A stretch of 64,000 nucleotides of DNA, taken from positions 1 through 64,000 of the IMG/VR virus record IMGVR_UViG_3300037493_003260. One strand, written 5' to 3'. Shown here one piece after another: positions 1 through 64,000 of the stretch (position 1 is the first letter of the stretch; each line of letters opens with the position of its first letter). The notes below the pieces were generated by a model. It was given only the letters and a program-made list of their open reading frames with translations. It was not told the DNA's origin and made no database searches. Source of the stretch: a virus. The translations under genes were made by a program, and so were the position numbers.

Positions 1-90
1 CTTGCCCTTCCCGGGCCCGCTCTTGCTGTTCCCGGGCCCGCGTTCTTGCCCCCATGCCCGCTTTCTTGCACCCGGGCCCGCTCTTGCCCT
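1..90. repeat. Imperfect ~20-21 bp tandem repeat with palindromic core CCCGGGCCCG
   Basis: CCCGGGCCCG at 10, 31 and 71, variant CCCATGCCCG at 51, each followed by a (C)TCTTGC-like tail. Confidence 0.85.
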
Positions 91-240
91 ACTTCTTAAA
101 GCCCTTTAATATATATGTAGTCCCAAGTGTGCCAGTACGACACACAGCAATAATCGTGCCAACCCAGTCTTCCTAAACAAGTTTATTAAGTCCTGCATAG
201 CCAGTGTGCCATACTTACTCACAGCTATTTATAAAGTATA

Positions 241-349
241 CTTACTAAAGGCTTTATAAGAACTTTATAAAGACTTTATAAGTACTTTTATAATCCTTTT
301 ATAAGACTTTTACAAATCTTTGCCAAATCTTTTGCAAAGTCTTTAAGAA
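241..349. repeat. 11-bp phased AT-rich repeat array (CTTTATAAG-like)
   Basis: CTT(T) units begin at 241, 252, 263, 274, 285, 296, 307, 318 and 329 (exact 11-bp period), then 341. Confidence 0.85.
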
Positions 350-623
350 GTCCGTGACGGGCGTGGGTAAACTCCCCCTACCTTACTATCCCTACTACTA
401 TACAGTCTGCTTTCTATGTGCTTTGTCATCCTCTTAGTTTAGGCTATTTAGGCTATTTTGCTTCTCCCTGTCACTTCTGCACTCCTGCTACTCTACGTTG
501 TACTTATGGTCTCTGTTCTTGCCTATCTCTTTAAGCCTGCTTTACCTTACCCTTTAGGTCCTTAACCCTAGTCCTTTGGCTGCCCTTTTTGCGGACTTTG
601 CCGTCCTATTCTCCGCAGCTTTG

Positions 624-780
624 CTTGGGTTATTATTTTTTTGGGTTATTTTGGGTTACTGTGTCGTCCTGTCTCACTGTAACCTTTTGACGCACTTTCC
701 TTTATGACTTCTTGGGTTTAATTGCATCTTGGGCTACGGTTGGGTTTATCTTGGGTTTCCATTGGGTTTATTCTTGGGTT
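624..780. repeat. TTGGGTT repeat cluster, partly phased at 11 bp
   Basis: GGG cores at 627, 643, 653, 714, 731, 742, 753, 764, 776. Confidence 0.75.
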
Positions 781-958
781 ATTTTCATACCCTTTCGGGG
801 TCAGTTTTGGCCAGTTGCTTGGCCGCTTGTACCCGTTCGGGGGCATAGTCCAGCAGTCTATACCCTTTAGGGTCTTATGCATCAGTGCTCATCTTAACGT
901 AAATTTTTGTCCATAACATGGCAATGGCTATTGTGCAATAAACAGTGTGTCAAAATGT

Positions 959-986
959 ACCATATTGGTGACCTCACCAATATGGT
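959..986. other. Perfect 13-bp inverted repeat
   Basis: ACCATATTGGTGA-cc-TCACCAATATGGT. Confidence 0.8.
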
Positions 987-993
987 CTGTAGA

Positions 994-1048
994 CAAAAAA
1001 AGACCTTGTATCGCCCACTCTCGGTGAGCATTAATACAAGGTCTTTTG
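994..1048 (-). terminator. Rho-independent terminator closing the minus-strand transcription unit
   Basis: Minus strand: AAAAGACCTTGTAT / ATACAAGGTCTTTT stem, inner GCTCAC-cgaga-GTGGGC hairpin, running into TTTTTTT. Confidence 0.7.
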
Positions 1049-1373
1049 TGTTTCTAATTGCATAACCCTATCCAAGGCCTATTGGCTGGTTAGGTAGGGA
1101 GTAAAAGCAAAGGGGCAAATGCTTGCAAGCCATTCACCCCAAGCGTATCATTTAATTGCAGCATACCTCGCCAAATTGCTGCCTTTCTGTGTACTTTTGG
1201 CGAGTTATAAGGGTGGGGGACCGCAAACCCCCGTAAGTGTTTTTTTGAGTGGTTCTTGCTCCACTACGGTTTTGGGTCTAGGGCACCTTGTCGGATTGAC
1301 CTAGAATACTAAGACCCAAGAAAGTGTGCCTGTTCGCTTGACAATAGCAGAGGCATCTTAGGTATGTTACTAA

Positions 1374-1445
1374 GGTGGCTATTGGGACTCGAACCCAAAC
1401 TGGCTCCATCACAGGGAGACGTGCAGCCGATTACACTATAGCCAC
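1374..1445 (-). tRNA. tRNA-His(GTG)
   Basis: Cloverleaf: acceptor GTGGCTA/TAGCCAC, discriminator C, anticodon loop CT-GTG-AT, T arm TTGGG-TTCGAGT-CCCAA; CCA not encoded. Confidence 0.92.
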
Positions 1446-1447
1446 AA

Positions 1448-1522
1448 TGGTAGCAGTCCTACGAATCGCACGTAGCTCTCCAACTTATGAGGATGGCATG
1501 GTCACTTGACCACCTGACTGCA
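1448..1522 (-). tRNA. tRNA with CAT anticodon (Met/fMet/Ile2 unresolved), atypical
   Basis: Acceptor TGCAGTC/GACTGCT + ACCA, loop CT-CAT-AA, T arm CTACG-TGCGATT-CGTAG. Confidence 0.8.
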
Positions 1523-1529
1523 AAGTGTT

Positions 1530-1618
1530 ACGGGGGCCAGGTTGCTGATTACCTGCGTTCAGCGTCGAATGCGTCTCTCAGCAGGTGAGTCGTCGGCATT
1601 CTACCTAGTGGTCCCCGT
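1530..1618. ncRNA. Candidate structured RNA: three-way junction with complementary hairpin loops
   Basis: Outer stem ACGGGGGCCA/TGGTCCCCGT; hairpins GCTGA/TCAGC and GAATGC/GCATTC; ACCTGC (1551-1556) complementary to GCAGGT (1581-1586). Confidence 0.55.
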
Positions 1619-1801
1619 TTGTTATAACTGCAGCGAAGTTGCCTACTGTAAGCTTACTATCAGTCATCCAAGCATACTTGGACTCGTAGACTTATGGGGT
1701 CTCCCCCTATATCAGTTTGCAGGACTTACTTCTTCGCCCACTACATTGCCGAGTCTCTTTATGCATGTACCCTGATGGCCGTCAGGACATAAACAGTAAC
1801 A

Positions 1802-2026
1802 CTAGCAATGCTTTAAAACTATGCAAATCAGCCAAATTACAGTGGACACAAAAAGCCACCTTCCTAGCTTTGTTTCGAATAAAAGTCCATAAAATATATC
1901 AATCAATACACAAGCACAAAAACCAACTAATACAAAGAGGCTTTCCAGCAGCTCAAAGAAGCCGTTTACTAATCGGTCAATTGCATCCCTAGTTGTCCTT
2001 AGTCTGTGCATGGTTGAATACCACAC
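1802..2026 (-). CDS. Hypothetical small membrane protein
   Basis: Minus-strand ORF in gene tiling, two hydrophobic stretches; start uncertain. Confidence 0.4.
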   Translation of the reverse strand: MWYSTMHRLRTTRDAIDRLVNGFFELLESLFVLVGFCACVLIDIFYGLLFETKLGRWLFVSTVIWLICIVLKHC

Positions 2027-2372
2027 GGTTGCTTTCTGTCAGTTCAACGCTTCTCTGGCGTATTTTGTTAAGGCCCTTCTCAAAGAATGATTGTGTTACG
2101 TACACTGGCATGATTGGACTGTCAGGCAACGGCGACGTATTGCTTATGCCCGCTGCTAGATATATGTCCATTTTGTTCTTCTCAAAGTTCCACACATGAA
2201 ACGTTGTTATGCCCTGTTGCATTGTGTCTATACGTGCATTGATAATCTTGTAACGCTTTTCCATGCCTACATAAAGTATGCCTGTAATGGCTAGAAGCGA
2301 TAAGGCAACCAAGATTAATGCAGTGCCCACTAGCACAATGGCAAACTTGCTGTCTTCTCTGTCGTAGCTCAT
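1989..2372 (-). CDS. Hypothetical protein with N-terminal TM helix
   Basis: FAIVLVGTALILVALSLLAITGILYV; ATGA-type overlap with upstream gene. Confidence 0.7.
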   Translation of the reverse strand: MSYDREDSKFAIVLVGTALILVALSLLAITGILYVGMEKRYKIINARIDTMQQGITTFHVWNFEKNKMDIYLAAGISNTSPLPDSPIMPVYVTQSFFEKGLNKIRQRSVELTESNRVVFNHAQTKDN

Positions 2373-2782
2373 TGCTTTTGCTCTTTCTTTGGAGCTAAGC
2401 CAACCAGCTTGTTGTCAACCCGTATTTGGCGATACTTCCAAATCATAAGTGACCTAAGCCACAGTCCTATGCAACCAACTCGTTTAGTGGGCGGCCCAAC
2501 AGCCAGCTCTACCCATTTGACGGCTTGAACAAGCATATCTTTGTAGCTCTGTTCATTGTCAGGGTCATAAGGAAACTCTTTGCTGTCTTGCTGCACAACA
2601 GCGACCAGCTCGTATGACTCAATTGACTCTTTGGCTTTCCATGCTTCAACTTCTTCATCAGATTCATCTTCAACAATCTGTGGCTCAATATAACCCAAGA
2701 GAACGCCCTCTTCAAGGTCTATCAATGCCACATTGCCATAGTCACTGCCAACAAAGAACCAGCGTCTACGAGACTTTTTCAT
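2369..2782 (-). CDS. Hypothetical protein
   Basis: Start reset to MKKSRR (2782) immediately after the stop of 2784..3038. Confidence 0.65.
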   Translation of the reverse strand: MKKSRRRWFFVGSDYGNVALIDLEEGVLLGYIEPQIVEDESDEEVEAWKAKESIESYELVAVVQQDSKEFPYDPDNEQSYKDMLVQAVKWVELAVGPPTKRVGCIGLWLRSLMIWKYRQIRVDNKLVGLAPKKEQKQ

Positions 2783-2783
2783 A

Positions 2784-3038
2784 TTAATGCACCTGTCTTT
2801 TCTTGGAGGTTCCATTTGGATTAATGCCTGAGTTTCGATAAATACTGCCTTTGTAATTGTTAACACCTGAAGCCCCTGGTCCATAAATACAGTTAAGAGC
2901 AGCGTTGACATCCTTTGTTATGTTAAACCAATAGTCAAACTTGGCTTTCCATTTCTTATAGCCTGCAGGGTATTTAACTTTAAGCATTCCTGCTTCTTTT
3001 AAATCTTTTAATTGGTCTTGAAGTTCCGTGTTAAACAT
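2784..3038 (-). CDS. Hypothetical protein
   Basis: Tiles between neighbours on the minus strand. Confidence 0.65.
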   Translation of the reverse strand: MFNTELQDQLKDLKEAGMLKVKYPAGYKKWKAKFDYWFNITKDVNAALNCIYGPGASGVNNYKGSIYRNSGINPNGTSKKRQVH

Positions 3039-3041
3039 GGT

Positions 3042-4946
3042 CTAGCTCTCCCTTGGCTTGCTATTCAATCGTAGCGCGTCTAATTCCAAAGTAATATCGC
3101 AAGTTTCATCATCAACTCCTAAGCTGCCTGAGCTAGCGGAAGCTTTAGCGACTGCTTTGCCTGATAGATTAATAAACCAACACGGCGTAGCATCGGGATT
3201 TTCTATAACATTCCCGTCTTCGTCTAGCTTAGCATGAGGAACATACGGAAATTCTGGATGCGCTTGAGAAATGCGTGTAAGCAATTTGTCTATATTCAAG
3301 TCTAGGGTATACAGCTGGCTGCTGAATACTCGGTTAAAACGCGCCCAAATACCCCAACTTCCAGATGACTCATTTACACTAAACGTAGCATTTGGGTCAT
3401 CTTCCCTAATCAGAGCATTTGTATCAGTAATGTATGGGTCCAAAGGAAAGTAAGGATTTGCTGCTCCTGGAGCGTCAAGAGTAACATTAACGTTTAAATT
3501 GCCAGAAATTCCAGCTATTGAAAATCCTAATATAATGCCTAATGCTAGTTCCTGCTGACGTGTATTGTTAAGCTTTATAAGACCAACAGGATTTATCGTT
3601 GTACCCTCGTGAACAATAACAGTGTTAGCAATTCCGCAAAATCGGGTATCTTTGCGAATTAAAAAATTTCTATCTTTAAATAAATCTGGAGTTACTGTTG
3701 CAGGAAATATAAGAGCGTCTGTAGGACCTTGAGATGTTACAATAGGAAAACGTAGCGTATCATATTTCCATTGATGTGCTATACCTAAAGAAGACGTAGC
3801 CAATTGTGCGACAGGGTTTAAACCAGCAAAGTATTTAGAACTCTGGGAACCAACTGCTTGGGCGTTTACGTGTAGTTTTAAGGTTTTAGCATTTGGATTT
3901 AGTACTATTGCTGTATCCTGAGTAGAAGGTTTTACCTCTAAGGAAGCCATTCCTGTTGTATCTACCATGGAAAATTGGGCATCCTGTGTGTAATGCTCGT
4001 AGCCAGTGTCATTAGAAGCTTCTGCAAACCATGTTTTTTGTGGCTTATCTGCTATCTTATAGACACTAGTAATGACACCGCCGTCTGTAGGACAGACATC
4101 GTATCCAGCCAACGGTGCATTACCATAAACGTCTGTTAACGGTGTTACATGGTAGTGGTCCTGTTTAATTGTATGTGTTAATCCATATTCTGTAGACGAA
4201 TCGTAGTAATGTACTGGTGGCTCAGTATGGTCTTCTGGCAATGTGCAGAAGGTTTTGGAATCTGTAATAGACCAGAACTCTTTCCATCCAGCCACTATTG
4301 GATGCCTTAAATCTTCAAAAAGAATGGCCCGCCCCCTGGTTCCTGGTGGTGTTGTGGGGGAAGCCTTTGTCACCCCACTAGGTAAGGTAAACTCAGTGCG
4401 TTCAATAGATTCTGCGTCCAGGTATGGGGCACCTCGTAACACGTCTGTCCATTCAGTCTTATTTGCTACATCATTAGGACCAGCCGACTGAAAACTGCCA
4501 TCCGCATCAGTAGAAAAATACTCTGTTAAATTGCTTCCTATAGCGTCAAGAATTTTCTCTACTGACTGCCTAAGCTCAATGATAAACGTTTTACGAAACC
4601 GATAACTAACTTTGCTGATGTCAGAGAACTTAGTCAATTGGTTTCCAGTTAGTCCAGCGTCTATTTCCTCAGCAGCTCTGGCTAACTGGAGTTCCGTTAT
4701 GTATTTTTTTCTGGCCCTGTCAAATCCTGTGTAGTCTGACCCACTGAGTCCATTTTTAGTCATTACTGGGTCATCAGACCACTGTGGAACGGCTCCGCTT
4801 GTGCTTGTCTTAGCCAAAACTGTGCCATCTCCAAAAGGATTTTGAATAGCAACTGACTCCCCTGCTAACTCTTGTCCTTGGTCTCTATGTGTAGCATCAG
4901 TAGCAATAGGTGAGTGACAGGTAGGGCAAAGTTTTTTGTCAGTCAT
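3042..4946 (-). CDS. Putative tail tip / baseplate-associated protein
   Basis: 634 aa, last gene of the tail module, N-terminal CPTC, beta-rich C-terminal half; function from position only. Confidence 0.55.
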   Translation of the reverse strand: MTDKKLCPTCHSPIATDATHRDQGQELAGESVAIQNPFGDGTVLAKTSTSGAVPQWSDDPVMTKNGLSGSDYTGFDRARKKYITELQLARAAEEIDAGLTGNQLTKFSDISKVSYRFRKTFIIELRQSVEKILDAIGSNLTEYFSTDADGSFQSAGPNDVANKTEWTDVLRGAPYLDAESIERTEFTLPSGVTKASPTTPPGTRGRAILFEDLRHPIVAGWKEFWSITDSKTFCTLPEDHTEPPVHYYDSSTEYGLTHTIKQDHYHVTPLTDVYGNAPLAGYDVCPTDGGVITSVYKIADKPQKTWFAEASNDTGYEHYTQDAQFSMVDTTGMASLEVKPSTQDTAIVLNPNAKTLKLHVNAQAVGSQSSKYFAGLNPVAQLATSSLGIAHQWKYDTLRFPIVTSQGPTDALIFPATVTPDLFKDRNFLIRKDTRFCGIANTVIVHEGTTINPVGLIKLNNTRQQELALGIILGFSIAGISGNLNVNVTLDAPGAANPYFPLDPYITDTNALIREDDPNATFSVNESSGSWGIWARFNRVFSSQLYTLDLNIDKLLTRISQAHPEFPYVPHAKLDEDGNVIENPDATPCWFINLSGKAVAKASASSGSLGVDDETCDITLELDALRLNSKPRES

Positions 4947-4948
4947 GC

Positions 4949-7204
4949 TCAGTCCTGCAAAATTGCGTACTTCCCGCTAGAAGAAGCCTGCTTATCCACG
5001 TTGTCTTTTTGAGAAGCTAAGTCTTTCTTTAGTTGTATGTAGTCCTTGGTTCGTGTGTCCTGATAAATAGATTTATGCATACTTTCTGTTTGCTTGGGCT
5101 GTGCAGCTCCAAAGAATACAGGTGCAAATACAGTGTTCTTAACAAACGGCTCATTGGTTAGGGAAATCGTTGTTGTATAGCCGTTTTGAAAATTATGACT
5201 GACATGGCTAATCTCCAGCAATTGGCCCTTAATACTGACAGATGCACGCAAGTCAATTGTCTCGTCTCCTACCACCGTCAGAGTCCCACTAATTGTAGGA
5301 ATACTAGCCCGTGCCAATTCCGCCAGTGCTCTTACCTGCATTCTGGTTTTAACACTAAATTCATTATTAGAGCCATATGTAGGGTCATTACCAAATTTAG
5401 AGTTACTCCAACCACTCAGGGGAATTGCTACTTGGTTTAAAACGATTTCGTATTGAGTATCTGTAATTGACTTTGCAGGTTCCCCAGACCCCGTGCTTAC
5501 CACAGGAGGGGGATTGTCTACAGTATACTCTACCTCGGTTGTTCCTGTGTAGAAGTCGTAATTTAACAAAATCTCTACTGCCATGGTCCCGCCATTGCCA
5601 AATACATCCTGGGTAGTCCAGTTACCATAAGAATCGTGACTGCTAAAGGTAGCCTTTTTTTGTCCCACAGTTGCACGATTCACCTTGCCATGTTTGGTCA
5701 CAGCATACCATATCTTGGGAACTTCGTTTAAGAACACAGTAGCGTGGTCTGAATCAGTATAAACAACTTTAGCACCAAGTCCGACGCGAACTGGGGCGTG
5801 TGTGGCAATCCTGGTTACAACAGGATACAAAGATGTGTACGTGGAATCATTTAATACTTCTCCTGTGGCGTTTGTCCATCCAAATGCACTGTCTTTAAAA
5901 CCACTTCTAAACTCAGAACTTGATTCGCCAGCCCCCACGAAATCATCTAAACAGACCTGAATTTCTTCATCAAATGTTACTGTGGGCTTAGCCTTCTGCC
6001 ATCCAAACACTTGGATATCTTGCAGATTTGTACCGCTAATCTGAAAGCTCAGAGACATACGCCCGTCAGGGTCCTTTTTAGCTACTACTTGTCCAATAGC
6101 ATATTTTGTTCGATACTTTGTGACGGCACCGACAACCGTGACTTTTTTTACGACATCTATGTATGATTCGTCTATCTTGTAGCTGATGATGTTTTTTCCA
6201 AATTGAAACTGACGCGTCGCAAACCCTAAACTGCCGAATCGGTAAACAGAAGTGGCATCCGTAAGCATGTCGTGATAAAGGCGATAATTACCAATGCGTG
6301 ACAGCACCAGCTCAGCAGCTGCAAGAACAGTTTGGTCTGTTATATCAACATATCCTGGGTATTCGTTAGGACCTCCAGTTACGCCTAGTTTAGTCAAAAT
6401 GTCATATGCACTGGCAGGATTTCTTAAAATAGCTAGCGTTTCAGGCGTGGTATCTGCGGCGTTAAACACGGTATTGATACTATGTGCGTCCGTACTAAAC
6501 AATGTCTCTTGTATCAAATCAGTGATGTTACTATGACACACGTAGTTTATTTGTAGGCCACTAGCATCAATAGAATCATTCTTTATTGTTGTGTGCCCTT
6601 TAAATATTTTACGCCCGTTAATGAATATTTCTACGGGTTCGTCCAATCCAGGAGCTGTTTCTCGTGGGTCAACTGGCAAATTAAATGAAGCCGTTGAAAG
6701 GTCACTGCCAAAACCCAAATCTACAGATTCCAGTATCGCTAAAGGTTGTAGGATACTGTTAATGTAAACCTGGTAAGAGGGGGTTGTAAACCTTGGAGCA
6801 TTAGTATCCAGAGTTGGAGTAGCCGTAGCTACATTTGAATCTGCTGATTCTTGCCCTAGCCCATTGGAAGCTCTAACTACAAAGTCTACGGGAACATCCG
6901 TAACAAGGCCGCCAGCTAAATAGCTTGTTCCAAGTGTGTAAAGATTCGGATTAAGTTTGGTGTATATAGCACCCACTTTTTTATAAATGTTAAAGCTGCT
7001 AGCAGAACTGCTCCAAGAAAGGTTTACTGTGTCTCCAGTGCCCGCATCTACGGCTACTAGTCCTATAGGTGCACTTGGAATTGGATTGAGCATATCTGTC
7101 TGGGCATAAAGGTCTTCTATCTCTGGCTTAGTGATTTGCACTGAGCCGTATAGAAGCATAGGTAATTTTATGACTGCACTAGAAGATATAATTTGTTCTG
7201 CCAT
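4949..7204 (-). CDS. Putative tail hub (Tal-like) protein with N-terminal fibronectin type III domain
   Basis: FN3 pattern PSAPIGL..VNLSW..FNIY..FVVRASN..ESADSN; hub-like C-terminus (LTVVGDETIDL..ISHVSHNF..GYTTTISL). Confidence 0.7.
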   Translation of the reverse strand: MAEQIISSSAVIKLPMLLYGSVQITKPEIEDLYAQTDMLNPIPSAPIGLVAVDAGTGDTVNLSWSSSASSFNIYKKVGAIYTKLNPNLYTLGTSYLAGGLVTDVPVDFVVRASNGLGQESADSNVATATPTLDTNAPRFTTPSYQVYINSILQPLAILESVDLGFGSDLSTASFNLPVDPRETAPGLDEPVEIFINGRKIFKGHTTIKNDSIDASGLQINYVCHSNITDLIQETLFSTDAHSINTVFNAADTTPETLAILRNPASAYDILTKLGVTGGPNEYPGYVDITDQTVLAAAELVLSRIGNYRLYHDMLTDATSVYRFGSLGFATRQFQFGKNIISYKIDESYIDVVKKVTVVGAVTKYRTKYAIGQVVAKKDPDGRMSLSFQISGTNLQDIQVFGWQKAKPTVTFDEEIQVCLDDFVGAGESSSEFRSGFKDSAFGWTNATGEVLNDSTYTSLYPVVTRIATHAPVRVGLGAKVVYTDSDHATVFLNEVPKIWYAVTKHGKVNRATVGQKKATFSSHDSYGNWTTQDVFGNGGTMAVEILLNYDFYTGTTEVEYTVDNPPPVVSTGSGEPAKSITDTQYEIVLNQVAIPLSGWSNSKFGNDPTYGSNNEFSVKTRMQVRALAELARASIPTISGTLTVVGDETIDLRASVSIKGQLLEISHVSHNFQNGYTTTISLTNEPFVKNTVFAPVFFGAAQPKQTESMHKSIYQDTRTKDYIQLKKDLASQKDNVDKQASSSGKYAILQD

Positions 7205-7205
7205 T

Positions 7206-7646
7206 TTAGTTTATAACAGTGCGTCCATCTGCAGTAATACACATGAGACGTTTCTGATTGTGTCCTTCCAAATCTTTATACTGAAAACCTAGAAAATAAT
7301 TGATACCAGGAATTCCGACCTCTTGAAGATGCAAGTCAAAGTCCCGTGTTATTTCTCTGAAATATATAAGTCGATATTTAAGGCCATCCTTTCTAAGCAT
7401 GTCTGCCCTGGGTTCTAGAAAGCAGGCTTCCTCGTAAGGAATTTCATGCCGTGTGATTCCGATTGTCCCGTTCTGAAGGTCTACTTTGTATTGTACTAGA
7501 GAGCGTCTGTTGACCAGCCTAAATTGCACAAGATTGTCTTGGTTGTCAAGTACAAGCTTAAAAGGTACTTCTGTACCGTCGCTGTTGTACTGCCATAAAG
7601 GTTCAGGGTTCCCAGCAAAGTAGGCCCCCCAAATAAGGTCAAACAT
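7206..7646 (-). CDS. Hypothetical protein in tail module
   Basis: ORF with GGGAGG SD and its own consensus promoter. Confidence 0.75.
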   Translation of the reverse strand: MFDLIWGAYFAGNPEPLWQYNSDGTEVPFKLVLDNQDNLVQFRLVNRRSLVQYKVDLQNGTIGITRHEIPYEEACFLEPRADMLRKDGLKYRLIYFREITRDFDLHLQEVGIPGINYFLGFQYKDLEGHNQKRLMCITADGRTVIN

Positions 7647-7701
7647 AGTGCCTCCCGAAGACGAATTGCATTAGATTTACTGCAGAGTGTGCCATATGTA
7701 C

Positions 7702-7730
7702 ATTATAACACAAAAAGAAAAGAATGTCAA
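7702..7730 (-). promoter_or_regulatory. Consensus sigma70-type promoter
   Basis: TTGACA-17 bp-TATAAT with extended -10 TG. Confidence 0.85.
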
Positions 7731-7784
7731 CATTGTATTGCAGACATTCCGAACCCGATTGGCATGGAATTGCCAAGGACGTGC

Positions 7785-8249
7785 TTACGTTTCGTCGTAG
7801 ATTAACTTGAACGTCTTTGTGTTAACCGCGCCTGGGGGCGTGGCGACTGTCGTTTGCAGCTGAAGTGTAATGTAACCACTGTAATCAGGATTAGTCACAG
7901 GTGCACTGGGCACCAGTGCGGACCCTTCCACAGTAGGAACAGCCACGGTAGCTACAGAAGAGGTAGTAGAAACAGGTGTAGCATACGAGGCATTAACCGC
8001 AGCCTTGATTGATTCGCCTGTTACGTAAGACCCAGCCGACTGATAAAAACGTAGATTAGCGACAGACGTAAACGACCCAGAGAACTTTGCACGAATCCAT
8101 TTCTCAAAACTGTTCTGACCCGCTGCGATAGGATTACTTGCAGGTGTCAAGTTCGGAGAATCAATGTTTCCAAAGTTCAGATTACTAAGTGAGTCAGTTA
8201 CAACTGCACTAACTGTATTGGTTTCAGAGAAACTTACTGTTGCTGGCAT
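7785..8249 (-). CDS. Putative virion structural protein (beta-sandwich)
   Basis: S/T/A/V-rich 154 aa, strong AAAGGAG SD, in tail module. Confidence 0.65.
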   Translation of the reverse strand: MPATVSFSETNTVSAVVTDSLSNLNFGNIDSPNLTPASNPIAAGQNSFEKWIRAKFSGSFTSVANLRFYQSAGSYVTGESIKAAVNASYATPVSTTSSVATVAVPTVEGSALVPSAPVTNPDYSGYITLQLQTTVATPPGAVNTKTFKLIYDET

Positions 8250-8282
8250 GAGTGTATCTCCTTTCTTTAGAATTTACTGGAA

Positions 8283-9206
8283 TTACGAATTGAAATCTAG
8301 CCTTATGCGAAATCGAAGATTGATTAACCCACTGGGGGATGTTGTAGCAGGAGCAACAATCCTGAACGATATTTGTTTTGCACAGTTGCTTGGTAACGGA
8401 TTAAGAAAAGTATGCGAAATATTGCCACCAATTTGTGTAAATGCCGCTTCAGCGTCATCCACAATGGTATACGTATAATCTACTAAGACCTCTGTGCTAT
8501 AGTTAGGCAAAGTAGTTCCTAGTGTAATATACCCAGAAACAGAATTAAACGTGCCTCCTGTGTAGTAGTTAGTACCAAGTCTGTGAGAGTCTGTATTCAG
8601 ATAGACCCCAGTAACTGTAAGCAAATGCTTATGTGCTGCTGTAAGATGAAGCTCATCGGTAGACGTTTGACGCTCAAGTGACACAGTGACAGGATTACTG
8701 ACTACGCCAGCTGAACGAATACCAAGCCACGCAAATTCTTGAATTTCTGCTCCGAAGTCAGTTCTATCTGGAGTATACGATATTTCAATAGTGCTACTTA
8801 TCATAGGAATTTTTCCGTTTAAGCCGTCTCCAAATAAAATTGTTCCAGCGTTGTAGTCTACGATGTAGACTTCATCTGAAGAAGTCGAAGAATCAAAGGA
8901 AAATACAGCTGACCAGATAACTCCGTTTACTTTGACTACCACAGGATTAAGTGCATCTCCTGAAATGATAGGCGCGTAGGCTACAGTATAAAGTTGCGAA
9001 GGACTACCATCACTGTATCCAGCCAATTCACCAATCAGGCTCATTCCCAGCACAGATAAAGTGATATCCTTAGCGTCCATTGAGCCACTCAAACCTCCTT
9101 TGTCGTTCCAAAGGTAAAAAGGATTATTGGGGTGCTGAAATTCCTGGCCAGCAATGACTCCTGTAAAGACTACGGGATTCCCTGAATTTCCAATCTCAAT
9201 TTCCAT
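8283..9206 (-). CDS. Putative tail/baseplate accessory structural protein
   Basis: V.VNG..W..Y.VDY..G.I.FGDG..G.IP..I.ISY pattern typical of phage baseplate-associated beta domains. Confidence 0.6.
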   Translation of the reverse strand: MEIEIGNSGNPVVFTGVIAGQEFQHPNNPFYLWNDKGGLSGSMDAKDITLSVLGMSLIGELAGYSDGSPSQLYTVAYAPIISGDALNPVVVKVNGVIWSAVFSFDSSTSSDEVYIVDYNAGTILFGDGLNGKIPMISSTIEISYTPDRTDFGAEIQEFAWLGIRSAGVVSNPVTVSLERQTSTDELHLTAAHKHLLTVTGVYLNTDSHRLGTNYYTGGTFNSVSGYITLGTTLPNYSTEVLVDYTYTIVDDAEAAFTQIGGNISHTFLNPLPSNCAKQISFRIVAPATTSPSGLINLRFRIRLDFNS

Positions 9207-9207
9207 A

Positions 9208-9369
9208 TCATTCCACCATGAACAATCTGACGTTAGGTTCTCCTGTAATTATAACAGCAGAAGAGGTAATTTCTATGCTTCTTACTTGAATAATAAACGC
9301 CTGGGCATCTATTGTCTTATGGCTAGTCCCAGACACGTTAGCTTCTGAATCAATAGTTTTTTCACTCAT
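9208..9369 (-). CDS. Unlisted 53-aa protein made of TI-x-S-x-A-x-I repeats
   Basis: Manual translation MSEKTIDSEANVSGTSHKTIDAQAFIIQVRSIEITSSAVIITGEPNVRLFMVE; fills the gap exactly. Confidence 0.8.
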   Translation of the reverse strand: MSEKTIDSEANVSGTSHKTIDAQAFIIQVRSIEITSSAVIITGEPNVRLFMVE

Positions 9370-9370
9370 A

Positions 9371-10717
9371 TTAGATTACCACGTAAAGCGTTAGAACTGG
9401 TTCAATTTTAAAAATCATTGCCGACGACTCAATGGTTTGACTTGCTTCGATGCATATAGACGCTTGAGAGTTAATAGTTTTCCCCGTGGTCGTCTTGATA
9501 TGTGCACCTGAACTAATTGTGTGCTCTGAAACTAATATGATGTTTGCATTGGAGTCAATGCTAATTTGCGGCGAAAGTATATAGCTATCTGAATCAATAG
9601 TTTGTTCATTTGTTTCGCCGCAAAAGGCACTCGATTGTATAGTGAGTTCAGCAGTACTTTTGATTGCTGCGTTTGAGCCTATTGTTATGAATGCCGTGTT
9701 CAATTCAAACATGAACGTGCCAAAGAGCAAGTCTTTTGAATTGGCATTAGAAGACCAAGTACTACCACTATTGGAACTGTCCCAGCGTTGGCCCAAAGCG
9801 TATTCGTCTACAGTATAGTCATTTCCAAGATTATACCGATGCGTTGCATCTACGTTATTAAATTGCAAAACAATTGCATATTCAGTCCCTGCCAGTAACG
9901 TAGCGGGAGTAGTAAACGTTACATCAACAGGTGTTGATGCAGCATCTGTGGGGATGGCTGTATCAACTAAGGATTGCGTGGCAAGAGCACTTCCAACGGG
10001 TTTGTGACTTCCATCAACAGCATAAATAACAACGTCAGTAGTTCCTGTTGTTTGTCCGTCTACTTTTGTTAGCCAGAATCTGATTTTCTTTAATTGTCCT
10101 GCTACCGAAGGAATAAAAGTTTGTGCACGATAAGCTCCTGCAAGAGCCACCTGATACTCAGCTGGATTTCCTGCACGAGAGCCAAAAATCCATTGGTCTA
10201 ATCCAGGTGTTGCTACAGGTACGTCCATTGTAGTTACAAACGCACACGATTTGGGAGAGGCACTAAACCATGTAGAGCCACTATTATTGCTCCAATATAA
10301 TGTTCCTGCAGTGTAGATAGTGTGCGTTGTGCCCCACCACAAATAACCGTAGAGTGCACATGTGCTAGAAGCAACAATTGCATAGACTGTGCCTGATGTT
10401 AAAGCAGCTGGGCTAGAAAACGTGACAAGAAGTTTTGTGTTTCCGTAAGTGCCAGCAGCAGGAACGTTTCCCTTTGGAATAGTTTGTGTGGCTAGCGGGC
10501 TACCAGTTGGCTTTCCACCAGATGTAGCATAAATTTCAATAATTAAATCAGTATTGGCATCTATTCTAGCTATAGCCAAAGAAACCGAAGTTAAATTGCC
10601 AGTTACACTTGGGGTAAAGCCTTGCGCTAGACGATACGTTGTGTTAATATATACGCCAGAGACGGGTAAATTGGTATCCGTCCAAAGCATGCACTGGTCA
10701 TTAGTTAGCGTAGCCAT
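9371..10717 (-). CDS. Putative receptor-binding/decoration protein: two tandem beta domains plus 7 C-terminal 14-aa repeats
   Basis: Internal duplication (AQGFTPSVTG / AQTFIPSVAG; GTVYAIV / GTEYAIV; NSGSTW x2), followed by TIxSxAxI repeats. Confidence 0.7.
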   Translation of the reverse strand: MATLTNDQCMLWTDTNLPVSGVYINTTYRLAQGFTPSVTGNLTSVSLAIARIDANTDLIIEIYATSGGKPTGSPLATQTIPKGNVPAAGTYGNTKLLVTFSSPAALTSGTVYAIVASSTCALYGYLWWGTTHTIYTAGTLYWSNNSGSTWFSASPKSCAFVTTMDVPVATPGLDQWIFGSRAGNPAEYQVALAGAYRAQTFIPSVAGQLKKIRFWLTKVDGQTTGTTDVVIYAVDGSHKPVGSALATQSLVDTAIPTDAASTPVDVTFTTPATLLAGTEYAIVLQFNNVDATHRYNLGNDYTVDEYALGQRWDSSNSGSTWSSNANSKDLLFGTFMFELNTAFITIGSNAAIKSTAELTIQSSAFCGETNEQTIDSDSYILSPQISIDSNANIILVSEHTISSGAHIKTTTGKTINSQASICIEASQTIESSAMIFKIEPVLTLYVVI

Positions 10718-11187
10718 TACGTAATCTCTGCGCCTGACTGAATTGTTTTACTGGTTACAATGATATTATGCTCAATAGCGTCTGCTACTTGAACGTTTAT
10801 TTTATACTGTTGATAATTTGAACGTTCTTGTGTCTCGAATTGAATACCCTCAACTGTCATCTGCCCTTTATAATATATATGTCGCTGAACACTAATTAAA
10901 TGCAGTTGACCTGGCCCCGTACCGATTCCATTGACAAGATTCTGTCTGGATGTTTCCATGTCATCCCAGCTATTTGTTTTATTGAATAGCACTCCAGTCA
11001 ACTCAATTGCACGTTCATTGAGCGACAAATTTTGAACGACTACCCCATCCATTAGCGGCACAGTTATAACAGCAGTACGCTTCCCAGGAGACGGTCTACG
11101 AATCTCTGGCTTAGGAAAGAACACATAGGTTCCTGCGTCTCCGTTATCTCCACGTCTCCATTCAACTCTTACAGGAACAAATGCCAT
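10717..11187 (-). CDS. Putative distal tail protein (Dit-like)
   Basis: 156 aa directly downstream of tape measure; VPLMDG..R.IEL.G pattern. Confidence 0.6.
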   Translation of the reverse strand: MAFVPVRVEWRRGDNGDAGTYVFFPKPEIRRPSPGKRTAVITVPLMDGVVVQNLSLNERAIELTGVLFNKTNSWDDMETSRQNLVNGIGTGPGQLHLISVQRHIYYKGQMTVEGIQFETQERSNYQQYKINVQVADAIEHNIIVTSKTIQSGAEIT

Positions 11188-11199
11188 AGTTAGTTATCC

Positions 11200-12927
11200 T
11201 TAGACTAGCGGGGCTGCCGCTTTATTTTCTTTTGAAGCTGTCACTGCGTTATTACGAAATAACGAAGCAATTATACTAGGCAACCCTGTAATAACTGCAT
11301 TCCGTACGGCTGTCTGAATTGCTTCTGGCGGCAGATTGAAGTCAATCTGAACATTAAATTTAGGTTGCACCTGGGCCTTGATAGCAGTTTCAATTTCTGC
11401 CCCCATGGCACCATATAGAGCCTTGACCTTACTTAAATCAGACATACCGCTAATATCAGCCATCTTTGTTTTGATGGAGTCTAACGCAATGTCTACTCCG
11501 CTAAATAACGATGAGTAGTTTACGCCAATTTGAGCAAGCATATTAGCTAGATTCTGAGAAATCCCGTAACTTTTGCTAAGTTCTGTTGCTAGTTGCCGCA
11601 CAGGAACATTGGCTTGCTGAGCAGCCTTAACAAGGTCGAGAGCACCTTTAACTTGCCCAAGAAAACCCTTTTTGTCGTTTGCGCCTGACTCGCGTTCACG
11701 CTGTGCATCAAATACTGCTTTTGCGGCTTTCTTAGTTGCAGTAACACGGTCACTCAAAAGCGTCTGAAGTTCTCTCGTAGACCATTGGTAAGACTGTATT
11801 AAAGCTATTTGTTCTTTGCTTAATACATCAACACCATCTCCTTCAGCTACTACCAAGAGGTCTTCTATTTTAGCAAGGTCTCTAGCCATTTGTTGCCGTT
11901 CGTCACGCGTTTTACCCAATCTAAGGGTTGCAAGTTCTAATTCTTTGTCAAAATTAAAGGTAAATTCTTTTCCAGGAGATAACGCCTTTTGAACATCCTG
12001 AACTCCTGTAGCCATCCTAGTTAATAAAGCTATGAAACTTGATAGTCCTGTGCTAGCTAGTAATACTTTTTTAGTTGCATCACTTGTATAAACTAATTCT
12101 CCTGAGTAATTTGCAAGTCCCTTTGATGCTTTATGAAGTCCTTGTACTAAATCTAAAACAAATGTGGCACCCAATATTTTGACATCAGCAATTAATTTTA
12201 AAATGGGTAGGCCAAAAGCTCCTATGCTTTCCTGTGTTTGCTTTTGTACATTTTGTAATAGCTGCAGTTTGCCCGCATAAGTACTAAGTTCATTCGAGGC
12301 GGCCCCTTTGAATTTTTTAGCCAACAAGTCCATTAGAGTTCCTTGTCTAACTGCTTGCTGAATATCAGCCTGTCTAAGGTCTGTTACCTGGGTAAGAATT
12401 CGTGTATATCCTGCCTGTGCCCTGTTTAGAATATTAGTAGCAGTGACCAAATCCATTCCAGTTGCTGCTGCAAAATCTTGTGCAACTGAAACTTGCTTTA
12501 ATGCTAATCGTAAATCTCCTGTGCGCCTAGCCGCAACAGTAACAGCAGATTGAATTTGCTCAGCTGAAAATCTTGTTTTTCGGCTGGCCGTGTCTGCAAA
12601 TTGAGTTACAAGAGATATGTTTTCTTTGGAACTTTTTCCTATGAGTCCCAACTGTGTTCGCATTCGACTGAATGTTACCTCAGCCCTCCCTGCTGCAGGA
12701 GCTGCTTGTACTAAAAATTTAAGAAGGCCAAATCCAGCTTTAGCAATATCAGCAGCAATTAATAAACCAAAAATACGTCCAAGTATTTTACCTTGAACAG
12801 CAAATTTTGCTATTCCTACAGACAGTTTTCCAACCCAGCCAAGCGTAGACGCAAAGCTACCAGCGGCTTCTCGGAAACCTGTACTGTCAAAAACACTGGC
12901 TATTCTAAAAAGAAGACTTGATGCCAT
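11200..12927 (-). CDS. Tail tape measure protein
   Basis: Ala/Leu/Lys-rich helical protein after tail chaperones; TRFSAEQI..VAQDFAAATGMDL..A motif. Confidence 0.85.
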   Translation of the reverse strand: MASSLLFRIASVFDSTGFREAAGSFASTLGWVGKLSVGIAKFAVQGKILGRIFGLLIAADIAKAGFGLLKFLVQAAPAAGRAEVTFSRMRTQLGLIGKSSKENISLVTQFADTASRKTRFSAEQIQSAVTVAARRTGDLRLALKQVSVAQDFAAATGMDLVTATNILNRAQAGYTRILTQVTDLRQADIQQAVRQGTLMDLLAKKFKGAASNELSTYAGKLQLLQNVQKQTQESIGAFGLPILKLIADVKILGATFVLDLVQGLHKASKGLANYSGELVYTSDATKKVLLASTGLSSFIALLTRMATGVQDVQKALSPGKEFTFNFDKELELATLRLGKTRDERQQMARDLAKIEDLLVVAEGDGVDVLSKEQIALIQSYQWSTRELQTLLSDRVTATKKAAKAVFDAQRERESGANDKKGFLGQVKGALDLVKAAQQANVPVRQLATELSKSYGISQNLANMLAQIGVNYSSLFSGVDIALDSIKTKMADISGMSDLSKVKALYGAMGAEIETAIKAQVQPKFNVQIDFNLPPEAIQTAVRNAVITGLPSIIASLFRNNAVTASKENKAAAPLV

Positions 12928-12942
12928 TGCGTATTGCTCCTG

Positions 12943-13185
12943 TTATCCTTCTTCTATAATTCTAAAAGTTGTAGCTTTCTTGGAAGGTCCTGAATGCAGA
13001 CCGCTTCCGACAGCCTCCGAGGTAGCTTCCTCGATGGCTTTATTCATTTTTGCATTAGCGTAGACAAGCACTTTGAATTGCTCAAAAGGCATGTCTTCAA
13101 TGCAGTCAGTTTTAAATACTTTATATCCTAAGGAGTGTGCCACGTTGAACTGAATGGAAAACTGTGGACTCCCTATTAGTTTTTT
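12943..13185 (-). CDS. Tail assembly chaperone, -1 frameshift extension (gpT-like)
   Basis: Open -1 frame from slippery A-AAA-AAC through KLIGSPQFSIQFNVAHSLG into ORF 12943..13143. Confidence 0.8.
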   Translation of the reverse strand, partial: KKLIGSPQFSIQFNVAHSLGYKVFKTDCIEDMPFEQFKVLVYANAKMNKAIEEATSEAVGSGLHSGPSKKATTFRIIEEG

Positions 13186-13745
13186 AGTTCAGTGTCCGTG
13201 AGTACGAAATGTTGCTCCCAACGATTGTAAAGACTATAGATTGTAGCTTCTTCAATGGCAGCTACATCTTCCAGGGTATCAAAGTAACGCCTATTGGGAT
13301 TCTCTTTCTTCTTTAAGACACAAAAAACCGTCATGTATCGTTCTTCTGCAGCTACACGGGCCATAACAATGTCTATATTAAACTTGTACTCCTGGAAGTG
13401 TACAACTGCTTCCGTGATAGCTGCTTTGATGTCATTGACATCTCGATACGTAAGCGGGCTTAAAATGCCCTCAATGCTATCAGCCTCAAGTTTGATTAGC
13501 TCAGCCTTTGCTTCTTCAGCACGGGCTTGTGCTTTGACTTTTTCTGACTCGTCTAGCTTTGGCATGGCCTCTTCGATTGAGAATAACTCAGTCTCTAAGG
13601 CTTCTACTAACGATGTATGACGGTAAACATTAACTAAAAACGGCTTTTTATGGAGTTTCTGAAGTGCATTGGTAACAGCTTGTTCTTTTACCAGGCCATC
13701 CACAAACGCCTTATCTTCCTTTTTACTTTCATTTTCTTTTTCCAT
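13176..13745 (-). CDS. Tail assembly chaperone (gpG-like)
   Basis: Between tail tube and tape measure; start reset to MEKENES after GGGAGG; ends ...ELKN on slippery site. Confidence 0.8.
   Translation of the reverse strand: MEKENESKKEDKAFVDGLVKEQAVTNALQKLHKKPFLVNVYRHTSLVEALETELFSIEEAMPKLDESEKVKAQARAEEAKAELIKLEADSIEGILSPLTYRDVNDIKAAITEAVVHFQEYKFNIDIVMARVAAEERYMTVFCVLKKKENPNRRYFDTLEDVAAIEEATIYSLYNRWEQHFVLTDTELKN
13179..13185 (-). other. Programmed -1 ribosomal frameshift site AAAAAAC
   Basis: CTA AAA AAC TAA, X-XXY-YYZ heptamer in the canonical G/GT position. Confidence 0.8.
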
Positions 13746-13766
13746 AACACCCTCCCGAAGTGTTAG

Positions 13767-13806
13767 GGTGCTGGTCAAGCAGTCGGGAGCCGCTTGACCA
13801 GTCACC
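13767..13806 (-). terminator. Stem-loop after tail tube gene (attenuator/stabiliser)
   Basis: CTGGTCAAGC / GCTTGACCAG 10-bp stem; no clear U tract. Confidence 0.5.
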
Positions 13807-13834
13807 CTTATGTGTGCACAACTACAACTGCAAT

Positions 13835-14599
13835 TTAGCCGAGGTATGCAGTAAACGCCTCAAAAACATCATTCGCTCCAAAATCAGCTTTTGGAACTTG
13901 CACCTTGCTTCCTGTTACGATGGCACCAATGTACTCAGCACCGTTTTTCAACACGTAAATCAGTGACTGGCCGTCCAAAGCGGACTTGGCTGCACTTACG
14001 GTTTGCGGAGTATTATCGACAGTCCATTCATAGTAGTCGTCGCCAGTATCAATTGCAGCAACTTTATCGGCTCTGGAGTTGGCTACATTTTGAGGAAACG
14101 CCGTGCTAGAAGCACGTAGTGCCCTCGTGTATTCCAACGCCACACCTTTCAAACGAAGTACATTCACAGCAACGCCGCTGCGAGAAATCGTGGCTTCATC
14201 TCTTACAGGTTCAGCAACTGCAGCACCCGTCAACCGCACACCTTTGCAAAGCACGGACTGAAAAATCGAATTATCGCTTTTCTTCCGCACGTTCACTACG
14301 ATGCACAGGTCCTTATATTGAGATGGGTCATCCACGGTCGCCGTGGCATTCGGGTCAAGGTCATTGACCACTGCATCGACCAGTTTGCTATCTGAATCAA
14401 AGTGGTCAAAGCGAACTTCAACCCCATTGAAGTTTGTTACAATAGCTACAGCTTCAGGGCTATCGAACTCGAATATCCGCTTCTCATCAAAAGCAGGTGT
14501 GTAATCAAAGGTCTGTGCAAGTGGCACCCGCACAGCTCCATGATTGGCACTCACTAGCTCAATCTTTGTTTGTGTTCCAACAACGAATTCAATCGACAT
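13835..14599 (-). CDS. Major tail tube protein with C-terminal accessory domain
   Basis: Position between tail terminator and chaperones, AAGGAG SD, followed by hairpin. Confidence 0.75.
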   Translation of the reverse strand: MSIEFVVGTQTKIELVSANHGAVRVPLAQTFDYTPAFDEKRIFEFDSPEAVAIVTNFNGVEVRFDHFDSDSKLVDAVVNDLDPNATATVDDPSQYKDLCIVVNVRKKSDNSIFQSVLCKGVRLTGAAVAEPVRDEATISRSGVAVNVLRLKGVALEYTRALRASSTAFPQNVANSRADKVAAIDTGDDYYEWTVDNTPQTVSAAKSALDGQSLIYVLKNGAEYIGAIVTGSKVQVPKADFGANDVFEAFTAYLG

Positions 14600-15114
14600 C
14601 TTTGTTTCTCCTTATTCTTTAGTTTATTTTTTACGATTCTTTCACAGTGTCTGATGAAATCAGAAACTGAAAATTTCAACTTCATTTTGTTACATCTTCC
14701 ACAGCAGGGGGCTACGTTATCGAGAATATAACCCTTACTGTTATCAACTCGGTCCAATCCGATTGTTTCGATTTCCAAGCCACAATACGTACACGGCCTT
14801 TGCCAAAAGGTTATAAACTGCTCAAAGGATAGCTCGAATAGCCTATTGTCAGCCTTGGCATTCTGCACGTATGAGCCATAACGACCTTTAGGACTTTGGC
14901 TATGTCTCACCCGTGTTAACTTAGTTTGAAGAGGATGCTTTTTGTTATACGCTGACGAAATACGAATCCCTTCTTCTTGATGCCTGCTGCAATGGTTCCT
15001 TCTCTTTGCTTTAGTGCACTCTTGACATTCAGGACGTAAATTATTGTAAACTCCTGAGCAGGCATAAAATTGAGACTCGTCTTTTACTTCCTTGCAGCGG
15101 CAACACTTTTTCAT
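14554..15114 (-). CDS. Free-standing HNH-like homing endonuclease
   Basis: N-terminal CxxC pairs; CTYCG..GLDRVDNSKGY..N..CC..CN. Confidence 0.85.
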   Translation of the reverse strand: MKKCCRCKEVKDESQFYACSGVYNNLRPECQECTKAKRRNHCSRHQEEGIRISSAYNKKHPLQTKLTRVRHSQSPKGRYGSYVQNAKADNRLFELSFEQFITFWQRPCTYCGLEIETIGLDRVDNSKGYILDNVAPCCGRCNKMKLKFSVSDFIRHCERIVKNKLKNKEKQRCRLNSLLEHKQRLS

Positions 15115-15692
15115 ACTATCTCGGCATCCGTTTTGATAGTCTTAAATTTTGTTCTTTGTGACAACTCTAACCAAAAAATCCTAACCAGAAGCACATACCG
15201 TTTCAAGTTTTGATTTTGCGGGTCTACTAAAAGCTTTTCGTTTATTGCATTGCTGTTGTTATCTACCCATAGATAACCAATCTGTGGCTTATCGGGGTGT
15301 CCGTAATCCACCAAGGGAATACGACTCACGCTCAAAGCATCTATTACTCGGTCTCTGAAATTACGTACCTTATTGGTAGCAGCCGAGTAATCTGCACTAT
15401 CCTGGTCAGTGCATACTATCTCTATCAATGTTTGATTTTTCGTGCCATAAATCGGGTCATCTCCATCGAATCCGATTAAGCGGTCAAACGCTATTTCGCC
15501 ATAATTAAAAAGGCCAATTTCAGTAATACTGATTGCGGGCGTAGTCAATGGAGCAATAGGAAAATCAAACAGCCAGTAAAATTCCTTGCCAGCAGGCAAT
15601 GGAGGAATGCCTATATGGCCACCCTGAATTGTATGGGTTAGCCAATAGTTCAATGAAGCGATTAAATTTTCTTTTCCATGGAATTTTCTCAT
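15111..15692 (-). CDS. Putative tail terminator protein
   Basis: Position upstream of tail tube; FP..PAISI pattern. Confidence 0.6.
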   Translation of the reverse strand: MRKFHGKENLIASLNYWLTHTIQGGHIGIPPLPAGKEFYWLFDFPIAPLTTPAISITEIGLFNYGEIAFDRLIGFDGDDPIYGTKNQTLIEIVCTDQDSADYSAATNKVRNFRDRVIDALSVSRIPLVDYGHPDKPQIGYLWVDNNSNAINEKLLVDPQNQNLKRYVLLVRIFWLELSQRTKFKTIKTDAEIV

Positions 15693-15733
15693 TTTATATG
15701 TCCAAACCTATCCGCTACTTTACAGCTTTGTCT

Positions 15734-16348
15734 TCAATTGGGTATCTCCTGAACCTCAGGGGGAGGTACAACAGCTCCAGCTTTTTCCATACGAGCAAGC
15801 CACTGCGAAAAGTATTTCTCAAACCAATGTTCTGCTTTGTACAATGCAATATCCGTAAAATGCCGCCCTGGTATAGAGCCAGTACCAAAATCCATAGCAT
15901 CTTTATAGGGTACGGTGTTTTCGATAGCAACCTCAGTGGTTTTAGGTAGGCCGTCTTCTAATTGCGAAAACGCTTTGCCTTCTGCTACTTGGGTAGAATC
16001 AGGGGCATAACTTCGGTATTCTTCGGTCTTGTTTCCTTTTTTCCAGGCTCCGTACAAACTGGTATCGAATATCTGCTTAGAATAGTCGATTTGATATTTG
16101 TCAAGGTAAGCCGTCCAGCCACCCCGTAGTTTTCCTGTGTGTAACGGTGTAACCCGTATGAGGTACTTGTGGCAAACTCCCACTAAATCCTTGTAAAGTT
16201 TGCGATAATACTCGCCAAACTTTGCGAGAGACTTTTCCAAGTCTTTCACTTGTTTAGGATTAGCCACGGATATAGAAAGCCTCAGGGTGCCGCTACCTGC
16301 CTGTTCGGATGCTGAAGGTACCATGACCCCAAACAATCTGTCGGCCAT
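15734..16348 (-). CDS. HK97 gp10-like neck/tail completion protein
   Basis: TPLHTGKLRGGW and IENTVPY..DFGT motifs. Confidence 0.75.
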   Translation of the reverse strand: MADRLFGVMVPSASEQAGSGTLRLSISVANPKQVKDLEKSLAKFGEYYRKLYKDLVGVCHKYLIRVTPLHTGKLRGGWTAYLDKYQIDYSKQIFDTSLYGAWKKGNKTEEYRSYAPDSTQVAEGKAFSQLEDGLPKTTEVAIENTVPYKDAMDFGTGSIPGRHFTDIALYKAEHWFEKYFSQWLARMEKAGAVVPPPEVQEIPN

Positions 16349-16779
16349 TAAGCATTCCCCACTTTTCTAAGAACATAGATGAATGCTTTGTCACGGGCAA
16401 TTAGCGTTTCAGGGTCAAGGCGGCCAACTATTCGATATTCATGTTCACGATAACGAATGCGGTCCCCTTGGCTAGTACCGCCTGTCTGTACAGCGGAATC
16501 CACAAAATTAAGTTTTTGTGTTAATGAAATACGCAAATCTCCAATTTGATAGATGCCACCTGAATAAAGAACGTCGCTAGCTGTCACAGAATCAATAACA
16601 GCCTTCACAGGTGTAATTTTGTAGGCATATTTTGCCTGCACACCATTAAGAGGGTCCCCAGCATCTGCAACGCCCGTGTACTGTTTTAAATACACTTTTT
16701 CTCCATATGGAACGTTTACATCCCGTATACAGTCGTTAACAAAAGCCTGGTCTTTTTCTGAAAACTGCTCTCCTGTCAT
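16348..16779 (-). CDS. Putative head closure (stopper) protein
   Basis: 143 aa beta-rich, GDRIRY...YRI pattern, neck position. Confidence 0.65.
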   Translation of the reverse strand: MTGEQFSEKDQAFVNDCIRDVNVPYGEKVYLKQYTGVADAGDPLNGVQAKYAYKITPVKAVIDSVTASDVLYSGGIYQIGDLRISLTQKLNFVDSAVQTGGTSQGDRIRYREHEYRIVGRLDPETLIARDKAFIYVLRKVGNA

Positions 16780-16791
16780 GCTAGTTTCCTT

Positions 16792-16998
16792 TTAAGCCGC
16801 TGTGGGTGGCTCAGTTGGTTTTTGTAACATTTTGTCAAACTCTGCTTTAGGAACGTCAACCCTGCCAGATTTAGAGAACAAATGTACAATCGTCCGTCCA
16901 TCGTCTGTCTTAGTTTCGCCCTTCTTGATTGCTTCCAGGTCTGCATCCGTAAAGTCTATTCGCTGACCTTTTACAACTACCGAGTAAATCTTTGTCAT
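16792..16998 (-). CDS. Hypothetical protein
   Basis: Tiled ORF with AAGGCGG SD. Confidence 0.65.
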   Translation of the reverse strand: MTKIYSVVVKGQRIDFTDADLEAIKKGETKTDDGRTIVHLFSKSGRVDVPKAEFDKMLQKPTEPPTAA

Positions 16999-17013
16999 GT
17001 TGTACCGCCTTTT

Positions 17014-17706
17014 CTATATGATTTGTGAATTTGATTGAATCGTATCCGTGCCAGTAAAACGCGGCAAAATACGATTCGTTTTGTTGAATGTTCGTAATAC
17101 GTTAATCTCTGCCTGTAACTGTACTTCGTTTTGTTCAATAATTGCATTCAATTGTCCAACTATGTTTGTCTTGTTGATTGAACGTCCTGCGACAGACACC
17201 GAGAAATAATCACGTGCTTCAATCATTAAAGCCTTCAGGACATTTGTGTAAAGCCGCTTACAAATGGCTACTGCGTAATCGTGGGGAATCTGCTCTGAAC
17301 TAATTGGCCTATAAATAAGAACAGAAATTTCTCGCAAAGCCATCCAAGCAAACCTGGAAAGTTGCTCTGCTGTAAAAGGAAAACAGTTATAATCTGCTTG
17401 GATTATATCTGTGGTTGCTACAGGGAATGTTACTGTTCCGCCCGTTAGACTCACTGTGTAGTCAGTACCTTCAAACTGTAAGGTCTCCACTCCTAAGTCA
17501 TTAATGGCAGTAATTCTTGGTGATGGATTTGCATTCCAATCGCCGTGTTTGGCAGTGAATATCGTGCCTGTGGCATTGGGGCGTAAGTCTTCTCCGACTA
17601 TTCTAATAAATAGCATAGAAAGCAGCTGCGTTTTGCAGTGCAAAGCTAATTGGGTAATGCTCATTGGCACCCCTGAAGCTGGTGTCAGATATACCGTCTG
17701 TGTCAT
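17014..17706 (-). CDS. Putative head-tail adaptor with inserted beta domain
   Basis: Helical adaptor-like pattern upstream of stopper, with EGTDYTV..GTVTF..I.ADY insert. Confidence 0.6.
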   Translation of the reverse strand: MTQTVYLTPASGVPMSITQLALHCKTQLLSMLFIRIVGEDLRPNATGTIFTAKHGDWNANPSPRITAINDLGVETLQFEGTDYTVSLTGGTVTFPVATTDIIQADYNCFPFTAEQLSRFAWMALREISVLIYRPISSEQIPHDYAVAICKRLYTNVLKALMIEARDYFSVSVAGRSINKTNIVGQLNAIIEQNEVQLQAEINVLRTFNKTNRILPRFTGTDTIQSNSQII

Positions 17707-17708
17707 GT

Positions 17709-18290
17709 TTAATCTCCGTCCAATGTGTAATGCCCTAGACTATCCACAGTCATTGTGTGAACTTCTGAGATTACACCAGTTTTTCTAAATTCAACTAAAT
17801 AGATTCCCGCAGATAAGAAGAATGTTGCTTTACCATCAGATGCTGTTTGACCAGAGGCAATGATAACCGAAGGATTGTTTTTATCATAAACACTGATGGT
17901 AGCGTCAGGAATAGGCTGCATGGTGGCCGAGTTCTCAACTACGAGAACAATTTCAAATTCGCCAGTTCCAGAGCAGGTATTCACGGGAATAACTCGAAAT
18001 TCTTCGGTAGTGACAGTATCTATTCCGTCAAACACTGTCTTAAAAGTGGTCAAATATTTGGTATATGAGGCTAGCAAAGGAATCGTATATTTATGGTACC
18101 AGCGATTGCTAGACCCTAGTTGTGTCATTGCTATAGGGGCTAAGTCAATTATTTCGCCGCCACCATTCACATGTGTAATTTCCACTGTGGGTACTGAATA
18201 GCGTGAAATATCTGGTATTGTATTGGATAAACTCAATACTGTAAGCATTACAGTATTTAAATCTCCTCGGTTAAAAACAAAGTCACTCAT
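17709..18290 (-). CDS. Virion protein with Ig-like / carboxypeptidase-regulatory-like domain
   Basis: QPIPDATISVY..GQTASDGKATF.L.AG.Y.VEFRK.G. Confidence 0.65.
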   Translation of the reverse strand: MSDFVFNRGDLNTVMLTVLSLSNTIPDISRYSVPTVEITHVNGGGEIIDLAPIAMTQLGSSNRWYHKYTIPLLASYTKYLTTFKTVFDGIDTVTTEEFRVIPVNTCSGTGEFEIVLVVENSATMQPIPDATISVYDKNNPSVIIASGQTASDGKATFFLSAGIYLVEFRKTGVISEVHTMTVDSLGHYTLDGD

Positions 18291-18337
18291 AATGTGCTAT
18301 CCTTTTAGTTTTGTCCAGATTTTTTTTTAAAATTAGT

Positions 18338-19018
18338 TTAAGCAAGCCCAGATACACTTTTAATTGATGCTACGGGAATTCCTGATATACTTTTGATGGA
18401 ATCATAAGGTACCCCCGACACTGATTTTATGTCAGTAACTGGTGGCTTTAATGCCATATGAAAACTATGCCAAGAATTGTTGACGGCGAATGTGCCTGTT
18501 TGGTTTCCAGTTGCACCCGCTGTGGTGTAGATTTTGTTACATTCTGAACCATCACCATGCAAGGTGTAACCTGTGGGGGCTGTCATACCCCCAATAGTAG
18601 ATACATTAAGAAATATGACTAAGGCATTATTAGTGGCTGTTGTGATACTCAAAGCCACACATGCTTTATTACTATGTCCATGATTTGATGCCGCCGTACA
18701 GTCATTTGGGTTACCACTGCTAATGGCACCTGAATATGCATTAACTGTTGCAAGCCTAGTAGCTGAGTTATGAGTCCAAGTCCAGCTTGAACCTTCAGAA
18801 GAGGCTCTCTTCCAATATACACGGGCCTTTGCAGCCCAAGTTTCAAAAGGACTGCCACTGTATTCGGTCCATCCTGAAGGGGCGGTTACGGTAACGTCAC
18901 TGATATAAAAATATGCTACGAGAATATCTCCATCGACTACTCCAGCGGGTTTATTTATTGTTGTATTTACACCTGTTGCGTATGCAAACTTTGTCTGTGA
19001 CCTGTATGCTACTGCCAT
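18338..19018 (-). CDS. Putative fibre-tip/receptor-binding protein with C-terminal IKSxSG repeats
   Basis: KPAGVVDGDILVA..TAPSGWT..VYWKRA beta domain; 3x IKS[VI]SG at 11-aa spacing. Confidence 0.65.
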   Translation of the reverse strand: MAVAYRSQTKFAYATGVNTTINKPAGVVDGDILVAYFYISDVTVTAPSGWTEYSGSPFETWAAKARVYWKRASSEGSSWTWTHNSATRLATVNAYSGAISSGNPNDCTAASNHGHSNKACVALSITTATNNALVIFLNVSTIGGMTAPTGYTLHGDGSECNKIYTTAGATGNQTGTFAVNNSWHSFHMALKPPVTDIKSVSGVPYDSIKSISGIPVASIKSVSGLA

Positions 19019-19020
19019 GG

Positions 19021-20703
<1,683 letters not shown>

Positions 20704-20716
20704 TTATAGCCCCTTT

Positions 20717-21844
20717 TTAAACCTGTTTTTTATTAAGCCAATCTAATTCTGTGCGTTCAGGATGAAGTGCATACCAACCAGTAACTTTATCCATATGTAA
20801 ATTATGAAGCATGTTAAAGTACTCGTTATACATCAAGGCTATACGCTCTTTTGAATGGTTCTGTTCTGCCCACTCACGGCAATCAGAGGGTTTGATATTG
20901 CCAATGTTTTTGGCAGCCCATACGAATTGCTCCAGCGTTCTGCAACGATAGCCCACTTTGCCGTGTGGCACAATTTCAGGGAAAGCCCCAAAGTCTGTAG
21001 TAATCACAGGGGTCCCAGACAATAAAGATTCCATCACTGTACTTCCGAAAGGTTCTACATAAAGTGATGGAATAAACGTTGCCTTTGCTCGACTCATCCA
21101 TTTGGCCCGTTCCTCAATGCTGATAGCACCAATATGGGTCATGCACGGACTGGTAAACGGGGGTGTCCCCTGGCCAGCAACTACCAGTTTGGCACCGAGT
21201 GCCTCACAAGTTTTAATGGCCACTTCCAATCCTTTTAAAGGAGTAGGCCGAGCGATAAAGAAAAAGAAGTTCTCTTTTTTGTCATTGTAAATAAAGTCGT
21301 TTAAATCATAGTATGCAGGAATCACACAGTCATATATAGAAGGGGCCAAATCTTTGCCCTCGGACCCGTAATTCAAATGCATCCATGCATAGCTTTCAAA
21401 TATTCTGAACGGTGCAAACGAATGTTTGTAGCCAATCCCTAGCTCCGTAACGATAAGTGGCTTTACTCCATCGGCAATCGGCTTATGCTGAATTCCAAAA
21501 CTGCACAGCAAAAAGTCCCCAGGCTGTTTTCTTTTATTTATTTCGACGATAGCCCTCCTGACAAATTCTCTATCAGAGGCCGTGTTATGGTCAGTTATAA
21601 ATCCATCTTTTTTCCAGTCATAGCATCCATGCACACTATCAAAGGTTTCGTTACTGAGGACCTCAACGTTCTCCGTACAAACAGGGTCGGAGCCTTCAGT
21701 ACCATAATGATATACAGAATGCCCTTGTTCTACAAGTAATTTACAGAGAACTCTGACTTTCTGTGTAAAGGCCTCGCAACTGTATTCTTTTGTTGTTTTT
21801 GCGTGTGAAAGTCCTAATATGTGAAACCTGAATTTCTTTTCCAT
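20717..21844 (-). CDS. Glycosyltransferase (GT-B fold, GT4-like)
   Basis: R..PLKG, and YVEPFGSTVMESLLSGTPVITTDFGAFPEIV (E-X7-E motif). Confidence 0.9.
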   Translation of the reverse strand: MEKKFRFHILGLSHAKTTKEYSCEAFTQKVRVLCKLLVEQGHSVYHYGTEGSDPVCTENVEVLSNETFDSVHGCYDWKKDGFITDHNTASDREFVRRAIVEINKRKQPGDFLLCSFGIQHKPIADGVKPLIVTELGIGYKHSFAPFRIFESYAWMHLNYGSEGKDLAPSIYDCVIPAYYDLNDFIYNDKKENFFFFIARPTPLKGLEVAIKTCEALGAKLVVAGQGTPPFTSPCMTHIGAISIEERAKWMSRAKATFIPSLYVEPFGSTVMESLLSGTPVITTDFGAFPEIVPHGKVGYRCRTLEQFVWAAKNIGNIKPSDCREWAEQNHSKERIALMYNEYFNMLHNLHMDKVTGWYALHPERTELDWLNKKQV

Positions 21845-21868
21845 GCATACCTCCCGAAGGTATTGTGA

Positions 21869-21900
21869 TGGAGCAGGAGAGTTTTAGCTCTCCTGCTCCA
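21869..21900. other. Perfect 13-bp stem-loop between collagen gene and glycosyltransferase
   Basis: TGGAGCAGGAGAG-6 nt-CTCTCCTGCTCCA; no U tract on the minus strand. Confidence 0.7.
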
Positions 21901-21917
21901 GTAAATCTTTTAGCTAC

Positions 21918-23033
<1,116 letters not shown>

Positions 23034-23066
23034 TTGTTTCTCACTTCCTTTTAAAAGAATTTTGTT

Positions 23067-23315
23067 TTAGCTGCGTTGATATGTCATCAGCACAATATCA
23101 GAGTCGGTTCCCCCCAGAGGGGGATTAGCAAATTGAATTGTACGATTATCTATTTCAGTATAATCTTCTGGGCCAGATAGCTCCAACCCGTTTAAATAAA
23201 CTGCAAGAGTTCCTGCTATGAAAGGGTAGGTTGAACGAAATGTGACGTTAATACCGTTGATTATCCCCAAGGCTGGTTCTTTTTGTAAAACAAGGCCCCC
23301 ACGTAATACTGCCAT
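23067..23315 (-). CDS. Small virion beta-domain protein
   Basis: AVYLNGL..G.DYT..I.F..P, paralogous to the C domain of 21918..23033. Confidence 0.75.
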   Translation of the reverse strand: MAVLRGGLVLQKEPALGIINGINVTFRSTYPFIAGTLAVYLNGLELSGPEDYTEIDNRTIQFANPPLGGTDSDIVLMTYQRS

Positions 23316-23325
23316 TGTTGACTCC

Positions 23326-24162
23326 TTAGACCCTTATCCGTCGATAGGAAGCCAATGCCATCTTGGCTCCTTCTTGATAAGCTTTAATATGGCCTGCGTA
23401 TGGCTGGTCTCCGTAGGACCGAGGAATTTGACCCAGTGTCAACGAGGTAGCCCCAGCTCCCATAAATTGTCCTTTGGTAGCCAAAACTGCTGCAGCTACA
23501 AACTGTGCGCAAGCACTCCGAATTTCTTGTGGAAGAGCCACTTGACTGGCATATCCATAATCGTAGGAGATTTCAATATTGCCGTAGCCTCGAAGCCATG
23601 TGTAATTCCAGAACGGAATCCCTTGATTTTCAAGATAAAGGATTCGTGGAGGAATCGACAGAATACCCAATCGACAATTGACAAATAAATCAGATGATTC
23701 GTATTGTGTAGCACTTGCACTGAAAGTTCCTGTGGGAGTCACTCCAATTAAATCTGCGGGAACAGGTGACCCCGCTGCAAAAGTATACGGGGGCAAAGAA
23801 CTTGGGGTGAGCGGGGATACCCCACCGTATTCGCCCATTTTATTGCCAGTCTGGTCTATGTTATTGATATGAAACCAGCGTTTAAATTCAAACCACTGCA
23901 TGGACGGAATGATACGCAAAACACATTTACGCACAAAGGAAATAGGTCGGTGATTCAAAATGAGTTCAACCGCACCAGAACCATCTAGATGCTCGGTGAC
24001 AGTTGTTGAGTCCAGGTTTTCGCCAATGTACGTATCCACTTGGCGTTTAGCCCACGGAATGTAATTTTGCTCAATCATAAGGTCCAGGGACGGAGGCATG
24101 TCACTAACGTCCATACCCGCGAGCCACTGGAATACTTCATTTTTTGTACAGTATTGAAACAT
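23326..24162 (-). CDS. Putative head-tail adaptor (gp6/gp15-like)
   Basis: N-terminal YCT..EV, VDTYIG, Y.YGY..LPQEIRSA, C-terminal LASYRR; first gene after capsid. Confidence 0.7.
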   Translation of the reverse strand: MFQYCTKNEVFQWLAGMDVSDMPPSLDLMIEQNYIPWAKRQVDTYIGENLDSTTVTEHLDGSGAVELILNHRPISFVRKCVLRIIPSMQWFEFKRWFHINNIDQTGNKMGEYGGVSPLTPSSLPPYTFAAGSPVPADLIGVTPTGTFSASATQYESSDLFVNCRLGILSIPPRILYLENQGIPFWNYTWLRGYGNIEISYDYGYASQVALPQEIRSACAQFVAAAVLATKGQFMGAGATSLTLGQIPRSYGDQPYAGHIKAYQEGAKMALASYRRIRV

Positions 24163-24215
24163 AGAATTGGGGGTCCTTAAACTTGGGTCTTTGGGATTAT
24201 CTTACCTGATATACT

Positions 24216-24245
24216 ATTATAGCACGAATGGTAGGGGTTTGACAA
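24216..24245 (-). promoter_or_regulatory. Sigma70-type promoter
   Basis: TTGTCA-18 bp-TATAAT with extended -10 TG, right after the capsid terminator. Confidence 0.7.
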
Positions 24246-24249
24246 CAGT

Positions 24250-24300
24250 AAAAAGTTGACTAGGTGCCCAAAGATTCCTACTTTGGGCACCATTGTCAAT
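24250..24300 (-). terminator. Rho-independent terminator after major capsid gene
   Basis: TTGAC..GGTGCCCAAAG / CTTTGGGCACC..GTCAA followed by CTTTTT. Confidence 0.8.
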
Positions 24301-24327
24301 TTTTGGACGATTACGATACCACAGCGG

Positions 24328-26514
24328 TTAGGCTGCGATATTGATAATCCTGCCTTGGAACGCTTCGCAGGTCATTTGAAGTACCGAGAATTCGGCAATC
24401 AAAGTCCTGTAAGCAGACTGAAGCAACGCAAGGTCGATAGCTGACAACGGCATGAGGTCAACCATCTGCACTGCGTTACCGTCTTCCAACACTGTTTTGT
24501 CGTCGATGACGAGGGCAAAAGAATCACCATGAACGTCTTCCACAATATAGCGAGAGCCGATAATATCGACCAAGCCAAACGGGGAAAGCCATTTGGTAAT
24601 ACTGATACCAGCGGGAATATCCGCCATCGTACCAGCTCCTGCCTGGAACAGCTTGTAATAGCTGGACATCACCAGTTCGGAAATCTTCTGCAACTCACGA
24701 TAACCAACAACAACAGCTTGAGGCTTCCCACCCTTGTTCACGATTTTCTTGCAAACTGCAGTTAAATCGGAAAGAGCTAAGGGCTGATTAACGCCGCCAA
24801 CTTTGCAGTCTTGAACGTTCGTCACAATCTGTTTGTTAAGACCATCGAACTGAAGCGGAGAGACCGAAGAATCGCCGTTGATAATGGCCCATTCTTCAAT
24901 CAACGCTACGTTCAACATCTTGGTCTTAATTTGGTGCTTCTTAATATCCGTGTACGTCCCGCCAGCCATTTGTTCAAAGAACGAAACGGTAGCAAGGTCG
25001 CCCACACTGACATAAGGAGCCGATTTGTAAACGTAAGACGGCTGAGTAGCAGTCGGAAGCCCACCTTTGGCAAAAAAAGCATCCTCAGGGGCAGTTCCAC
25101 CAAGGAACAGATGACCAGCAGACTGTGCGCCTGCGGAAATGGTCGGAATTAGCTGGTACCAAGCATGCACTAATGTTACGCAATCTTTCGATTGGGATTG
25201 CTATTTCTAGCAACCTCTCATAGTTACCTATGAGGTCGGACTATATCATCACTATACTAGTGTTCGGCGTGTAGTCTCTACGGATTCTACTAGGTATTCT
25301 TAGTAGCCTTTCCTCGGTATTGTCCTTTGCAGGAGGTTCACCGATATAGCCAAATTTTACAAGGCCCATTGTGTTAAGCCTTGCCGTTCCCTTGAATCCG
25401 ATTGAGTCGGTTTCGGAGCGGAGTGTCCGTTGGTGCCATAATCGCCCAAATAAGATTTCTCTTATGGGATTGTTACACTGTAAATTAGCCAGCGGTTAGG
25501 GCATTTCTGCCTAACTCTGCATGTCACCATGCAGTTCGGACTATATCTTCAATTTAAGATTCGTCATGCACTAGGTTTGCGAATGTTGTTAATTTGATTA
25601 CTATATCCGCTAAGCCTTCTTAAATGTGTGGCGTTGAGTCTCTGAGGGAGTAAGTTGATACATTCATCTAAACGGTCTGATTTTCGTTTGATTGAAAATC
25701 GACACCCAGCTCTAATGAAAGAAGCTACGTTGAACCTGTAGTGGACAACTGGCTTAATACTACCTGCAAAGCCACCCTTACAGATTAACGGTTTGGGCCA
25801 AACTGAAACTCCAAGGGAAGTTAAAAGCTTGTTGTATTGAGCAAGTAAATCTGTGTCTGTTGAACAATAGCCTATTTGATGTCTATAGGTATCAAAGTGC
25901 TTCTGTTTAGACTTGCTAATATAACCGTCTCCATCTATAAAGCCAGTGATTAACTTATGCTTTACAATTGGAAGTGCTTCCCAGGTTTCGTCTGGTAAAG
26001 ATGACCCATTTTTCGTTGCCAGCAGTACCCATCGGCAGAGTTCGTCACACCGTACAAAAACGTTGTAAAGGAGCTTTCTAGTGCCCCGTTGCTGTTCAGA
26101 AATAGTAACCTTTCTGCCCAGTAATTTTTGTAAAGTAATTGCGACGGACTCAGCAAAGTCTTTATCGGTAACAGATAAACAAAATCTATAACAGTTATCT
26201 TGTGTAAGATTAATGCATCCATCACTGAAATAAACACCTATGAGATATGCTGTGTTTGAGTCAAGTTTAAATTGTATCATTTTACCTTTCCTGCTGATTG
26301 TCTTCTATACTCTATTATACCATATTTTTACACTTTGGTAATGGTATATTTATCAGAAGATGTTCCAGCAAATAGCCACATTATGAGACAGCGATTAACC
26401 TATCTCAGCTTGGAGGTCCTCACGAACCAACATCAAGCCGTCAACTGGAGTGGAACTAATAGCCTTCTGAATATCTTGAAGTGCTTGTTCTACGAGTTGA
26501 GCATTGTATGACAT
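24328..26514 (-). CDS. Major capsid protein, three exons: 26514-26402, 25446-25377, 25167-24328 (340 aa spliced)
   Basis: ATG 26514 with AAGGAG SD; 113+70+840 = 1023 nt in frame: MSYNAQ..LVREDLQAE-M-AIMAPTDTPLRNRLNRIQGNGKA-HAWYQL; EEWAIINGD..FDGL HK97-fold pattern. Confidence 0.92.
25168..25376 (-). mobile_element. Group I intron 2 of capsid gene (209 nt, no ORF)
   Basis: P1 AAGGCU/GGCCUU with U.G at the splice site; P10 AUG/CAU; R GUAGAGACUACACG; S GAUGAUAUAGUCC; terminal G. Confidence 0.92.
25564..26280 (-). CDS. Intron-encoded two-motif LAGLIDADG homing endonuclease
   Basis: YLIGVYFSDG and LITGFIDGDG. Confidence 0.9.
   Translation of the reverse strand: MIQFKLDSNTAYLIGVYFSDGCINLTQDNCYRFCLSVTDKDFAESVAITLQKLLGRKVTISEQQRGTRKLLYNVFVRCDELCRWVLLATKNGSSLPDETWEALPIVKHKLITGFIDGDGYISKSKQKHFDTYRHQIGYCSTDTDLLAQYNKLLTSLGVSVWPKPLICKGGFAGSIKPVVHYRFNVASFIRAGCRFSIKRKSDRLDECINLLPQRLNATHLRRLSGYSNQINNIRKPSA
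26314..26341 (-). promoter_or_regulatory. Putative intron-internal promoter for the endonuclease
   Basis: Extended -10 TGgTATAAT about 35 nt upstream of the ATG; weak -35 TTACCA. Confidence 0.55.
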
Positions 26515-26552
26515 GTAAATAATCTCCTTTCTTTTAGTATTTTTTGGAGCAC

Positions 26553-27443
26553 TTACAGTGCTTTACCGAATTTTGAGTCCATGCTCTTATTCAGAACATC
26601 TTCACGAACCTTCTCCTGCTCGGCAGTTAAAGGTTTGCCTGACTGCACCCACTTTAGCACTTCTGCTCGTTGATTCTGGAATTGGGAATCATCGTTGTCG
26701 GTACTGTCCGCATTCTTCTCGATTATGCGCTTTCTAGGCATCGGCTTTTTCAAAAGCTCTGTTACCGCGTCGAAACGTTTTCTCAACGTCTCCAATTCAT
26801 TCGTGACCTTTGTTAAGGATTCTTTTTCTTCCTTAGCATCAGCCAATTTCTTTGCTTCTAATTCAGCAAGTTCTCTTTTCTTCTTTTCTTCTTCTGTTTC
26901 AACGACTTCTTCTTTAGATTCAGCTGCTTCTTTAGCAGGTGTTTCAACAGCTTCCTCTTTTGGGTCTTCCTTCTTGGCCTCAATTGCAGCAGCCAATTCA
27001 GCAGGAATAGCCTTGACAACCTCGGTTGCTTCATGTGTCTTAGCCTCTGGCATCACTTCTGCAACAGCCTTTGGTGCTTCAGGAGCACTCGGAGCAACAG
27101 CAGCAGCCTCTACGGGATTACTTGTAGCAGGTAGCACTGTTCCTGTTGGTGCTTCAGGCTGAATGCTTCCAACGCTTACTACAGGAGATGCAACTACAGC
27201 AGATGCCTCAACAGCGGACGGCTTAACTTCTGGCGCATCAGTAATATTACCTGTTGCAGCCCCTGCCATGGCTTTTTCGGTAGAGCTTTCACCCAGCGCG
27301 GGTGTTGCACTTGCGTTCTCTGGAGTTGCTTTAGCCCCTGGAACAGGCCTATAAGCACCTTCAAAAGCTTTTTCAAGAGCTTCGACCTTCTTCACCAAAG
27401 TCTCGATTACTGCACTAAATTTAATCATATCTTCCGTCGTCAT
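26553..27443 (-). CDS. Nested in-frame scaffolding protein (296 aa)
   Basis: GAGGAGG SD upstream of internal ATG (MTTEDM); A/E/K/P-rich, coiled coil. Confidence 0.75.
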   Translation of the reverse strand: MTTEDMIKFSAVIETLVKKVEALEKAFEGAYRPVPGAKATPENASATPALGESSTEKAMAGAATGNITDAPEVKPSAVEASAVVASPVVSVGSIQPEAPTGTVLPATSNPVEAAAVAPSAPEAPKAVAEVMPEAKTHEATEVVKAIPAELAAAIEAKKEDPKEEAVETPAKEAAESKEEVVETEEEKKKRELAELEAKKLADAKEEKESLTKVTNELETLRKRFDAVTELLKKPMPRKRIIEKNADSTDNDDSQFQNQRAEVLKWVQSGKPLTAEQEKVREDVLNKSMDSKFGKAL

Positions 27444-28295
27444 TTCGTTTATTCCTCCTCGGTTTGAAACGTTATGAGTTTGATAAGCAGTGCCAAGTAT
27501 AGCTTGCGCCTTCTTGTGAACAGCCTCAACTTCATCTGGAGTTAAGTTATATTTCTCCATTATTGCCAGTGCCGTTACGGCATGGACCTTATCGGACATA
27601 GGAAGCAGACGCTCTTTGATAAGCATGTCGTCTTTCTTGTACTTGCGAATGACCCCATAGCTGGAGTCTGCAAGCTGGTCAAGTTCTTCCCTGTCCAAAA
27701 CTTTTCTGGTTAAAGAATCCACTTTATCACGGTGGCTATGAATCTCAGCCATTAGCGGGTCCTCAGCCTCTGTAATAACAAGCCTATTAGAGTCCTCGAC
27801 GATTGCCGTTTGAAACGGTACTCCGTCAATGGACTTAACCAACTCAAAAGAGCATCCAGCGTTTGCTGGATTGTCTACAAGGGACAACTCATTCAAGCGG
27901 TATTTTGTGATACGGGTAACAGTGCGAGAACCGCCTGTTGCCAAGTCCTTTACAATCTGGACATTCTTGTGAACAGTCTGCCCACCAATAGAAAATCCAG
28001 TCAGTGTTCCATCCTTGACTTTCTGCCAGGTGTCTTCTGCGCCCTTGGAAATGTAAGCTTCGACCCACATCTTTTTGCTGTCATCATCAGGAATAATTTC
28101 CACAGCTTTGCCAACGGCTTTGGGTTCATGCATCTCTCGGATGTTTTTGCCCCAATTGGAAAAAGCTTCCTTACTGCCAGCATAGTCAACTATCTCGCCC
28201 TGCTTGTCCACAGATTCCGTGGTCGCCCATCCCGCCACAGTGCGCTTTTCCTCGTTTATTTTTGAAATCGGACAGTACAAATTAAAATCATTCAT
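26553..28295 (-). CDS. Prohead maturation protease (S78/XkdF-like) fused to scaffold
   Basis: Start reset to MNDFNLY after AGGAGG; VDKQGEIV, IREMH, LTGFSIGG, ELSLVDNPAN. Confidence 0.9.
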   Translation of the reverse strand: MNDFNLYCPISKINEEKRTVAGWATTESVDKQGEIVDYAGSKEAFSNWGKNIREMHEPKAVGKAVEIIPDDDSKKMWVEAYISKGAEDTWQKVKDGTLTGFSIGGQTVHKNVQIVKDLATGGSRTVTRITKYRLNELSLVDNPANAGCSFELVKSIDGVPFQTAIVEDSNRLVITEAEDPLMAEIHSHRDKVDSLTRKVLDREELDQLADSSYGVIRKYKKDDMLIKERLLPMSDKVHAVTALAIMEKYNLTPDEVEAVHKKAQAILGTAYQTHNVSNRGGINEMTTEDMIKFSAVIETLVKKVEALEKAFEGAYRPVPGAKATPENASATPALGESSTEKAMAGAATGNITDAPEVKPSAVEASAVVASPVVSVGSIQPEAPTGTVLPATSNPVEAAAVAPSAPEAPKAVAEVMPEAKTHEATEVVKAIPAELAAAIEAKKEDPKEEAVETPAKEAAESKEEVVETEEEKKKRELAELEAKKLADAKEEKESLTKVTNELETLRKRFDAVTELLKKPMPRKRIIEKNADSTDNDDSQFQNQRAEVLKWVQSGKPLTAEQEKVREDVLNKSMDSKFGKAL

Positions 28296-28329
28296 GCTAA
28301 GTTTCCTCCTCGGAATCTTTGTTTTATTT

Positions 28330-28611
28330 TTATTTACATCTACTGCAAAGCCATTTGCCATTTTGGTAAGTGGCCTTTGAAACTTGTTGATTGCATTTGT
28401 TACAGATGAGTGCTTTTTTCTCACCGATACCTGAGAAACCTGTAAGCCTCTCACCGTTATTCTTCAAATTTTTAAAGGCGTTGAACTTACGAGAATCGTC
28501 AATTTTACAAGTAAACGCATCCCCGCTTTCGTGTTCAACAACAAATTCGTGAGAACCTGTTCGGGTCATGCTCTTGACTGTATGCCCGTCGTCTACTTTC
28601 TTTTTAGTCAT
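28330..28611 (-). CDS. Small zinc-finger protein
   Basis: CNKC..CSRC; GGAG SD. Confidence 0.7.
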   Translation of the reverse strand: MTKKKVDDGHTVKSMTRTGSHEFVVEHESGDAFTCKIDDSRKFNAFKNLKNNGERLTGFSGIGEKKALICNKCNQQVSKATYQNGKWLCSRCK

Positions 28612-28623
28612 TATCCGTTTCTC

Positions 28624-29535
28624 CTAGGGTGCTACAATCTGGTCGCCATAGCGTAAATCACAACGACATCTCGAAAGACAATTTTGATTTCCGTACTCAG
28701 CTAAAAATTCATCTAGCGTAAACCATTTGCCTGAGTTTGCCTCGCAACCGTCGCAAACTTCGCCACCCTTTCCTTCGTCTGGGTGTATGCTCCAAATGCC
28801 ACCTTTAATTACTCTGTGCCCCTCGGAGGGCTTTGCTTCTTTTAGTGCTCCAATTGTTCCTGCCACTGCAGCTCCAACAATGGCTGCTGCATACATGAGT
28901 GCTCGGCTAAGCTTTGGAGTCTTGACACTGTTGTCGATTGCTTCCATGAGTGCATCATGGGTAGGATACTCTTGGTCTAAAACTTCATCCAGTCCATCGT
29001 TAATGTCATTTCCAAAGCCAGTAAGATACTCAGCGTTATCACTCAACAAGTCTTCGACTTCGGCATCGTTTTCAGGAGTAGTATCCGAATCGACCTCTTG
29101 CCCACTGATGACCTGCCCCCGCATTTTACCAGTTTCATAAGCGGCATAATACGGTTTCTCGGCTGCGTCAGCCAACGAAACCAGCAAACCTGCTACGGCC
29201 CCGTGAACTTTGCTTTTTTGTTCATCAGAGGCTTTGTAAGTTTCCTCTTTAGCAATATCTTGCAAGGCTTCTTTGACATCCTTAAAAGACCGATTCCAAA
29301 CCCGTGTAATTTTTCGTTCGTACGCTGCAATGATTTTGTTGAGTTTCCTAGTTACTTTTGGTTCAATAGCATCCCGTTTAAAAATAAGTTTAGGGTCACC
29401 ATTAAACTCGACTGCCGAAACTTTAGGGTACGATTCAGGAGACGTAATAAAAGTCACGCTATCATTATAGTGCAATCTGGCTTCCTTAATATCCATCGGC
29501 TTATCGAATTTAAGAATCATTAAGTTACACCTCAA
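28624..29535 (-). CDS. MuF-like head morphogenesis protein
   Basis: Helical body, C-terminal VCDGC..G.WF..CLSRCRC, between portal and protease. Confidence 0.75.
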   Translation of the reverse strand: MRCNLMILKFDKPMDIKEARLHYNDSVTFITSPESYPKVSAVEFNGDPKLIFKRDAIEPKVTRKLNKIIAAYERKITRVWNRSFKDVKEALQDIAKEETYKASDEQKSKVHGAVAGLLVSLADAAEKPYYAAYETGKMRGQVISGQEVDSDTTPENDAEVEDLLSDNAEYLTGFGNDINDGLDEVLDQEYPTHDALMEAIDNSVKTPKLSRALMYAAAIVGAAVAGTIGALKEAKPSEGHRVIKGGIWSIHPDEGKGGEVCDGCEANSGKWFTLDEFLAEYGNQNCLSRCRCDLRYGDQIVAP

Positions 29536-30235
29536 TGCTTTGCGTACTACCGTCTAGTTGCAAGCAATTATTTAGTTTTCCTGCAATCCATGCAGGAGAA
29601 TTTACAGTTTGTCCGTGTCTCATATTACCAGAACTGTCGCTTACAGCGATTCCTGTAGCTTCATTTAAATGGTACTGTAAGTATGCGGGTCCAAATAAAG
29701 TTTCTGTTCCCGCGCCTGCAGCATATCTTTGAGCTACTTCTGAAGCAGTTAAAACTCTAGGATATATGATTACCTCGTCAATCCGTCCTGGTAAGTTACC
29801 AGCCCCATACGATGTCCCAATACGCAGCTTTTCTGAATTTTGTATTGTGGCAGTCAGATTGTCCCCCACAACTGAGAGAGTTTTTACTGCGCCATTTACA
29901 TAACCTTTAATACCACTAGCTAGGCTACTTCCATTGTAAGTAAAAATAATGTGTACCCAGGTATTAAACGCAAATATGCCAGAAGCAGTACGGCAATTTA
30001 TAAAATTGTTTGCTCCATTATCGGAACATAGCGATAATCCGATATTACGTCCTGTCCATGTTTGAAGTAGCCACCCACGAAGTAGGGGGCTAGGTCCCAT
30101 ATGATTAACCAAACCACAAGCTTTCATGGAGGTTTGATAAAACCAACATTCCACGCTAAACGGAACATTGCGCTCAAAGTTCCCTATAATTTCTGGGGCC
30201 AAACTACTATACGTTTTTATTCCTAAAGCGTGCAT
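29525..30235 (-). CDS. LamG / concanavalin-A-like domain protein
   Basis: FSVECWF, NTWVHIIFTYNG, YVNG, GRIDEVIIY.RVLTASEV. Confidence 0.85.
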   Translation of the reverse strand: MHALGIKTYSSLAPEIIGNFERNVPFSVECWFYQTSMKACGLVNHMGPSPLLRGWLLQTWTGRNIGLSLCSDNGANNFINCRTASGIFAFNTWVHIIFTYNGSSLASGIKGYVNGAVKTLSVVGDNLTATIQNSEKLRIGTSYGAGNLPGRIDEVIIYPRVLTASEVAQRYAAGAGTETLFGPAYLQYHLNEATGIAVSDSSGNMRHGQTVNSPAWIAGKLNNCLQLDGSTQSIEV

Positions 30236-30262
30236 ATGGGTTTCTCCTTGTATGCATTTTTA

Positions 30263-31840
<1,578 letters not shown>

Positions 31841-31857
31841 TTAATTTAATTCTCCTT

Positions 31858-32088
31858 TTAGTTTACAACTTTTATGGAGGCGGTACCGTCTCCATTATCC
31901 TCGGCTGCAAGGGGAAGGTAGCCTGTGATTTGGCCGCCAGCATCCACAATCGCAATCATCGGGACATAAGTGCTTTTCATATTCTCGTCATAGGGAATCG
32001 CAGGGACTGGCTGTTGCACAGCTGCCATCTGGACATCCTGAGGACGAGTTGTTAATCGTTGAAAAATTTTCTTTAAAAAAGTAAACAT
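31858..32088 (-). CDS. Small protein paralogous to N-terminus of 30263..31840
   Basis: [21 protein letters not shown] shared; start reset to MFTF after AAGGAG. Confidence 0.75.
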   Translation of the reverse strand: MFTFLKKIFQRLTTRPQDVQMAAVQQPVPAIPYDENMKSTYVPMIAIVDAGGQITGYLPLAAEDNGDGTASIKVVN

Positions 32089-32366
32089 TAAGACTCCTTT
32101 TTGTGCTGAGAAAGCCATCGTTTAAGACTAGCCCTTATTTTTAATTTTGTTTCCTTAGTTAATGTTGCACCACCTGGGACTGCTTCTAAAACTAGCATTT
32201 CTGGGTATAGCTGCTGCTTTCTTAAAAGCCTTACCCAACGATGTTTGTAAGTATCAGTTACAACAGTATGGCAATGGGCATAAAGTCTCTGTTCTAAATT
32301 GGCAGTCTGTCCAACGTATCGTACTTCTTTTGTAACTGGATGGCGTAACACATAAATATAAATCAT
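32088..32366 (-). pseudogene. Internally deleted GIY-YIG endonuclease
   Basis: IYVL..RYVGQT..R..H present; catalytic E and N region missing before a NUMOD3-like ETKLKI. Confidence 0.6.
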
Positions 32367-34210
32367 TACTTTTCTTTAGAAGACTCGTTATCAAAAAATC
32401 CGATACGGAGCGTGGCGTTAATTCCTTGTTTTTTCAAGGTATCAATAGTTTTGTCCAGCTGCTCGTATTGTTTTTTGGTTTTCTGTGACCGATTTACTTT
32501 TATGTTTAAATTACCTTCGTTTTGTTTTTGCTCATGGATAGTAGGCCGCCCTGCGTCGCCATTAACTTGTGGCTCAGGTTTCGGTCCAGGAGTATCACCT
32601 GGAATAGAGGCATCTTCCATGCCTGGTTCTGTGGGCATTCCTGGCATCGGAGGCATCCCTGGGGCAACGCCCATTCCAGGAATTGCTGCGGTCGGGTCAA
32701 TCTTTTGTTCGTCAAGTTTATCCAAGTCACTCACGGGCAGCATTCCGACGGCACCCTTAATAGTGTACTCGTCGCCGCCTTCAATTGGCTTGAGGCCGAG
32801 TTTCGTTCGACGTTCATTAATAGAAATCACGCCCGTATCAATGTCGATTTTGTCAATCTGGGCACCCTGGATATTTTCTTTTGCGTCTTCAGTGTTCCAG
32901 GCAAATTTTACGTCGGTAAACTTAAATTCAGTCTTTACAATCTCTTCGTTAAAATACGACTGTAGCAAATTTAGTAGATTATTAACCCCGCGTGCTTTTG
33001 AGAGTTCAACCTGGGATTCCAGATTGGCTTTTCCGAAATCTAGAGTAAACCCAATATCCTGTGGACAAAGCCCATAGCAAGCACATTTAACAGAGGTGGT
33101 CCACTTAAGGTATTCCATCATCTGCATGTCCTGATTTGTTTGGACTCGCATTGGAATAAACTGCATCTTGTCAGAGCCTGACGCAAACACAATCTTGTGT
33201 GCTCCGCCACGACCAAGGACTTCGTTCTCCCACATCTTTTGGAAGATAGCCCGTTGGTCTTCAGTAACACTCTCTCCCAGATTTAAAACGCCTGGGGGCA
33301 CATTGGAATGCTTAAAATATTCGATGTTGTATTCATCAGCGTACAGACTGGCCGTAATAATATAAGCTGCAACTTCAAGTGGACTAAGACCGTATCCTGT
33401 GTGCTGGGGATTCTGGGTAATATATAGAAGCTCGTCATTGGCGAACTCAGCTCTGAGAACACCTTTGTCTTCCCAGGCATAGGCTGCCTCTGGGGACGCA
33501 GGGGCGGTGCCATCTTCGTTTCGGTACAGTTTAACTTCTTGGCCAGGGACTGTGTAAAGCTCTGCAAGGTCTCCATGGTAATTATAGTTCTTTACCAAAG
33601 CCCCTGCATCAAAAATAAGGATGTCTTCCAATAGTAATTCAAGCAAAATCCTAAAGGAGGAGTCTGTGTCACTGGGATGCTCAAAGATATTCTTGACTTT
33701 GTATTTGTGTGACTCGGCAGTATCTCGCACTTTCCGAATCATAATTTTAAAAACCCAGCGAATGCGGTCACGTCTTTGGCTATCGTTGATACCTGTATCA
33801 TCCAAAATCACGTCTACCTTATGCTGAACTTCCTCTTTCAAATCCTTGCTTAGAATCTCGGATTCAAAATCAGGGGTATCAAATTCGTAGGGATTGATGT
33901 AGGCTAAAAGCAGATTTTCCCAACGGTCAAGTTCAGCCTCAACAGCGTCGGTATCGGGCACAATATCCCATGCCACGTTGCTGATGTAGCCTTTTAGAGT
34001 ACGCCGAATCGCCCAGGCAATTGGGTCAGTATTCGCCAGTCTCTTGAGGGTTTCACTATTCAAAACAAAAGTCTTCTGTTGTTTCTTGTTTAGAATAGTA
34101 TTGCTAAAAGCAAATAACCCTTTGCGAGGCATCGGGTTTTCACGCCCAGGGGCGGGCCTGAATGCTTTGTTTAAATTGTTTGTTAAACTTTTGAAGAAGT
34201 CGTTAGCCAT
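32366..34210 (-). CDS. Portal protein
   Basis: YGLSPLE, F..NVPPGVL, DMQMMEY, VISINERR..LGLKPIEGGD. Confidence 0.93.
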   Translation of the reverse strand: MANDFFKSLTNNLNKAFRPAPGRENPMPRKGLFAFSNTILNKKQQKTFVLNSETLKRLANTDPIAWAIRRTLKGYISNVAWDIVPDTDAVEAELDRWENLLLAYINPYEFDTPDFESEILSKDLKEEVQHKVDVILDDTGINDSQRRDRIRWVFKIMIRKVRDTAESHKYKVKNIFEHPSDTDSSFRILLELLLEDILIFDAGALVKNYNYHGDLAELYTVPGQEVKLYRNEDGTAPASPEAAYAWEDKGVLRAEFANDELLYITQNPQHTGYGLSPLEVAAYIITASLYADEYNIEYFKHSNVPPGVLNLGESVTEDQRAIFQKMWENEVLGRGGAHKIVFASGSDKMQFIPMRVQTNQDMQMMEYLKWTTSVKCACYGLCPQDIGFTLDFGKANLESQVELSKARGVNNLLNLLQSYFNEEIVKTEFKFTDVKFAWNTEDAKENIQGAQIDKIDIDTGVISINERRTKLGLKPIEGGDEYTIKGAVGMLPVSDLDKLDEQKIDPTAAIPGMGVAPGMPPMPGMPTEPGMEDASIPGDTPGPKPEPQVNGDAGRPTIHEQKQNEGNLNIKVNRSQKTKKQYEQLDKTIDTLKKQGINATLRIGFFDNESSKEK

Positions 34211-34212
34211 GT

Positions 34213-34635
34213 TTATATCCTTTTGGAAGAACTATAATCTGCATTTTTCTCTAGAGCCTTTACTAGGGCAATGATAATTTCATGTTCTAATTTTTCGATT
34301 TGAATAGTGTAAACAGCCCGTGCTTTTTTATCAGCTATATGCTTTGAAAGAATGTCATCCACAAGAGAAAGAAGCCGATTTAAACGAACGTGCAAAAGTT
34401 CATGTATGATTGTATTATCAATTTCGTTTGGGTCTTTTTTCAGAATGCGCTTGTTTAAAAACATTGCTGCAGAACGGGTTTCTTCATCAGTGCTTACGTA
34501 TCCAAAAGTATCATAATCCGCAGACCCTTGCTTTTTCTTTCCAACCACTAAGCTAATGCTGTAGTCGCTAACCCCTAGCATATTTGCGAATTTGACGAGT
34601 CGTTGTTTTAAGTCTTTTTCAAAAGAACGTATCAT
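34213..34635 (-). CDS. Small zincin-like metallopeptidase domain protein
   Basis: TIIHELLH motif with downstream E. Confidence 0.7.
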   Translation of the reverse strand: MIRSFEKDLKQRLVKFANMLGVSDYSISLVVGKKKQGSADYDTFGYVSTDEETRSAAMFLNKRILKKDPNEIDNTIIHELLHVRLNRLLSLVDDILSKHIADKKARAVYTIQIEKLEHEIIIALVKALEKNADYSSSKRI

Positions 34636-34853
34636 TACTTGGGTACCCGACGATACTTCGTGTCATTCTGCTTTCTAGCGTTTTGCCGCTTGATATTTGC
34701 GTTGTACTTTTTTAGTGCAAAATGGAAATCTAGAATATCGTCCCAAGAGATAGCGGCTTGCCCTGAAGCTATCTTTTCGGCAATCTCATTGAATTCCTCT
34801 GGGTATTTGGGTTTTTCAAAATAATTAGTCATGGGAAAAGAACCTAAGTACAA
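34635..34853 (-). CDS. Hypothetical protein
   Basis: Tiled ORF; likely start MTNY. Confidence 0.55.
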   Translation of the reverse strand: MYLGSFPMTNYFEKPKYPEEFNEIAEKIASGQAAISWDDILDFHFALKKYNANIKRQNARKQNDTKYRRVPK

Positions 34854-34874
34854 AAATTTACAAAATCTTTAAAA

Positions 34875-35147
34875 CTATTGGTTAGGTCCAGCTTGATAGT
34901 ACGACCCAACATTTGGTGAATCGCTGCATGTTCCCATACCCACAGGGGGTGTAATTTTATTCGAGTTCACTGGCTGTTTTTGCTTTTGACCATGAGCCAT
35001 GTGCCGATTCTTGCTGCCAGCTAAATCTTCACGAACCAGCTCAAGGCCAACCACGGGTGTAGCTGAAGTTTCCTTCGACAGCACCGAAAGCTGACCGCAA
35101 AGGTCACGCAATTTTTCTAGAAGCCTCAGCCGAGCAATGCTATCCAC
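34875..35147 (-). CDS. Small protein carrying a copy of the capsid N-arm
   Basis: KETSATPVVGLELVREDL matches capsid KAISSTPVDGLMLVREDL (13/18); probable GTG start at 35147. Confidence 0.75.
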   Translation of the reverse strand: MDSIARLRLLEKLRDLCGQLSVLSKETSATPVVGLELVREDLAGSKNRHMAHGQKQKQPVNSNKITPPVGMGTCSDSPNVGSYYQAGPNQ

Positions 35148-35151
35148 AGTC

Positions 35152-35478
35152 TTAAAATACCTTTGCAACTTTCAAAATTTGGATAACAGTCCAGGTCACA
35201 GCTGCAAGGGCTGTGGCAACTTTTACAACACTTGATAAAAACTCAGATACACCTGTAGATTTCATAAACTTTGTTTCAACGGGTTGCAAACGAGCTTCTA
35301 TGTGTGCGTGTTGTTCTTTGTTGTTTTCATCGAAGGTTGTCAGGGCTACCTTAATATCCTCTAAAGCGTGAGGCAGATGATTAGTCACCTGGGTCTTGAT
35401 GGAAGCAACGTCAGATTTCAAGTCCGACACTTCGGCCTTTACTGCATTTACTTCATCGTGCATTTCCTTGTATCCCAT
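35152..35478 (-). CDS. Coiled-coil protein with C-terminal TM helix (holin/XhlA-like architecture)
   Basis: Heptad N-terminus, VTNHLPH, TM VATALAAVTWTVIQIL. Confidence 0.5.
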   Translation of the reverse strand: MGYKEMHDEVNAVKAEVSDLKSDVASIKTQVTNHLPHALEDIKVALTTFDENNKEQHAHIEARLQPVETKFMKSTGVSEFLSSVVKVATALAAVTWTVIQILKVAKVF

Positions 35479-35487
35479 AAGGTTCCT

Positions 35488-35823
35488 TTATCGTAAGTTA
35501 TTTAACGAATATTTGTTGGCCTCTAATACAGAAGCCCAATCACTAAATTTACATACTGAATGGTCAATAGCTAAATCAAATCGTGGTTTATTGCAAAGAA
35601 TGTTGTTATAAGGAATTTTATTTTTTTGAAGCCATACCTCTGTTGATGGGCCAAGACTTGCATCCCGACAGGTATAAATTAAGATGCGGTGTCCCAGGCT
35701 GGCCATTTTGTCTATGGCTTCCTTTGCGCCTGGAATTAGCGTGCAATATTCTACTTCTGAAAGAGCCATGTAATTTGGCAACGGCGTGCTAATTACGTTA
35801 TCGACTTCGATAGCGATAATCAT
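35488..35823 (-). CDS. HAD-fold phosphatase-like protein, degenerate active site
   Basis: IAIEVDNVI (E for first D), IYTCR, KP..DLAIDH. Confidence 0.7.
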   Translation of the reverse strand: MIIAIEVDNVISTPLPNYMALSEVEYCTLIPGAKEAIDKMASLGHRILIYTCRDASLGPSTEVWLQKNKIPYNNILCNKPRFDLAIDHSVCKFSDWASVLEANKYSLNNLR

Positions 35824-36170
35824 TTTTTGTTAATAGCTGTCCGTTTTACAAACGCCTTGAGCAGCCCTCTTTCGATGAGTTCGTCGTTGTAAGATGTGTC
35901 TTTTCCAGAAAGATAAAGGAACGCAAGATATGTTCCAGATTTCTCGGACTTTAAAGACTTGACGGTTACCTCTTTGTTAAGAAGTTTTTCGGTCAGTGTT
36001 TTCTTTATAAGCGTTGCCTTTTCAGGATTTTTATTTCCACGAAATTCCAAAAAGTCTATTCCTGCAAGCCGAAACTCTTGGTTTTTTAATACTCCGAAAC
36101 CCAGGTCAACAGTAAGGATAAGGCATTCCTCGCTGATAATTTCTGTTACAAGTGCCAGATATTTATGCAT
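35820..36170 (-). CDS. Staphylococcal nuclease (SNase)-like protein, degenerate
   Basis: VDLGFG..RLAGID..N.ELI..G retained; DGDT and DKYGR replaced by SEEC and EKSGT. Confidence 0.7.
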   Translation of the reverse strand: MHKYLALVTEIISEECLILTVDLGFGVLKNQEFRLAGIDFLEFRGNKNPEKATLIKKTLTEKLLNKEVTVKSLKSEKSGTYLAFLYLSGKDTSYNDELIERGLLKAFVKRTAINKK

Positions 36171-38631
36171 GTAAATCTTCCTTTATTGCATCTATTGCGG
36201 CTTTCGCATCAACCAATCCCACGCCGCATTCATCAGCGGTAAAGGCTAGCGGTTTTGCGGTTGTCTTAAGAAGGTGCTTCACTGCAGCACACCGTTCTTT
36301 ATAATCTTTGGTCCAACTTGGAGCCGCCTCAAGAATTAGTGCACAAATTCCTGCAACCACTGGGGTTGCCATAGAAGTTCCACTCATGCGTTGGTAGGGC
36401 ACAGCATCTGATTGAACAGAACAATTATTCATGGGGGTATCGGCACTTTTTACCGATGTAACCCCATTTTCGTAATAGCAACCACCATAAGAAGCTTTAG
36501 TGCCACCGCCTGGGGCTACAAGGTCAGGCTTGGTTAAATTCACACCGTTGAAAATCACAGGGCCACGGGAACTGTAGCGTGTAATCTTGTTGTCCCTGTC
36601 TACTGCACCGACAGTAATTACTTTTGCAGCACAACTAGGGGACCCAATTGTATTTGCTCCAGGGCCTTCATTTCCTGCGGCCACAACTACAACAATGCCT
36701 TCAGAAGCCAGTGCATCTGCTTCCCGTGAGATGGCATCATCAGGAGTTCCTTCGCCACCAAGACTCATGGAGATAATATCGGCTCCTTGGTCGGCAGCCC
36801 ACGACATTCCCTTAATCACGGTATCGTTTGACCCGTGCCCGCTGTCGTTTAAAACCCGTGCATCTATAAGAACAACTTTTGGGGCAACGCCACGATAAAG
36901 TTTTCCACCGCCAGCGATTACGCCAGCACAATGCGTGTTATGAGCAATAAAGCCATTTGCTGTATAGTTATGGTTTTTAGTGACTGTAAAATCATAGAGA
37001 GTGGTGTTCGTATCTTGTATTGAAATATTACAAATCTTGTCAGCAACTCGACGATGGCAGTTTGGATTCTTTAGCTTTTTAAAGTGTAAAAATTTGCCGA
37101 GTTCCGTGTTACAAGAGAGGCCTACAGCGTAGCACATATTTTTATTTCCGAAGGTACTCTTATTAGAGCTGTGTTTACAAATCCAAGAACGAATACCTAA
37201 GGCCTTAAGTAGGGAACAAAGTCCATCGGCAAATTGTTTGCTTCCAGTAATAATTCTAGCTTTGCTATTAATACAGCCATCTCCATCAATGGCCCCAGCC
37301 AAAAAAGAAAAAATAACACTTCGAGGAGACTTAGAAATAACGTAAGGTAACGTGACAGTTAGTGATTTGTTTCCAATAGGAATTCCAAGCTTATTAAATA
37401 AAAATACCAATTCTTTGTTATAGACGGAAACCCTATACGTATTGCGTTGCCTAAGGTCTTTCTTTACTTTCGGGGCATAATCAAATAACTCCTTAAAACC
37501 GTCGCAAAAATTTTGAACCAATTCAAGTGAATTACTAGTAAATTCGATTCTGGCGTTGCATCCAGCCTTCTCTTTTTTTAAATAGGACAAGTGACCGTCA
37601 GTTAATACTAGACCTACTAGGTACGCTAACTTTTCATTAACAGGCAAATTACTACCTCTAAATGGCACATAATGGTAATCATTTATATCTAACGAAGAAT
37701 CTGTAAGTTTGATGCACTCACCGACTTGGAGTTCATCAGCCCGTTTTTCTTTAATTGTCAATTCATGGCCCCTTGTTGAGGTAACCACAAAAACCTTGTG
37801 CCACGGCGTTAGGGCTAAACTACCACCTCTTGTGGTAATAGTGTACAACTTTCCAGTGTAAGGAATTTTATGTACAAATTCCATTTGGTCTGGCTCACAT
37901 ATTCCCTGAAGATTACAAGAAATGGTTTTAATGTTAAATCGTTTAATGTCTTTAACAGTAGAGCCATCCGTTAACTGGTAGGATTCTCCTGGAGATTTTT
38001 CGTATACAGTTTCGATTGTTTGCAATCCGCACAACGATGTGTACACTTTGGTATTGGCAGTTATACAGCCATGACCAACGCCATCCAGTTTTGCAATCTT
38101 GGGTGTTTTGGGGCGATTCCAAAACCATTTGCCAAAATAATCAGGCTGTGAAAAATCATACCGAGCAACTACTTTTCCTGCCAGGTCGGGGTGTCTGTCA
38201 TTGATTCCTGTATCGACGACAGCGACTTTAATTCCCTTTCCTTCGTACCCTGTTGTGGCTCTCAGTACAGAAACTTCTGTCTGAACTGCTGCCCTATCCA
38301 TATAAGCTCTGACTTGTTTCACAGGTTCAATGTCTACGTGGAGTTTCTCCTTGAGCCATTCCATTTGCTCAGAGGTTAACGCTGATTGAAATTCAACAAC
38401 CATGGCGTTAATACGCCGATGGAGTTGAATTAGTTTTCCGCCAAATTTTGCAATATCCTGAAGTTTTACGCCTGCCCGATTAAGAACTAGAAGAGCCGTA
38501 AGAAATGCGACTCCTGCAAGAAGGGGGTGCTTTGTAAAAACAGATTTAATGATTTTGCCAGCTTTAAGATATAAGAAATATCTCGGCAAAACATTTTCTT
38601 GACGTTGTAAATTTGTGATTTCTAAACTCAT
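36163..38631 (-). CDS. Subtilisin-like (S8) serine protease containing an intein
   Basis: VAVVDTGI, HG|TH, AAGN, SGTSMATP; N-terminal hydrophobic segment and propeptide. Confidence 0.93.
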   Translation of the reverse strand: MSLEITNLQRQENVLPRYFLYLKAGKIIKSVFTKHPLLAGVAFLTALLVLNRAGVKLQDIAKFGGKLIQLHRRINAMVVEFQSALTSEQMEWLKEKLHVDIEPVKQVRAYMDRAAVQTEVSVLRATTGYEGKGIKVAVVDTGINDRHPDLAGKVVARYDFSQPDYFGKWFWNRPKTPKIAKLDGVGHGCITANTKVYTSLCGLQTIETVYEKSPGESYQLTDGSTVKDIKRFNIKTISCNLQGICEPDQMEFVHKIPYTGKLYTITTRGGSLALTPWHKVFVVTSTRGHELTIKEKRADELQVGECIKLTDSSLDINDYHYVPFRGSNLPVNEKLAYLVGLVLTDGHLSYLKKEKAGCNARIEFTSNSLELVQNFCDGFKELFDYAPKVKKDLRQRNTYRVSVYNKELVFLFNKLGIPIGNKSLTVTLPYVISKSPRSVIFSFLAGAIDGDGCINSKARIITGSKQFADGLCSLLKALGIRSWICKHSSNKSTFGNKNMCYAVGLSCNTELGKFLHFKKLKNPNCHRRVADKICNISIQDTNTTLYDFTVTKNHNYTANGFIAHNTHCAGVIAGGGKLYRGVAPKVVLIDARVLNDSGHGSNDTVIKGMSWAADQGADIISMSLGGEGTPDDAISREADALASEGIVVVVAAGNEGPGANTIGSPSCAAKVITVGAVDRDNKITRYSSRGPVIFNGVNLTKPDLVAPGGGTKASYGGCYYENGVTSVKSADTPMNNCSVQSDAVPYQRMSGTSMATPVVAGICALILEAAPSWTKDYKERCAAVKHLLKTTAKPLAFTADECGVGLVDAKAAIDAIKEDLHA
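36937..38067 (-). mobile_element. Intein (377 aa) with LAGLIDADG endonuclease in the S8 protease
   Basis: HG|CITANT..LTPWH..LVGLVLTDG..FLAGAIDGDG..YDFTV..IAHN|TH. Confidence 0.93.
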
Positions 38632-38816
38632 ACTGTTTTGTCCTTATTGCCACGAACTGCGCCTTCGGCTGCACCACGAGCAATCGCCTCAGCTAGCAAA
38701 AGCAAAAATGCCCTTTTCTGTTCAGGGGTCATGTCTGCTAAGGCACTTCCTACCAGAGGAATAAGTCTAAGCAGAAAATTTTCAATTGTTTCTTGGACAT
38801 TCTTTGGGTCTGCCAT
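38628..38816 (-). CDS. Small hypothetical amphipathic protein
   Basis: Stop overlaps protease start (ATGA). Confidence 0.6.
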   Translation of the reverse strand: MADPKNVQETIENFLLRLIPLVGSALADMTPEQKRAFLLLLAEAIARGAAEGAVRGNKDKTV

Positions 38817-38889
38817 AAAAGAGTTTCTTTCTTCATCAGAAATACAGGGGGGTATAATCTTGGAAGCTACCCCCCAGGGGCTTCAATAG

Positions 38890-40119
38890 TTATTTCTTTT
38901 CTTCAGGTTCTTTTTTGATATCGTCTTTTGTTGCCTCACATTTATTAGCACCCTGCCTAGCAACGGCAGCTTGCCCAATCGGAGAAGCAACGGCTACGGC
39001 ATCGTCAAAAGCATCTTTCTTTACTGGTTCTTTTACAGAAAGTTCTTGCCATGCAGATTTTGCCATGGCGACAATTTCTTCTTCGCTCAAATCTGTAATT
39101 TCTTTGAGCGTGTCAACTACGCCACGTATAAATTCTTCAGGAGCTTCCGCAGGAAGCGGCTCACCAGCATGGGCTGCGCTCACTTCAGTGGCAGCTGCTT
39201 CAGGAGCCTTAACTTCTGCAGGAATAACAGGAGCGTCAGCGGATTTATTGGTTACAATATTACCAGCTTCCGCAGGTCCAGAACTAGGGACCTTGGGAAT
39301 TTTCGGTTTCTTTGGCTTGGGAAGCAGGTCCGATAGTTGCGTGCCAAGCATATTAGCAGCAACATCAGAAACAAACGCCCCGATACCTTTTTCCGTTTTC
39401 TCGTCTTTTTGAAAACTTTTTACAGCTTTCAAAAGTTCGACATTGGACTGGTTCACATGTTCAAATCTGCCGTCAGACCACTTAACCATCAAACCAACCT
39501 GGCCTGATTTCGTCTGATACACTTTGAGTACATGCCCAACAACTTTGCTGCCATTTGACAAAGTTTTTACAACGATGTCCTGGGTCTTGATGGAGTCATC
39601 GTAATTGGCGTGTTCGGTCATGCGACCCACGCGGTCCTCTTCGTAGTTCTCCTGCGTATGCTTTTTCTCGTCAGCGTCGGCCCATTCCTCTTTGGTTTTG
39701 TCACCGTAGGGCTTGCCTTCGGTCTTTTCTGAAGGAACGGCTTCTTCTTTTTTGTCCGTAATAGCAGCGTCCTTAACAGGAGGAACAACAGCAGCATTGT
39801 CTGTTGCACCTTCTTTGCGTTCAGAAACATCCGCTTTGGAATCATACCCGCCTTCTTTTCCACGATTCTGTGCAGGGACCCCCTCGGTTGCTTTGTCCGT
39901 TGACGGAGCTTTTGGAAGCTCTGGACTCGCAGCTGATTTTCGGATGGCATCACCTGTAGTACTTGTTACTGTTTTGCTAACACATTTTTTAGCATCTAAC
40001 AATTTGTTAAGCGATTCGTTAACTAACTTCTCTTCCTCGTTAGTTAAGGGAATGCAATTCCTGCGCTTTTCGATGATTGCTTCGAGGCTTTTGCTAGTTT
40101 CTGATTTTTCCATTGTCAC
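38890..40119 (-). CDS. Putative internal head protein, low complexity
   Basis: A/E/K/P-rich; N-terminus shares a 21-aa motif with the scaffold C-terminus. Confidence 0.7.
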   Translation of the reverse strand: MTMEKSETSKSLEAIIEKRRNCIPLTNEEEKLVNESLNKLLDAKKCVSKTVTSTTGDAIRKSAASPELPKAPSTDKATEGVPAQNRGKEGGYDSKADVSERKEGATDNAAVVPPVKDAAITDKKEEAVPSEKTEGKPYGDKTKEEWADADEKKHTQENYEEDRVGRMTEHANYDDSIKTQDIVVKTLSNGSKVVGHVLKVYQTKSGQVGLMVKWSDGRFEHVNQSNVELLKAVKSFQKDEKTEKGIGAFVSDVAANMLGTQLSDLLPKPKKPKIPKVPSSGPAEAGNIVTNKSADAPVIPAEVKAPEAAATEVSAAHAGEPLPAEAPEEFIRGVVDTLKEITDLSEEEIVAMAKSAWQELSVKEPVKKDAFDDAVAVASPIGQAAVARQGANKCEATKDDIKKEPEEKK

Positions 40120-40128
40120 TCACCTTTT

Positions 40129-42930
40129 CTATTTAGTTTCTGCCCATACTCTAACGAGTCGAGCTAATTTGATTTTTTTGCTTAACTGGTCAATGCGTGC
40201 CATTTGAAAACTACGCTTAAGTGCATCTTTTAGTCCAGCTTTTCCCAGTGCTGCCATAGCACCAACATTTGTAGATGAACCAGATAAATACCGAAATAAA
40301 ACAATACCTGCAACAGTGCCAAACGCTTGCCAACCAATGTCGGCGATTGTGTCACCTGCAGCACGAGCTAAGCTGCGTCCCGCACGTCCCGCCGTCTGCA
40401 CTGCTATATCCTTCACAGCTCTGGGCAGAACTAAAGCGGCCTCTGATACCTGGCTGTGTGGTTTCTCTGTTGGCTTTTGTGCACCGCCAGGTTTCTGTGC
40501 TCCCGTAGGTTTTGGCCTGCCTCCAAGAGGAACACCCTCGCCAGCCCAACGTTCACGGGCGGCTTCTGCATGACCCTGTGGGTCACCACGCCAGCCACGC
40601 TGGCCTGACCCACCAATGCCAAAAAAACCCTTGTTGATGTCCTGGACTGTATCCGCTTTTTCTGAAAAAGTCGAAGCTGGCTCAGTCAGTTCTCTTTCGG
40701 CTGTTCCTGTACCAGGCGTACGTTCAGGCCCTTGTGGTTTCTTTCGCTGACGCTGCGGGTCATCCGTAGAAGTTTGGTCTTCTGGTAACTCATCGTCAGT
40801 TTCTACAGCCTCAGCTTCAGAATCATCGGCAGCCTCCGTGGGTTGCTCGGCTTCTGGAGATTGTGCTGTGTCACCTTGCAGAGTGGACAACAATTCTTCT
40901 ACTTTTGCTTGAAGAGGTTGAATGATTGCTTGCATCTCATCTTCACTTAAAAGCTGCTGGTCTCTTGCAAGTAATTCCAAATCTTTGAGTGCTCCATGCA
41001 GGGCAACCAAGGAATCATCGACAGACTGGACTTGTGCAATGGATTCCTGGGTGTTTGCTTGGGCTAAATCTTCCGTGGGTTTCTCGACACGGTACACTTT
41101 TGCTAAGCCACGAGAAACGACCAAAGCAGCTGCTTTAGAAAAAGTGCATAATGCCTTCTTATATAGAATGTCCTTCCCCGCCTTTAAATGGTCTTCTACA
41201 ATTTGATTGATAGCTTCATCCGTAAGGTCAGGATGTTCAGCCCGTTCGACGTTAAACATGGCCGTGCGATTTGGAATCATGTCTACGTCTACGATTTCGT
41301 TTTCCTCAGGTTTTTCTGATGTTTTCATAAGGTCTTCCGCTTTCATTCCTTTAGCGTATTCTTTTCGCCACTCGCCTAAAGTTTTTTCACTTGATAAATT
41401 TCTGAACGGTTCTTTAACGCCAAATACCAGGTCGTCTGGAAAATTTTTATTTCGCAAAATGGAATCAAAAGTATCAGCATAATTTCTGGAAGCCGACCCT
41501 TTTGCGTGTTCCATTTCTGTAGACCAATTCCAAAGATTAAGTTTTCCTGGCCCGCTAAGTGTAGGGCTATATGTCATCCGTGCCCAGCGGGTGTCCATGT
41601 CTCCCTGAACCTTTGCTCCATAGTAGTCCACTAGTTGAACAAAAATATCAGAATGTTCTCTGCTAGCAGCACCAACACCGTAGTAGCCGTTTGTACGATT
41701 ATAAAGAATTGCCATTTGGCCAGGAGTAGCCCCCCGTCTAGTGGCATCCCCAACTTCTTTTAGAACGTCTAATCCAAACCCCTCGTCGTGCAGAGCTGGC
41801 TTCCAACTGTGTGGAGCATATTCGTACCGTTCTCGTACTGTGTCAACAAATTTTGCTTGCCCAATCGTGGACGCATTAACAGGAATGTCTTTGCCAGCCA
41901 CGCTATCGTAAATTGCAAGTTGCTTATGCTTTTCTGCAGCCAGTAGGGCTTGATAACGATTGTTATGGGGAACCGATATGTCTAAATGAACCTTGCCCGT
42001 TTCTTTATTATGCCAGGTTCCGAGATAATTTCCTGGTTGTGCCAGGGTTGCTTTATTCTGCTTGATGTAACCATCCACACTGTGTGCAGTAAAGTTTTTT
42101 ATAGGTATAACTTTTTCCTGTGCTTTAAACGGAGAAAACATGTATCGTGCCACGGGGACTTCGCCTGCCATGGAAACCGTGTGGCCACCATTTGCAAGCG
42201 TAGTAGCGTAAGCAGAACGTCCTACGCCGCTGGCTGGAAACCGTGCAGTCACATTTTTGGCAGCGTTTGCTATCAATCCCCTGACAGCTGTACTTCTTAA
42301 AGCAGCGATTCCACCAGCGGCAATTGCCACGATGGCCGCCGTCTTGACAGCGGTTTTTAAACCGTCATGCAAATCTGTTTTGGAACGAGGAGCTGCTGGT
42401 TCATCGACTTCAGGGCCAGGACTGTCACCACGTAATGCGGCTGCTCTGGCGTGTCCTTCAGGGTCACCAAACCAAGCCTTTGCTAAATTTTTTGCAACCT
42501 GGTTACCTTCAAGATATTCAAGCATTCTTCGCTGGGTTTGAATGCCTTCTCTGGTATCAGATTCTCCAACTTTACGATTATCACCAGTGTACAGCACCCA
42601 CTTGTCACCTTCAGTGCGAATCCAATTGCCTCCAGCATCCCGACGTTTCTTTTCAACTTCTTCTTTAGGGGCTTTGGTATCTAGGCCACGTTCGTCTGAC
42701 ATGATAACTGGCACATCTGTGTGCCCAAGTTCTTTTAAAGCAAAAAACCGATGGTGTCCATCGGTTATCATCTTCCCTGGTTTTCCGTCGTTGTCTACTT
42801 CTGAGTAGACTATCGGGTAAACTTTGCCTGTTCGCTGGATTTCGGCTTTGATGTGGGAAACCTTTACAGGGTCGATGTCCCTGTTGTAAGGATTAGTGAG
42901 AAGGTCTTCTATTTTGCAAGTTTCAGTCAT
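40129..42930 (-). CDS. Large multidomain protein with N-terminal ParB/Srx-like domain
   Basis: PIV..ITDGHHR..A..LG..VPV; two W.GDP.GHA.AA motifs; acidic linkers; hydrophobic segments. Confidence 0.75.
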   Translation of the reverse strand: MTETCKIEDLLTNPYNRDIDPVKVSHIKAEIQRTGKVYPIVYSEVDNDGKPGKMITDGHHRFFALKELGHTDVPVIMSDERGLDTKAPKEEVEKKRRDAGGNWIRTEGDKWVLYTGDNRKVGESDTREGIQTQRRMLEYLEGNQVAKNLAKAWFGDPEGHARAAALRGDSPGPEVDEPAAPRSKTDLHDGLKTAVKTAAIVAIAAGGIAALRSTAVRGLIANAAKNVTARFPASGVGRSAYATTLANGGHTVSMAGEVPVARYMFSPFKAQEKVIPIKNFTAHSVDGYIKQNKATLAQPGNYLGTWHNKETGKVHLDISVPHNNRYQALLAAEKHKQLAIYDSVAGKDIPVNASTIGQAKFVDTVRERYEYAPHSWKPALHDEGFGLDVLKEVGDATRRGATPGQMAILYNRTNGYYGVGAASREHSDIFVQLVDYYGAKVQGDMDTRWARMTYSPTLSGPGKLNLWNWSTEMEHAKGSASRNYADTFDSILRNKNFPDDLVFGVKEPFRNLSSEKTLGEWRKEYAKGMKAEDLMKTSEKPEENEIVDVDMIPNRTAMFNVERAEHPDLTDEAINQIVEDHLKAGKDILYKKALCTFSKAAALVVSRGLAKVYRVEKPTEDLAQANTQESIAQVQSVDDSLVALHGALKDLELLARDQQLLSEDEMQAIIQPLQAKVEELLSTLQGDTAQSPEAEQPTEAADDSEAEAVETDDELPEDQTSTDDPQRQRKKPQGPERTPGTGTAERELTEPASTFSEKADTVQDINKGFFGIGGSGQRGWRGDPQGHAEAARERWAGEGVPLGGRPKPTGAQKPGGAQKPTEKPHSQVSEAALVLPRAVKDIAVQTAGRAGRSLARAAGDTIADIGWQAFGTVAGIVLFRYLSGSSTNVGAMAALGKAGLKDALKRSFQMARIDQLSKKIKLARLVRVWAETK

Positions 42931-42950
42931 GGGATTTTGTCTTCTAAAAA

Positions 42951-43184
42951 TTAGGCTAACGGGATAGCGGACCCGCTGGTATTTCCAGACATATTAATTC
43001 GTTGCTTGCCCTCGCCATGGAGACCAGAGAGACACTCTGGATAAGTATACACAACGGGATTTGGCGCAAGGCCCTTGTACGGTGGTGAAAGCAAATTATT
43101 GATGGTCACTACGTTTGCAGCGGTAGGATTTTTATGCCGATTTAAAAGGCCCATTAGATTTCTTAAAGCGTCAATTTTGTTCAT
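42951..43184 (-). CDS. Hypothetical protein
   Basis: Tiled ORF, ATGA overlap. Confidence 0.55.
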   Translation of the reverse strand: MNKIDALRNLMGLLNRHKNPTAANVVTINNLLSPPYKGLAPNPVVYTYPECLSGLHGEGKQRINMSGNTSGSAIPLA

Positions 43185-43384
43185 AAAGTTGTTTGAACCT
43201 GTCCGATAATATTTTGTTTTGTAACTTTGTCCTGGATTGTAGAAAATTGGTAGCCCGACCGTGTTTGATTACAAACAGGGGCGATAAGAAGAAACCCTTC
43301 TTTATCTGAGCCACTGATTTTTCCAATCTTGGTAATGCCCCCAGCTGTGTAACGCACGACCTTGCCAATGGCCAGCGGTGACAC
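43181..43384 (-). CDS. Hypothetical protein (SH3/KOW-like beta pattern); start uncertain
   Basis: IGKVVRY..GKI.G; frame stays open ~30 codons further upstream without ATG. Confidence 0.5.
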   Translation of the reverse strand: MSPLAIGKVVRYTAGGITKIGKISGSDKEGFLLIAPVCNQTRSGYQFSTIQDKVTKQNIIGQVQTTL

Positions 43385-43551
43385 TACTTCAGGGGCCTTG
43401 GTTCCGAGTACTTTGCGGCATTCGTCGTCTGTTATTGGTATCCAATTTCCAGGAGTTCCTAAATATTTTTGTCCGATGGGAAGTTACCTAGCACTTTCTA
43501 AAGAATTTAATTTATAAAAACAAATCCTGCAAGAGTAGTATGTATAAAATA

Positions 43552-43737
43552 TTATATTCTCTTAGCAGGACGTTTGGCCCTCTCCACGTGGATTTTTGTA
43601 GTAGGCCCTTTGTAATATTCGGTCTCGGTTTTTCTTAAACAATGCCCACAGTATTCCACAAGAATCTCATGGCCGTCGCTTGTCAGACGGATAGTTGTTT
43701 GCACTGAGTATGTTATCCCGCACCAATCACACCACAT
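43552..43737 (-). CDS. Small zinc-ribbon protein
   Basis: CDWC..CGHC; AGAGGG SD. Confidence 0.6.
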   Translation of the reverse strand: MWCDWCGITYSVQTTIRLTSDGHEILVEYCGHCLRKTETEYYKGPTTKIHVERAKRPAKRI

Positions 43738-43753
43738 AGGAGTTAGACCCTCT

Positions 43754-44281
43754 CTATTGAAATTTATTGTATTTTTGATGATTTAAAATTGCAGGAATAA
43801 TTTGCAAATTCCATGGAACATGCAAACCGCAAACAAGGCTATTTTTAAGCGGGACGATATGGTCCACGTGATGCAAAATTCCTGTACTTTTAGTCATTTC
43901 TTTACAACGAAGGTAAACAGCTTTTAATTCGTCACTGTTAACCCAGAAAGGTTTGGCGTGCCGTTTGGCAGCTCGGCGACTTGCATGATGAGCATTCATA
44001 ATGCCCAAGTTAGCTTTTCGCCAAGCTTTATTATAGGCTAAAACTTTGCCTTTATTGGCCAAATAGTGCTTGTGCACTTTTGCACGACCTTGTTCTGGAT
44101 GTGTTTTAGAATAATGAGAAACAACTAACTTGTAATGCTCAGAATTTTTAGACTGCCAGGGTCGTACATATTTAGAACTGTGACAGCTTTTGCAATGCGA
44201 ATAAAGTCCGTCTTTTGCTCTACTGTCTTTATAAAAGTCGAGTTTGCTGAAGAAACTCTTGCAAGTTGCACACTGCTTCAT
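43754..44281 (-). CDS. Free-standing HNH endonuclease
   Basis: HVDHIVPL..VCGLHVPWNLQII...N..K.N. Confidence 0.9.
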   Translation of the reverse strand: MKQCATCKSFFSKLDFYKDSRAKDGLYSHCKSCHSSKYVRPWQSKNSEHYKLVVSHYSKTHPEQGRAKVHKHYLANKGKVLAYNKAWRKANLGIMNAHHASRRAAKRHAKPFWVNSDELKAVYLRCKEMTKSTGILHHVDHIVPLKNSLVCGLHVPWNLQIIPAILNHQKYNKFQ

Positions 44282-46965
44282 ACTTTTTTACCATAGAATG
44301 TTAAGTGGCTTTTTTCATCATCATCAGGCCTACGAAAGCCGTTGCTGTTTGCTAACCGTGTGGTTCCTGCAACCCCTGCGCTAAACTGTGCTTTGGCATT
44401 TTTGATGCACAAATTGACAACAGCGGCAACTGCATCTGCAAGGTCCTTGCTTCCTTCTTTGCGACCTTCTTCAAGTGACCTTCGATAAGACATCTCTGGA
44501 TGGTCCACTTTGCCGTTTGGTTTTCGGATGAGTTCTTCGCACTCGCGAATGAAAACTGGGTGGTGATAAATGTCAAGCAAACCTTTGTAGATTTGTTCTT
44601 TCAAGGTGTCGTAGGCTTCGGTACTTCTGTCAACTGATTGTACCTCGGCAGGGATACCTTGCTTAATTAAAAGCTGCACGCTGTCAACAGAGTTGTGAAC
44701 AAAGATACCAGCAGACAAAGCAAAATTATGTGTGGCTGGAACTTCGATGTCGTATACGTCTTCATACCCAGCAAACTCAACAGAGACAACTTTATGGTTG
44801 TTGGCACCGCACTTAGTTTTGCTAATTTTATCCTTGGTTTCTTGGCTTCGTTTTTTGCCCGTCCAATAACCAGGATTGCCCTTGTGAGCATCAGACATCT
44901 TCTTGGCATACACGGGGTCTTGCCAAAGTTTTTTAATGCTAGCACTAATCTTTTTTGCATTGGCAGCATCGGGCGGCTTTAACAGTGCTGGGAGATTAAA
45001 CTTTTTGTTTCTCTCAGCCATCAACTGTGCTTGCCGTTTGCGTTCACCAGGAATGGCCCAACGTTTTTCACTAAGGGCTTTGTGTAGTGCTACGTGTTTC
45101 TTTACGTGAATATAGACCAAGTTTTCTGGGCTATTGTTTAAAGGGTTAAAATCTTTATGATGAACAACAAAATCTTTTGGCTTAGGACCATAGCAGGTAG
45201 CAGCAACTACGTTATGCGTAAAATCCCAGGTTTTAGTCTCAGCATTATAAATCTGTTCATACTGTCGGACAGAGCCATCCTTACGCTTGTAAGGCTTCAC
45301 GTATTTTGTATACAAAGGCATTAAACTGTCACCAGGCTGTAAAAACTGCACCTGTCTGTAGGTGCCATCACGCATGAGTATCGGGTGGTCTGGAGTAAAT
45401 TCAACAGTCTCGCCGCTATCCAAAGTTACACGGTATACGGGAACTTTGGTACCAGTTTTTCTTACAGGCTTACAAAGTGCTGGAACAATGCATCCAGCCT
45501 TTAAATCGTAAGAATATATCCACGTTTCCTTGGTAAGTTCGTCTATTCGTAAGTCGTTACCATTCAACAACTTAACCTTGTTGCTTCCTAAAGTACATTG
45601 CCAGCCATCATACGTAACCATTTTAATATTAAAGCCACTTTTATAAAGACCTTGTATAAACTGACGAAATTCATCAAAAATAATCTCTTGTCCAGGACGT
45701 GCTCGGACCTGCATCATAAAATCAATGACTGCAGCAGGCTGCTTCTGTGTACTAATATTTGCAGTTGAAAGTCCCTCAGCTTTAGTCAATTCTTTTATGT
45801 AGTCGTCGCTGAGATTGATACTCTTATTACGAGTAAAGTGCCCCATGGCAATGCCCGAATAGTCACCAGATTCTTTGCCTTTGGCCAAGTCAATGTGTAT
45901 AAAATAAGGCTGATTCTTAATCGGTCTAAAGAAATCCTTGAATTTCAATTTTAAAATGTCGTTTGTCCAAATGGCATCTCCTTCAACAGGAGACACACGA
46001 TTGGGGTTTATGATGTCCTTGATGCGAGATTTGTATTTAAAATAGCCCTCAGCGGCTGTTGAACCCTCACACTCGTAGATACGCTTTGCGTCTTCAGGAC
46101 TCTTTAAATAGTCATCTGCGAAGTCAGCCTTGGTACGTTTAACATTCCAAACCCACGTTGGGGCTTTCACGCGAAAGGTCTTTGCTTCCTTCTCTGCCTG
46201 CTGATAACGAATCATCATAAAATCGTTGTCGTCACGTTTGTATGATATCAACATCGTTTTACGATTAGAACCAAAGCGCGTTTTTTGAGTGGAGACAAGG
46301 GCTGTGTAGAGCTTGTCGGCCTTGCCTGGGTCAAAACCCCCCACTTCGTCGAAGATGGCCAGAAGAATATTTAAGCCTTCGCCAGTGTACTCTTCGCTAT
46401 CCAGTGAATAAGCCGTGATAGCCTTCGGAAATTTGATTTCACGCGTTTGAATGTCTGCTTTAAGGTCAAGACCGTGTTCCTCAAACCAGTTCTTTTTGGT
46501 TTTTGGATTTCTGCAAACGCGAATCATAGCAATAAGATTTTTAAAGAACACGTCTTTGGCAAGTCGTGCGTTTAGAGAAACGTTAGCTAAGTCGATTGCG
46601 GACTCAGGGGCATCCTCGGAGTTGTTATTGATGCCTAGCATTTTCTGCGGATTTCTCATGCACAGCAATTTATACACACAGTAAAGAAAGACCTTACAAA
46701 TCGTTCGGTCCTTCCCACCCCCCTTGCCCACCAATGCAATACCCTCGTCATATGTGGCATCCCATATCAGTGGGTCAGTGCCAAGCATGGCCTCCACGAA
46801 TTTCTGCTGCTCTGGATAACAAGGCTCGTGCAAAAACTTTTCAAAGAAGACCGAAGGTGAAACTGGAATCTCTTCCCAAGTGTCATCAGTGCGGCGCAAT
46901 GATTTGCTAGCAGCTGACGCTGCATTTTTTACCAGTTCAAAATCACTATTGTCCTGGAGTGACAT
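44278..46965 (-). CDS. terL: Terminase large subunit containing an intein
   Basis: Walker A GKGGGKD, Walker B AIFDE, nuclease HIDLA..D..YDGWQ|S..KDLADAVA. Confidence 0.93.
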   Translation of the reverse strand: MSLQDNSDFELVKNAASAASKSLRRTDDTWEEIPVSPSVFFEKFLHEPCYPEQQKFVEAMLGTDPLIWDATYDEGIALVGKGGGKDRTICKVFLYCVYKLLCMRNPQKMLGINNNSEDAPESAIDLANVSLNARLAKDVFFKNLIAMIRVCRNPKTKKNWFEEHGLDLKADIQTREIKFPKAITAYSLDSEEYTGEGLNILLAIFDEVGGFDPGKADKLYTALVSTQKTRFGSNRKTMLISYKRDDNDFMMIRYQQAEKEAKTFRVKAPTWVWNVKRTKADFADDYLKSPEDAKRIYECEGSTAAEGYFKYKSRIKDIINPNRVSPVEGDAIWTNDILKLKFKDFFRPIKNQPYFIHIDLAKGKESGDYSGIAMGHFTRNKSINLSDDYIKELTKAEGLSTANISTQKQPAAVIDFMMQVRARPGQEIIFDEFRQFIQGLYKSGFNIKMVTYDGWQCTLGSNKVKLLNGNDLRIDELTKETWIYSYDLKAGCIVPALCKPVRKTGTKVPVYRVTLDSGETVEFTPDHPILMRDGTYRQVQFLQPGDSLMPLYTKYVKPYKRKDGSVRQYEQIYNAETKTWDFTHNVVAATCYGPKPKDFVVHHKDFNPLNNSPENLVYIHVKKHVALHKALSEKRWAIPGERKRQAQLMAERNKKFNLPALLKPPDAANAKKISASIKKLWQDPVYAKKMSDAHKGNPGYWTGKKRSQETKDKISKTKCGANNHKVVSVEFAGYEDVYDIEVPATHNFALSAGIFVHNSVDSVQLLIKQGIPAEVQSVDRSTEAYDTLKEQIYKGLLDIYHHPVFIRECEELIRKPNGKVDHPEMSYRRSLEEGRKEGSKDLADAVAAVVNLCIKNAKAQFSAGVAGTTRLANSNGFRRPDDDEKSHLTFYGKKV
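44692..45597 (-). mobile_element. Intein (302 aa) with HNH and NUMOD3-like domains in TerL
   Basis: WQ|CTLGS..TPDHP..VHHKDFNPLNN.PENL..GKKRSQETKDKIS..VYDIEV..FVHN|S. Confidence 0.93.
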
Positions 46966-47569
46966 CTTTTAGCTCTGGTAATTGCAAATTTTCCAAATCG
47001 TCGGCAATCCGATTAAGCAGGTCCCCATCCTGAATATGCTTTTTAAGTATGTTGTTTATTTGTGTAACGTAAAGTACAAATACGTTGTTAGTAATTTGTG
47101 TCTTTGGAGTACTTCGACTATCTAACTTGGCTTTTATTTCTAGCATCTTTGCCAGAGCATCGGTAAACTTCTTTAGGTCAGCTGGATTGGGAAGTTTATG
47201 CTCTTGGTCATTGCACGTTTTCATGTAACGATAAAAAACAGACCGCAGCATCGTAATTTCGTTATCGACAATTGCGATAGAAGATGGGTCTGATTCAACA
47301 ATAGTTTCAAGCCGTTTAAGAATATCGTTTTCGTCAAACTCTGTTGGAGAAAAAGCAATCCGTGGCCTACCTAAACTTGCACCGCCGTGTTCACGACAAC
47401 GCCCTGTTCCAATGTGGTCAGTGCCCTCGCCCGCAGGCCGAACGCAATAGCCATCTTTATAGCGAAGCCGTGCATTGCACAATTGGCCAGGCTCTTTTTT
47501 GACAGGGAGTAATTTACCAGTCTCGGTTACGTCTATTTTGAGGCGTGATTTTTTAGAGTGGGTAGTCAT
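46946..47569 (-). CDS. Putative terminase small subunit
   Basis: C.A..C..GRCREHGGAS (HGGxSTG-type zinc motif) plus helical body, directly upstream of TerL; start reset to MTTHSK. Confidence 0.7.
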   Translation of the reverse strand: MTTHSKKSRLKIDVTETGKLLPVKKEPGQLCNARLRYKDGYCVRPAGEGTDHIGTGRCREHGGASLGRPRIAFSPTEFDENDILKRLETIVESDPSSIAIVDNEITMLRSVFYRYMKTCNDQEHKLPNPADLKKFTDALAKMLEIKAKLDSRSTPKTQITNNVFVLYVTQINNILKKHIQDGDLLNRIADDLENLQLPELKDVTPGQ

Positions 47570-47675
47570 AGGGAGTGTGCCAAAAGGATACAGTGTAGAG
47601 GGGAGAGGCAAAAAAGACGAGAATAGTCCTTCCATGTATAGTAGTACCAAACAGGCTAAAAAACAAGTAGCAGCA

Positions 47676-48107
47676 TTAAAATAGTTTGTCTTTCCTGTAG
47701 GAAACGACTCGTTTACAGTGCTGTAAAAACTGTTCGGTAGTCAAACTAGCCTTTGCTATATTGCATGTACGGCAGCAAGACCTGCAGTTTTCTGGAGTGT
47801 ATCCTAGGGTGCTATCAATTCTATCTATGCCATAGTTGTCATTAGGAGTACCACAATAGCTGCAAGGTTGGCTTCCTATGGATATGAACTGTACTTTTGT
47901 GAGTAACCAGGTGAGCTTTCTACTGGTAGCCCCTGATTTCACACGACCGTAACGCTGGTTTTGCTGCGGGGTCAGGGGCATCGGAAGGCCTAGTAGCGCA
48001 TTGCGAACACAGTGTTTGCATGTTTTAGGATTGCTGTTCTGATACTGTTCCGAAATGGGGTAATATCCACTGCAAGTTTTACAGCGAAATCTAGCACTAT
48101 TGGGCAT
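47676..48107 (-). CDS. Free-standing HNH-like endonuclease
   Basis: CSYCG..GIDRIDS..GY..N..CC..CN. Confidence 0.85.
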   Translation of the reverse strand: MPNSARFRCKTCSGYYPISEQYQNSNPKTCKHCVRNALLGLPMPLTPQQNQRYGRVKSGATSRKLTWLLTKVQFISIGSQPCSYCGTPNDNYGIDRIDSTLGYTPENCRSCCRTCNIAKASLTTEQFLQHCKRVVSYRKDKLF

Positions 48108-48110
48108 AGT

Positions 48111-48488
48111 CTAAGGTTTAGGAGTTTTTTTCGCTGAAAAAAGTTGCTTCTGGATAGCCTTGATTGCCCTGGTCTTTAAATCGTGAACTCCTTGCTGTGT
48201 AATACTAAATTTTTCAGCAATTTGCAGTTCTGTAGATGGCTCGTCATCCCCAAGACCAAATGTCATTGAAAGGACTTGCTGCTGCCGTGGAGTAAGTTTT
48301 TCTATAGCTTCATATACGCTGTCAAGCGCATCGAGTTGATAGGGACTCAGGTTTGACTCTGATGAATTGCTTAGAGAACACATCTTGTCAACCAATTCTT
48401 TTTCAAAGGCGTTTAAAGATTTGTAGCCCCCCGCCCTGCGTTCAAGCGAGTTAAAATCGACTGAATAAATTTTAGACTTTCGTGCCAT
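48111..48488 (-). CDS. Sigma70 region-4-like HTH transcription regulator
   Basis: LTPRQQQVL..FGL..T..QIA..F.IT...V...RA; start reset to MARKSK after AAGGAG. Confidence 0.8.
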   Translation of the reverse strand: MARKSKIYSVDFNSLERRAGGYKSLNAFEKELVDKMCSLSNSSESNLSPYQLDALDSVYEAIEKLTPRQQQVLSMTFGLGDDEPSTELQIAEKFSITQQGVHDLKTRAIKAIQKQLFSAKKTPKP

Positions 48489-49017
48489 TGCCCGTGTCTC
48501 CCTTTCTCCAGGTATCTGTCTTGTGCTCTTCCTGCTTGTCCCAGCCGTCCAATACCCAAAGGCTGGAGCAGAGCGAGCAAATTTCAAGAAAGCTTTCCTC
48601 TGCAATGTTGACTCTCAAATCCATCAGCAGTTCATATATTCGTGCCAGGTACCCCTCACGCTCACATCCCCGTACGGATTCCTCGTTGTACCTCCGCAGT
48701 TTTTCAACGAAGACTGGAAAAAACTCTGTCTTGGTTGCCACGGTTGTGCATTTCATTTCAGCGGTACCCCCTGGGCTAAGGTGATAGCCCCGCTTCAGCC
48801 AGTTGATGTACTGGTAGCAGCCAATTTTCAATAAGTCTTTTTCGAGGGTCATATTACGGTATCGCTTCACGTACTTTGCTTGTGTGCCAATCAGCCAATT
48901 CCAACCGAAGTCTTCCACCAGTTCGTCAGTGGCTTCCTTCCCTGCATTCGTGGAAGCATACTTCACGCCGCCGTACTCAAATTGATTTCTAAGTAAATCA
49001 ATAAACGTAACACTCAT
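48472..49017 (-). CDS. All-alpha protein resembling phage nucleotide-associated domains (DUF3310/DUF5664-like)
   Basis: YGGVKY..NWL.G..KY..RY..DLLK...Y pattern; weak. Confidence 0.4.
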   Translation of the reverse strand: MSVTFIDLLRNQFEYGGVKYASTNAGKEATDELVEDFGWNWLIGTQAKYVKRYRNMTLEKDLLKIGCYQYINWLKRGYHLSPGGTAEMKCTTVATKTEFFPVFVEKLRRYNEESVRGCEREGYLARIYELLMDLRVNIAEESFLEICSLCSSLWVLDGWDKQEEHKTDTWRKGDTGNGTKV

Positions 49018-49541
49018 TTTGGAACTCCTCTATGGTTTAATTTGTGCATTTTATCCTTTAATCGTAATTTAAATTTACCAAGCTGCTTGTGTTTAATAGA
49101 CTTCATTCCCCACAGTTTTCCTTGCAATAAGAGTTGTTCATAATCGAATAAAACAGCCACCTGAGCTTTTTTAATTACAAGATACGGATAAATAGCCTTA
49201 GCAAGGAACAGGGCCTGCTGGTATTGAATTTCCAAATGGTAAATTGTTTTTCTAAACTTGTAATTAAATCCAGGCCCTTCGTAGTATTTACGAACTGTGT
49301 TTTTTGATAAATTATGCTTATTAATGTATCCCCCGAATATCTTGTGCAAGAGTTTGATTATCTTTAGATTTGTATTCGTTACTACAATAAGAGGCACCAC
49401 AGCTACATGCCGTTTGCCAGAACTCCCTAAAGAACTCTTTTTTGTCAACGTGATGCATCCGTCACCATCAATAAAACCCGCAGTATATGCTAGAAAATTA
49501 TCGGAGACCCCATGCGTTCTATCAATAAAAGTTTTTGTCAT
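49014..49541 (-). CDS. Free-standing single-motif LAGLIDADG endonuclease
   Basis: AYTAGFIDGDGCI..NTN..FGG..PYL.IKK.Q. Confidence 0.88.
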   Translation of the reverse strand: MTKTFIDRTHGVSDNFLAYTAGFIDGDGCITLTKKSSLGSSGKRHVAVVPLIVVTNTNLKIIKLLHKIFGGYINKHNLSKNTVRKYYEGPGFNYKFRKTIYHLEIQYQQALFLAKAIYPYLVIKKAQVAVLFDYEQLLLQGKLWGMKSIKHKQLGKFKLRLKDKMHKLNHRGVPK

Positions 49542-49552
49542 GCAGTTTCTCC

Positions 49553-50872
49553 TTAATCGAAATCGTCAGGCCCCAACGGGTTGGAGTCCTGGTTAGGTGC
49601 TAGAAATCCCAGCACTGGTTCTATTTTTTTATTACGTACTTTTTCGATGTTGTTGTAAAAATATTCGGGCTTTAAAATTAGCAACCCCTCACTTGTCAGG
49701 GACTTTTCGTCAATGGCGGTAATTGCAGCCGTGACCACAAGTTCTTTCATGTGTGCGCCAGTATATTTGTCCGTTTTTTGAGCAATGTCTTCTAGATTCA
49801 CGCCATCCATTTTGTAGGTTTTTGTGTACAGTGCCAGCATCCGCAATCTGCCCTCGACACTAGGAAGGCCAATATCCAGGATACGGTCGAAACGCCCAGG
49901 GCGATTTCGCAAGGCGGTTTCTACGTTGTCTACCTGGTTGGTAGTCGCAATCACAATGATAAAATGATTTTCAACAAGGCCGTCCAACTGGTTCATTAGT
50001 TCCCCAAGCAATGAGGCATTCCTAACAGATTGTCTGTCTTCACTGTAGAGGTCAATGTCTTCGAGAAACAGAATTGACGGGGACAACTCACGGGCCATGT
50101 CACAAACTACTTTGACATGCTGGCTGCGCTCTAAAAATCTAGGAGTGACCCACAGAAACGTGCAGTTCGTTGAATTGCAGATAATCTTTCCAATGAGAGT
50201 TTTCCCAGTCCCTGGGGGACCTTGAAGGATTATACCCCTTTTAAATTTGATGTTGTTTTTCCTGTAGACTTCGATATTGCTAATCATTCCGTCGATATTC
50301 AGTTGCAGTTCCGTTTTTACTCTCGTAGGAATAACAACGTCATCCCAGGTATAGTTACTGGTTGGAATAAACGACAGGCTAGCATCAATTTTGGCATTAC
50401 GAAGATAGTTATGTTCTTTGGCAAAAGCTTCCAGGTCCTTTAAAAAGGACTTTGCGCAATCTTCGGCAGTGTCTTGATAGAAAACGGTTACCCACCAACC
50501 CTCGTTATGGTAGCTGTTTTGGAATTCCAAAATAAACCGCGTGTTTTCTTTTTCAAGGAAAAAGCAACCTTCAGTAAGGCAGCTCTTATAGGTCTTGGGG
50601 GCAACCTCAATGTCCTCTTTTTTGGGTGTTTGAAATCCGTTACTGCCGATACTTTTCTGGGCCAGCTTGACAAAGCGGTTTGTTTCAAGAAAAGCGTCTA
50701 AAGAAGTAACAATGATATTACGGAAATATCGTCCAACATACTCCTCGTATACCCGAAAGATGCGGTCTGCTGGGCAGCCAAGAAAGACTTGGGCTTCATG
50801 CAGCATGTAATCATTATGCCAAGCACCCAAACGGATAGCCTGAGCGAGTCCCTCAATAGTTTCTTTTCGCAT
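49553..50872 (-). CDS. Classic AAA+ ATPase
   Basis: GPPGTGKT, LFLEDID, LMNQLDG, TTN..ALRNRPGRFD. Confidence 0.92.
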   Translation of the reverse strand: MRKETIEGLAQAIRLGAWHNDYMLHEAQVFLGCPADRIFRVYEEYVGRYFRNIIVTSLDAFLETNRFVKLAQKSIGSNGFQTPKKEDIEVAPKTYKSCLTEGCFFLEKENTRFILEFQNSYHNEGWWVTVFYQDTAEDCAKSFLKDLEAFAKEHNYLRNAKIDASLSFIPTSNYTWDDVVIPTRVKTELQLNIDGMISNIEVYRKNNIKFKRGIILQGPPGTGKTLIGKIICNSTNCTFLWVTPRFLERSQHVKVVCDMARELSPSILFLEDIDLYSEDRQSVRNASLLGELMNQLDGLVENHFIIVIATTNQVDNVETALRNRPGRFDRILDIGLPSVEGRLRMLALYTKTYKMDGVNLEDIAQKTDKYTGAHMKELVVTAAITAIDEKSLTSEGLLILKPEYFYNNIEKVRNKKIEPVLGFLAPNQDSNPLGPDDFD

Positions 50873-50874
50873 GA

Positions 50875-51105
50875 TTATTTCTTTCTGTTAGAGATTTTGT
50901 GTCGCAACCATCGGTAGAATTTATTATTGTATGCCATCAAACTGTCAATAGCAGTAAACGTAAAACCCATGTCCACCAATAAAATGAGTGCAATGATTAC
51001 TGTTAGGAGATGCTCTGACCATCCCTGAAGCAAGAGAGCAATCAGCACCAACGGTGGAAGCCATTTTACAAAGCCCCGTTGCGGAGGCTTCCGCGCCTTT
51101 AACAT
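50875..51105 (-). CDS. Small membrane protein (paralog B)
   Basis: Two TM segments; GF.F.A.D.L...NNK...W. Confidence 0.7.
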   Translation of the reverse strand: MLKARKPPQRGFVKWLPPLVLIALLLQGWSEHLLTVIIALILLVDMGFTFTAIDSLMAYNNKFYRWLRHKISNRKK

Positions 51106-51386
51106 ACTTTTTTCTTTCGTTTTGTAGTGAATTTCCGTAACACCCAGGTCCGCAGTTTGTTGTTCACTTCTATCAGCCTGTCCAGAGCTGAAAATTCAAA
51201 CCCAATCTCAAACATCAGAATGACCACGATGAAGGCTTCTAAAAGTTGCATGGGACACAGATAAAGAAGTCCTGTCACTCCAATAAGATGCAGCCATTTT
51301 AATGAGTTACGGACAACACGCTTAGTCCGTTTGCCCAGCCGTGCCAAAGAAATCTGGAGAGAAGCAAGCACTTGTTGTATGTTCAT
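51099..51386 (-). CDS. Small membrane protein (paralog A)
   Basis: Same motif as neighbour. Confidence 0.7.
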   Translation of the reverse strand: MNIQQVLASLQISLARLGKRTKRVVRNSLKWLHLIGVTGLLYLCPMQLLEAFIVVILMFEIGFEFSALDRLIEVNNKLRTWVLRKFTTKRKKKVC

Positions 51387-51544
51387 TTTGGGTAGATTAC
51401 TCGCTTTCTGCGTACCACGATTATTCTGTCGCCTTTAATCAAGTGGTAGGCACGGCCTCCTGTAACAAGAATGCGCCCTAAGAACTTTGAGCCATCAATT
51501 ATCTCAAGGCTTTTTACGGGAATGGCTACCCGTACAATACTCAT
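51383..51544 (-). CDS. Unlisted 53-aa basic protein
   Basis: Manual translation MSIVRVAIPVKSLEIIDGSKFLGRILVTGG..YPK fills the gap with ATGA overlap. Confidence 0.55.
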   Translation of the reverse strand: MSIVRVAIPVKSLEIIDGSKFLGRILVTGGRAYHLIKGDRIIVVRRKRVIYPK

Positions 51545-51549
51545 CTTTC

Positions 51550-52122
51550 TCATTTTGTTGCCTCAGTCTCTGGCTTCTTTGAAGCCTTCTCTACATCAAA
51601 CCCTGCCCCGAATTTCTGAATGTGCTCTTTGTATTCTTCGCTCAGAAAATCCGTCAACTGTTTGAAGTTGTGAAAGATTTTTCCGCCATTCTTAAAGTTA
51701 TCTCGTAGCAACGAAAGAATCCAGTCATTGAATTCTGTCACGGCTTGGTAACTCACAGTGTAGATGGGAATGCCCTTTTGCCATGCCTCCACAATTTCGT
51801 GAACAGTTCCGCCATACTTTTTCGCAGGGTCATACAAAAGAATCAGAAACTTTGATGTATTGACGCAAGTTAAATCCGAGCGACGAATATCTGCTAATAC
51901 CCTATCCCAGATTAGCCATTCTCCACCACGTTTCAGATTCTCCAGTTTCTTTTTTTGTTCTTCCATGGTTGTAGCCAAACTGTGGTTGCACTCTGACTTG
52001 CATGGGTCTAAAACAATGAACCCATCATCGGCCAAAGTTTTCGTGAGTTTTTCACGCCAACCGATGCCCCCATCAGCAGCATCCTGGATACTTCCAACTA
52101 AATATGTGCTGTATCTTAACAT
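51550..52122 (-). CDS. Nucleoside 2-deoxyribosyltransferase-like protein
   Basis: YLVGSI..WR..LDP..D...V..S..GT.HE...A...IP. Confidence 0.75.
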   Translation of the reverse strand: MLRYSTYLVGSIQDAADGGIGWREKLTKTLADDGFIVLDPCKSECNHSLATTMEEQKKKLENLKRGGEWLIWDRVLADIRRSDLTCVNTSKFLILLYDPAKKYGGTVHEIVEAWQKGIPIYTVSYQAVTEFNDWILSLLRDNFKNGGKIFHNFKQLTDFLSEEYKEHIQKFGAGFDVEKASKKPETEATK

Positions 52123-52667
52123 GTTTGAATCCTATCCGTATGCCTTGCTATTTGCATACAATGCTCAATAAACTCCGAGCGAGAAGAATCTACTTTCATC
52201 CAGTTACACAGTTTGCAACAAGAAACCAGATTCTCTAAAGTGTACCCTATGGTGTTATCTACACGGTCTAAGCCAATGGTATCAATGGAATTTCCACAAT
52301 AGCTACAGGATTTATTCCAGAATTGCATAAACTCTGCAAAAGAAATATCGAAAGATACTGGCTTGGACCTTTTGGAAGCATTGCGTCTGTAGTTTCCAAA
52401 ACACTGCCTGGGCGACATACGGTACTTTTCCTTGTTTTTGATTTTGTTCTTTCTTTTGTAACCCGCAACAGCTTCTGGATGAGTTGCCTGCCAAGTGGCT
52501 ACCCGTGTCAGTGCAGCATTGGTATGTTTTATATAGTAGGCAGCCTGCTCAAGTTTTATGCATTCTTTACAGAGACACGTAAGTCCGCTTTTTGTAGATT
52601 TGTTATTATAAAACTGCCTTGAAGTTTTAAACTTTTTACAGCAAGGGCACAGTCGGTAACTTCTCAT
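52116..52667 (-). CDS. Free-standing HNH-like endonuclease
   Basis: CSYCG..GLDRVDNTIGY..N.VSCC..CN. Confidence 0.85.
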   Translation of the reverse strand: MRSYRLCPCCKKFKTSRQFYNNKSTKSGLTCLCKECIKLEQAAYYIKHTNAALTRVATWQATHPEAVAGYKRKNKIKNKEKYRMSPRQCFGNYRRNASKRSKPVSFDISFAEFMQFWNKSCSYCGNSIDTIGLDRVDNTIGYTLENLVSCCKLCNWMKVDSSRSEFIEHCMQIARHTDRIQTC

Positions 52668-53644
52668 GCTGTGTATAGCTTTCCGTTAACAAGAAGCTTT
52701 CCCTTGATAATTCGTCTGATACTGGGAAAAAAACTTCCATCAGGCAGATAGTCTACCTCACAAAAAGCGTGGTCCCAGCTATTAGGCTTACCATGCTGCC
52801 ATTCAGGGTTTTTATCGCAAAGACAACCAATGGATGCTGACCAAAATGCTAGTTCCCGTGCAGGTGTCGGCATTGTAAAGACTTGTATTTGATGGGTATG
52901 TCCAAAAATTACGTTTTCGCAATACACACGAGCGTGCTGCATAGCATGGTGAGTACCATAGTAAAAGCCATGTGTGTAATTTAGCTTACCCAACTTAATC
53001 TTATCGTTGTATTTTATGACTATCCAGCCACGCTTAGCGAGACTGAGACGTTCCCGAATATCAATGTGCTTTTTCCAGTAATCGCCATCAGGTTTGGCAA
53101 TAATTTTATCTGCACGGTCTTCGTGATTCCCAAGCAAAAAATACTTTACACACCCTGCAGGAAGAACTTTTTCGACGCTAGAAAGAATTTTGTTAGCCTC
53201 TAGAAATTCTAAGTCTAGTGACTTTAGTTCTTCGGTAGTTAAATTGATTTGACGCTGTTTTTCTTTCCCAAGCAGAGCCGTGTAGTCCATAAAATCCCCA
53301 AAAATCACAGTATGTGTAGGCTGGTAATCCTTGCAACGTTGCAATGCAATGCTAATCGCCTGCTGATTATGGTACGGAATTTGGCAATCACTCCAGCAGA
53401 ACACCCTCTCCAATTTACCAAGGGAAGGAATCTGAGCCTTCTTCAAGGCAGCAGCCGATGGCGTAACCACCAAGGGCTGGTACTCCAAAAGGGTCTTTCT
53501 GCGCTCAAAATCTGTGTCAATATCATACTTCCGACAGGCACGGCGTACACTACTCTCGTCGGTGCCAAGGGCTTCGGCAACATCAAGCTTAACATAGTTA
53601 TGCTTCTTTAGCACTGCTAAAAGCTGAACTTTTGTAAGTTTCAT
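52664..53644 (-). CDS. Calcineurin-like metallophosphoesterase with N-terminal HTH
   Basis: SD.Q.P, GDFMD, GNHE, THG, GHTH; start reset to MKLTK after GGGAGGAG. Confidence 0.88.
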   Translation of the reverse strand: MKLTKVQLLAVLKKHNYVKLDVAEALGTDESSVRRACRKYDIDTDFERRKTLLEYQPLVVTPSAAALKKAQIPSLGKLERVFCWSDCQIPYHNQQAISIALQRCKDYQPTHTVIFGDFMDYTALLGKEKQRQINLTTEELKSLDLEFLEANKILSSVEKVLPAGCVKYFLLGNHEDRADKIIAKPDGDYWKKHIDIRERLSLAKRGWIVIKYNDKIKLGKLNYTHGFYYGTHHAMQHARVYCENVIFGHTHQIQVFTMPTPARELAFWSASIGCLCDKNPEWQHGKPNSWDHAFCEVDYLPDGSFFPSIRRIIKGKLLVNGKLYTA

Positions 53645-53683
53645 ATTTTTATCTCCTCCCTTATTGTTATACCTTCTATTATC

Positions 53684-53713
53684 ATTATACCCTAAATTGG
53701 ACCTGTTTGTCAA
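53684..53713 (-). promoter_or_regulatory. Sigma70-type promoter within the 3' end of sbcC
   Basis: TTGACA-18 bp-TATAAT. Confidence 0.75.
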
Positions 53714-55385
53714 CCCCTGTAATACCGTTTTCTTTTTTAAGCTCTATCCTTTGCTTGAAACAATCCTTTACCTGGGTATGGGTAATTACAAGGATATGCT
53801 TAAATTTTGCTTCCAGGTTAGCTAGGGTATTGAAGAAATTCACCTGGTTAAGCTCATCAAGGCTCCCAAGGCCCTCGTCTATAATGAGGGTTTCCACCTT
53901 AAAGTTGTTCCGTTTGGCTAATAGTTCTGAAAGGCCCAATCGAATAGCCAGGTCGATTAGGAGTTTCTCCCCGCCGCTGTAGTTAACGTACGGCTTGGTT
54001 TCCAGACCATCATTTAGGACAATTTCAAAGGTATCCACCATCTCCCCTTGGCGGCCCTCATGCTGGGTAATAATATCAATGGACAAAGGGAGGTCGGCCA
54101 GCAACTTCAAATTATTGTTAATTGCCACGGCTAACTCCTTAACCACGTTATCCACGACCAGAAGAGGAATGCCCTTAGGTCCGAACGCCTCTTGTAGGCA
54201 TACGTAGACGGCTAGGTTTTTTTGTGCTTTTTCTAGCTGAGCTTGCAATTTTGCAAGGTCCATTTCTAATGTGCTAGAATTGGCAGCAACTGCACCAAAA
54301 GCCTTAATCTCAGCATCCAACATAGTTGTTTGTTTTTCCAACTCCTTAGTGTCGGTCCGTTTAGAGTCCAACTTAAGTAACCGTAACTCCCCTTCCAGTG
54401 TAGCCATTTTAGTTGCGTTATCCACGAGTGAAAAATGGAGAGTTTGCTGCTCTTCTTTTAATGTCGCAATGCTAGCTTTCAGAGTCTCTTGTAGTTCCAA
54501 GAGAAAATCTTCAATCAGTTCCGTTTTGCAAAGAGGGCAATGTGCACCAGTATCATTCCCAAGAACCCGAAGTTGGTCTTCGATTTTTGTTATCTGAGCA
54601 GCTATAGTTGCAAACACAGCATCCTGGGAAGTTCTAAAAGATGACAATTGGGAAAGTTGCTCTAAAATAGTAACGTTCTGAGCTTCAGCTTTAGTAAGAG
54701 CTTCCACGGTTGCCTCATACTGGACCTGGGCAATTTTACGACTCTGTACCTTATCCTGGTAAAGCTGGTTGCTATTCCTATAGGTTTCTAATTGAGTTTC
54801 CAAAGAACTGATGTCTGTTTGAAAATGCCCAATGGAGGCTGCTAAGTTACTGGATTTTTCAGAAGCTAATTTTCGATACTGCCTATATTTGTTAAGCTGA
54901 AGAATATCCAAAATAACATTGGCGGCTTCCGCAGGAGTTAGATTAGAAAAACTATTGGCCTGTCCTTGCTCGATACATGAACTATTTTTAAAAATCTCAT
55001 ACGACATACCAAGCAGATTGACGATAGCAGTTTGTGTGTCTTTTATTGTGGGTCCTGATAAGTCCTCCCAGCGGTCCAACTTCCAAGCATGGAGTTCCAG
55101 TACAGTTTTTGAATCCCTAACACGTGCTCTTGTGACCTTCCAAAGATTTCCACTGACACGAAAAGTCACAGCGACTTCACAGAACGCCTGCCCTGTGGAA
55201 ATCATAGCGTCCCCAGCACCGCTTACCCTGGCTTTTCCCCATAGGCCCCAAGTAATTGAGTCAGAAACGAGCGAAGACTTCCCTGCCCCATTAGGACCAA
55301 AAACACCAACCAGCCCTCCCGAAAGGCTAATGTTGGTGTTTCGGTGTGATAAAAAATTCGTGAGCTGAATGCTCGTTATATCCAT
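53685..55385 (-). CDS. sbcC: SbcC/Rad50 (gp46-like) ATPase
   Basis: GPNGAGKS, Q-loop IEQG, CPLC zinc hook, YSGGE, IIDEG..LD, ITH. Confidence 0.92.
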   Translation of the reverse strand: MDITSIQLTNFLSHRNTNISLSGGLVGVFGPNGAGKSSLVSDSITWGLWGKARVSGAGDAMISTGQAFCEVAVTFRVSGNLWKVTRARVRDSKTVLELHAWKLDRWEDLSGPTIKDTQTAIVNLLGMSYEIFKNSSCIEQGQANSFSNLTPAEAANVILDILQLNKYRQYRKLASEKSSNLAASIGHFQTDISSLETQLETYRNSNQLYQDKVQSRKIAQVQYEATVEALTKAEAQNVTILEQLSQLSSFRTSQDAVFATIAAQITKIEDQLRVLGNDTGAHCPLCKTELIEDFLLELQETLKASIATLKEEQQTLHFSLVDNATKMATLEGELRLLKLDSKRTDTKELEKQTTMLDAEIKAFGAVAANSSTLEMDLAKLQAQLEKAQKNLAVYVCLQEAFGPKGIPLLVVDNVVKELAVAINNNLKLLADLPLSIDIITQHEGRQGEMVDTFEIVLNDGLETKPYVNYSGGEKLLIDLAIRLGLSELLAKRNNFKVETLIIDEGLGSLDELNQVNFFNTLANLEAKFKHILVITHTQVKDCFKQRIELKKENGITGVDKQVQFRV

Positions 55386-55723
55386 TATGGTTTTGGTTTC
55401 AGAAGCTTCGCTATCTCCTCAGCAACCAGCTTCCGTAATCCATCCTCGTTAGATTTGAGAACTTCTGTTGATTCAACGGCCTTAGCTACCTCGTGAAACT
55501 TAGCTACATCTTTAATGGGGGGCAAGAACTGGCAGCTAAATTGCTTCTTGCTTGCGTCAAAGGTGCTAACAATACTTCGGAGTTCGTTGAGAACCTTACT
55601 TAAAAGATTCTGCATCTCGGTGTCATACTTTGATGCATCGTCAACTTTGACTTTGAACTCCAGCGGAATTATCCAAACCTTCTCTTGGTTTAGATTACTT
55701 GGGTTTTCTAACGGGTGTGTCAT
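55385..55723 (-). CDS. Hypothetical protein
   Basis: Tiled ORF with GGAG SD. Confidence 0.65.
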   Translation of the reverse strand: MTHPLENPSNLNQEKVWIIPLEFKVKVDDASKYDTEMQNLLSKVLNELRSIVSTFDASKKQFSCQFLPPIKDVAKFHEVAKAVESTEVLKSNEDGLRKLVAEEIAKLLKPKP

Positions 55724-55938
55724 GGGTGTGTCTCCAGTACTTGTGGCGTTTCAGGCACCTTAGCCTGTTGACTTCCTTCTACTTGGGCATAAATCAGAAC
55801 CGTCCAAAAAGCAAGAATCGGCCCGTACAGAAAGAGCCACTCAGGGGCGTGAAACCTCAGCGTTAAATAAAGCGGAAGAATTACCGAGGTATATAAAGCT
55901 AAAAAAACAATCCAACGTACTGTTTGAACAACGTTCAT
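55720..55938 (-). CDS. Small two-TM membrane protein
   Basis: Start MNVV after AAGGAG; two hydrophobic helices. Confidence 0.65.
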   Translation of the reverse strand: MNVVQTVRWIVFLALYTSVILPLYLTLRFHAPEWLFLYGPILAFWTVLIYAQVEGSQQAKVPETPQVLETHP

Positions 55939-56069
55939 GTTTGCTCCTTTGGGTACACGTCTATTTTGTTGTTGCAATCTTTGCAAAAAACCACGACGGT
56001 ACCCTTTATTTCTCGTTCTTGAACATTCTTGCTGTTACAGAATGGGCATGATTCGTATTTAATTGGCAT
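55935..56069 (-). CDS. Small zinc-ribbon protein
   Basis: MPIKYESCPFC..CKDC. Confidence 0.6.
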   Translation of the reverse strand: MPIKYESCPFCNSKNVQEREIKGTVVVFCKDCNNKIDVYPKEQT

Positions 56070-56283
56070 TGGAAACCCGCCTGCCCTTTCTAGGTGTAGC
56101 ACCTTGCTTTTTATAGTGTCCTGAACAGGATAGGTACCTGGCGTATGCCTCGCCCGACATAGAAGGGACTGAGTTGAGGGCTGCATAGTTAATTGGTGTC
56201 CGTTTTTTAATGGGAAGCTTAGGAAGACCAACCAGCATCTCTTTTTTTGTTCTAAAGCCACCCCAGCGATTTTTAATTGACAT
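56059..56283 (-). CDS. Hypothetical basic protein
   Basis: MSIKNR after GGAGG SD. Confidence 0.55.
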   Translation of the reverse strand: MSIKNRWGGFRTKKEMLVGLPKLPIKKRTPINYAALNSVPSMSGEAYARYLSCSGHYKKQGATPRKGRRVSNAN

Positions 56284-56473
56284 AGCCAGTTCCTCCGCAT
56301 GAAATGCAATCTTCATAATGACAGTCAGCCTCACCAGGCATGTATAAACGTCCTTCGCCACGGCAAATGTTACAGACAGCGGGTGTGCCGTTTTTTCTGC
56401 TAGGTGTAACCCGTGTCTTTGGATTAATGCCCCAGACGTGACGCACTTTAGGTGTTTTCGGTTTTCGGCTCAT
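56273..56473 (-). CDS. Small basic protein with DnaJ-like CxxCxGxG repeats
   Basis: CNICRGEG and CISCGGTG; GGAGG SD. Confidence 0.6.
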   Translation of the reverse strand: MSRKPKTPKVRHVWGINPKTRVTPSRKNGTPAVCNICRGEGRLYMPGEADCHYEDCISCGGTGYVN

Positions 56474-57167
56474 TCTGTATGTCCTCCATAAGTTTTGGAA
56501 ACGTTGCGGGCGTGAGGCATTCATTATGCCCGTACTCTATGACTCGATTATAAAGACGTAGGTAATCATAGGGTTGCCAGGTAGGCTTAACACGGTCTTC
56601 GGGATGGTAGTCTCTGATGATACCCCAGTAGCCCAAGTGGCCAAACGGGGGAACAGCAAGATACCGAACTACCGTATCATTGCGACTAGACCAAACCACA
56701 CAGTACTGTGCTTGCTTGGACATTAGTAATTCATCCAGCCAGTTCTTCTGAATATGAGCAGAAATCACAGCACCAAATAAATGATAGCCCTCAATTTTTA
56801 AACTCCAGGGTCCCCTAGAATTATCTCGAAGAACTTCATGGGAAACCCAAGACCCGAATGAATGGGCAACAATATGCACTTTGTAGTCAGGATAATTACG
56901 GGCAGTTGCCGTAAGAAATGTTCTAAAAAGTTTGGCAGCAAACGGGGCTACAAATTTTGATAGTCCTACCCAAGCCATAGTGTTAATAATAAACGCCCAC
57001 ACAGGGCCAATGATGCCATACGAGAACGGAAGATGCACTAACGTTTTTGATGTCATGTCAGCAGCATAGTTGGCTTTGAGCCACTTGTTAAAATCCATCT
57101 GCCATGCGTCACTAGCATCAATGTTAGAACAAATGCCATGTAGAGTAACGATTAATATTTTATCCAT
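56448..57167 (-). CDS. Alpha/beta-hydrolase fold protein
   Basis: LHGI, nucleophile elbow AHSFG, ND.VV, GH. Confidence 0.75.
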   Translation of the reverse strand: MDKILIVTLHGICSNIDASDAWQMDFNKWLKANYAADMTSKTLVHLPFSYGIIGPVWAFIINTMAWVGLSKFVAPFAAKLFRTFLTATARNYPDYKVHIVAHSFGSWVSHEVLRDNSRGPWSLKIEGYHLFGAVISAHIQKNWLDELLMSKQAQYCVVWSSRNDTVVRYLAVPPFGHLGYWGIIRDYHPEDRVKPTWQPYDYLRLYNRVIEYGHNECLTPATFPKLMEDIQNEPKTENT

Positions 57168-58116
57168 TCAAGGTCTCCTTGATGATTAGCAATCCCTGGG
57201 ACACTAGAGTTTCTTTGTTCAGATGGTCTTTGAAGAATTCTTCTAGTGCCGCTTGCTCCGAAACTGATTCATTGATAACTTCGTTTCGTGGTACTGCTTT
57301 GTCCGTAATATCGAAAGCTATTTTCAAACTGTAAACGCCTCGTGAAGAAAGATACTGATGTAACTGGGCTGAGTCAACTGACTTTAAAGCTTCCCGTGTG
57401 CCAGAAAAAATAACTTTGACCATTGCCCCTGTAAGGTCAACGCCAGACCATGGAGGAACACTGAACTGTGTTTCTGTGACAAGCAGATGGTATTGATACA
57501 TGGGCCTTGTGGGTAAATCTATGCAAGATTCCAATTTTGAATCCGTAAAAACCCACAATCGCTTTTTATCCTTGTCCTCTGCAAACGTGACCTTATCCAG
57601 GCTACCAGCGTAGAATGCTAGGGGCTTCTCTTGCAATATTTGGGGTTTGTGAAGATGCCCAAATGCAAATGTATGACAATCAGGATTCTTTTGAATAATG
57701 TCAGAAAGAGCGTGGCCTTCTGTCATCTTGAATCCATTATCAGCCATGGCCCCAGATATTTGCACATGGTCAAAATAAAATCCATCAAGTTTAAACGGGG
57801 GGTGTACCACGGCAACTTGTGAGGTCGCCAAATCCTGTAAATAGGACAACGCTGAAATATCTCTATCCAGGTCATGGTTGCCTTCTAGTAGAATAATGCC
57901 TGTTCCGACACAATCACGCAAAGCGAGTAGCCAGCGGTTCAAAAGCCGCAACTCACGAGGTGACGGTCGGCGTTTGTCAAAGATGTCTCCCAGGGCTACA
58001 AAATAATCAGGATGAATACGGCCAACCTCTCCAAGAATGTGCTGGAGAAGATTGGCTGTATCAATGTAGCGTCTGTCCTCGTTAATGTGGAAGTCAGCGG
58101 AGACTACCAGCTTCAT
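57160..58116 (-). CDS. sbcD: SbcD/Mre11 (gp47-like) nuclease
   Basis: ADFH, GDIFD, GNHD, GHLHKPQ, YAGS..F.E. Confidence 0.92.
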   Translation of the reverse strand: MKLVVSADFHINEDRRYIDTANLLQHILGEVGRIHPDYFVALGDIFDKRRPSPRELRLLNRWLLALRDCVGTGIILLEGNHDLDRDISALSYLQDLATSQVAVVHPPFKLDGFYFDHVQISGAMADNGFKMTEGHALSDIIQKNPDCHTFAFGHLHKPQILQEKPLAFYAGSLDKVTFAEDKDKKRLWVFTDSKLESCIDLPTRPMYQYHLLVTETQFSVPPWSGVDLTGAMVKVIFSGTREALKSVDSAQLHQYLSSRGVYSLKIAFDITDKAVPRNEVINESVSEQAALEEFFKDHLNKETLVSQGLLIIKETLNG

Positions 58117-58117
58117 G

Positions 58118-58405
58118 TTATTTCTTACTGCCAGGAACCCAGAGCTTATTTTGCTTGCCCTGTTTGGACTGTTCGACTAGCCCCGACAGATGCTTGACGA
58201 CCGCTAATGCCGTCTCATCGTTTTCGTATGTCTTGAACACTCGACTTGTGACATACATGGCCAGAGGTCGTGTCAGGTTCTGAATATTCTGAACTTGAAT
58301 TTCCTGGGTGTCAGGATGATAGGTAATAAGCATCTTGACCGCTTTGGTTTCTCTTGCTATGTCCTCAGGGGTGGATTCCTGGGGTTTCTCAGTTTCGTCA
58401 GCCAT
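58118..58405 (-). CDS. Hypothetical protein
   Basis: AAGGAG SD; C-terminal KLWVPG. Confidence 0.7.
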   Translation of the reverse strand: MADETEKPQESTPEDIARETKAVKMLITYHPDTQEIQVQNIQNLTRPLAMYVTSRVFKTYENDETALAVVKHLSGLVEQSKQGKQNKLWVPGSKK

Positions 58406-58420
58406 TGATTAATCTCCTTT

Positions 58421-58735
58421 TTATTTTAAGTGCAATTTTTTGACTTGCCCCACAAGGGCAATGTCGCCAAAGTCAATCATAAACATTGGCTCTTTACCTT
58501 CTTTTAAAGCCTCATTGTAAATCTTGAACAAGTCGGCACGGTTCAGTTTGTAGGATTGCTTTGCGGTCATCTTGTGCTCAAGCAAGTCGTTAGGGTAAGA
58601 TATGTCCCCCTTTGAAAACGGGGTCGCCCCTGAATTGGGCGTTATCCGACCGCCAGTTTGCTCAGCGATTTTTTTTACTCGTTTATCGCTTTGTTCCCTG
58701 TAGCTTTCCTCGTTATTCATCCACTTTGGTTTCAC
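58421..58735 (-). CDS. PD-(D/E)xK nuclease, archaeal-type Holliday junction resolvase-like
   Basis: NSGA..KGD..LEHK. Confidence 0.7.
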   Translation of the reverse strand: MKPKWMNNEESYREQSDKRVKKIAEQTGGRITPNSGATPFSKGDISYPNDLLEHKMTAKQSYKLNRADLFKIYNEALKEGKEPMFMIDFGDIALVGQVKKLHLK

Positions 58736-58949
58736 GTTTGTTCTCCGTCATCAACCAAGCAGCAAGCATTGTGCACAGCTCGTTGTCACGCTCAAACTCA
58801 GCGTAATCCGTGTAGTGTTGCCAGTTAGCTAAATTAGCTAAAAGGTCTGTGTACAGTTCGTTTGCAATCCCACTCGTGCGCCGTCTGACCATATACGCCA
58901 TAGCATCCTCCGTTAAATCAATTTTAATTTTATTCCAAGTTCTTTCCAA
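58713..58949 (-). CDS. Hypothetical protein
   Basis: Tiled ORF. Confidence 0.5.
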   Translation of the reverse strand: MERTWNKIKIDLTEDAMAYMVRRRTSGIANELYTDLLANLANWQHYTDYAEFERDNELCTMLAAWLMTENKRETKVDE

Positions 58950-59155
58950 ACCTGTTCGATTAAATCAAATTCTTTCAGCTTCTTATTCGTGGCTAGTATA
59001 ATGGTATAGGTGCCACGGGTGTCATAAATTATGACCGTCTTATGAAAGACACGAGTATTGACTTCTACGAGAAGTTGCCAAGTAGTTTCGCTTACTCTAA
59101 ACCAATGCTTAGTTGCTGTTATCGTCTTTTCCATCAGGTCCTTTGATACGCTCAT
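58913..59155 (-). CDS. Hypothetical protein
   Basis: Tiled ORF. Confidence 0.5.
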   Translation of the reverse strand: MSVSKDLMEKTITATKHWFRVSETTWQLLVEVNTRVFHKTVIIYDTRGTYTIILATNKKLKEFDLIEQVWKELGIKLKLI

Positions 59156-59272
59156 TTAAAAAACGGTCAAGTGGGTCGTTAACCATTGGCTGATTGTTAG
59201 CGTGATATTTACAGAAAAATTCGACATGATTTTTCATAATAAAGCAACCGCAGGCGAGGCTCACTGTGTCGT

Positions 59273-60301
59273 TCATTTTTTAGCCTTTACAAGAAGTTTA
59301 GCCACTATCTTTTTCTTTAAGTCGGCCACTACCGTAGGGTTTTCCCGCAGGTAAGCGATAGTCTTCTCTTTGCCGACTACTTCTTCTTTTCCAATTGTGT
59401 AAGTTGCTTTGTTTTGTTCGATAAATCCTGCAATGATACCATAGGCAAACACTTCACGAATATCATCAATCTGGCCTTTGGCGGGGCCATCGGTATAAAT
59501 ATCAAACTCGCCACGCCGATAAGGCGGGAACGTCTTGTTTTTTACCGTTGTGAATTTTATGGTTTGGCCAATAACGGCTTTTTCGTTTTCAGCTGCAGAT
59601 GCTTTAATCCAAGTTTTGTGAAAGTCAATGCGAATAGAAGCCGCATGACGCAGGCCCAGCCCACCTGGAGTTGTCTCAGGATTTCCAAACATCACGCCAA
59701 TCTTTTCACGAATCTGGTTGATAAAAATTACCAGGCAAGCGTTTGGTAGGCAGTCTTCTCCGACCTTCATGTTTAGGGCCGAGTGAAGTTTTCGGACTAG
59801 CCGATTTACCAGCTTAGCCCTGACACCCATCTGTTCAACGTGGTTCATTGCAGTATCAATGTCTTGAAGTGGCACCAGTGCGGCGGTACTGTCCAGTACA
59901 AGGATTCCGCATTCCCCGCTACGAATAACAGCATCCATTACGTCACAAGCCAGTTCTCCTGTTTCAGGCCTTGACAGTTTCAGCTTCTTAAGGTCCACCC
60001 CTAGCAGGGTTGCCCAAACGGGGTCAAAGGAACCTTCGACATCAATCCACACGGCCAGCTTGCCAATTTTTTGAGCTTCGGCCACAGCCTTTAAAGCCAT
60101 AAAAGTTTTACCTGCGGATTCTCTTCCGAATAATTCCACGACTCGGCCACACGGATAGCCCCCGCCAATTTCAATGTCAAGAGACAGACTCCCAGTAGGG
60201 ATGCGGTCTACTTCCATGGCCACAATTTCATCCCCTGAAATGATGGTGTTTTTTCCAAAGTCTTTATTTAACTGGCGTATAATATTGTCTAATTCCGACA
60301 T
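59273..60301 (-). CDS. recA: RecA recombinase
   Basis: IPTGSLSLD, GRESAGKT, VLDS.AAL.P, IFINQIREKIGVMFGNPETTPGG, VKNK..PP. Confidence 0.97.
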   Translation of the reverse strand: MSELDNIIRQLNKDFGKNTIISGDEIVAMEVDRIPTGSLSLDIEIGGGYPCGRVVELFGRESAGKTFMALKAVAEAQKIGKLAVWIDVEGSFDPVWATLLGVDLKKLKLSRPETGELACDVMDAVIRSGECGILVLDSTAALVPLQDIDTAMNHVEQMGVRAKLVNRLVRKLHSALNMKVGEDCLPNACLVIFINQIREKIGVMFGNPETTPGGLGLRHAASIRIDFHKTWIKASAAENEKAVIGQTIKFTTVKNKTFPPYRRGEFDIYTDGPAKGQIDDIREVFAYGIIAGFIEQNKATYTIGKEEVVGKEKTIAYLRENPTVVADLKKKIVAKLLVKAKK

Positions 60302-60369
60302 GTTATTTTCCCCTCTTTGAAATAACGACAGCAATTACACCACCGAGATTTCCGCACCTGCATGAAAAT

Positions 60370-61002
60370 TTATAAATTGTCTGACTCTGACTTTGGCTCA
60401 TTAGGGTTTTTCCTTTTCTTTTCTTTTGGTAATGGCTTTGCAAAGTCACTGGGCGACGGTGGTTCTACGACTTCCATCGAATCCAGTGTTGGTTCCACTA
60501 CAACTTCAGGGGGCCGAAAAGCCCCTGTTACTGCGTGATGATATGCGATTACAACTGCGTCGGCTGCATTATGGTCTTTCAAGCGTCCACGCAATCCAAA
60601 GAACTGATTTACAGCGGTCACAATTTCTTCTTTCTTTGCTTTTCCGCTTAGGCCACCGAGCGACCGCCGTGCACTCATAGCCATATAAAACACGGCATCC
60701 ATACGACGAAGTTTAAACCAGACTGATTGAATATGGCCTGCTAACCTGTTCAATTTTTTTAAGACTGTTGGGTCCTTGCTATAAAAGGTATCTTCTATTA
60801 CAAGGCAGTCTGGTTTAAACAATCGTATAAGCATGTCAAACTGATGTGCAAAAACAAAGAACTTTTCAGACTCGGTGAGACCATCCATAGGCTCAATCAC
60901 TCCATAACGGAGCAATTGCGTCTGCTCTTTTGTAGGGCCAGAGCTTTCTAAGAGGCTCCAGCCCGATGCTACTGTTGAAAGGTCACACCCAATTATTCTC
61001 AT
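60370..61002 (-). CDS. ruvC: RuvC-like Holliday junction resolvase
   Basis: MRIIGCDLS, LVIED, G.AKKEE, HNAADA; start reset to 61002. Confidence 0.88.
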   Translation of the reverse strand: MRIIGCDLSTVASGWSLLESSGPTKEQTQLLRYGVIEPMDGLTESEKFFVFAHQFDMLIRLFKPDCLVIEDTFYSKDPTVLKKLNRLAGHIQSVWFKLRRMDAVFYMAMSARRSLGGLSGKAKKEEIVTAVNQFFGLRGRLKDHNAADAVVIAYHHAVTGAFRPPEVVVEPTLDSMEVVEPPSPSDFAKPLPKEKKRKNPNEPKSESDNL

Positions 61003-61009
61003 GGTTATC

Positions 61010-61783
61010 CTAGAACGGAATGTCGTCCAAGTCAGGTAAGTCAAAACCACCTGGGTTCGGGGGCATTGGCGTTGTCGGCAATTGTGTTTCTTTATCCTGC
61101 TGAAATGGCGACGGTGCTTGTCCTGCAGCAGGGGCAGCCGCACGTGGCGGTGGAACACGGCCTGCAAGATAGGAGTTGATTTTGTCTACGGGTGTGGCTT
61201 TAAAAATCGTAGCCAGCGTAAACAATTTCAATGCCTGTTCTTCTGCTGTTAAAGGCACCACAGCCATAGTCGGGGTAATGCGATATTCTGTATCATCCCG
61301 TTTAAGACCTTTGCGTGAAATCACAATGTCGTACCCATTCGGGTCGCCGTTGATTTCGGCAAACTTCATAATGTCCTCTTTCAGGGTACGGCTGAACTGC
61401 CAAATTTTCATCTGGCCGTCCGTGCGGTCAATCACGTTTACCGCATATTTCAACCTGGGGTCGTAGGTGGAAAACGTCTTACGAAACAGGTCTCTTGCTT
61501 CTTCTTCCTTGCCGCCTTCTCTTAAGGCACGTGCCTGGTCCAGATATTTCTGCTTATCTGGGTGATGGCATACAGGGCAATCTTTGCCAGGGCAGTTTGC
61601 GGTACGTTTGATTTTGTTAAACCAATGCTCATAAAAGTGAAAATAGTGCCCACGAATACGGACACGTGTGTCACCTTCTGGAAGCTTCAGCCTAACAATT
61701 GCGGACCTACCTTCAGGTCCTGATTTCGTTACTGCGTCCTGCTCCTCTGGAGAATCCGCCCAGGGGTTGATTGAGTCTGTCAT
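61010..61783 (-). CDS. Single-stranded DNA-binding protein (gp32-like)
   Basis: HW..C..CPVC, YAVNVIDR, GYDI.I.R.G..TEY; acidic C-terminus DDIPF. Confidence 0.8.
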   Translation of the reverse strand: MTDSINPWADSPEEQDAVTKSGPEGRSAIVRLKLPEGDTRVRIRGHYFHFYEHWFNKIKRTANCPGKDCPVCHHPDKQKYLDQARALREGGKEEEARDLFRKTFSTYDPRLKYAVNVIDRTDGQMKIWQFSRTLKEDIMKFAEINGDPNGYDIVISRKGLKRDDTEYRITPTMAVVPLTAEEQALKLFTLATIFKATPVDKINSYLAGRVPPPRAAAPAAGQAPSPFQQDKETQLPTTPMPPNPGGFDLPDLDDIPF

Positions 61784-62268
61784 TGTTTTTTACTCCTTTG
61801 TCTATTGGTTATTTTTAAACATTGAGACGTAAAGGCTGCTGCTGAGTAGCCCCTTTTCATAAAGTTGCACATCTTACAGCAAGAAACAACATTATCAAAA
61901 GTATACCCAATCGTGTTGTCTACTCGGTCCAACCCGATTGTTTTTATAGGCTCCCCGCAGTAAGTGCATGGGGCCTTCCAAAATGTGTTAAACTGCTCAA
62001 AAGTGAGCGTAAAAATCCGTCCCAAACGTCTGGAGGATTTCTTGTAACAAATGTACTTTCCACGTGGTACGAAAGTCCGATAATACCTGTCGTCTGCTAG
62101 AATCTTTTCCTTGTTATTGTGTCTCCAGATGGCTTTAAATGCTAGGCTACAGGTTTTGCAATACACCGTTAGCTTGTCAAAGTTTCGAGTAGCCTTGTAA
62201 AACTCTGCTGGTGGCAGTACCCGTTGACACTTTGGACAATACTTGGCGTTACCAATCTTGCGGGGCAT
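61780..62268 (-). CDS. Free-standing HNH-like endonuclease
   Basis: CTYCG..GLDRVDNTIGY..NVVSCC..CN. Confidence 0.85.
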   Translation of the reverse strand: MPRKIGNAKYCPKCQRVLPPAEFYKATRNFDKLTVYCKTCSLAFKAIWRHNNKEKILADDRYYRTFVPRGKYICYKKSSRRLGRIFTLTFEQFNTFWKAPCTYCGEPIKTIGLDRVDNTIGYTFDNVVSCCKMCNFMKRGYSAAAFTSQCLKITNRQRSKKQ

Positions 62269-62684
62269 TAGTTTTTATTTTTGCCCATTTCAAGGGAAAG
62301 TACGTCCATAATTTTCTTGCATGTTAAGATGCCCTGTTCGGAAGCATCCTTGTAGGACTCAAGGACTTTTTCGACTTCAACCAGGTCATTGACAGAGTTG
62401 CGTGCTTCTCGTTCACCAACTGCGCTAACAAACTTGTCGCCTGACACGTTGCTTTCCATCTTCAAGCTGATGTATTTGCTAACCTCGTTGTTATCCCGTG
62501 CTGCCTTTGATTCGCCGTAACGACATGAGAGGTACATAAAGTCCCCTGTCAAAACGTTAAGCTTTTCAATATACCAATCAACGGGCCTGAAGGTACTGTT
62601 ACGCATAGCGAGTTCACGTAACTCTTTAGCGATTGCTCCCACACTCTCGAATACTTCTTTATCACTGGCGGTTATCAGGCTCAT
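62268..62684 (-). CDS. Helical protein, possibly UvsY-like recombination mediator
   Basis: 138 aa coiled coil next to SSB/RecA; size and position only. Confidence 0.4.
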   Translation of the reverse strand: MSLITASDKEVFESVGAIAKELRELAMRNSTFRPVDWYIEKLNVLTGDFMYLSCRYGESKAARDNNEVSKYISLKMESNVSGDKFVSAVGEREARNSVNDLVEVEKVLESYKDASEQGILTCKKIMDVLSLEMGKNKN

Positions 62685-62695
62685 CGGTTTTCTCC

Positions 62696-63103
62696 TTATT
62701 TCATTGTGTCGGTGAATTTGTGTTCTTTAAATTCTAGTTCCGACTCTTTAACAACATACTTATTGTACCAGTCCTGTTTGTAAACCTTAATCTTGTTTGG
62801 CACGTAGCGTACTTCTAGAGCCGAGAATTTCAAGTCCTGCCTTGCTAATGCAGGCTGGTCGTTAACAATTTTTCTAAGACCTTCGATAGCCTCTTCCTCG
62901 GTGGCAAATGATATTGGGATTCCCCTGATGCTACTCTTTTTTTGGTACACATGCGGAGACCCAATAGGAGTCCAGAAATACTGCAATGTTTTAGGAGAAT
63001 CTGCGGCTACATTACCGTCCAGTTCCCCAGTAAAATCCCCTGAAATAGGCACTGGCCCTACTGCCCATTTTGTACAAATAATCCATCGTGTCGGTAATGT
63101 CAT
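62696..63103 (-). CDS. Hypothetical protein
   Basis: AAGGAG SD and own promoter. Confidence 0.7.
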   Translation of the reverse strand: MTLPTRWIICTKWAVGPVPISGDFTGELDGNVAADSPKTLQYFWTPIGSPHVYQKKSSIRGIPISFATEEEAIEGLRKIVNDQPALARQDLKFSALEVRYVPNKIKVYKQDWYNKYVVKESELEFKEHKFTDTMK

Positions 63104-63134
63104 AAGTCTCCTTTGTTAATGTGCTATTAATAAT

Positions 63135-63163
63135 ATTATACCACAAAACGGCGTGTATGACAA
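63135..63163 (-). promoter_or_regulatory. Sigma70-type promoter for the recombination operon
   Basis: TTGTCA-17 bp-TATAAT with extended -10 TG. Confidence 0.8.
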
Positions 63164-63170
63164 CAGCTAT

Positions 63171-63758
63171 TTAATCCCGTAGTCCATTTGCCTTCTCTTC
63201 GCTCGGAGGAACGTTTTTTCTATTCCCGTCAGCTAGCAGGTACTCAATTTTACTCCCGTATCGGCACTCTCGTGCAACAGCATACACGAGGTCATCAAAC
63301 TTTTGTTTGCCAGTTTCAAGTTTTTCAAAATTGTAATAGCTCCATACCTGTTTTTTGTTCTCCCTAAAAATTGTAACCACATGGCCAATATTTCTGGTCT
63401 TACTGGAAACACCCAGTAAAAATACATCATGGATTCCCATACGCTTAAGGACCTCAAGGGTAAGGATGGCATAGTCTTCGCAATCCCCTGTACCATCGGT
63501 CAGAGTTGTGTGGGGTTCTTTCCACTCATCAGCGGGCGTGCGGTCTTCCTTATATCTGATATGGGTTGCCAGCCAGCGGGACAGTCCTTTGTAGTTACCT
63601 ACCCCAACCTCATCTGCAATTTGCTGTAGTTGCACGTTCTCTACAGCGGTCTCCTCTGCAGTTTTCGTTTCAATAATATAAGCATTTGCCTTGACATTAA
63701 AATACAAGAAAAAGGCCACAAACAAACTCATTATGACACATATTGATTTTTTGTTCAT
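63171..63758 (-). CDS. Exported transglutaminase-like cysteine protease (BTLCP/C93-like)
   Basis: Signal peptide ending ANA; I.Y..D..DEW..P..T..GDCEDYA; GHVV. Confidence 0.8.
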   Translation of the reverse strand: MNKKSICVIMSLFVAFFLYFNVKANAYIIETKTAEETAVENVQLQQIADEVGVGNYKGLSRWLATHIRYKEDRTPADEWKEPHTTLTDGTGDCEDYAILTLEVLKRMGIHDVFLLGVSSKTRNIGHVVTIFRENKKQVWSYYNFEKLETGKQKFDDLVYAVARECRYGSKIEYLLADGNRKNVPPSEEKANGLRD

Positions 63759-63991
63759 TTTGCTCTCCGTTTTGCCTTATCAACTATTTTTGATTTTTCC
63801 TCAGGAGTTAATTTCCTGTCTTCCATGCCTGCCATCTGCAATTTAATGTAGCGGTCGGCTGAAGCGGCAATCGTTATTGACTGAAAATCTATGTTCTGAA
63901 AATCCCTGACCATGAGAGTGTACTTGCGCTTCCAGTCTACCAGGTTCTTCATGTCGGTATCTTTGACATAAACGGGTTGCCATAAAGGCAC
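63755..63991 (-). CDS. Hypothetical protein, probably truncated by window edge
   Basis: Frame open to the window end. Confidence 0.5.
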   Translation of the reverse strand: MPLWQPVYVKDTDMKNLVDWKRKYTLMVRDFQNIDFQSITIAASADRYIKLQMAGMEDRKLTPEEKSKIVDKAKRRAK

Positions 63992-64000
63992 CTGTGTTAA

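Follow-up and report, generated by a model that had tools for sequence, protein, structure and literature searches.

The question raised by this locus is whether an 89-nt stretch of viral DNA, which can fold upon itself and ends a few nucleotides before a tRNA gene, encodes an RNA in its own right and, if so, on which strand and of what kind. The DNA analysed here, hereafter the window, comprises the first 64,000 nucleotides of an IMG/VR record (IMGVR_UViG_3300037493_003260), a linear sequence of 84,088 bases that is estimated to be 80% complete, and that carries one copy of the element. A preliminary description based on the letters of the window proposed an undescribed small RNA, in the form of a three-way junction with two hairpins whose loops are complementary. 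The features on which our argument draws are as follows.

1530 to 1618, minus strand (the strand of the tRNAs): the whole element, an 89-nt three-way junction RNA matched by covariance models R1 (26.6 bits) and R2 (67.7 bits).
1609 to 1618, minus strand: the 5' strand of the closing stem, P1, sense ACGGGGACCA, which pairs with 1530 to 1539.
1567 to 1601, minus strand: P3, the 5' hairpin of the sense RNA, with covariation in its outer stem and an invariant loop.
1552 to 1585, minus strand: loop-loop complementarity of sense CCUGC (1581 to 1585) with GCAGG (1552 to 1556), 5/5 standard pairs, invariant in six distinct sequences.
1544 to 1563, minus strand: P2, the 3' hairpin of the sense RNA, with a covarying stem and an invariant loop.
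1530 to 1539, minus strand: the 3' strand of P1, sense UGGCCCCCGU, followed by a 7-nt spacer (1523 to 1529) and then by tRNA-Met.
1448 to 1522, minus strand: a non-canonical tRNA-Met(CAT) called by ARAGORN, starting 7 nt after the element.
1374 to 1445, minus strand: tRNA-His(GTG), second of the two tRNAs in this minus-strand unit, called by ARAGORN and scoring 54.8 bits in Rfam.
998 to 1047, minus strand: a 14-bp perfect inverted repeat, the likely end of the minus-strand tRNA unit, with a flanking plus-strand A run that becomes a T run after the stem on the minus strand.

All of the structural parts named in the preliminary description are present in the sequence. On the plus strand, the 10-bp closing stem joins ACGGGGGCCA to TGGTCCCCGT (1530–1539 with 1609–1618), its single G.T becoming an A.C on the minus strand, and is supplemented by the AGGT/ACCT pairing at 1539–1542 and 1603–1606; in the sense RNA the latter forms a short extension of P1 after a 3-nt bulge, in which GGU (1603–1605) pairs with ACC (1540–1542). 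The stem of P2 (1559–1563 with 1544–1548; GCTGA/TCAGC on the plus strand) closes a 10-nt loop, sense ACGCAGGUAA (1549–1558), within which GCAGG occupies 1552–1556. P3 is built from an outer stem (1596–1601 with 1567–1572; GAATGC/GCATTC on the plus strand), a purine-rich internal loop (1590–1595 and 1573–1576) and an inner stem (1586–1589 with 1577–1580; CTCA/TGAG on the plus strand), capped by the apical loop CCUGC (1581–1585). The loop complementarity was likewise borne out, plus-strand ACCTGC (1551–1556) matching GCAGGT (1581–1586), as was the distance of 7 nt to the tRNA 5' end, positions 1523–1529 separating the element from the tRNA-Met of ARAGORN. Around the element, no long open reading frame (ORF) occurs between 1 and 1988, and all of the long ORFs between 1989 and 9206 lie on the minus strand, as do the only two tRNAs that ARAGORN found in the whole record. 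The tRNA-Met was absent from the matches of the Rfam tRNA model at E<=10, and the inverted repeat at 998–1047 went unlisted by a terminator scan on account of its 22-nt loop.

Thermodynamic folding of this one sequence leaves room for two shapes. The plus strand of 1530–1618 folds at -41.8 kcal/mol (z -3.99, with 0/200 shuffles as good), and the minus strand at -30.5 kcal/mol (z -2.64, with 1/200 shuffles as good). The minimum-energy fold of the plus strand is a rod, in which ACCTGC/GCAGGT serve as an ordinary helix, and given this option a single sequence could not separate kissing loops from a nested palindrome. Relatives were thus needed, and were found in uncultivated phages. An 18-mer (1576–1593) matched two IMG/VR contigs, and a two-block pattern matched seven (L052, L053 and L057–L061), representing four further phage lineages, or five with the window; leaving the three central letters of both loops free recovered the same seven loci and no further members. 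Each of the five records searched whole carries a single copy. By shared proteins in the stretches fetched, L057/L068, L059, L060 and L061 form one clade, while L052, L053/L069, L058/L067 and the window each stand apart from the other carriers; almost no proteins are common to carriers across lineages, and the alignable DNA between lineages amounts to a core of approximately 50 nt. The element behaves as a portable module, of which only this core is common to otherwise unrelated uncultivated phages. That such a core should persist in phages which share almost nothing else, in the stretches compared, shows that it is under selection and probably mobile.

Other routes to relatives yielded nothing beyond these members. 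Model R2 found only known members in 474,452 bases from 37 sources, exact 28-mer and closing-stem patterns returned no relatives from IMG/VR, nor did an exact 21-mer from metagenomes, and a 19-mer in genome contigs matched three bacterial MAG loci, where the 20 bases in common are attributable to chance. Scans of IMG/VR with the neighbouring 634-aa and 751-aa proteins were also without relatives. The 634-aa family itself comprises five viral and 45 metagenome loci at 25–52% identity (alignment A1); these 50 loci show no DNA resemblance to window positions 1–2780, matching solely at about 2830–3042, and R2 found no copy in the 27 of them that were scanned. Finally, a protein collection searched with the spurious 85-aa frame that crosses the element held no mis-called ORFs of relatives.

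A model based on L057, L060 and the proposed structure served to align the eight copies, which reduce to six distinct sequences. Among these, both partners have changed in 21 of 26 nested pairs, a count that is somewhat inflated by the fitting of the alignment to the structure and that rests on six distinct sequences only. Such changes affect 9/10 pairs of P1, 6/6 of outer P3 and 6/6 of P2, while three of the four pairs of the inner P3 stem are invariant. Paired cells make up 90.8% of the total, as against 64.8% in shuffles (0/500 as high) and 29–42% when the 3' partners are slid by one to three columns. RNAalifold predicts the same three-way junction from the same alignment (A4), with 20/26 pairs compensatory, and single-sequence minimum-energy folding gives the Y shape in four of the five distinct homologs folded. 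The fitting notwithstanding, the stem sequences plainly differ from one lineage to the next, as in the outer P3 stem, which reads GAAUGC/GCAUUC, GUGCUGC/GCAGCAC, UUACGU/ACGUAA, GGCUAU/AUAGCC or CCUUGG/CCUUGG. By comparison, the extra pairs of the plus-strand rod are not kept in the homologs; with the rod pairs lost and all three Y-shape stems covarying, the homologs decide between the two shapes in favor of the Y. They uphold the fold first drawn from one sequence, with covariation in P1, P2 and outer P3.

What varies and what does not is instructive. Helix lengths differ among members (P1, 8–13 bp; outer P3, 6–7 bp; P2, 5–6 bp), P2 abuts the 3' strand of P1 to give a combined length of 13–18 bp, and the junction strands, at 0–7 nt, are not conserved. 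The invariant positions are the apical CCUGC, the inner three pairs below it, a GA on each side of the internal loop of P3, and ACGCAGGUAA, the loop of P2. In L057, L058 and L060 the internal loop reads stem-G-RAU-GA-CUCA...UGAU-GA-A-stem, and in the window, L052 and L053 there is one extra A before the second GA. In a k-turn, a regular and an irregular stem enclose a 3-nt bulge and, after it, tandem sheared G.A pairs, and the order of stem, RAU, GA ... GA and stem resembles that of the U4 snRNA hairpin, the textbook k-turn lacking the extra A; the likeness is thus closer for L057, L058 and L060 than for the window type.

The preliminary description considered the strand ambiguous, an uncertainty that genomic context removes, as it gives the minus strand at 8/8 loci and in 5/5 lineages. 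The element is oriented as the tRNAs are in the window, L052 (28 tRNAs), L057/L068 (14 tRNAs), L059, L060 and L061. In L053 it follows plus-strand ORFs and precedes a plus-strand intrinsic terminator by 32 nt, sitting between the gene for the large terminase and that for a P22-like portal; in L067 all but two of the ORFs of at least 70 aa are on its strand, and it comes after a Dam methylase gene. Context thus resolves the RNA as the reverse complement of the plus strand of the window. Wobble pairs are uninformative in this respect, since the minus-strand reading contains three G.U and three A.C cells, and the plus strand would pair equally well. With regard to position, a tRNA on the same strand starts within 1–9 nt downstream of P1 at 4/8 loci (7 nt in the window, 1–3 nt in L052, and 9 nt in both L057 and L060), the next called tRNA is 222 nt away in L059 and L061, and no tRNA was found in L053 and L067. 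A function bound to a single tRNA downstream would therefore not apply to all loci. In L052, an apparent tRNA-like 3' end with CCA lies no more than 3 nt upstream of the element, and is called by neither program.

Contigs assembled from sequencing runs of three other studies (X2, X3 and X4) bear on coding potential. That of X2 covers 1457–1765 (309 nt) with seven differences and a T inserted after 1617, that of X3 covers 1432–1619 (188 nt) with ten differences, and that of X4 covers 1526–1596 (71 nt) with one difference, after which it continues into the apparent 5' half of a different tRNA. The 1-nt insertion after 1617 breaks the sole open frame across the element, so that the element is non-coding. 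A contig over the neighboring ORF (2046–2265) has 44 differences in 220 positions, which hints that the element block is the more constrained of the two, a hint rather than a measurement given that the contigs may stem from different strains. Taken together, these comparisons of sequence establish that the element is a three-way junction which is conserved, non-coding and specific to one strand, and whose loops do not vary.

Whether this junction belongs to a described family was assessed against Rfam 15 (4227 models, run at gathering score and at E<=10), a library which we take to hold pRNA, the purine riboswitch, SRP, hammerhead, twister, pistol, hatchet, C4, GOLLD, ROOL and STnc100. Window positions 1440–1760 gave no matches at E<=10, and positions 1–2100 gave five, none of which overlaps the element; the 45 gathering-level matches across the seven homologous loci are all to tRNA, with none at the element. 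ARAGORN likewise made no call for the element at thresholds of 80, 70 or 60%, with introns or with the organellar model, the lone loose call (a 'tRNA-Cys' at 1336–1564 with a 147-nt intron) merely clipping its edge. Megablast and blastn with the element found nothing similar in GenBank phages, where the 58-nt core at E<=10 gave chance matches only, and E. coli genomes held no match. A possible resemblance of the conserved blocks to the 3' end of 16S rRNA was judged to be within chance. In a literature search, which does not prove absence, no paper describing the motif was found; one recent work concerns Hfq-type sRNAs with terminators and is not relevant to the element (10.64898/2026.05.13.724894). 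The claim of an undescribed small RNA accordingly withstands the comparison with Rfam 15, which returned no family at the element, and is strengthened by a fold that compensatory changes have maintained in five phage lineages.

The reading that we favor, and consider somewhat probable, is that the element is the gene for a structured non-coding RNA of approximately 80–90 nt, encoded on the minus strand and belonging to a family outside Rfam 15, which is released from tRNA-operon transcripts and acts in trans. Under this reading the element would be transcribed together with the tail-gene and tRNA unit, and its RNA freed by host tRNA-processing enzymes. RNase P cleavage at the 5' end of a tRNA lying 1–9 nt downstream could set the 3' end of the RNA, while the AU-rich 5' flank might be cut by RNase E, or trimmed after an upstream tRNA. 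The k-turn-like, GA-rich internal loop would then bend P3, bringing its tip into pairing with the P2 loop and so fixing the RNA in a compact shape. The invariant surface that surrounds the loop-loop helix may constitute the working part, and most likely binds a host or phage protein in trans.

All five CCUGC/GCAGG pairs are standard and invariant in 6/6 distinct sequences, so that the complementarity noted in the window is kept in every homolog; they have a duplex energy of -10.7 kcal/mol, and full complementarity of a 5-nt loop to a 10-nt one would arise by chance with a probability of about 0.6–1%. Kissing within the element is consistent with these data, but as the loop pairs never vary, they offer no covariation proof of it, and the CCUGC and GCAGG loops could instead find their partners in a second molecule or in some other target. 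A search for loop targets in the genome (14-mers with up to three mismatches) was rejected as a source of candidates, the counts being four sites against 4.2 expected and eight against 4.0, and none of the extra sites in the window has fewer than two mismatches.

Pairing between molecules would give the same RNA a different behavior, in which loops joined 'hand in hand' build dimers, rings or larger assemblies. We regard this as possible but rather unlikely. It accords with the perfect and invariant complementarity of the loops, and with the length of P3, which at about twice that of P2 means that an intramolecular contact would need a sharp bend; however, the conserved GA-rich internal loop is placed precisely so that bending there would carry the P3 tip to the P2 loop, as befits an intramolecular lock, and outer P3 and P2 are nearly equal in all members (6–7 and 5–6 bp). 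Precedents for assembly exist among phage RNAs. ROOL is approximately 600 nt in size, and both ROOL and GOLLD are in Rfam, neither of which was listed at the element under either of the thresholds applied. In phi29-like phages, pRNA molecules join through their loops into a ring that binds to the portal. The element shares with pRNA a three-way junction and two complementary loops, and its L053 copy lies beside a portal gene, between it and the terminase gene; it differs in lacking an Rfam match, and in that its copies are mostly found in the tRNA arrays of large tailed phages, away from packaging genes. As for ROOL and GOLLD, one study describes them as phage and prophage RNAs that are 'often near tRNA islands' and have kissing loops, GOLLD members often exceeding 800 nt (10.1101/2024.12.08.627333). 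According to the same source, the two form multimeric cages, in part through intermolecular kissing loops, and one such contact was first read as a tertiary contact (10.1101/2024.12.08.627333). The likeness to the element resides in the tRNA neighborhood and the kissing loops, the element being far smaller.

It is similarly improbable, in our estimation, that the element serves as a cis-acting part of the transcript, that is, as a folded spacer that guides or protects tRNA processing, or one that blocks exonucleases or Rho on untranslated RNA. The tRNAs that follow within 1–9 nt at 4/8 loci are in keeping with such a function, as is the placement of the element in untranslated stretches at operon ends. 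Nonetheless, L053 and L067 lack tRNAs altogether, within the same arrays most tRNAs have no copy beside them (L052 has one copy for its 28 tRNAs), and the invariant loops and internal loop point to specific recognition, beyond what a mere stable hairpin would entail.

A self-cleaving ribozyme, or a catalytic RNA of another type that contributes to cleavage of the array transcript, is a much weaker proposition. The compact three-way junction, loop-loop contact and invariant unpaired nucleotides are reminiscent of such RNAs, and members of one subgroup contain CUGAUGA; but the window-type members read CUGAGAGA at that place, which is inside a hairpin rather than the junction, the junction strands are short and not conserved, and Rfam 15, at E<=10, offers no matching ribozyme family. 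We consider it very unlikely that the locus is instead a plus-strand feature or a DNA palindrome, such as a terminator, an inverted repeat bound by a protein, or a site in single-stranded DNA, despite the more stable plus-strand fold, and despite the TTTGTTAT that comes next on the plus strand and the longer T run in two variants. The flanking genes and tRNAs are on the other strand at 8/8 loci, the rod is not kept, and local hairpins that covary inside each arm would be unexpected for an operator in duplex DNA; a plus-strand intrinsic terminator in particular was rejected, as a consensus scan did not include it, the fold is branched, and the T runs after the plus-strand form are inconsistent across homologs. 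That the element is a decayed or highly aberrant tRNA merits hardly any credence, for although it occupies a 'tRNA slot', and its P2 of 5–6 bp meets the 3' strand of P1 in the way that a T arm adjoins the acceptor stem, it lacks T-loop and D-loop motifs and a 7-nt anticodon loop, its combined P1 and P2 length varies from 13 to 18 bp, and it is passed over by ARAGORN even at 60% and by the Rfam tRNA model at E<=10. To the tRNA-shaped decoy suggested in the preliminary description, the shape lends no support: there is neither a T-loop nor an anticodon arm, and the stacked helix is of variable length.

Beyond these rivals, three groups of known RNAs invite comparison with the trans-acting RNA that we favor. 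The purine riboswitch aptamer has the same 'tuning-fork' topology, with a P1, side-by-side hairpins, a loop-loop contact and a 3' hairpin stacked on P1. In the purine aptamer, the hairpins are equal at 7 bp, and conserved junction nucleotides hold the ligand. The element, by contrast, is conserved in its loops and not in its junction, and is followed by no regulated gene; across loci, what lies downstream is a tRNA, a terminator or another folded module. The variable junction columns of alignment A4 (0–7 nt) are at odds with a purine riboswitch. C4 antisense RNA of phages P1 and P7 is cut by RNase P from a longer transcript, and its exposed loops pair with another RNA; the difference here is that the C4 family is not listed at the element, and that the window has no target-like sites above chance.

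The closest analogy in terms of setting is with phage T4, in whose tRNA clusters small stable RNAs have been known for decades. Two of these, rnaC and rnaD (species 1 and 2), lie one base from a tRNA in the cluster, and the T4 record assigns them no function; similarly, the element is on the tRNA strand and 1–9 nt from a tRNA in the window, L052, L057 and L060. They differ in size (139 and 119 nt, as against 80–89 nt for the element family), and match in neither sequence nor structure, the best score of model R2 in T4 positions 69800–72300 (the rnaC/rnaD region) with filters off being 8.1 bits (E 0.4). The T4 cluster also contains a homing endonuclease gene, segB, and HNH endonuclease genes occur in the arrays of L052, L061 and L067. 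Linkage of the element to HNH genes was considered and set aside: the gene present in L061 and L059 is absent from the same place in L068 and L060, so that it is incidental to the tRNA arrays. We therefore file the element as a new RNA family within a known and unexplained kind, the small RNAs of phage tRNA clusters.

Within this kind the signal of the element is unusually clean, combining three covarying helices with an invariant loop-loop pair around an apparent bend. An RNA of approximately 80 nt is, moreover, easy to synthesize, probe, crystallize and test for partners, and thereby offers a practical entry to the question of what the RNAs of tRNA arrays do. Much larger phage RNAs near tRNA islands, ROOL and GOLLD, have recently been shown to build cages (10.1101/2024.12.08.627333). 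More speculatively, the loops may be made to pair between copies, as a 'mini-ROOL' or a pRNA-like ring or chain, or the locked fold may serve as a portable decoy, inactivating a tRNA-directed enzyme of the host; we view this pair of ideas as doubtful, though worth stating. If the self-assembly or the decoy reading were true, then the element would be one family of a largely undescribed class of folded RNAs, cassette-like in nature, which pass between phages and are lined up with tRNAs. The element behaves as one cassette among the tRNAs and other folded RNAs of an array. The copy in L058/L067 comes third in a chain of stem-closed folded modules, separated by spacers of the form AGATAT(TTRAT), whose closing stems alternate between two words.

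The element, an 89-nt three-way junction RNA with complementary loops on the minus strand of the window (1530-1618), is the third module of a longer array in the paired loci L058 and L067, the former an IMG/VR contig, and a further putative folded block adjoins it in the window itself:

L058 500-1130, minus strand (the same in L067): chain of stem-closed folded modules
Window 1633-1735, minus strand: second block, just 5' to the element in the sense orientation

Modules of the chain are separated by AGATAT(TTRAT) spacers, and their closing stems alternate between ATCGGGGA/TCCCCGAT and GCCGGAGG/CCTCCGGC; no tRNA was called within the chain in either locus. The block in the window, which may be another RNA module, is closed by a GCGAAG/CTTCGC stem enclosing GGGG/CCCC and TCCAAG/CTTGGA hairpins. 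It is covered by contigs from sequencing runs of other studies (X2 and X3) with few differences (5 in 160), and its fold is only mildly better than those of shuffled sequences (z -1.8).

Aberrant, tRNA-like and possibly decayed tRNA sequences border the element in the window and in other contigs that carry copies of it:

Window 1448-1522, minus strand: odd tRNA-Met(CAT), called by ARAGORN
L052 1050-1180, minus strand: tRNA-like stretch, directly upstream of the element
L059 3014-3033 and L061 4180-4199, plus strand: sequence like the start of a tRNA-Leu, 3' of the element

The tRNA-Met has a TGCGATT T-loop and a T.T pair at 1:72, its CCA is encoded and its D-loop lacks GG; it was not listed by the Rfam tRNA model at E<=10, though ARAGORN calls it. 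Both the X2 and X3 contigs carry G at position 1498, by which D stem pair 10:25 changes from G.U to G-C, a substitution that fits a real minus-strand tRNA. The stretch in L052, a locus with 28 ARAGORN tRNAs within 6.7 kb, contains two T-arm-like hairpins and ends in CCA, and was called by neither ARAGORN nor Rfam. The sequences in L059 and L061 resemble the 5' end of the tRNA-Leu lying downstream of the element in L057 and L060; as no tRNA is called at either site despite this tRNA-Leu-like start, they are possibly decayed tRNAs.

HNH endonuclease genes lie within or adjoining the RNA arrays of three loci:

L061 3298-3765, plus strand: HNH endonuclease gene
L052 1237-1815, minus strand: HNH endonuclease gene
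L067 1781-2344, minus strand: HNH endonuclease gene

The gene of L061, also present in L059, is absent from the corresponding place in the related loci L068 and L060, as would be expected of a mobile homing gene.

The non-coding end of the window holds one more candidate transcript:

Window 1123-1245, plus strand: candidate small RNA convergent with the tRNAs, with a promoter-like site and hairpins

A small RNA is possibly encoded here: the stretch has a promoter-like site (1123-1151), a 13-bp hairpin (1163-1208) and, at 1213-1234, a second hairpin that resembles a terminator and leads into a T run. Nearby are a perfect 13-bp palindrome with a 2-nt centre (959-986) and a perfect 14-bp inverted repeat (998-1047); the latter has an A run on one side and a T run on the other, and resembles a terminator working in both directions. 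Beyond the window, a terminal tandem repeat close to the record's right end (83665-83890) contains seven further occurrences of the 10-mer at 1518-1527, six of them spaced at an exact 24-bp period; the match to the window may be coincidental.

What the first reader, a model, noticed from the sequence alone, without database searches (positions are those of the whole stretch)
4949..17706. Shared TI-x-S-x-A-x-I peptide tag on the ends of six neck/tail proteins: candidate modular virion docking system
Seen: single copies at the extreme C-termini of the adaptor (TIQSNSQII*), tail terminator (TIKTDAEIV*) and Dit-like protein (TIQSGAEIT*), and at the N-terminus of the hub (IISSSAVI). The 448-aa protein ends in seven tandem ~14-aa copies (TIGSNAAI, TIQSSAFC, TIDSDSYI, SIDSNANI, TISSGAHI, TINSQASI, TIESSAMI). 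An unannotated 53-aa ORF (9208-9369) is three copies. Both repeat proteins end in EP-x-hydrophobic strands. Inference: beta-strand tags on core ring proteins act as sockets or nucleators. Repeat-bearing accessory proteins, or a small subunit such as 7785..8249 that binds each strand, would dock by strand complementation and decorate neck and tail tip. I know of no description of this.
Basis: partly seen in the sequence, partly recalled or inferred. Interest (0 to 1): 0.85.

Follow-up and report, generated by a model that had tools for sequence, protein, structure and literature searches.

The report
Portable 14-residue connector on phage tail proteins
An uncultivated long-tailed phage and its relatives reuse one 14-residue beta-strand unit, in long arrays inside tail-tip fibre proteins and as single copies on the free ends of neck and tail ring proteins, which most likely lets separate virion proteins zip together.

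Summary
The motif is one unit of an uncatalogued, strictly 14-residue repeat (roughly Q-T-I-x-S-[DN]-A-x-[IV] plus 5 linker residues).

- **Arrays:** 7 to 17 units, closed by an E-P-x-L-x-L-Y-V-V strand, join lectin-like heads to tail-tip bodies.
- **Single or double units:** these sit on free ends of the adaptor, terminator, Dit-like and hub-like proteins. A C-terminal unit is always followed by exactly one residue.
- **Conservation:** 30 of 30 terminator orthologues and 22 of 27 Dit orthologues keep the unit. Ring proteins gain or lose it in 14-residue steps, at the C- or the N-terminus depending on lineage.
- **Fusion and fission:** relatives fuse what this phage splits (head+array to hub body, array to the 307-aa body). 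The breaks fall at the units.
- **Co-variation:** tags follow their own genome's array consensus (8 of 12) without codon-level copying.

This supports a portable non-covalent connector. Binding itself is not shown. The array does not fold as a monomer model, and no partner was identified. Some relatives have arrays but untagged rings, so the arrays are older and the ring tags are a later addition.

The scan index holds other "shared terminal tag" findings, but none on this repeat or on virion rings.

The parts
17014..17706 (-). Head-to-tail adaptor (230 aa). The core fold is residues 12-210. A flexible linker and one C-terminal unit (17020-17043) follow, then one last residue.
   Evidence: The AF2 model has mean pLDDT 84.5, with residues 211-230 below 50. 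VIA-align gives Z 8-9.5 over about 100-117 residues to head-to-tail adaptors of many solved phage necks. For the tag. In relatives the unit is at the C-terminus (1 or 2 units), at the N-terminus, or absent.
15111..15692 (-). Tail-terminator-like protein (193 aa) with one C-terminal unit (15117-15140) plus one residue.
   Evidence: Gene order, and an Atlas lead to Phage_tail_terminator_9 at 0.91. There is no Pfam or PHROG hit. 30 of 30 orthologues at 51-82% identity end in the unit. More distant relatives end right after the core, or carry a unit at the N-terminus.
10717..11187 (-). Short Dit-like ring protein (156 aa) with one C-terminal unit (10723-10746) plus one residue. Its stop overlaps the start of the 448-aa gene.
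   Evidence: Weak hits to PHROG Dit families and to Pfam Sipho_tail, the latter below its cut-off. 22 of 27 orthologues are tagged. Four full-length orthologues are 13 or 14 residues shorter and untagged, a fifth untagged one may be cut, and one has two units.
9371..10717 (-). Accessory protein (448 aa). It has two lectin-like beta-sandwich domains (1-341), an array of 7 units (9413-9685) and a closing E-P-hydrophobic strand.
   Evidence: In the AF2 model residues 1-341 are confident and 342-448 have pLDDT below 50. Foldseek matches phage baseplate proteins and lectins. Homologues match DUF4082 and Lectin_like. All 12 homologues carry 7-17 units in strict 14-aa register, with the last unit starting 22 residues before the end.
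9208..9369 (-). 53-aa ORF of 3 units plus a closing E-P strand. It is the split-off N-terminal array of the 307-aa body protein.
   Evidence: Matrix hits. In G001, L030, G003 and L032 the same array is fused in frame to the body. In the window a stop, one base and a new ATG separate them.
8283..9206 (-). 307-aa 'body' protein. In all six related genomes it is preceded by an array, either fused in frame or on the C-terminus of the upstream gene's product.
   Evidence: The alignment of four genomes shows 43-49% identity. Context in six genomes.
7785..8249 (-). Conserved 154-aa protein. Its role is untested.
   Evidence: Present after the body gene in all six genomes. Relatives were found in 27 viral contigs, 17 with an array within 6 kb. 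No family hit.
4949..7204 (-). Hub-like tail-tip protein (751 aa). It has an N-terminal unit (7169-7192), a K-L-P-hydrophobic strand, an FN3 domain (about residues 42-127) and then the body.
   Evidence: FN3 by phmmer against PDB. Homologues carry 1-2 N-terminal units in G002, G003 and L032. In G001 a full head+array is fused at that point, and in L030 the protein is split in three at units.

Best explanation
The motif is one unit of a 14-residue beta-repeat that this phage group uses as a connector. Arrays of units, closed by an E-P-hydrophobic strand, form the stalk between sugar-binding-like heads and tail-tip body proteins. Single or double units on flexible free ends of the adaptor, terminator, Dit-like and hub-like proteins are copies of the same unit.

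I infer that a terminal unit co-folds with an array, or with another unit, by intermolecular beta-sheet extension, much as neighbouring units of an array pack on each other. Proteins that some relatives make as one chain would then be held together without a covalent link in others. In the window's sub-lineage, lectin-bearing accessory proteins could also be hung on the neck and on the Dit ring.

**Shown:** the unit, its arrays, terminal placement, conservation, modular gain and loss, fusion and fission at units, and within-genome co-variation.

**Inferred:** that units bind units, the oligomeric state, and where on the virion the accessory proteins sit.
For: 1. **Enrichment at free ends.** Searches show enrichment in two complete genomes and in 468 ORFs. 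8 of 8 C-terminal units are followed by exactly one residue.
2. **Selection on the peptide.** 30 of 30 terminator orthologues and 22 of 27 Dit orthologues keep positions 2, 4, 6 and 8 while the other positions and the codons vary.
3. **Modularity.** Dit is 142/143, 156 or 159 aa with 0, 1 or 2 units. The adaptor has 0, 1 or 2 C-terminal units or 2 N-terminal units. The terminator has a unit at the C- or the N-terminus.
4. **Fusion and fission at units.** In G001, head+array is fused to the hub body (1650 aa) and an array is fused to the 307-type body (377 aa). In the window and in G002 these are separate genes that end or begin with units. In L030 the hub is split in three, with an FN3 piece of 122 aa that ends in a unit.
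5. **Lineage-private variants shared by arrays and tags.** G002 uses a G-N-A-H-I type in both its array and its hub N-terminus, and G003 uses an A-N-T type. 8 of 12 tags score best against their own genome's array profile, where chance would give 3. Codon identity is at the genomic baseline, so this is not recent DNA copying.
6. **Tags lie outside the monomer fold.** The tag and linker are not part of the adaptor's own fold, and the array is not a self-sufficient monomer fold (pLDDT below 50).
Against: No interaction was observed or predicted.

- G002 has an array protein and hub tags, but its adaptor, terminator and Dit are untagged. More distant lineages have arrays and no terminal tag on neighbouring ORFs. 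So array proteins are incorporated without ring tags.
- One untagged Dit (P0107) shares its longest-contig length (27,886) with a free-standing 448-type protein. If they lie on the same contig, a Dit tag is not needed for that protein.
- 4 of 12 tags score better against another genome's arrays.
- Terminal tags prefer a polar residue (E, T or Q) at position 7, where array units prefer F, T or I. They may therefore be read differently from array units.
- Ring symmetry (6 or 12) against an unknown array oligomer is unresolved.
- The identity of the 'terminator' and the 'hub' rests on weak leads.
Confidence: 0.42

Rival explanations
1. A third protein reads every unit. A common small receptor, for example the conserved 154-aa protein at 7785-8249 or the 307-aa body, would bind each unit by strand addition. 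It would coat arrays and bridge tagged proteins.
For: The 154-aa and 307-aa proteins are present in all six related genomes, next to the arrays. Arrays lie within 6 kb of a 154-type gene in 17 of 27 viral contigs. Terminal tags differ from array units at position 7, as might be expected for a dedicated reader. The fixed single residue after C-terminal units could reflect recognition of a free carboxyl end.
Against: Ten of 27 loci with a 154-type gene show no array within 6 kb. No fold or family is known for either candidate. The pair was not tested. Lineage-private variants shared by tags and arrays need no third party.
Confidence: 0.2
2. Arrays are only a fibrous stalk or spacer, perhaps a homo-oligomer. 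The single terminal units would be evolutionary stubs left by recombination or gene fission at repeat-coding DNA, with no docking role.
For: Arrays are widespread and older than ring tags. Array length varies from 7 to 17 units, and 12 of 13 family members have an odd number, typical of an expandable stalk. Gene breaks fall at units. The array has pLDDT below 50 as a monomer, as fibre shafts often do.
Against: Stubs should decay. Instead 30 of 30 terminators and 22 of 27 Dit proteins keep the unit pattern at 51-82% identity. The unit sits exactly one residue from the end in 8 of 8 cases. Units were gained on either end of proteins of three unrelated folds. No ring protein was seen fused to a full array, although two of the three searches looked only at proteins of similar length.
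Confidence: 0.17
3. The unit is a recognition site for a modifying enzyme or an assembly factor, such as glycosylation of its Ser or Thr by the phage's glycosyltransferase, or proteolytic trimming. On this view it is not a structural contact.
For: Thr and Ser at positions 1 and 4 are conserved. From recall, C-terminal extensions of virion proteins are glycosylated in some actinophages.
Against: The alternating hydrophobic and small pattern at positions 2, 4, 6 and 8 and the strict 14-residue register point to beta structure. Some lineages replace Ser-4 by Gly or Ala. I did not test whether the enzyme gene occurs together with the units.
Confidence: 0.06
4. The motif reflects a DNA or RNA element at gene boundaries, such as a recombination linker or a regulatory site, that happens to be translated.
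For: Several copies lie at gene ends.
Against: Codons differ freely between copies. Codon identity at identical residues is at the genomic baseline, 0.19-0.62 against 0.18-0.52. The units also occur deep inside ORFs in arrays.
Confidence: 0.01

Closest known systems
N-terminal anchor modules of phage fibres and tailspikes that dock on adaptor, Dit or baseplate proteins (T7 gp17 on gp11/gp12; Dit 'arm' with lactococcal RBP/BppU; branched tailspikes of CBA120/G7C). Recalled. Structures of this kind appear among the VIA matches.
   Same: Receptor-binding heads are attached non-covalently to conserved ring proteins through a conserved terminal module, and the heads are exchangeable.
   Different: Those anchors are folded domains specific to one site. 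Here the shared element is a 9-10-residue strand unit. It is repeated in arrays on the accessory protein and copied onto several unrelated ring proteins, at either terminus.
Donor-strand complementation/exchange in chaperone-usher pili and related beta-strand augmentation. One example is the PilC C-terminal tails on the Kingella type IV pilus (PMC13711793; only the search listing and abstract start were seen).
   Same: A short terminal strand with alternating small and hydrophobic residues is proposed to complete or extend a partner's beta sheet and so join subunits.
   Different: No acceptor with an incomplete fold has been identified here. The same unit is tandemly repeated. The context is a virion and not a pilus.
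Amyloid signalling motifs of fungal and bacterial NLR systems (HET-s/NWD2, BASS). Sources: PMC9815663 and bioRxiv 10.1101/2020.01.06.895854. Only search listings and abstract starts were seen.
   Same: One short motif sits at the N-terminus of one protein and the C-terminus of another encoded nearby. It is sometimes in one copy on one partner and in repeats on the other. It works by homotypic beta templating and has lineage-specific variants.
   Different: There are no NLR or cell-death effector domains, and nothing here suggests amyloid or signalling. The proposed role is structural assembly. This is a resemblance in logic, not family membership.
Fibre-shaft repeats of about 15 residues (adenovirus and reovirus triple beta-spiral). 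Recalled.
   Same: A short, strictly periodic beta repeat forms a stalk under a receptor-binding head. It does not fold as a monomer.
   Different: The recalled shaft motif has a conserved Gly or Pro turn, which this unit lacks. Shaft repeats are not known to be copied singly onto ring proteins.

Membership tests
Head-to-tail adaptor (T7 gp11 / T4 gp13-like class), for 17014-17706 | [quoted passage not shown] | tested here: met
   The AF2 model has pLDDT 84.5. VIA-align gives Z 8.0-9.5 to the 12 best entries, which by their titles are phage tail, neck, connector or portal-tail complexes (KHP30, cyanophage A4, phage 812, Pa223, B2, GP4, P1, T4, SU10, N4). Foldseek E-values are only about 1e-3. 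The description of this adaptor class was read in passages of the Jabs preprint.
Head-to-tail adaptor, for 17014-17706 | Sequence-family match (Pfam/PHROG) | tested here: not met
   The window protein has no family at the thresholds used, and none of the 12 aligned members matches a connector family.
Tail terminator, for 15111-15692 | Sequence or feature similarity to terminator families, and position between the head-completion genes and the major tail gene | tested here: inconclusive
   The position fits. The Atlas gives a lead to Phage_tail_terminator_9, E217_gp29, Gp37 and Phage_tail_U clusters at 0.86-0.91. There is no Pfam or PHROG hit. No structure was predicted.
Distal tail protein (Dit), for 10717-11187 | Match to the Dit N-terminal ring domain, and position directly after the tape-measure gene | tested here: inconclusive
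   phrog_33 at E 1.7e-4 and phrog_202 at E 1.9e-3. Pfam Sipho_tail scores 16.9 bits, below its cut-off of 24.2. The position fits.
Donor-strand complementation systems | Terminal strand with alternating hydrophobic and small residues | tested here: met
   Positions 2, 4, 6 and 8 are I/V, S/A/G, A/T/S and I/V in 119 array units and in 59 terminal tags.
Donor-strand complementation systems | An acceptor subunit with an incomplete fold or groove that takes the strand | not tested
   No acceptor was identified, and no model was made of the 154-aa or 307-aa proteins.
Amyloid signalling motifs (NLR/effector pairs) | Motif shared between an NLR N-terminus and the C-terminus of a cell-death effector | tested here: not met
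   All carriers are virion structural proteins. No NLR or effector domain was found in Pfam scans.
Triple beta-spiral fibre shaft | Repeat of about 15 residues with a conserved Gly/Pro turn (recalled definition), forming a trimer | tested here: inconclusive
   The period is 14 and strict. No conserved Gly or Pro is present in the window's lineage, although some lineages have Gly at position 4. The oligomeric state was not tested.
Any catalogued repeat family (Pfam) | Profile match over the array | tested here: not met
   No Pfam model covers the arrays in the window protein, in 4 homologues, or in 10 array proteins of distant lineages. phmmer against PDB gave only a borderline hit to an RTX protein at E 0.022.

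The most novel reading that the evidence does not exclude
Phage virions of this group are partly held together by a self-complementary peptide 'Velcro'. A 14-residue beta unit, present in arrays on exchangeable receptor-binding heads and as single copies on the ends of adaptor, terminator, Dit and hub proteins, pairs with itself. Evolution can then move a head between covalent fusion and non-covalent docking, and add new docking sites on the neck or tail simply by appending one unit. Array and tags drift together within each lineage, which keeps docking private to that lineage.
Probability: 0.33. Interest if true: 0.8.

Novelty: new variant of a known kind. Interest (0 to 1): 0.62.

Why it matters
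If units do pair, this would be a minimal, transferable docking code for virion accessory proteins. Three consequences follow.

- It would explain how these phages shuffle receptor-binding heads between proteins and positions.
- It would let attachment sites be predicted from sequence alone in a large, uncultivated phage group.
- It would offer a natural peptide-tag system for decorating phage particles.

Even without the docking claim, the work defines an uncatalogued 14-residue repeat family. It was found in 17 of 27 viral contigs that carry a 154-aa marker gene. It also corrects the annotation of a split gene, the 53-aa ORF plus the 307-aa body.

Tried and rejected
**DNA-level element.** Rejected, because codons vary freely.

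**Public phage genomes.** There was no match for the 448-aa protein or for the 12.8-kb region.

**Single-protein scans of viral contigs.** Scans with the 448-aa protein and the terminator found no relatives. Alignment-based scans did.

**The look-up of encoding contigs.** Links between proteins 'on the same contig' therefore rest only on equal longest-contig lengths and are unverified.

**Dit tag and a free-standing 448-type gene.** I tested whether the two go together. The four tagged Dit proteins whose longest-contig length equals that of a 448-type homologue fit this idea. One untagged Dit (contig length 27,886) also shares its length with one. I dropped the rule.

**Complex prediction.** Dit was folded with residues 165-448 of the 448-aa protein, using my own alignments. 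The result was no verdict (score 0.00, mark 0.32). It counts neither for nor against binding. Two earlier submissions with the full-length protein failed technically.

**Array structure.** AF2 left the array at pLDDT below 50, so its fold and oligomeric state remain unknown. The 154-aa, 307-aa, terminator and hub-like proteins were not modelled.

**Family and structure look-ups.** Pfam, PHROG, PDB sequence searches and the Atlas gave no name for the hub-like, 307-aa or 154-aa proteins. The low-E-value 'SAKe' hit of the 307-aa protein had no qualifying stretch, and I disregarded it.

**Terminal tags in distant lineages.** Loci of plus or minus 6 kb showed none on neighbouring ORFs, apart from the hub N-termini and the G001 terminator C-terminus already known. 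These loci do not reach the neck genes.

**Literature.** Three full-text searches returned no listed paper whose title or abstract start describes a peptide shared by phage ring proteins and fibre repeats. This is not proof of absence. Supplements were not consulted, and subscription journals are not covered. One paper version held only a stub, so I read passages of the preprint version instead.

**Earlier findings of the scan.** The index has no look-alike of the array. It holds other shared-tag findings on non-virion proteins.

Full report
**What is there.**
The window is part of an 84,088-nt virus record with all genes on the minus strand.
- A unit of the form T-I-x-S-x-A-x-I, plus one residue, ends the 230-aa adaptor, the 193-aa terminator-like protein and the 156-aa Dit-like protein.
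- One unit starts the 751-aa hub-like protein.
- Seven units in 14-residue register (with one 13-residue step) end the 448-aa protein.
- Three units make up most of a 53-aa ORF.

Both repeat proteins close with an E-P-x-hydrophobic strand. The hub-like protein has the matching K-L-P-hydrophobic strand after its single unit. Codons at the conserved residues differ freely between copies.

**Chance.**
To avoid circularity I built a 9-column scoring matrix from 119 units of 12 homologues of the 448-aa protein, using none from the window.
- In the 129 ORFs of the whole genome it finds 15 hits of at least 9 bits, against a mean of 2.4 in 300 shuffles. Terminal hits fall in 5 proteins, against 0.11 expected. 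Three hits elsewhere look like noise.
- No further protein of the genome has a terminal unit, apart from one weak hit.
- A second, complete genome (G001, 104,771 nt) gives 17 hits against 2.9, and 3 terminal hits against 0.11.
- Over 468 ORFs in ten sequence sets there are 8 C-terminal hits against about 1.1 expected. Every one is followed by exactly one residue. There are 8 N-terminal hits against about 2.5 expected.

**Conservation and modularity.**
- *Terminator.* All 30 orthologues found (51-82% identity) end in the unit. I/V/L at position 2, S/A/T at 4, A/T/S at 6 and I/V at 8 are kept, while the positions between them vary.
- *Dit.* Of 27 orthologues, 22 are tagged and one of these carries two units. 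Four full-length ones are 142-143 aa instead of 156 aa and end just where the tag would begin. A fifth untagged one sits on a 599-nt contig and may be cut.
- *Adaptor.* The two closest representatives (52% identity) carry one and two C-terminal units. Nine more distant ones stop right before the tag. Adaptors of G003 and L032 instead carry two units at their N-terminus.
- *Distant terminators.* Those of L030 and L016 carry a unit-like N-terminus and no C-terminal tag.

The unit is therefore an appended, portable piece. It has been placed on either end of proteins with three different folds.

**What the carriers are.**
- *Adaptor.* Its AF2 model is confident for residues 12-210 and has pLDDT below 50 for the linker and tag. 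It aligns with head-to-tail adaptors of many solved phage necks at Z 8-9.5 (Foldseek alone is weak). Passages of the Jabs preprint describe this adaptor class. [quoted passage not shown] That would place a tag on either terminus in a similar, outer position. This last step is my inference.
- *Terminator and Dit labels.* They rest on gene order, an Atlas lead and weak PHROG/Pfam hits.
- *448-aa protein.* It has two confident lectin-like beta-sandwich domains that resemble phage baseplate proteins and lectins (DUF4082 and Lectin_like in homologues). Its array has pLDDT near 30, so it is not a self-sufficient monomer fold.

**The array.**
In all 13 family members the units keep a strict 14-residue register. 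The last unit starts 22 residues from the end, and an E-P-V-L-K-L-Y-V-V-like strand closes the protein. Unit numbers are 7, 7, 9, 9, 9, 11 (five times), 12, 15 and 17, so 12 of 13 are odd. Two unit types partly alternate, which points to a two-unit super-period. No Pfam model covers the arrays.

**Fusion and fission.**
This is the strongest argument for a connector role.
- *G001.* One 1650-aa protein reads head-head-(2 units)-head-head-(7 units + E-P strand)-FN3-hub body. A 377-aa protein reads (4 units + E-P strand)-307-type body. Dit is untagged and there is no free 448-type gene.
- *The window.* The head+array is a separate gene (448 aa). The hub-like protein keeps one unit plus the strand. 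The array in front of the 307-aa body is cut off as the 53-aa ORF by a stop, one base and a new start.
- *G002.* A 936-aa protein ends in about ten units plus a closing strand, and the 306-aa body follows as its own gene. The hub starts with two units, and the rings are untagged.
- *G003 and L032.* A LamG-like head, 7-9 units and the body form one chain. The hub starts with one or two units.
- *L030.* The hub is split in three. One piece is a 122-aa FN3 protein that ends in a unit plus one residue.

In six of six genomes an array directly precedes the 307-type body, either in the same chain or on the upstream protein. The breaks always fall at the units.

**Co-variation.**
Arrays differ between lineages: S-[DN]-A in the window and G001, G-N-A-H-I in G002, and A-N-T in G003. 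The terminal tags of each genome follow suit. Scored against array profiles of four genomes, 8 of 12 tags fit their own genome best, where 3 would be expected by chance. The sample is small and not independent. Codon identity at identical residues is at the genomic baseline, for example 3 of 16 for the G002 hub tag. The likeness is therefore kept at protein level and is not due to recent copying.

**Breadth.**
Relatives of the conserved 154-aa protein occur in 27 viral contigs. 17 of these have an array of three or more units within 6 kb. Further lineage variants appear there, such as G-Q-A and G-K-[AS]-R-I types. The detector fires on 0.05-0.1 ORFs per shuffled genome and only on the true arrays in G000 and G001. 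In these more distant loci no neighbouring ORF carries a terminal tag, apart from the hub N-termini and the G001 terminator tag already known. The neck genes lie outside those loci. Arrays thus look ancestral, and ring tags look like a later addition in the window's wider clade.

**Reading.**
The data fit a portable connector whose units pair with units. Rivals are a shared third-party reader, a plain stalk with leftover stubs, and a modification signal. What is missing is any direct sign of binding. The single complex job gave no verdict and is listed only under tried and rejected. Points against my reading are given in full in the Against line. Array proteins exist without ring tags. One untagged Dit may coexist with a free head protein. 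Tags differ from array units at position 7. Four of 12 tags prefer a foreign profile.

**Comparison with what is known.**
The logic resembles anchor modules of phage fibres, donor-strand complementation and amyloid signalling motifs. The defining features of the last two were either not met or not testable here (see Membership tests). Three literature searches returned nothing describing such a shared unit on phage ring proteins. For the cited papers I saw listings and abstract starts only, except passages of the Jabs preprint. The scan's own index holds several shared-tag findings in other phages, all on non-virion proteins, and none on this repeat. Later checks of those findings priced their bold readings low, and I took that into account in my odds.

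Noticed in passing
window 18338-19018 (-): The 226-aa protein ends in three tandem 11-residue copies of an S-I-K-S-x-S-G-hydrophobic peptide. The last copy is again followed by exactly one residue. It fits the loose motif but was not among the C-terminal hits of at least 4 bits. It could be a different terminal repeat or a diverged cousin.
   Followed up: partly
window 9204-9212 and 9367-9375: Both gene junctions around the 53-aa ORF have the form stop codon, one base, ATG (TAA-T-ATG and TGA-T-ATG). This spacing would suit termination-reinitiation coupling of the split pieces.
   Followed up: partly
window 14554-15114 (-): A Cys-rich 186-aa ORF sits between the terminator-like gene and the major tail gene and overlaps both ends. 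By eye it looks like an HNH-type endonuclease. No search was run.
   Followed up: no
window 17709-18290 (-): The 193-aa protein just upstream of the adaptor has a CarboxypepD_reg/prealbumin-like domain at residues 118-185 (Pfam E 3e-6, below the cut-off). It is conserved at this position in L014 and G001.
   Followed up: partly
proteins P0002-P0012 (448-aa family): Every second unit in the first half of many arrays reads S-D-A-F-C-G-E-E-T, with a conserved Cys and Gly. This gives a 28-residue super-repeat. Disulfide bonding or metal binding is possible.
   Followed up: no
L030 12661-13029: In this relative the FN3 domain of the hub-like protein is a free-standing 122-aa protein with a C-terminal unit. 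It lies between an 857-aa head+units protein and a 585-aa hub body.
   Followed up: partly
G001 57961-58392 (L015 6361-6792): A 143-aa protein of unknown function, two genes upstream of the adaptor, ends in a weak unit (5.7 bits) plus one residue. I did not identify a counterpart in the window.
   Followed up: no
window 9371-9709 (-): phmmer of the array against PDB sequences gives a borderline match (E 0.022, 94 residues) to an 'RTX protein' chain, 9q5u_A. It might hint at the array's fold.
   Followed up: no
model m1123be513eb0, residues 34-108: The adaptor's beta domain aligns (Z about 6-6.7) with the N-terminal domain of T7 fibre gp17 and with similar small beta domains of tail and baseplate proteins.
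   Followed up: no

What the first reader, a model, noticed from the sequence alone, without database searches (positions are those of the whole stretch)
24328..26514. Major capsid gene split by two group I introns around a 70-nt micro-exon
Seen: both introns have P1 with the U.G pair, P10, core elements and terminal G, and splicing restores a 340-aa frame. Unspliced exon 1 stops after 39 codons. Known: phage group I introns mostly sit in DNA-metabolism genes, so two in the most abundant structural gene is unusual. The ORF-less intron could spread by co-conversion with its neighbour. Skipping exon 2 would shift the frame, so capsid output depends on two accurate splicing events.
Basis: partly seen in the sequence, partly recalled or inferred. 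Interest (0 to 1): 0.8.

Follow-up and report, generated by a model that had tools for sequence, protein, structure and literature searches.

The report
Phage capsid gene with two introns

Summary
Confirmed. On the minus strand, an SU10-type (PF17236) major capsid gene is split as follows: exon 1 26514-26402; intron 1 26401-25447 (955 nt, with a 238-aa LAGLIDADG ORF); exon 2 25446-25377 (70 nt); intron 2 25376-25168 (209 nt, no ORF); exon 3 25167-24328.

Uninterrupted 340-aa homologues (95% identical) read exactly exon 1, a split Met codon, exon 2, then exon 3. tblastn of one of them gives three HSPs ending at these borders.

Rfam RF00028 scores intron 2 at 65.9 bits (cut-off 50) and the core of intron 1 at 44.6 bits. 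Both introns have a P1 with U.G, a P10 and a terminal G. An unconstrained fold of intron 1 recovers P3-P6 across the ORF.

DNA contigs from other samples lack intron 2 exactly, some while keeping intron 1. No RNA data exist, so splicing is inferred.

Capsid-gene introns (LittleE, Tuc2009) and tandem introns around a short exon (Twort orf142, 23 nt) are in print, so this is a new member of a known kind.

The added finding is that 18 of 42 distinct related loci are interrupted, at eight or more sites, six of them within CDS nt 99-193. The inserts carry LAGLIDADG, HNH or DUF559 endonuclease ORFs.

Co-conversion is possible but not needed for intron 2.

The parts
26524..26529 (-). Shine-Dalgarno-like AAGGAG, 9 nt upstream of the capsid start codon
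   Evidence: read directly
26402..26514 (-). Capsid exon 1: 37 codons plus the first two bases (AT) of the split Met-38 codon. Its last 6 nt (26407-26402) form the exon strand of P1 of intron 1.
   Evidence: identical to residues 1-37 of P0003
25447..26401 (-). Intron 1, group I, 955 nt. An in-frame UAA is the third codon after the 5' splice site. Elements: P1 guide 26389-26384; P10 guide 26396-26390, pairing with 25446-25440; P3 26380-26375/25632-25627; P4 26369-26365/26297-26293; P5 26360-26354/26307-26301; P6 26292-26273/25662-25645; P7 25640-25637/25542-25539; P8 25625-25618/25559-25552; P9 25534-25528/25523-25517; P9.1 25515-25495; P9.2 25464-25451; terminal G 25447.
   Evidence: RF00028 44.6 bits over 25789-25517. 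The unconstrained MFE fold recovers P1 and P3-P6 across the ORF. P7, P8 and P10 are my own reading. The junction is unique by protein match.
25564..26280 (-). Intron-1 ORF, 238 aa, a double-motif LAGLIDADG homing endonuclease. Its start codon and the AGGAAAGG before it lie in the 5' strand of P6. The ORF runs on through P6', P7, P3' and the 5' strand of P8, and stops in the P8 loop.
   Evidence: PF14528 E 6.9e-14, 52.3 bits against cut-off 22.5, two stretches. PHROG endonuclease families. 26-30% identical to ORFs of capsid-gene introns in L046, L037 and L003.
25377..25446 (-). Capsid exon 2, 70 nt: the G of Met-38 plus 23 codons (AIMAPTDTPLRNRLNRIQGNGKA). The first 7 nt pair in P10 of intron 1. 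The last 6 nt form P1 of intron 2.
   Evidence: (100% identity to P0003 residues 39-61)
25168..25376 (-). Intron 2, group I, 209 nt, no ORF and no P2. UAA is the first in-frame codon after the 5' splice site. Elements: P1 guide 25366-25361; P10 25369-25367 with 25167-25165; P3 25354-25349/25268-25263; P4 25344-25339/25319-25314; P5 25334-25331/25326-25323; P6 and P6a 25313-25282; P7 25276-25272/25243-25239; P8 25262-25250; P9 25234-25217; P9.1 25215-25196; P9.2 25194-25181; terminal G 25168.
   Evidence: RF00028 65.9 bits, E 1.7e-14, above the cut-off. MFE fold z -4.46, with 0 of 200 shuffles as stable. 8 of 28 consensus pairs keep pairing through changes on both sides, in P3, P6 and P6a. The run X2 contig joint 25167->25377 skips exactly these 209 nt.
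24328..25167 (-). Capsid exon 3: 279 codons plus the stop (24328-24330); the bulk of the SU10-type capsid domain.
   Evidence: PF17236 E 1.7e-13. In the full-length homologue the Pfam domain spans residues 31-335, so both introns lie inside it.

Best explanation
The major capsid protein gene of an uncultivated tailed phage (an 84-kb IMG/VR record from a sediment metagenome) is interrupted by two independent group I introns 70 nt apart.

Proposed course of events:
1. The late transcript is made as one pre-mRNA.
2. Each ribozyme folds and excises itself by the usual two transesterifications. A guanosine attacks after the U of the P1 U.G pair, then the exon's 3'-OH attacks after the terminal G.
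3. Exon ligation gives a 1023-nt frame for a 340-aa SU10-type capsid protein.
4. Ribosomes that enter an unspliced intron stop at once at in-frame UAA codons.

Intron 1 is a mobile element. It carries a double-motif LAGLIDADG homing endonuclease gene that starts in P6 and ends in the loop of P8. I infer that the enzyme cuts intron-less capsid alleles of co-infecting relatives at the exon 1/exon 2 junction, so that repair copies the intron in.

Intron 2 is the ORF-less descendant of an intron that still carries an ORF at the same site in more distant relatives.

Shown here: borders, ribozyme signatures, restoration of the frame, and presence/absence polymorphism.
Inferred: self-splicing, endonuclease activity, homing, and correct inclusion of exon 2.
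For: Exon structure:
- P0003 and P0004 (340 aa, 95% and 94% identical over exon 3) read ...LQAE-M-AIMAP...GNGKA-HAWYQ. That equals the translations of exon 1 and exon 2, plus the AT|G codon, plus exon 3.
- The alignment shows the same.
- tblastn gives 3 HSPs at 26514-26401, 25445-25377 and 25167-24331.
- Enumerating junctions gives one best junction for intron 1. For intron 2 it gives two, of which only one has U before the intron and G at its end.
- The joined frame is open for 340 codons.

Ribozymes:
- RF00028 scores 65.9 and 44.6 bits. These are the only two RF00028 hits in the 84-kb record.
- Folds recover P1 and P3-P6, plus P9-P9.2 with GNRA loops.
- Compensatory changes occur in P3 and P6 against homologous introns of L050, L055 and L056.

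Mobility:
- L001 and L002 (99% and 89% protein identity to P0003) have a continuous gene.
- A run X2 contig skips exactly 25168-25376.
- X2 record 14 covers intron 1 at about 94% identity. It then reaches exon 3 with 63 unaligned letters, exactly what remains if the 209 nt are absent.
- The endonuclease ORF is intact, with both LAGLIDADG motifs.

Context: a head maturation protease gene lies upstream and a head-tail adaptor gene downstream.
Against: - No RNA evidence of any kind.
- Intron 1 scores below Rfam's gathering cut-off (44.6 against 50), and Rfam mis-aligns its 5' half.
- By my reading, P7 of intron 1 has only 4 pairs and P10 of intron 2 only 3.
- The P7, P8 and P10 assignments are manual.
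- The endonuclease has no sequence match among solved structures, and its activity and target are untested.
- The record is an uncultivated contig estimated 80% complete.
- The only run holding the whole stretch identically may be its own source.
Confidence: 0.9

Rival explanations
1. Intron 1 is a decayed ribozyme, kept only as a carrier of the endonuclease gene. It no longer splices or needs a host or phage factor, so this capsid allele is dead or crippled, for example in a defective genome caught by assembly.
For: RF00028 is below the cut-off at 44.6 bits. P7 has 4 pairs by my reading. The last roughly 27 codons of the ORF overlap P6', P7, P3' and P8, which could interfere with folding. In relative L046 I found no G at the expected 3' end of a related intron, so decay does occur in this family.
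Against: P1, P10 (7 bp), P3, P4, P5, P6, P8, P9-P9.2 and the terminal G are all in place. The low score follows from a 640-nt ORF inside P6 that the model cannot span. A relative in another study keeps the same intron at about 94% identity. The capsid exons show no damage.
Confidence: 0.05
2. The gene is expressed in pieces. Exon 3 is translated on its own from the GTG at 25170 as a 280-aa capsid protein, and the 39-aa exon-1 peptide is separate or irrelevant.
For: An ORF of 280 aa with a GTG start exists. Gene callers recorded it and similar truncated proteins: 35 of the 120 listed clusters are truncated at one end.
Against: I see no Shine-Dalgarno motif before the GTG. The 61 N-terminal residues are among the most conserved of the family (invariant columns). 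They lie partly inside the Pfam capsid domain, which spans residues 31-335. The GTG is the last three bases of a sequence that scores as a complete group I intron.
Confidence: 0.03
3. Assembly artefact: intron-like sequence from other organisms in the metagenome was stitched into the capsid gene through the conserved group I core.
For: Many unrelated contigs pile up on the conserved P7-P9 cores (depth peaks at 25453-25602, loose ends and 'goes back' joints). These segments are repeat-like within the samples.
Against: The borders are exact to the base and carry matching P1 and P10 guides to the flanking capsid exons. A 7467-nt contig covers the whole stretch without a difference, though it may be the source. 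A 748-nt contig from another study joins intron 1 to exons 2 and 3. L055 and L056 carry a homologous intron at the same site.
Confidence: 0.02

Closest known systems
Staphylococcus phage Twort orf142 (three group I introns, exon skipping; Landthaler and Shub 1999)
   Same: A phage virion gene carries several group I introns with a very short internal exon. PMC10136302 (introduction passages read) gives a 23-nt exon between introns 2 and 3, retained or skipped. PMC11878797 (discussion passage read) says orf142 encodes a tail tube protein.
   Different: Here the gene is the major capsid gene and the internal exon is 70 nt. The two introns differ in their guide sequences and share only a 51-nt stretch at 78% identity. 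One of them carries a LAGLIDADG gene. No splicing data exist. The original Twort paper (PMC22036) is not held, so its details come second-hand.
Mycobacteriophage LittleE capsid-gene intron (Pope et al. 2013, PMC3706429)
   Same: [quoted passage not shown] It holds an endonuclease gene that the text likens to a LAGLIDADG homing endonuclease. Splicing was shown by RT-PCR and N-terminal protein sequencing (abstract and passages read).
   Different: LittleE has a single intron, its endonuclease gene is on the opposite strand, and the capsid family and host are different. Here there are two introns and the ORF is on the sense strand inside P6 to P8.
Lactococcus phage Tuc2009 major head protein intron
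   Same: A group I intron in a major head gene, listed in a table of PMC2504315 (passage read) and cited in PMC3706429.
   Different: I saw only the listings, no details. It is a single intron in an unrelated capsid family.
Phage T4 td intron with I-TevI
   Same: As I recall it, not checked here: the endonuclease ORF is looped out of P6, its ribosome-binding site is sequestered in intron structure, in-frame stops lie just inside the intron, and translation and splicing are coupled. The predicted P6 here also encloses the AGGAAAGG and the AUG of the ORF.
   Different: T4 td is a DNA-metabolism gene, its endonuclease is GIY-YIG rather than LAGLIDADG, and here the sequestration is only an MFE prediction.
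Jug jumbo phages and Bastillevirinae: genes split by 2-3 group I introns
   Same: [quoted passage not shown]
   Different: Those hosts are enzymes of DNA metabolism or packaging. PMC11878797 states that introns colonised only such genes in its set. Capsid genes are not reported in the passages I read, and the supplementary tables were not seen.

Membership tests
Group I intron (Rfam RF00028): intron 2 | Conserved core (P3-P8 with the P7 guanosine site) scoring above the family cut-off | tested here: met
   65.9 bits against 50, model positions 1-253, E 1.7e-14; the same in the own-genome search
Group I intron (Rfam RF00028): intron 2 | P1 with U.G at the 5' splice site, a terminal G, and P10 to the 3' exon | tested here: met
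   AAGGCU pairs with GGCCUU and U25377 pairs with G. The intron ends at G25168. P10 has 3 bp. Rfam itself aligned an exon-2 hairpin as P1, which I reject because no U.G falls at a border that restores the frame.
Group I intron (Rfam RF00028): intron 1 | Conserved core scoring above the family cut-off | tested here: inconclusive
   44.6 bits against 50, E 1e-9. The 3' half (P7, P3', P8, P7', P9) aligns well. The 5' half is mis-aligned because the ORF sits in P6. The MFE fold of the whole intron finds P3 (6 bp across 748 nt), P4, P5 and P6.
Group I intron (Rfam RF00028): intron 1 | P1 with U.G, a terminal G, and P10 | tested here: met
   UGAGAU pairs with GUCUCA and U26402 pairs with G. P10 has 7 bp, AAUCGCU with GGCGAUU. 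The terminal G is 25447.
Group I intron (both) | Excision restores a functional host gene | tested here: met
   The joined exons give 340 aa with no internal stop. They are colinear with uninterrupted homologues.
Group I intron (both) | Self-splicing activity (guanosine-dependent) | not testable with these tools
   No RNA run holds the stretch. A bench assay is needed.
LAGLIDADG homing endonuclease (intron-1 ORF) | Two LAGLIDADG motifs with the acidic residues, in one chain of about 200-250 aa | tested here: met
   PF14528 at 52.3 bits against 22.5, two stretches. The motifs ...YFSDG... and ...FIDGDG... are read. The ORF is 238 aa.
LAGLIDADG homing endonuclease (intron-1 ORF) | Site-specific cleavage of the intron-less allele | not testable with these tools
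   Intron-less alleles exist (L001, L002), but cleavage is untested.
Mobile (homing) intron | Presence/absence polymorphism at exactly the same site among close relatives | tested here: met
   Intron 1 is absent in L001 and L002 and present at about 94% identity in run X2 record 14. Intron 2 is absent in L001 and L002 and in X2 and X4 contigs (exact 209-nt joint). A homologous intron sits at the same site in L055 and L056.
SU10-type major capsid protein (PF17236 / DUF5309) | Match to the family profile above the cut-off, in a head-module context | tested here: met
   Exon 3 scores 51.2 bits against 24.1. Full-length P0003 scores 62.4 bits over residues 31-335. PHROG major head protein families match, and a head protease and head-tail adaptor flank the gene.

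The most novel reading that the evidence does not exclude
The conserved N-terminal coding segment of this capsid family is a battleground for mobile introns. At least six different insertion sites lie within 95 nt (CDS nt 99, 113, 177, 183, 190, 193) and more lie downstream. The inserts carry three or more unrelated endonuclease families.

Close relatives differ in which site is filled: the window has 113 and 183, L003, L059 and L060 have 99, X2 has 113 only, and L001 has none.

On this reading the introns act as weapons in co-infection. Each endonuclease cuts the capsid gene of intron-less competitors. The tandem pair in this window is then the product of successive invasions, and it makes the allele immune to two endonucleases at once.

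A fraction of exon-skipped, frame-shifted transcripts could in addition throttle capsid output.
Probability: 0.3. Interest if true: 0.7.

Novelty: new member of a known kind. Interest (0 to 1): 0.5.

Why it matters
The capsid protein is needed in hundreds of copies per virion, so a phage that must complete two accurate ribozyme reactions 70 nt apart for every capsid mRNA is a demanding natural test of group I splicing efficiency and of exon inclusion versus skipping.

The practical lesson is for annotation. Gene callers recorded this gene as a 280-aa fragment, and 35 of the 120 related protein clusters are truncated at one end in the same way. Capsid-based phage classification and marker-gene surveys therefore under-read such genes.

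The family-wide picture is that 18 of 42 distinct loci are interrupted, with LAGLIDADG, HNH and DUF559 ORFs. This offers a compact natural system for studying how homing endonucleases partition neighbouring target sites in one essential structural gene.

Tried and rejected
Searches that gave nothing:
- tblastn of exon 3 against the INPHARED phage records gave no match, so no cultivated relative could be used.
The DNA behind the truncated protein clusters (P0012, P0015, P0020, P0047, P0081 and others) was therefore not seen. Their recurring starts (MKAHAWYQ, VHAWYQ and so on) only suggest introns and could also be contig ends.
- The look-up of sequencing runs listed no RNA holder, so expression and splicing could not be examined. 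Read laying used DNA contigs only.
- phmmer of the endonuclease against PDB sequences gave 0 matches.
- The Twort paper PMC22036 is not held.
- A literature search for DUF5309, 'SU10 major capsid' or PF17236 returned 3 papers. None concerns introns, judging by title and abstract start in the listing. I found no paper on introns in this capsid family in searches.
- Supplementary tables of PMC11878797 (its list of split phage genes) and of PMC12880540 were not opened. They may list capsid cases.

Readings rejected or left open:
- Rfam's own placement of P1 of intron 2 on the exon-2 hairpin (25412-25392) is rejected. It gives no U.G and no frame-restoring border.
- Rfam's placement of P1-P6 of intron 1 inside the ORF is rejected in favour of the elements next to the 5' splice site.
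- My first guess that the L003 sequence around 871-885 was P7/P3' was wrong. By similarity to intron 1 it is P7' plus P9.
- The junctions of the insertions in L014/L048, L046 and L047 could not be made to fit U...G, and they are left unclassified.
- In the Rfam scan of 18 interrupted or broken-off loci, 13 had no RF00028 match at E <= 0.01, and only 1 of the 6 matches was above the cut-off.
- The promoter-like site inside intron 1 (26341-26314) is no more than chance would give: 7 sites found against 5.1 +/- 2.5 in shuffles.
- The intron subgroup (IA, IB, IC) was not determined, because no subgroup models are on hand.
Full report
WHAT IS THERE

The gene lies on the minus strand.
- An ATG at 26514, preceded by AAGGAG, opens a frame that stops after 39 codons (ORF 26395-26514).
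- A 280-aa ORF (24328-25170) matches Pfam PF17236, the SU10 major capsid protein. The match covers only profile positions 102-291 of 292, so its N-terminus is missing.
- Between the two lie 1.2 kb holding a 238-aa ORF with two LAGLIDADG motifs (PF14528, E 6.9e-14).
- The neighbours are a head maturation protease upstream and a head-tail adaptor downstream. This is the capsid slot of a head module.
- The window is part of an 84,088-base IMG/VR virus record estimated 80% complete.

EXON STRUCTURE

A protein search with the 280-aa ORF found 140 relatives at E <= 0.001 among 1883 candidates, and the best 120 were listed.
- The closest full-length relatives, P0003 and P0004, are 340 aa and 95% and 94% identical. 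They begin with the 37 residues of exon 1, then M, then the 23 residues encoded by 25445-25377, then HAWYQ....
- tblastn of P0003 on the window gives three HSPs and no more: q1-38 at 26514-26401, q39-61 at 25445-25377 (100% identity), and q62-340 at 25167-24331.
- A script tried every junction near the HSP ends. It found a single best junction for intron 1, after CDS nt 113. For intron 2 it found two equal ones, of which only nt 183 puts a U before the intron and a G at its end.
- The parts are therefore: exon 1 26514-26402 (113 nt), intron 1 26401-25447 (955 nt), exon 2 25446-25377 (70 nt), intron 2 25376-25168 (209 nt), and exon 3 25167-24328.
- The joined frame is 1023 nt with one terminal stop.
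- In P0003 the Pfam domain spans residues 31-335, so both introns sit inside the capsid domain.

THE RIBOZYMES

Intron 2 matches Rfam RF00028 end to end at 65.9 bits (cut-off 50, E 1.7e-14).
- Its minimum-energy fold (z -4.46; 0 of 200 shuffles as stable) shows P1, P3, P4, P5, P6/P6a, P9, P9.1 and P9.2. L5, L9, L9.1 and L9.2 are GNRA loops.
- P7 (GACUA/UAGUC) and P8 follow from the Rfam alignment.
- P1 pairs AAGGCU with GGCCUU, with U25377.G. The three bases 5' of that guide pair with the first three bases of exon 3 (P10).
- I aligned it with homologous introns from L050, L055 and L056. In that alignment, 8 of 28 consensus pairs keep pairing through changes on both sides, in P3, P6 and P6a. 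This rests on only four sequences.

Intron 1 scores 44.6 bits (E 1e-9 on 1.5 kb; 1.3e-11 in the own-genome search), which is below the cut-off.
- The model aligns its 3' half well but misplaces the 5' half.
- The real 5' elements sit right after the splice site. P1 pairs UGAGAU with GUCUCA, with U26402.G. The seven bases 5' of the guide pair with the first seven bases of exon 2 (P10).
- An unconstrained fold of the whole intron finds P3 (UGUGGC/GCCACA, 748 nt apart), P4, P5 and a long P6 that closes around the ORF.
- The ORF's AUG and the AGGAAAGG before it lie in the 5' strand of P6.
- The ORF then runs through P6', P7, P3' and the 5' strand of P8, and stops in the P8 loop.
- The two introns share the P9-P9.1-P9.2 layout but only 51 nt at 78% identity, and their guide sequences differ.
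- Both have an in-frame UAA within three codons of the 5' splice site.

EVIDENCE FROM OTHER DNA

No RNA run holds the stretch, so splicing itself is not shown (see Tried and rejected). DNA contigs of four runs were laid on it.
- Run X1 holds the stretch whole and identical, but it may be the source.
- In X2, from a different study, one contig joins 25167 to 25377 and so skips exactly the 209 nt of intron 2.
- X2 record 14 (748 nt) covers 25999-25390 with 36 differences in 610 letters. It resumes at 25117 with 63 letters unaligned, exactly what is left if intron 2 is absent. That relative therefore has intron 1 without intron 2.
- In X4 a contig joins 25168 to 25393 with 15 letters between, again the length expected without intron 2.
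- A loose end at 25446 in X4 reads as exon 1 joined directly to exon 2, preceded by the 3' end of a different intron.
- L001 and L002 (99% and 89% protein identity to P0003) have a continuous gene with synonymous differences around both sites.

THE FAMILY IS RIDDLED WITH INSERTIONS

I collected 17 viral and 43 metagenome loci, which make 42 distinct loci by a 150-nt exact-match test. The metagenome scan was seeded with exon-1 peptides, so this is not an unbiased sample.
- 24 of the 42 have an uninterrupted gene and 18 are interrupted or break off inside the contig.
- The 18 loci scanned with Rfam were 17 of these (all but L045) plus L057. The scan gave six RF00028 matches at E <= 0.01 in five loci: L050 twice (75.8 and 46.3 bits), L037 (49.6), L003 (46.5), L046 (43.5) and L043 (30.9). 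Thirteen loci had none.
- Junctions that fit U...G were found at these CDS positions:

| CDS position | Loci |
|---|---|
| nt 99 | L003, L037, L059, L060 |
| nt 113 | the window |
| nt 177 | L044 |
| nt 183 | the window, L055, L056 |
| nt 190 | L043 |
| nt 193 | L050 |
| nt 460 | L050 |
| about nt 971 | L045 |

- All the N-terminal sites fall in columns that are invariant among eight full-length proteins.
- Fifteen insertion ORFs were scanned against Pfam:

| Pfam result | ORFs | Above the curated cut-off |
|---|---|---|
| LAGLIDADG families | 6 | 2 |
| HNH | 4 | 4 |
| DUF559/MTES_1575 | 2 | 2 (DUF559 model) |
| NUMOD3 | 1 | 0 |
| no match | 2 | - |

- The window's endonuclease is 26-30% identical to the ORFs in L046, L037 and L003.
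- L059 and L060 have an exon 1 that is 97% identical in protein to P0003, whose exon 1 equals the window's. They carry the nt-99 intron rather than the nt-113 intron.
- Among the 120 protein clusters, 85 span both ends of P0003 and 35 are truncated, with recurring starts just after these sites. Without the DNA this only suggests introns.

The best account is ordinary group I biology: two independent self-splicing introns, the first mobile through its LAGLIDADG enzyme.
- The co-conversion idea is plausible, because 70 nt is well within the tract lengths I recall for phage homing. It is not needed, however.
- L055 and L056 carry a homologue of intron 2 at the same site, with an ORF of its own after P3', in genes that have no intron 1. 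An X2 relative has intron 1 alone.
- Intron 2 therefore looks like an intron that arrived by itself and later lost its ORF.
- Exon skipping would indeed shift the frame. I expect it to be rare, for two reasons. The P10 guide of intron 1 has no match to the start of exon 3. Work on tandem Tetrahymena introns also found that distinct splice-site recognition sequences suppress skipping (PMC10136302, discussion passage). This expectation is inference.

COMPARISON WITH PRINT
- A capsid-gene intron that splices was shown for mycobacteriophage LittleE (PMC3706429, abstract and passages).
- One is listed for the Tuc2009 major head gene (PMC2504315, table passage).
- Twort orf142, said to be a tail tube gene, has three introns with a 23-nt exon and exon skipping (PMC10136302; PMC11878797).
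- Coxiella 23S rRNA has a 34-nt exon between two introns (PMC10136302).
- Jug phages have terL in two or three pieces, with read support for splicing (PMC12880540).
- PMC11878797 notes that phage introns mostly sit in DNA-metabolism and terminase genes.
- The window is thus a new member of a known kind. In six searches I found nothing in print on the density of sites in this capsid family.

VERDICT

My confidence that both introns are real and splice to give the 340-aa capsid protein is 0.9. Interest is 0.5: a clean, instructive case and a useful annotation lesson, but neither capsid introns nor tandem introns around a micro-exon are new.

Noticed in passing
window 36163-38631 (-): An 822-aa subtilase (PF00082, E 5e-57) is interrupted by an intein with a LAGLIDADG endonuclease (Intein_splicing E 4.9e-17, LAGLIDADG_3 E 2.6e-13, Hom_end). 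Its endonuclease part is 25% identical over 181 aa to the intron-1 ORF (pairwise E 0.002). The genome thus carries three self-splicing elements.
   Followed up: partly
L053:59-142 (+): A c-di-GMP-I-GGC riboswitch match (RF03167, 57.9 bits against cut-off 59, E 4.8e-11) lies about 310 nt upstream of the capsid gene start in a related metagenome contig.
   Followed up: no
window 26314-26341 (-): A promoter-like site (TTACCA, 16 nt, TATAAT, with TG) lies inside intron 1, 34 nt upstream of the endonuclease start codon. The number of such sites in the region is not above shuffles.
   Followed up: no
window 24262-24294: A perfect 11-bp inverted repeat (GGTGCCCAAAG ... CTTTGGGCACC) lies just after the capsid stop codon. 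On the minus strand a T-run follows 8 nt later. It could be a terminator or RNA-stability hairpin, but the terminator scan did not list it.
   Followed up: no
window 25392-25412 (-): A hairpin inside exon 2 (GAAACCGAC...UCGGAUUC), within the codons for RNRLNRI, was taken by Rfam for P1 of intron 2. Its role, if any, is unknown.
   Followed up: partly
L046:727-1630: A LAGLIDADG-bearing intron sits near CDS nt 100-102 (RF00028 43.5 bits). I could find no G at the position where the frame would be restored, so it may be a decayed copy or have an unusual 3' splice site.
   Followed up: partly
P0081; L047:4110-4936: In some relatives the capsid frame runs on after ...VLEDG into an HNH endonuclease ORF (466-aa fused call). 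This is an insertion near codon 291 whose borders do not fit U...G.
   Followed up: partly
window 21918-23033 (-): A 371-aa protein consists largely of collagen-like G-P-T/G-D-T triplet repeats, presumably a fibre.
   Followed up: no
window 1374-1445 (-): A tRNA gene is present (RF00005, 54.8 bits).
   Followed up: no

Follow-up and report, generated by a model that had tools for sequence, protein, structure and literature searches.

The stretch of DNA analysed here (the window, 64,000 nt) is part of an 84,088-base virus record, with nearly all genes on the minus strand. Upstream of the portal gene lies a run of small genes, one of which encodes the 90-residue protein that is our subject (Table 1). 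Its GTG start codon at 35147 aligns with the ATG or GTG starts of its relatives, and the gene order around it (coiled-coil ORF, small ORF, 72-residue ORF, HEXXH protein and portal) is kept in two related loci, L021 and L041. Further downstream lie the genes for a prohead protease–scaffold fusion and for the capsid protein.

The capsid gene is interrupted twice. Boundaries placed by comparison with intronless relatives give three exons separated by two group I introns, each with a U before the 5′ splice site and a G as its last base; the joined product of 340 residues contains no stops and is identical at 321 of 340 positions to the intronless capsid of locus L001. The RF00028 match of the first intron appears when the region is searched alone, and that of the second spans 25217-25418, running into exon 2. 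The initial annotation of this DNA had held that the likeness described below becomes visible only once capsid exon 1 is rebuilt; this is right, and the gene proved to be more broken still.

The protease–scaffold fusion ends in a helix-turn-helix-like element whose conservation is seen in 12 relatives, and which is a candidate partner of the capsid N-arm. With this scaffold C-terminus as the tblastn query and the window as the target, a similar segment was found at the start of a 409-residue protein, which represents, in the same genome, the converse of the motif sharing described below. A protein that begins with an element resembling the scaffold C-terminus suggests that motif sharing between head proteins is a theme of this phage. 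The letters VRED in the window's scaffold C-terminus were considered as a third copy of the N-arm motif and dropped, as they are not conserved in relatives.

Table 1. Positions of the genes and features discussed in the text, with the evidence for each
Feature	Position	Strand	Evidence or remark
409-residue protein, N-terminal segment resembling the scaffold C-terminus	39988..40050	−	tblastn, 11/21 identical, E=0.018
Subtilisin-like ORF	36163-38631	−	Upstream, in the neighbourhood of the small ORF
SNase-like ORF	35820-36170	−	Neighbourhood gene
111-residue ORF	35488-35823	−	Neighbourhood gene
Coiled-coil ORF with hydrophobic C-terminus	35152-35478	−	Directly upstream of the small ORF
Small-protein CDS, 90 residues, GTG start, stop included	34875..35147	−	ORF; no Pfam or PHROG match
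Small protein, N-terminal helix, residues 3-29, ending just past invariant Lys25	35061..35141	−	AlphaFold2, block pLDDT 89, 96, 85
Small protein, N-arm-like module core K25-L42, K-x6-V-x-G-L-x-L-x-R-x-D-L	35022..35075	−	13/18 identical to capsid K17-L34
Small protein, C-terminal tail, residues 53-90, Gly/Pro/Ser/Asn-rich, predicted non-helical	34878..34991	−	Conserved in the homologue alignment A1
72-residue ORF		−	Between the small ORF and the HEXXH protein gene
Small HEXXH protein	34213-34635	−	SprT and YgjP matches, weak
Portal gene	32366..34210	−	PF04860, E=1.1e-28; third gene downstream of the small ORF
Prohead protease–scaffold fusion	26553..28454	−	Peptidase_S78; phrog_9427 head maturation protease, E=2.7e-39; conserved helix-turn-helix-like C-terminus
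Capsid exon 1, residues 1-37 plus 2 bases, encoding the N-arm	26402..26514	−	ATG at 26514
Capsid N-arm core K17-L34, original of the copied motif	26413..26466	−	Invariant residues in 15 capsids
Capsid intron 1, group I, 955 nt	25447..26401	−	Rfam RF00028, 44.6 bits, E=1e-9, under the gathering score
Intron 1 ORF, LAGLIDADG-type (label from reading of the sequence)	25564-26280	−	
Capsid exon 2, 70 nt	25377..25446	−	Matches residues 38-61 of intronless relatives
Capsid intron 2, group I, 209 nt, no ORF	25168..25376	−	RF00028, 65.9 bits, gathering score 50
Capsid exon 3, 279 codons plus stop, HK97-fold body	24328..25167	−	PF17236 SU10_MCP, E=1.7e-13

The small protein and its family

An AlphaFold2 model built on a 25-row alignment (A6) predicts a confident helix at residues 3-29 of the small protein (pLDDT 85-96), followed by a coil or extended tail without secondary structure (pLDDT 54-67). 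The initial annotation had placed an amphipathic helix ending in Lys ahead of the motif in both proteins, and the models agree with it: the capsid helix is predicted at residues 5-21 at low confidence, in a model from 15 sequences with a mean pLDDT of 54 and values of 27-50 in the N-arm. Among solved structures only distant capsids align (9vel, 9row and 5lii); they do so to the body, and none covers the N-arm. The tail of the small protein carries a motif (H/Y-G-Q-K ... P-x-G) that is present in the window's protein and in 12 of 12 close homologues, with G53, Q54, P68 and G70 almost invariant in A6. A remnant intron after the N-arm-like motif was considered as its origin and dropped, as there is no Rfam match at that place and the tail is conserved as protein.

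In a large protein collection, 12 near-full-length homologues were found (89-93 residues, 69-100% identity, 99-100% coverage). When 1.84 billion cluster representatives were searched exhaustively with a profile, 17 proteins reached E<=0.001 and 14 of these E<=1e-10; P0027, a repeat protein among the 17, seems to be a spurious match. The family comprises about 14 clusters at 50% identity, and all relatives are uncultured metagenomic contigs. Five DNA copies could be compared, with pS at 0.68-0.84 (saturated) versus pN at 0.05-0.19, and pN is low in both the N-terminal and the C-terminal half. Given the conserved synteny upstream of the portal, the saturated synonymous sites with low pN and the helix-plus-tail fold, the ORF is a real gene under purifying selection. 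The initial annotation had named a decayed duplication, in which the ORF would not be conserved, as the alternative to be checked; it is excluded by the conservation among homologues, by the selection and by the number of clusters.

Searches of Pfam (E<=0.1) and of PHROGs returned no family for the small protein, which represents an undescribed phage family, absent from both collections, in its most reduced form. It is not a recognisable scaffold, having no scaffold match in Pfam or PHROGs, and the scaffold C-terminal motif leads to the 409-residue protein instead; nor does it possess an HK97-fold body, as no Pfam family matches it, only capsid residues 2-36 align with it and its model is a helix plus coil. 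No relative came up in public phage records, whether the query was the locus (blastn), the small protein or capsid exon 3 (both tblastn). A scan of IMG/VR with the single small-protein sequence gave no relative, and one with the alignment of its homologues (A1) gave one locus; a metagenome scan gave five short loci, none of which holds the cognate capsid. The ESM Atlas yielded no usable match, and among sequencing runs no RNA run is listed with the sequence, while the sole DNA run, a sediment metagenome, may be the one from which it derives.

The shared module in the capsid N-arm

Residues K25-L42 of the small protein (35075-35022) align without gaps to capsid residues K17-L34 (26466-26413), with 13 of 18 positions identical. 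This match had been the starting observation of the initial annotation and is exact. The remark that went with it, of many synonymous codon differences, holds as well: 9 of the 13 identical residues are encoded by different codons, and blastn detects no meaningful DNA similarity to the capsid gene (best match 16/18 with a gap, E=0.054). When the 39-residue exon-1 peptide is searched by tblastn against the six frames of the window, the small ORF is found at E=2e-4 and the next best match lies at E~0.9. Taken alone, such a value is borderline if the window is regarded as scanned all against all; the doubt over chance is removed by independent profile support from the relatives.

Of 20 capsid loci, 18 have an N-terminus that is matched by a profile of the N-terminal half of the small proteins, at E values from 8.6e-5 to 0.042; of the two others, L018 lacks this end and L002 gave no match. 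The same profile finds the window's own capsid at E=1.3e-7, and the first noise match, to unrelated ORFs, lies at E=1.1. Genome-wide profile searches of 15 related records recovered the capsid N-terminus in 14 of the 14 that hold one, and a profile made from non-capsid modules only recovered it in five of five records (E 3e-10 to 4e-8). In hhalign, the alignments of 25 small proteins and 15 capsids match with 96.2% probability (E=2.6e-9) over 35 columns, pairing small-protein residues 10-44 with capsid residues 2-36.

The conserved positions of the two families coincide, with the numbering shifted by 8 throughout. K17, V24, G26, L27, L29, R31, D33 and L34 do not vary among 15 capsids with identities as low as 40%; K25, V32, G34, L37, R39, D41 and L42, together with L13 of the helix, are shared by all 25 small proteins, whose identities go down to 36%. 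Among 11 module segments, V, L, R, D and L are invariant in all, and the Lys is invariant in the capsids and in every non-capsid protein that bears the module (hereafter carriers). The small protein thus contains the complete N-arm pattern of the capsid clade, K-x6-V-x-G-L-x-L-x-R-x-D-L. As a strict DNA pattern, this motif picked out 35 stretches in IMG/VR, namely 27 capsid N-termini of the clade, three non-capsid carriers and five stretches without the amino-acid motif; the window's genome contains exactly two copies of the module, in the capsid gene and in the small ORF. Judged from these alignments and profiles, the module is a true homologue (paralogue) of the N-arm across the whole capsid clade.

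The likeness is confined to the core. As read from the alignments, the helix ahead of it is basic in the small proteins and acidic in the capsids, so that only the segment from K to L is really shared. Capsids have Ala directly behind the Lys, most small proteins Glu. In most non-capsid forms the final D-L is followed by G-[V/I]-[R/K] and a basic patch; the capsid sequences differ from this. The i, i+2 spacing of L-x-L-x-R-x-D has the look of one conserved face of a β-strand.

The initial annotation had also anticipated that the motif would track the cognate capsid sequence among relatives, which we did not find: over six pairs, the modules are no closer to their cognate capsids than to non-cognate ones. 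At 18 positions the cognate sum is 75 versus a mean of 73.0, a value reached by 146 of 720 permutations, and at 30 positions it is 79 versus 77.0, reached by 196 of 720; the test is weak and of low power because the capsid arms hardly differ between the six records.

Carriers of the module in related phages

The module is found in several protein architectures. The form of about 90 residues, with the module first and the conserved tail behind it, occurs in the window's clade, in G002, in L041 and in many cluster representatives. Longer proteins of 165-339 residues keep the module at the N-terminus and have extra sequence before the tail (P0013, the 339-residue protein of G001; P0014, 261 residues; P0019 and P0020), and in P0013 and P0014 this includes an inserted domain. 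A C-terminal module follows a phrog_7499 domain in the carrier of G004 and a ParB_N domain in P0028 (32.9 bits, cut-off 26.3). In G013 and G015 the module lies inside a very basic protein of about 820 residues encoded directly upstream of the portal. It is also internal in P0035, which ends in a domain of the S-AdoMet-lyase family (31 bits, cut-off 28) and resembles ChaB (21.6 bits) and ParB_N (21.1 bits) ahead of the module, both under the Pfam cut-offs. Finally, the module stands almost alone in P0029 (59 residues) and in the G014 protein (76 residues). The carriers thus look like cargo, with DNA-binding, basic or anti-restriction-type domains; the window's protein has no recognisable cargo, only its tail.

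That tail closes the longer forms P0013 and P0014 as well, and is missing in P0029, P0028 and the carriers of G004, G014 and G013, so it defines a subfamily only; a profile of it found no other match in the genome or in the loci. The carrier genes of G004 and G014 are not near the portal; their neighbours are membrane and zinc-ribbon ORFs. Seven relatives are complete, and four of them have a non-capsid carrier (G001, G002, G004 and G014). In the other three (G003, G011 and G012) no such carrier was found at E<=5, with the same capsid N-arm and portal present, which indicates that the role of the carrier is dispensable.

The initial annotation had read the small protein as a mimic of the N-arm that supplies the arm missing at the portal vertex, nucleates assembly or competes with the capsid. 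What stands of this is a conserved, selected protein with a real N-arm homologue; the three of seven complete relatives that lack a carrier argue against an obligatory structural role, as does, within its low power, the finding that the motif is no closer to the cognate capsid than to others.

Possible roles of the module

HK97-fold N-arms have two known kinds of partner, the shell itself in the parts of the P74-26 report at hand (PMC12407722) and the scaffold C-terminus of the procapsid in the relevant passages on 80alpha and P22 (PMC5644958, PMC12005531). In the P74-26 capsid, as those parts describe it, the N-arm strand shares a sheet with the E-loop of a neighbour, and the N-arm of the portal vertex protein joins the P-domain β-sheet of the capsid inside the shell (PMC12407722). 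The passages on 80alpha describe a helix-and-hook at the scaffold C-terminus that binds helix alpha1 of the N-arm, and a satellite protein, CpmB, that shares this motif and competes (PMC5644958); in those on P22, R293 and K296 of the scaffold hook bind D14, E15 and E18 of the N-arm (PMC12005531). Since the same residues are kept in the capsid and in unrelated carriers, the module must meet the same partner in both.

We tentatively favour, as the best of several readings and short of an even chance, that the module of the small protein derives from the N-arm of the capsid itself and serves as a portable tag for docking to the capsid or for incorporation into the head. The tag would consist of a helix ending in Lys, followed by the extended V-x-G-L-x-L-x-R-x-D-L segment, and would dock its carrier where the N-arm strand is normally received, on the inner face of the capsid shell at the sheet formed by the P-domain and E-loop of a capsid subunit. 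Docking might take place in the procapsid or at positions with free acceptor sites, presumably by strand addition, and the head could thereby take up whatever is attached to the module. The cargo of the window's protein would be the conserved and probably disordered 45-residue tail, that of the relatives whole domains. Two considerations place this reading at the head of the list: the shared part is the extended segment rather than the helix that scaffolds mainly contact, and the carriers are cargo-like. A portable module fused to unrelated domains is also more easily understood as a docking or loading tag than as a plug made for one vertex.

An unlikely reading, though the foremost of those behind the docking tag, is that the module binds the helix-turn-helix-like element at the scaffold C-terminus, as the capsid N-arm does in the procapsid; the carrier would then ride into the procapsid on the scaffold, or compete with the capsid and so tune nucleation, timing or size, which is where the competitor proposed by the initial annotation belongs. 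The accessible passages on solved procapsids indeed place scaffold C-termini on the coat N-arm (PMC5644958, PMC12005531), the scaffold C-terminus is conserved across the 12 relatives, and a 409-residue protein beginning with a scaffold-like element (E=0.018) makes motif sharing seem a device in use in this phage. According to the same passages, however, the scaffolds of 80alpha and P22 contact mainly the helix of the N-arm and its acidic residues, whereas here the helix is unconserved and the extended segment is what is shared. Complex prediction with the C-terminal 100 residues of the scaffold (alignment A2) and the small protein (alignment A3), run without controls, gave ipSAE values of 0.01 and 0.00, which tell on neither side of the question of binding. 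Lower in rank, and doubtful, is the portal-vertex role of the initial annotation, by which some five to ten copies would give the N-arm strands of the missing penton to the hexons around the portal, stabilising the aperture or helping assembly to start on the portal. The gene lies three genes upstream of the portal in conserved synteny, the carrier gene of G013 and G015 directly precedes the portal, and the parts of the P74-26 source at hand describe a protein confined to the portal vertex that contributes an N-arm strand to the sheet of the P-domain (PMC12407722); yet a carrier is missing from three of seven complete relatives that share the capsid N-arm and portal, large and varied fusions (ParB_N, SAM-lyase-like and the 820-residue basic protein) would be unexpected in a structural plug, the G004 and G014 carriers lie away from the portal, and gene neighbourhood is weak evidence. 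As nothing but the site of docking and its purpose separates the docking tag from the filling of the portal vertex, the portal-vertex idea is partly kept as a special case of the former.

It is also improbable, and in our ranking comes below the portal-vertex role, that the module is a shared maturation signal, recognised and cut by the S78 prohead protease, perhaps behind the invariant Lys. Capsid and carriers would then be trimmed by one enzyme, which would free tails or fused domains inside the head. HK97 maturation involves cleavage after a Lys, and in P2 a protease–scaffold fusion removes 31 N-terminal capsid residues. This phage encodes an S78 protease fused to its scaffold, the Lys is invariant in capsids and all carriers, and in P0035 and the G013 protein the module sits where domains meet. 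Against this, the residue following the Lys is not the same in capsids and small proteins, a cleavage site alone fails to explain eight invariant residues over 18 positions, and, the capsid being without a delta domain, removal of the module would, on our mapping, mean loss of the whole N-arm; moreover, in the distant relative SU10 an N-terminal arm is present in the mature capsid, and the word stem 'cleav' does not occur in the paper describing it (PMC9509320). Very unlikely, to our mind, is a decoy that soaks up or masks a host defence sensor of the capsid N-arm. Capsid-sensing defences exist, and circumstantial points in favour are the patchy distribution of an accessory gene and the one carrier with a domain of the anti-restriction-type S-AdoMet lyase family; but a decoy would need neither varied fusions nor a location in the head block, and the residues kept are precisely the ones that do not vary among capsids of 40% identity, which speaks for a structural partner within the phage itself. 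Last, we can hardly credit a functionless remnant, left when the capsid 5′ end was partially duplicated: the similarity does end near the end of capsid exon 1, but the ORF is full-length in the 12 homologues and the roughly 14 clusters, its low pN relative to pS extends to both halves, no similarity to the capsid survives at the DNA level, and in G001 the similarity passes the exon-1 end.

The docking tag invites comparison with known head-loading signals. The internal proteins of T4 (IPI-III and Alt) have an N-terminal targeting peptide of about ten residues that is removed by the prohead protease, and this capsid targeting peptide brings unrelated cargo, including anti-restriction proteins, into the prohead, from which the cargo is later injected. 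The module would resemble it as a short portable peptide on unrelated cargo; unlike it, the module spans about 18-35 residues, is an N-arm homologue and can be internal or C-terminal, whereas the T4 peptide is always N-terminal, is cleaved and copies no part of the capsid protein. Encapsulin cargo-loading peptides are short and C-terminal, serve varied cargo and dock to the inner face of an HK97-fold shell, but they are unrelated in sequence and are not paralogues of the shell's N-arm. The 80alpha scaffold and CpmB of SaPI1, as the relevant passages present them, are likewise two assembly proteins with one short motif for the same N-arm site, but the motif copied there is the scaffold's and here it is the capsid's own arm, on the opposite side of the interface (PMC5644958). 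The P74-26 portal vertex protein, by contrast, has a globular domain outside the shell, and the parts of the report at hand do not mention sequence likeness to the capsid N-arm (PMC12407722). In SaPIbov5, Ccm is a second capsid-related protein in assembly and redirects it; unlike the small protein, in which the N-arm only is copied, it is a full-length HK97-fold homologue according to the portion of the source at hand (PMC8569155).

A limited search of full-text literature found no paper on a non-capsid protein with a copy of the capsid N-arm. The data point to a sequence-defined, portable paralogue of a shell N-arm, in which eight invariant residues are shared and which occurs naturally in no fewer than seven fusion architectures. 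If it binds the N-arm acceptor site, it would show how HK97-fold shells can recruit partners by strand mimicry; if it serves as a scaffold decoy or protease signal instead, it would still be a new case of head assembly coordinated by a shared motif.

Outside T4 and P22, the placing and counting of minor and ejected proteins in phage heads is, to our knowledge, poorly understood. With little confidence, we envision head loading by self-mimicry, in which the N-arm copy would plug cargo into the acceptor sites left empty by the missing penton around the portal. Proteins of the S-adenosylmethionine lyase family are known to act against restriction; were this picture true, small peptides, DNA-binding proteins and anti-restriction enzymes would be positioned at the exit and be the first to be released upon infection. 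Self-mimicry would then add a third type of head-loading signal to the T4 targeting peptide and scaffold fusions, and might be used to load phage heads with proteins of choice.

Carriers of the N-arm-like module in related phages

In two related virus records, the segment homologous to the major capsid N-arm is carried by a protein extremely rich in Lys and Arg (Table), in which the module is followed by two long internal repeats. Its gene lies directly upstream of the portal gene in both loci, L076 and L077, and no family assignment was found for the protein. The module-bearing ORFs of L034 (record G004) and L075 (G014) do not adjoin portal and occupy another conserved neighbourhood, flanked by a multi-pass membrane ORF (~155-165 aa) on one side and a zinc-ribbon-like ORF (67-74 aa) on the other. 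A further carrier, P0035 (411 aa, encoded on a 26 kb contig), combines the module with weak ChaB and ParB_N matches, and its C-terminal domain matches the S-adenosylmethionine lyase family (31 bits against a cut-off of 28); this protein may be an injected anti-restriction enzyme.

Interruptions in the capsid gene and a putative one in the subtilisin-like ORF

One group I intron of the window's capsid gene spans 955 nt and contains an ORF (25564-26280), and the other spans 209 nt and has none. In L001 and L003, the closest relatives, the capsid gene is continuous; in L041, L008 (G003) and L017 (G006) it seems to be split, as in the window, apparently where the N-arm motif ends or close by. Since only ~259 residues of the subtilisin-like ORF match L021 8216-8986 (73% identity), the L021 counterpart may lack the putative intein.

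Features of the window and of related loci
Feature	Location	Strand	Remarks
~820-residue protein, extremely Lys/Arg-rich	L076 1-2466; also L077	+ (L076)	records G013, G015
Major capsid gene	window 24328-26514	-	interrupted by two group I introns
Subtilisin-like ORF, 822 aa	window 36163-38631	-	putative intein inside (initial annotation, from sequence)
409-aa protein	window 38890-40119	-	residues 24-44 resemble conserved C-terminal element of scaffold
tRNA gene (one)	window 1374-1445	-	Rfam RF00005, 54.8 bits

A scaffold-like segment in the 409-aa protein

Pfam returned no family for the 409-aa protein or for its 933-aa neighbour. Near the start of the 409-aa protein, 11 of 21 residues are identical to the scaffold element (E=0.018, within the window). 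The segment is a candidate signal for capsid binding, borne by a head-internal protein.
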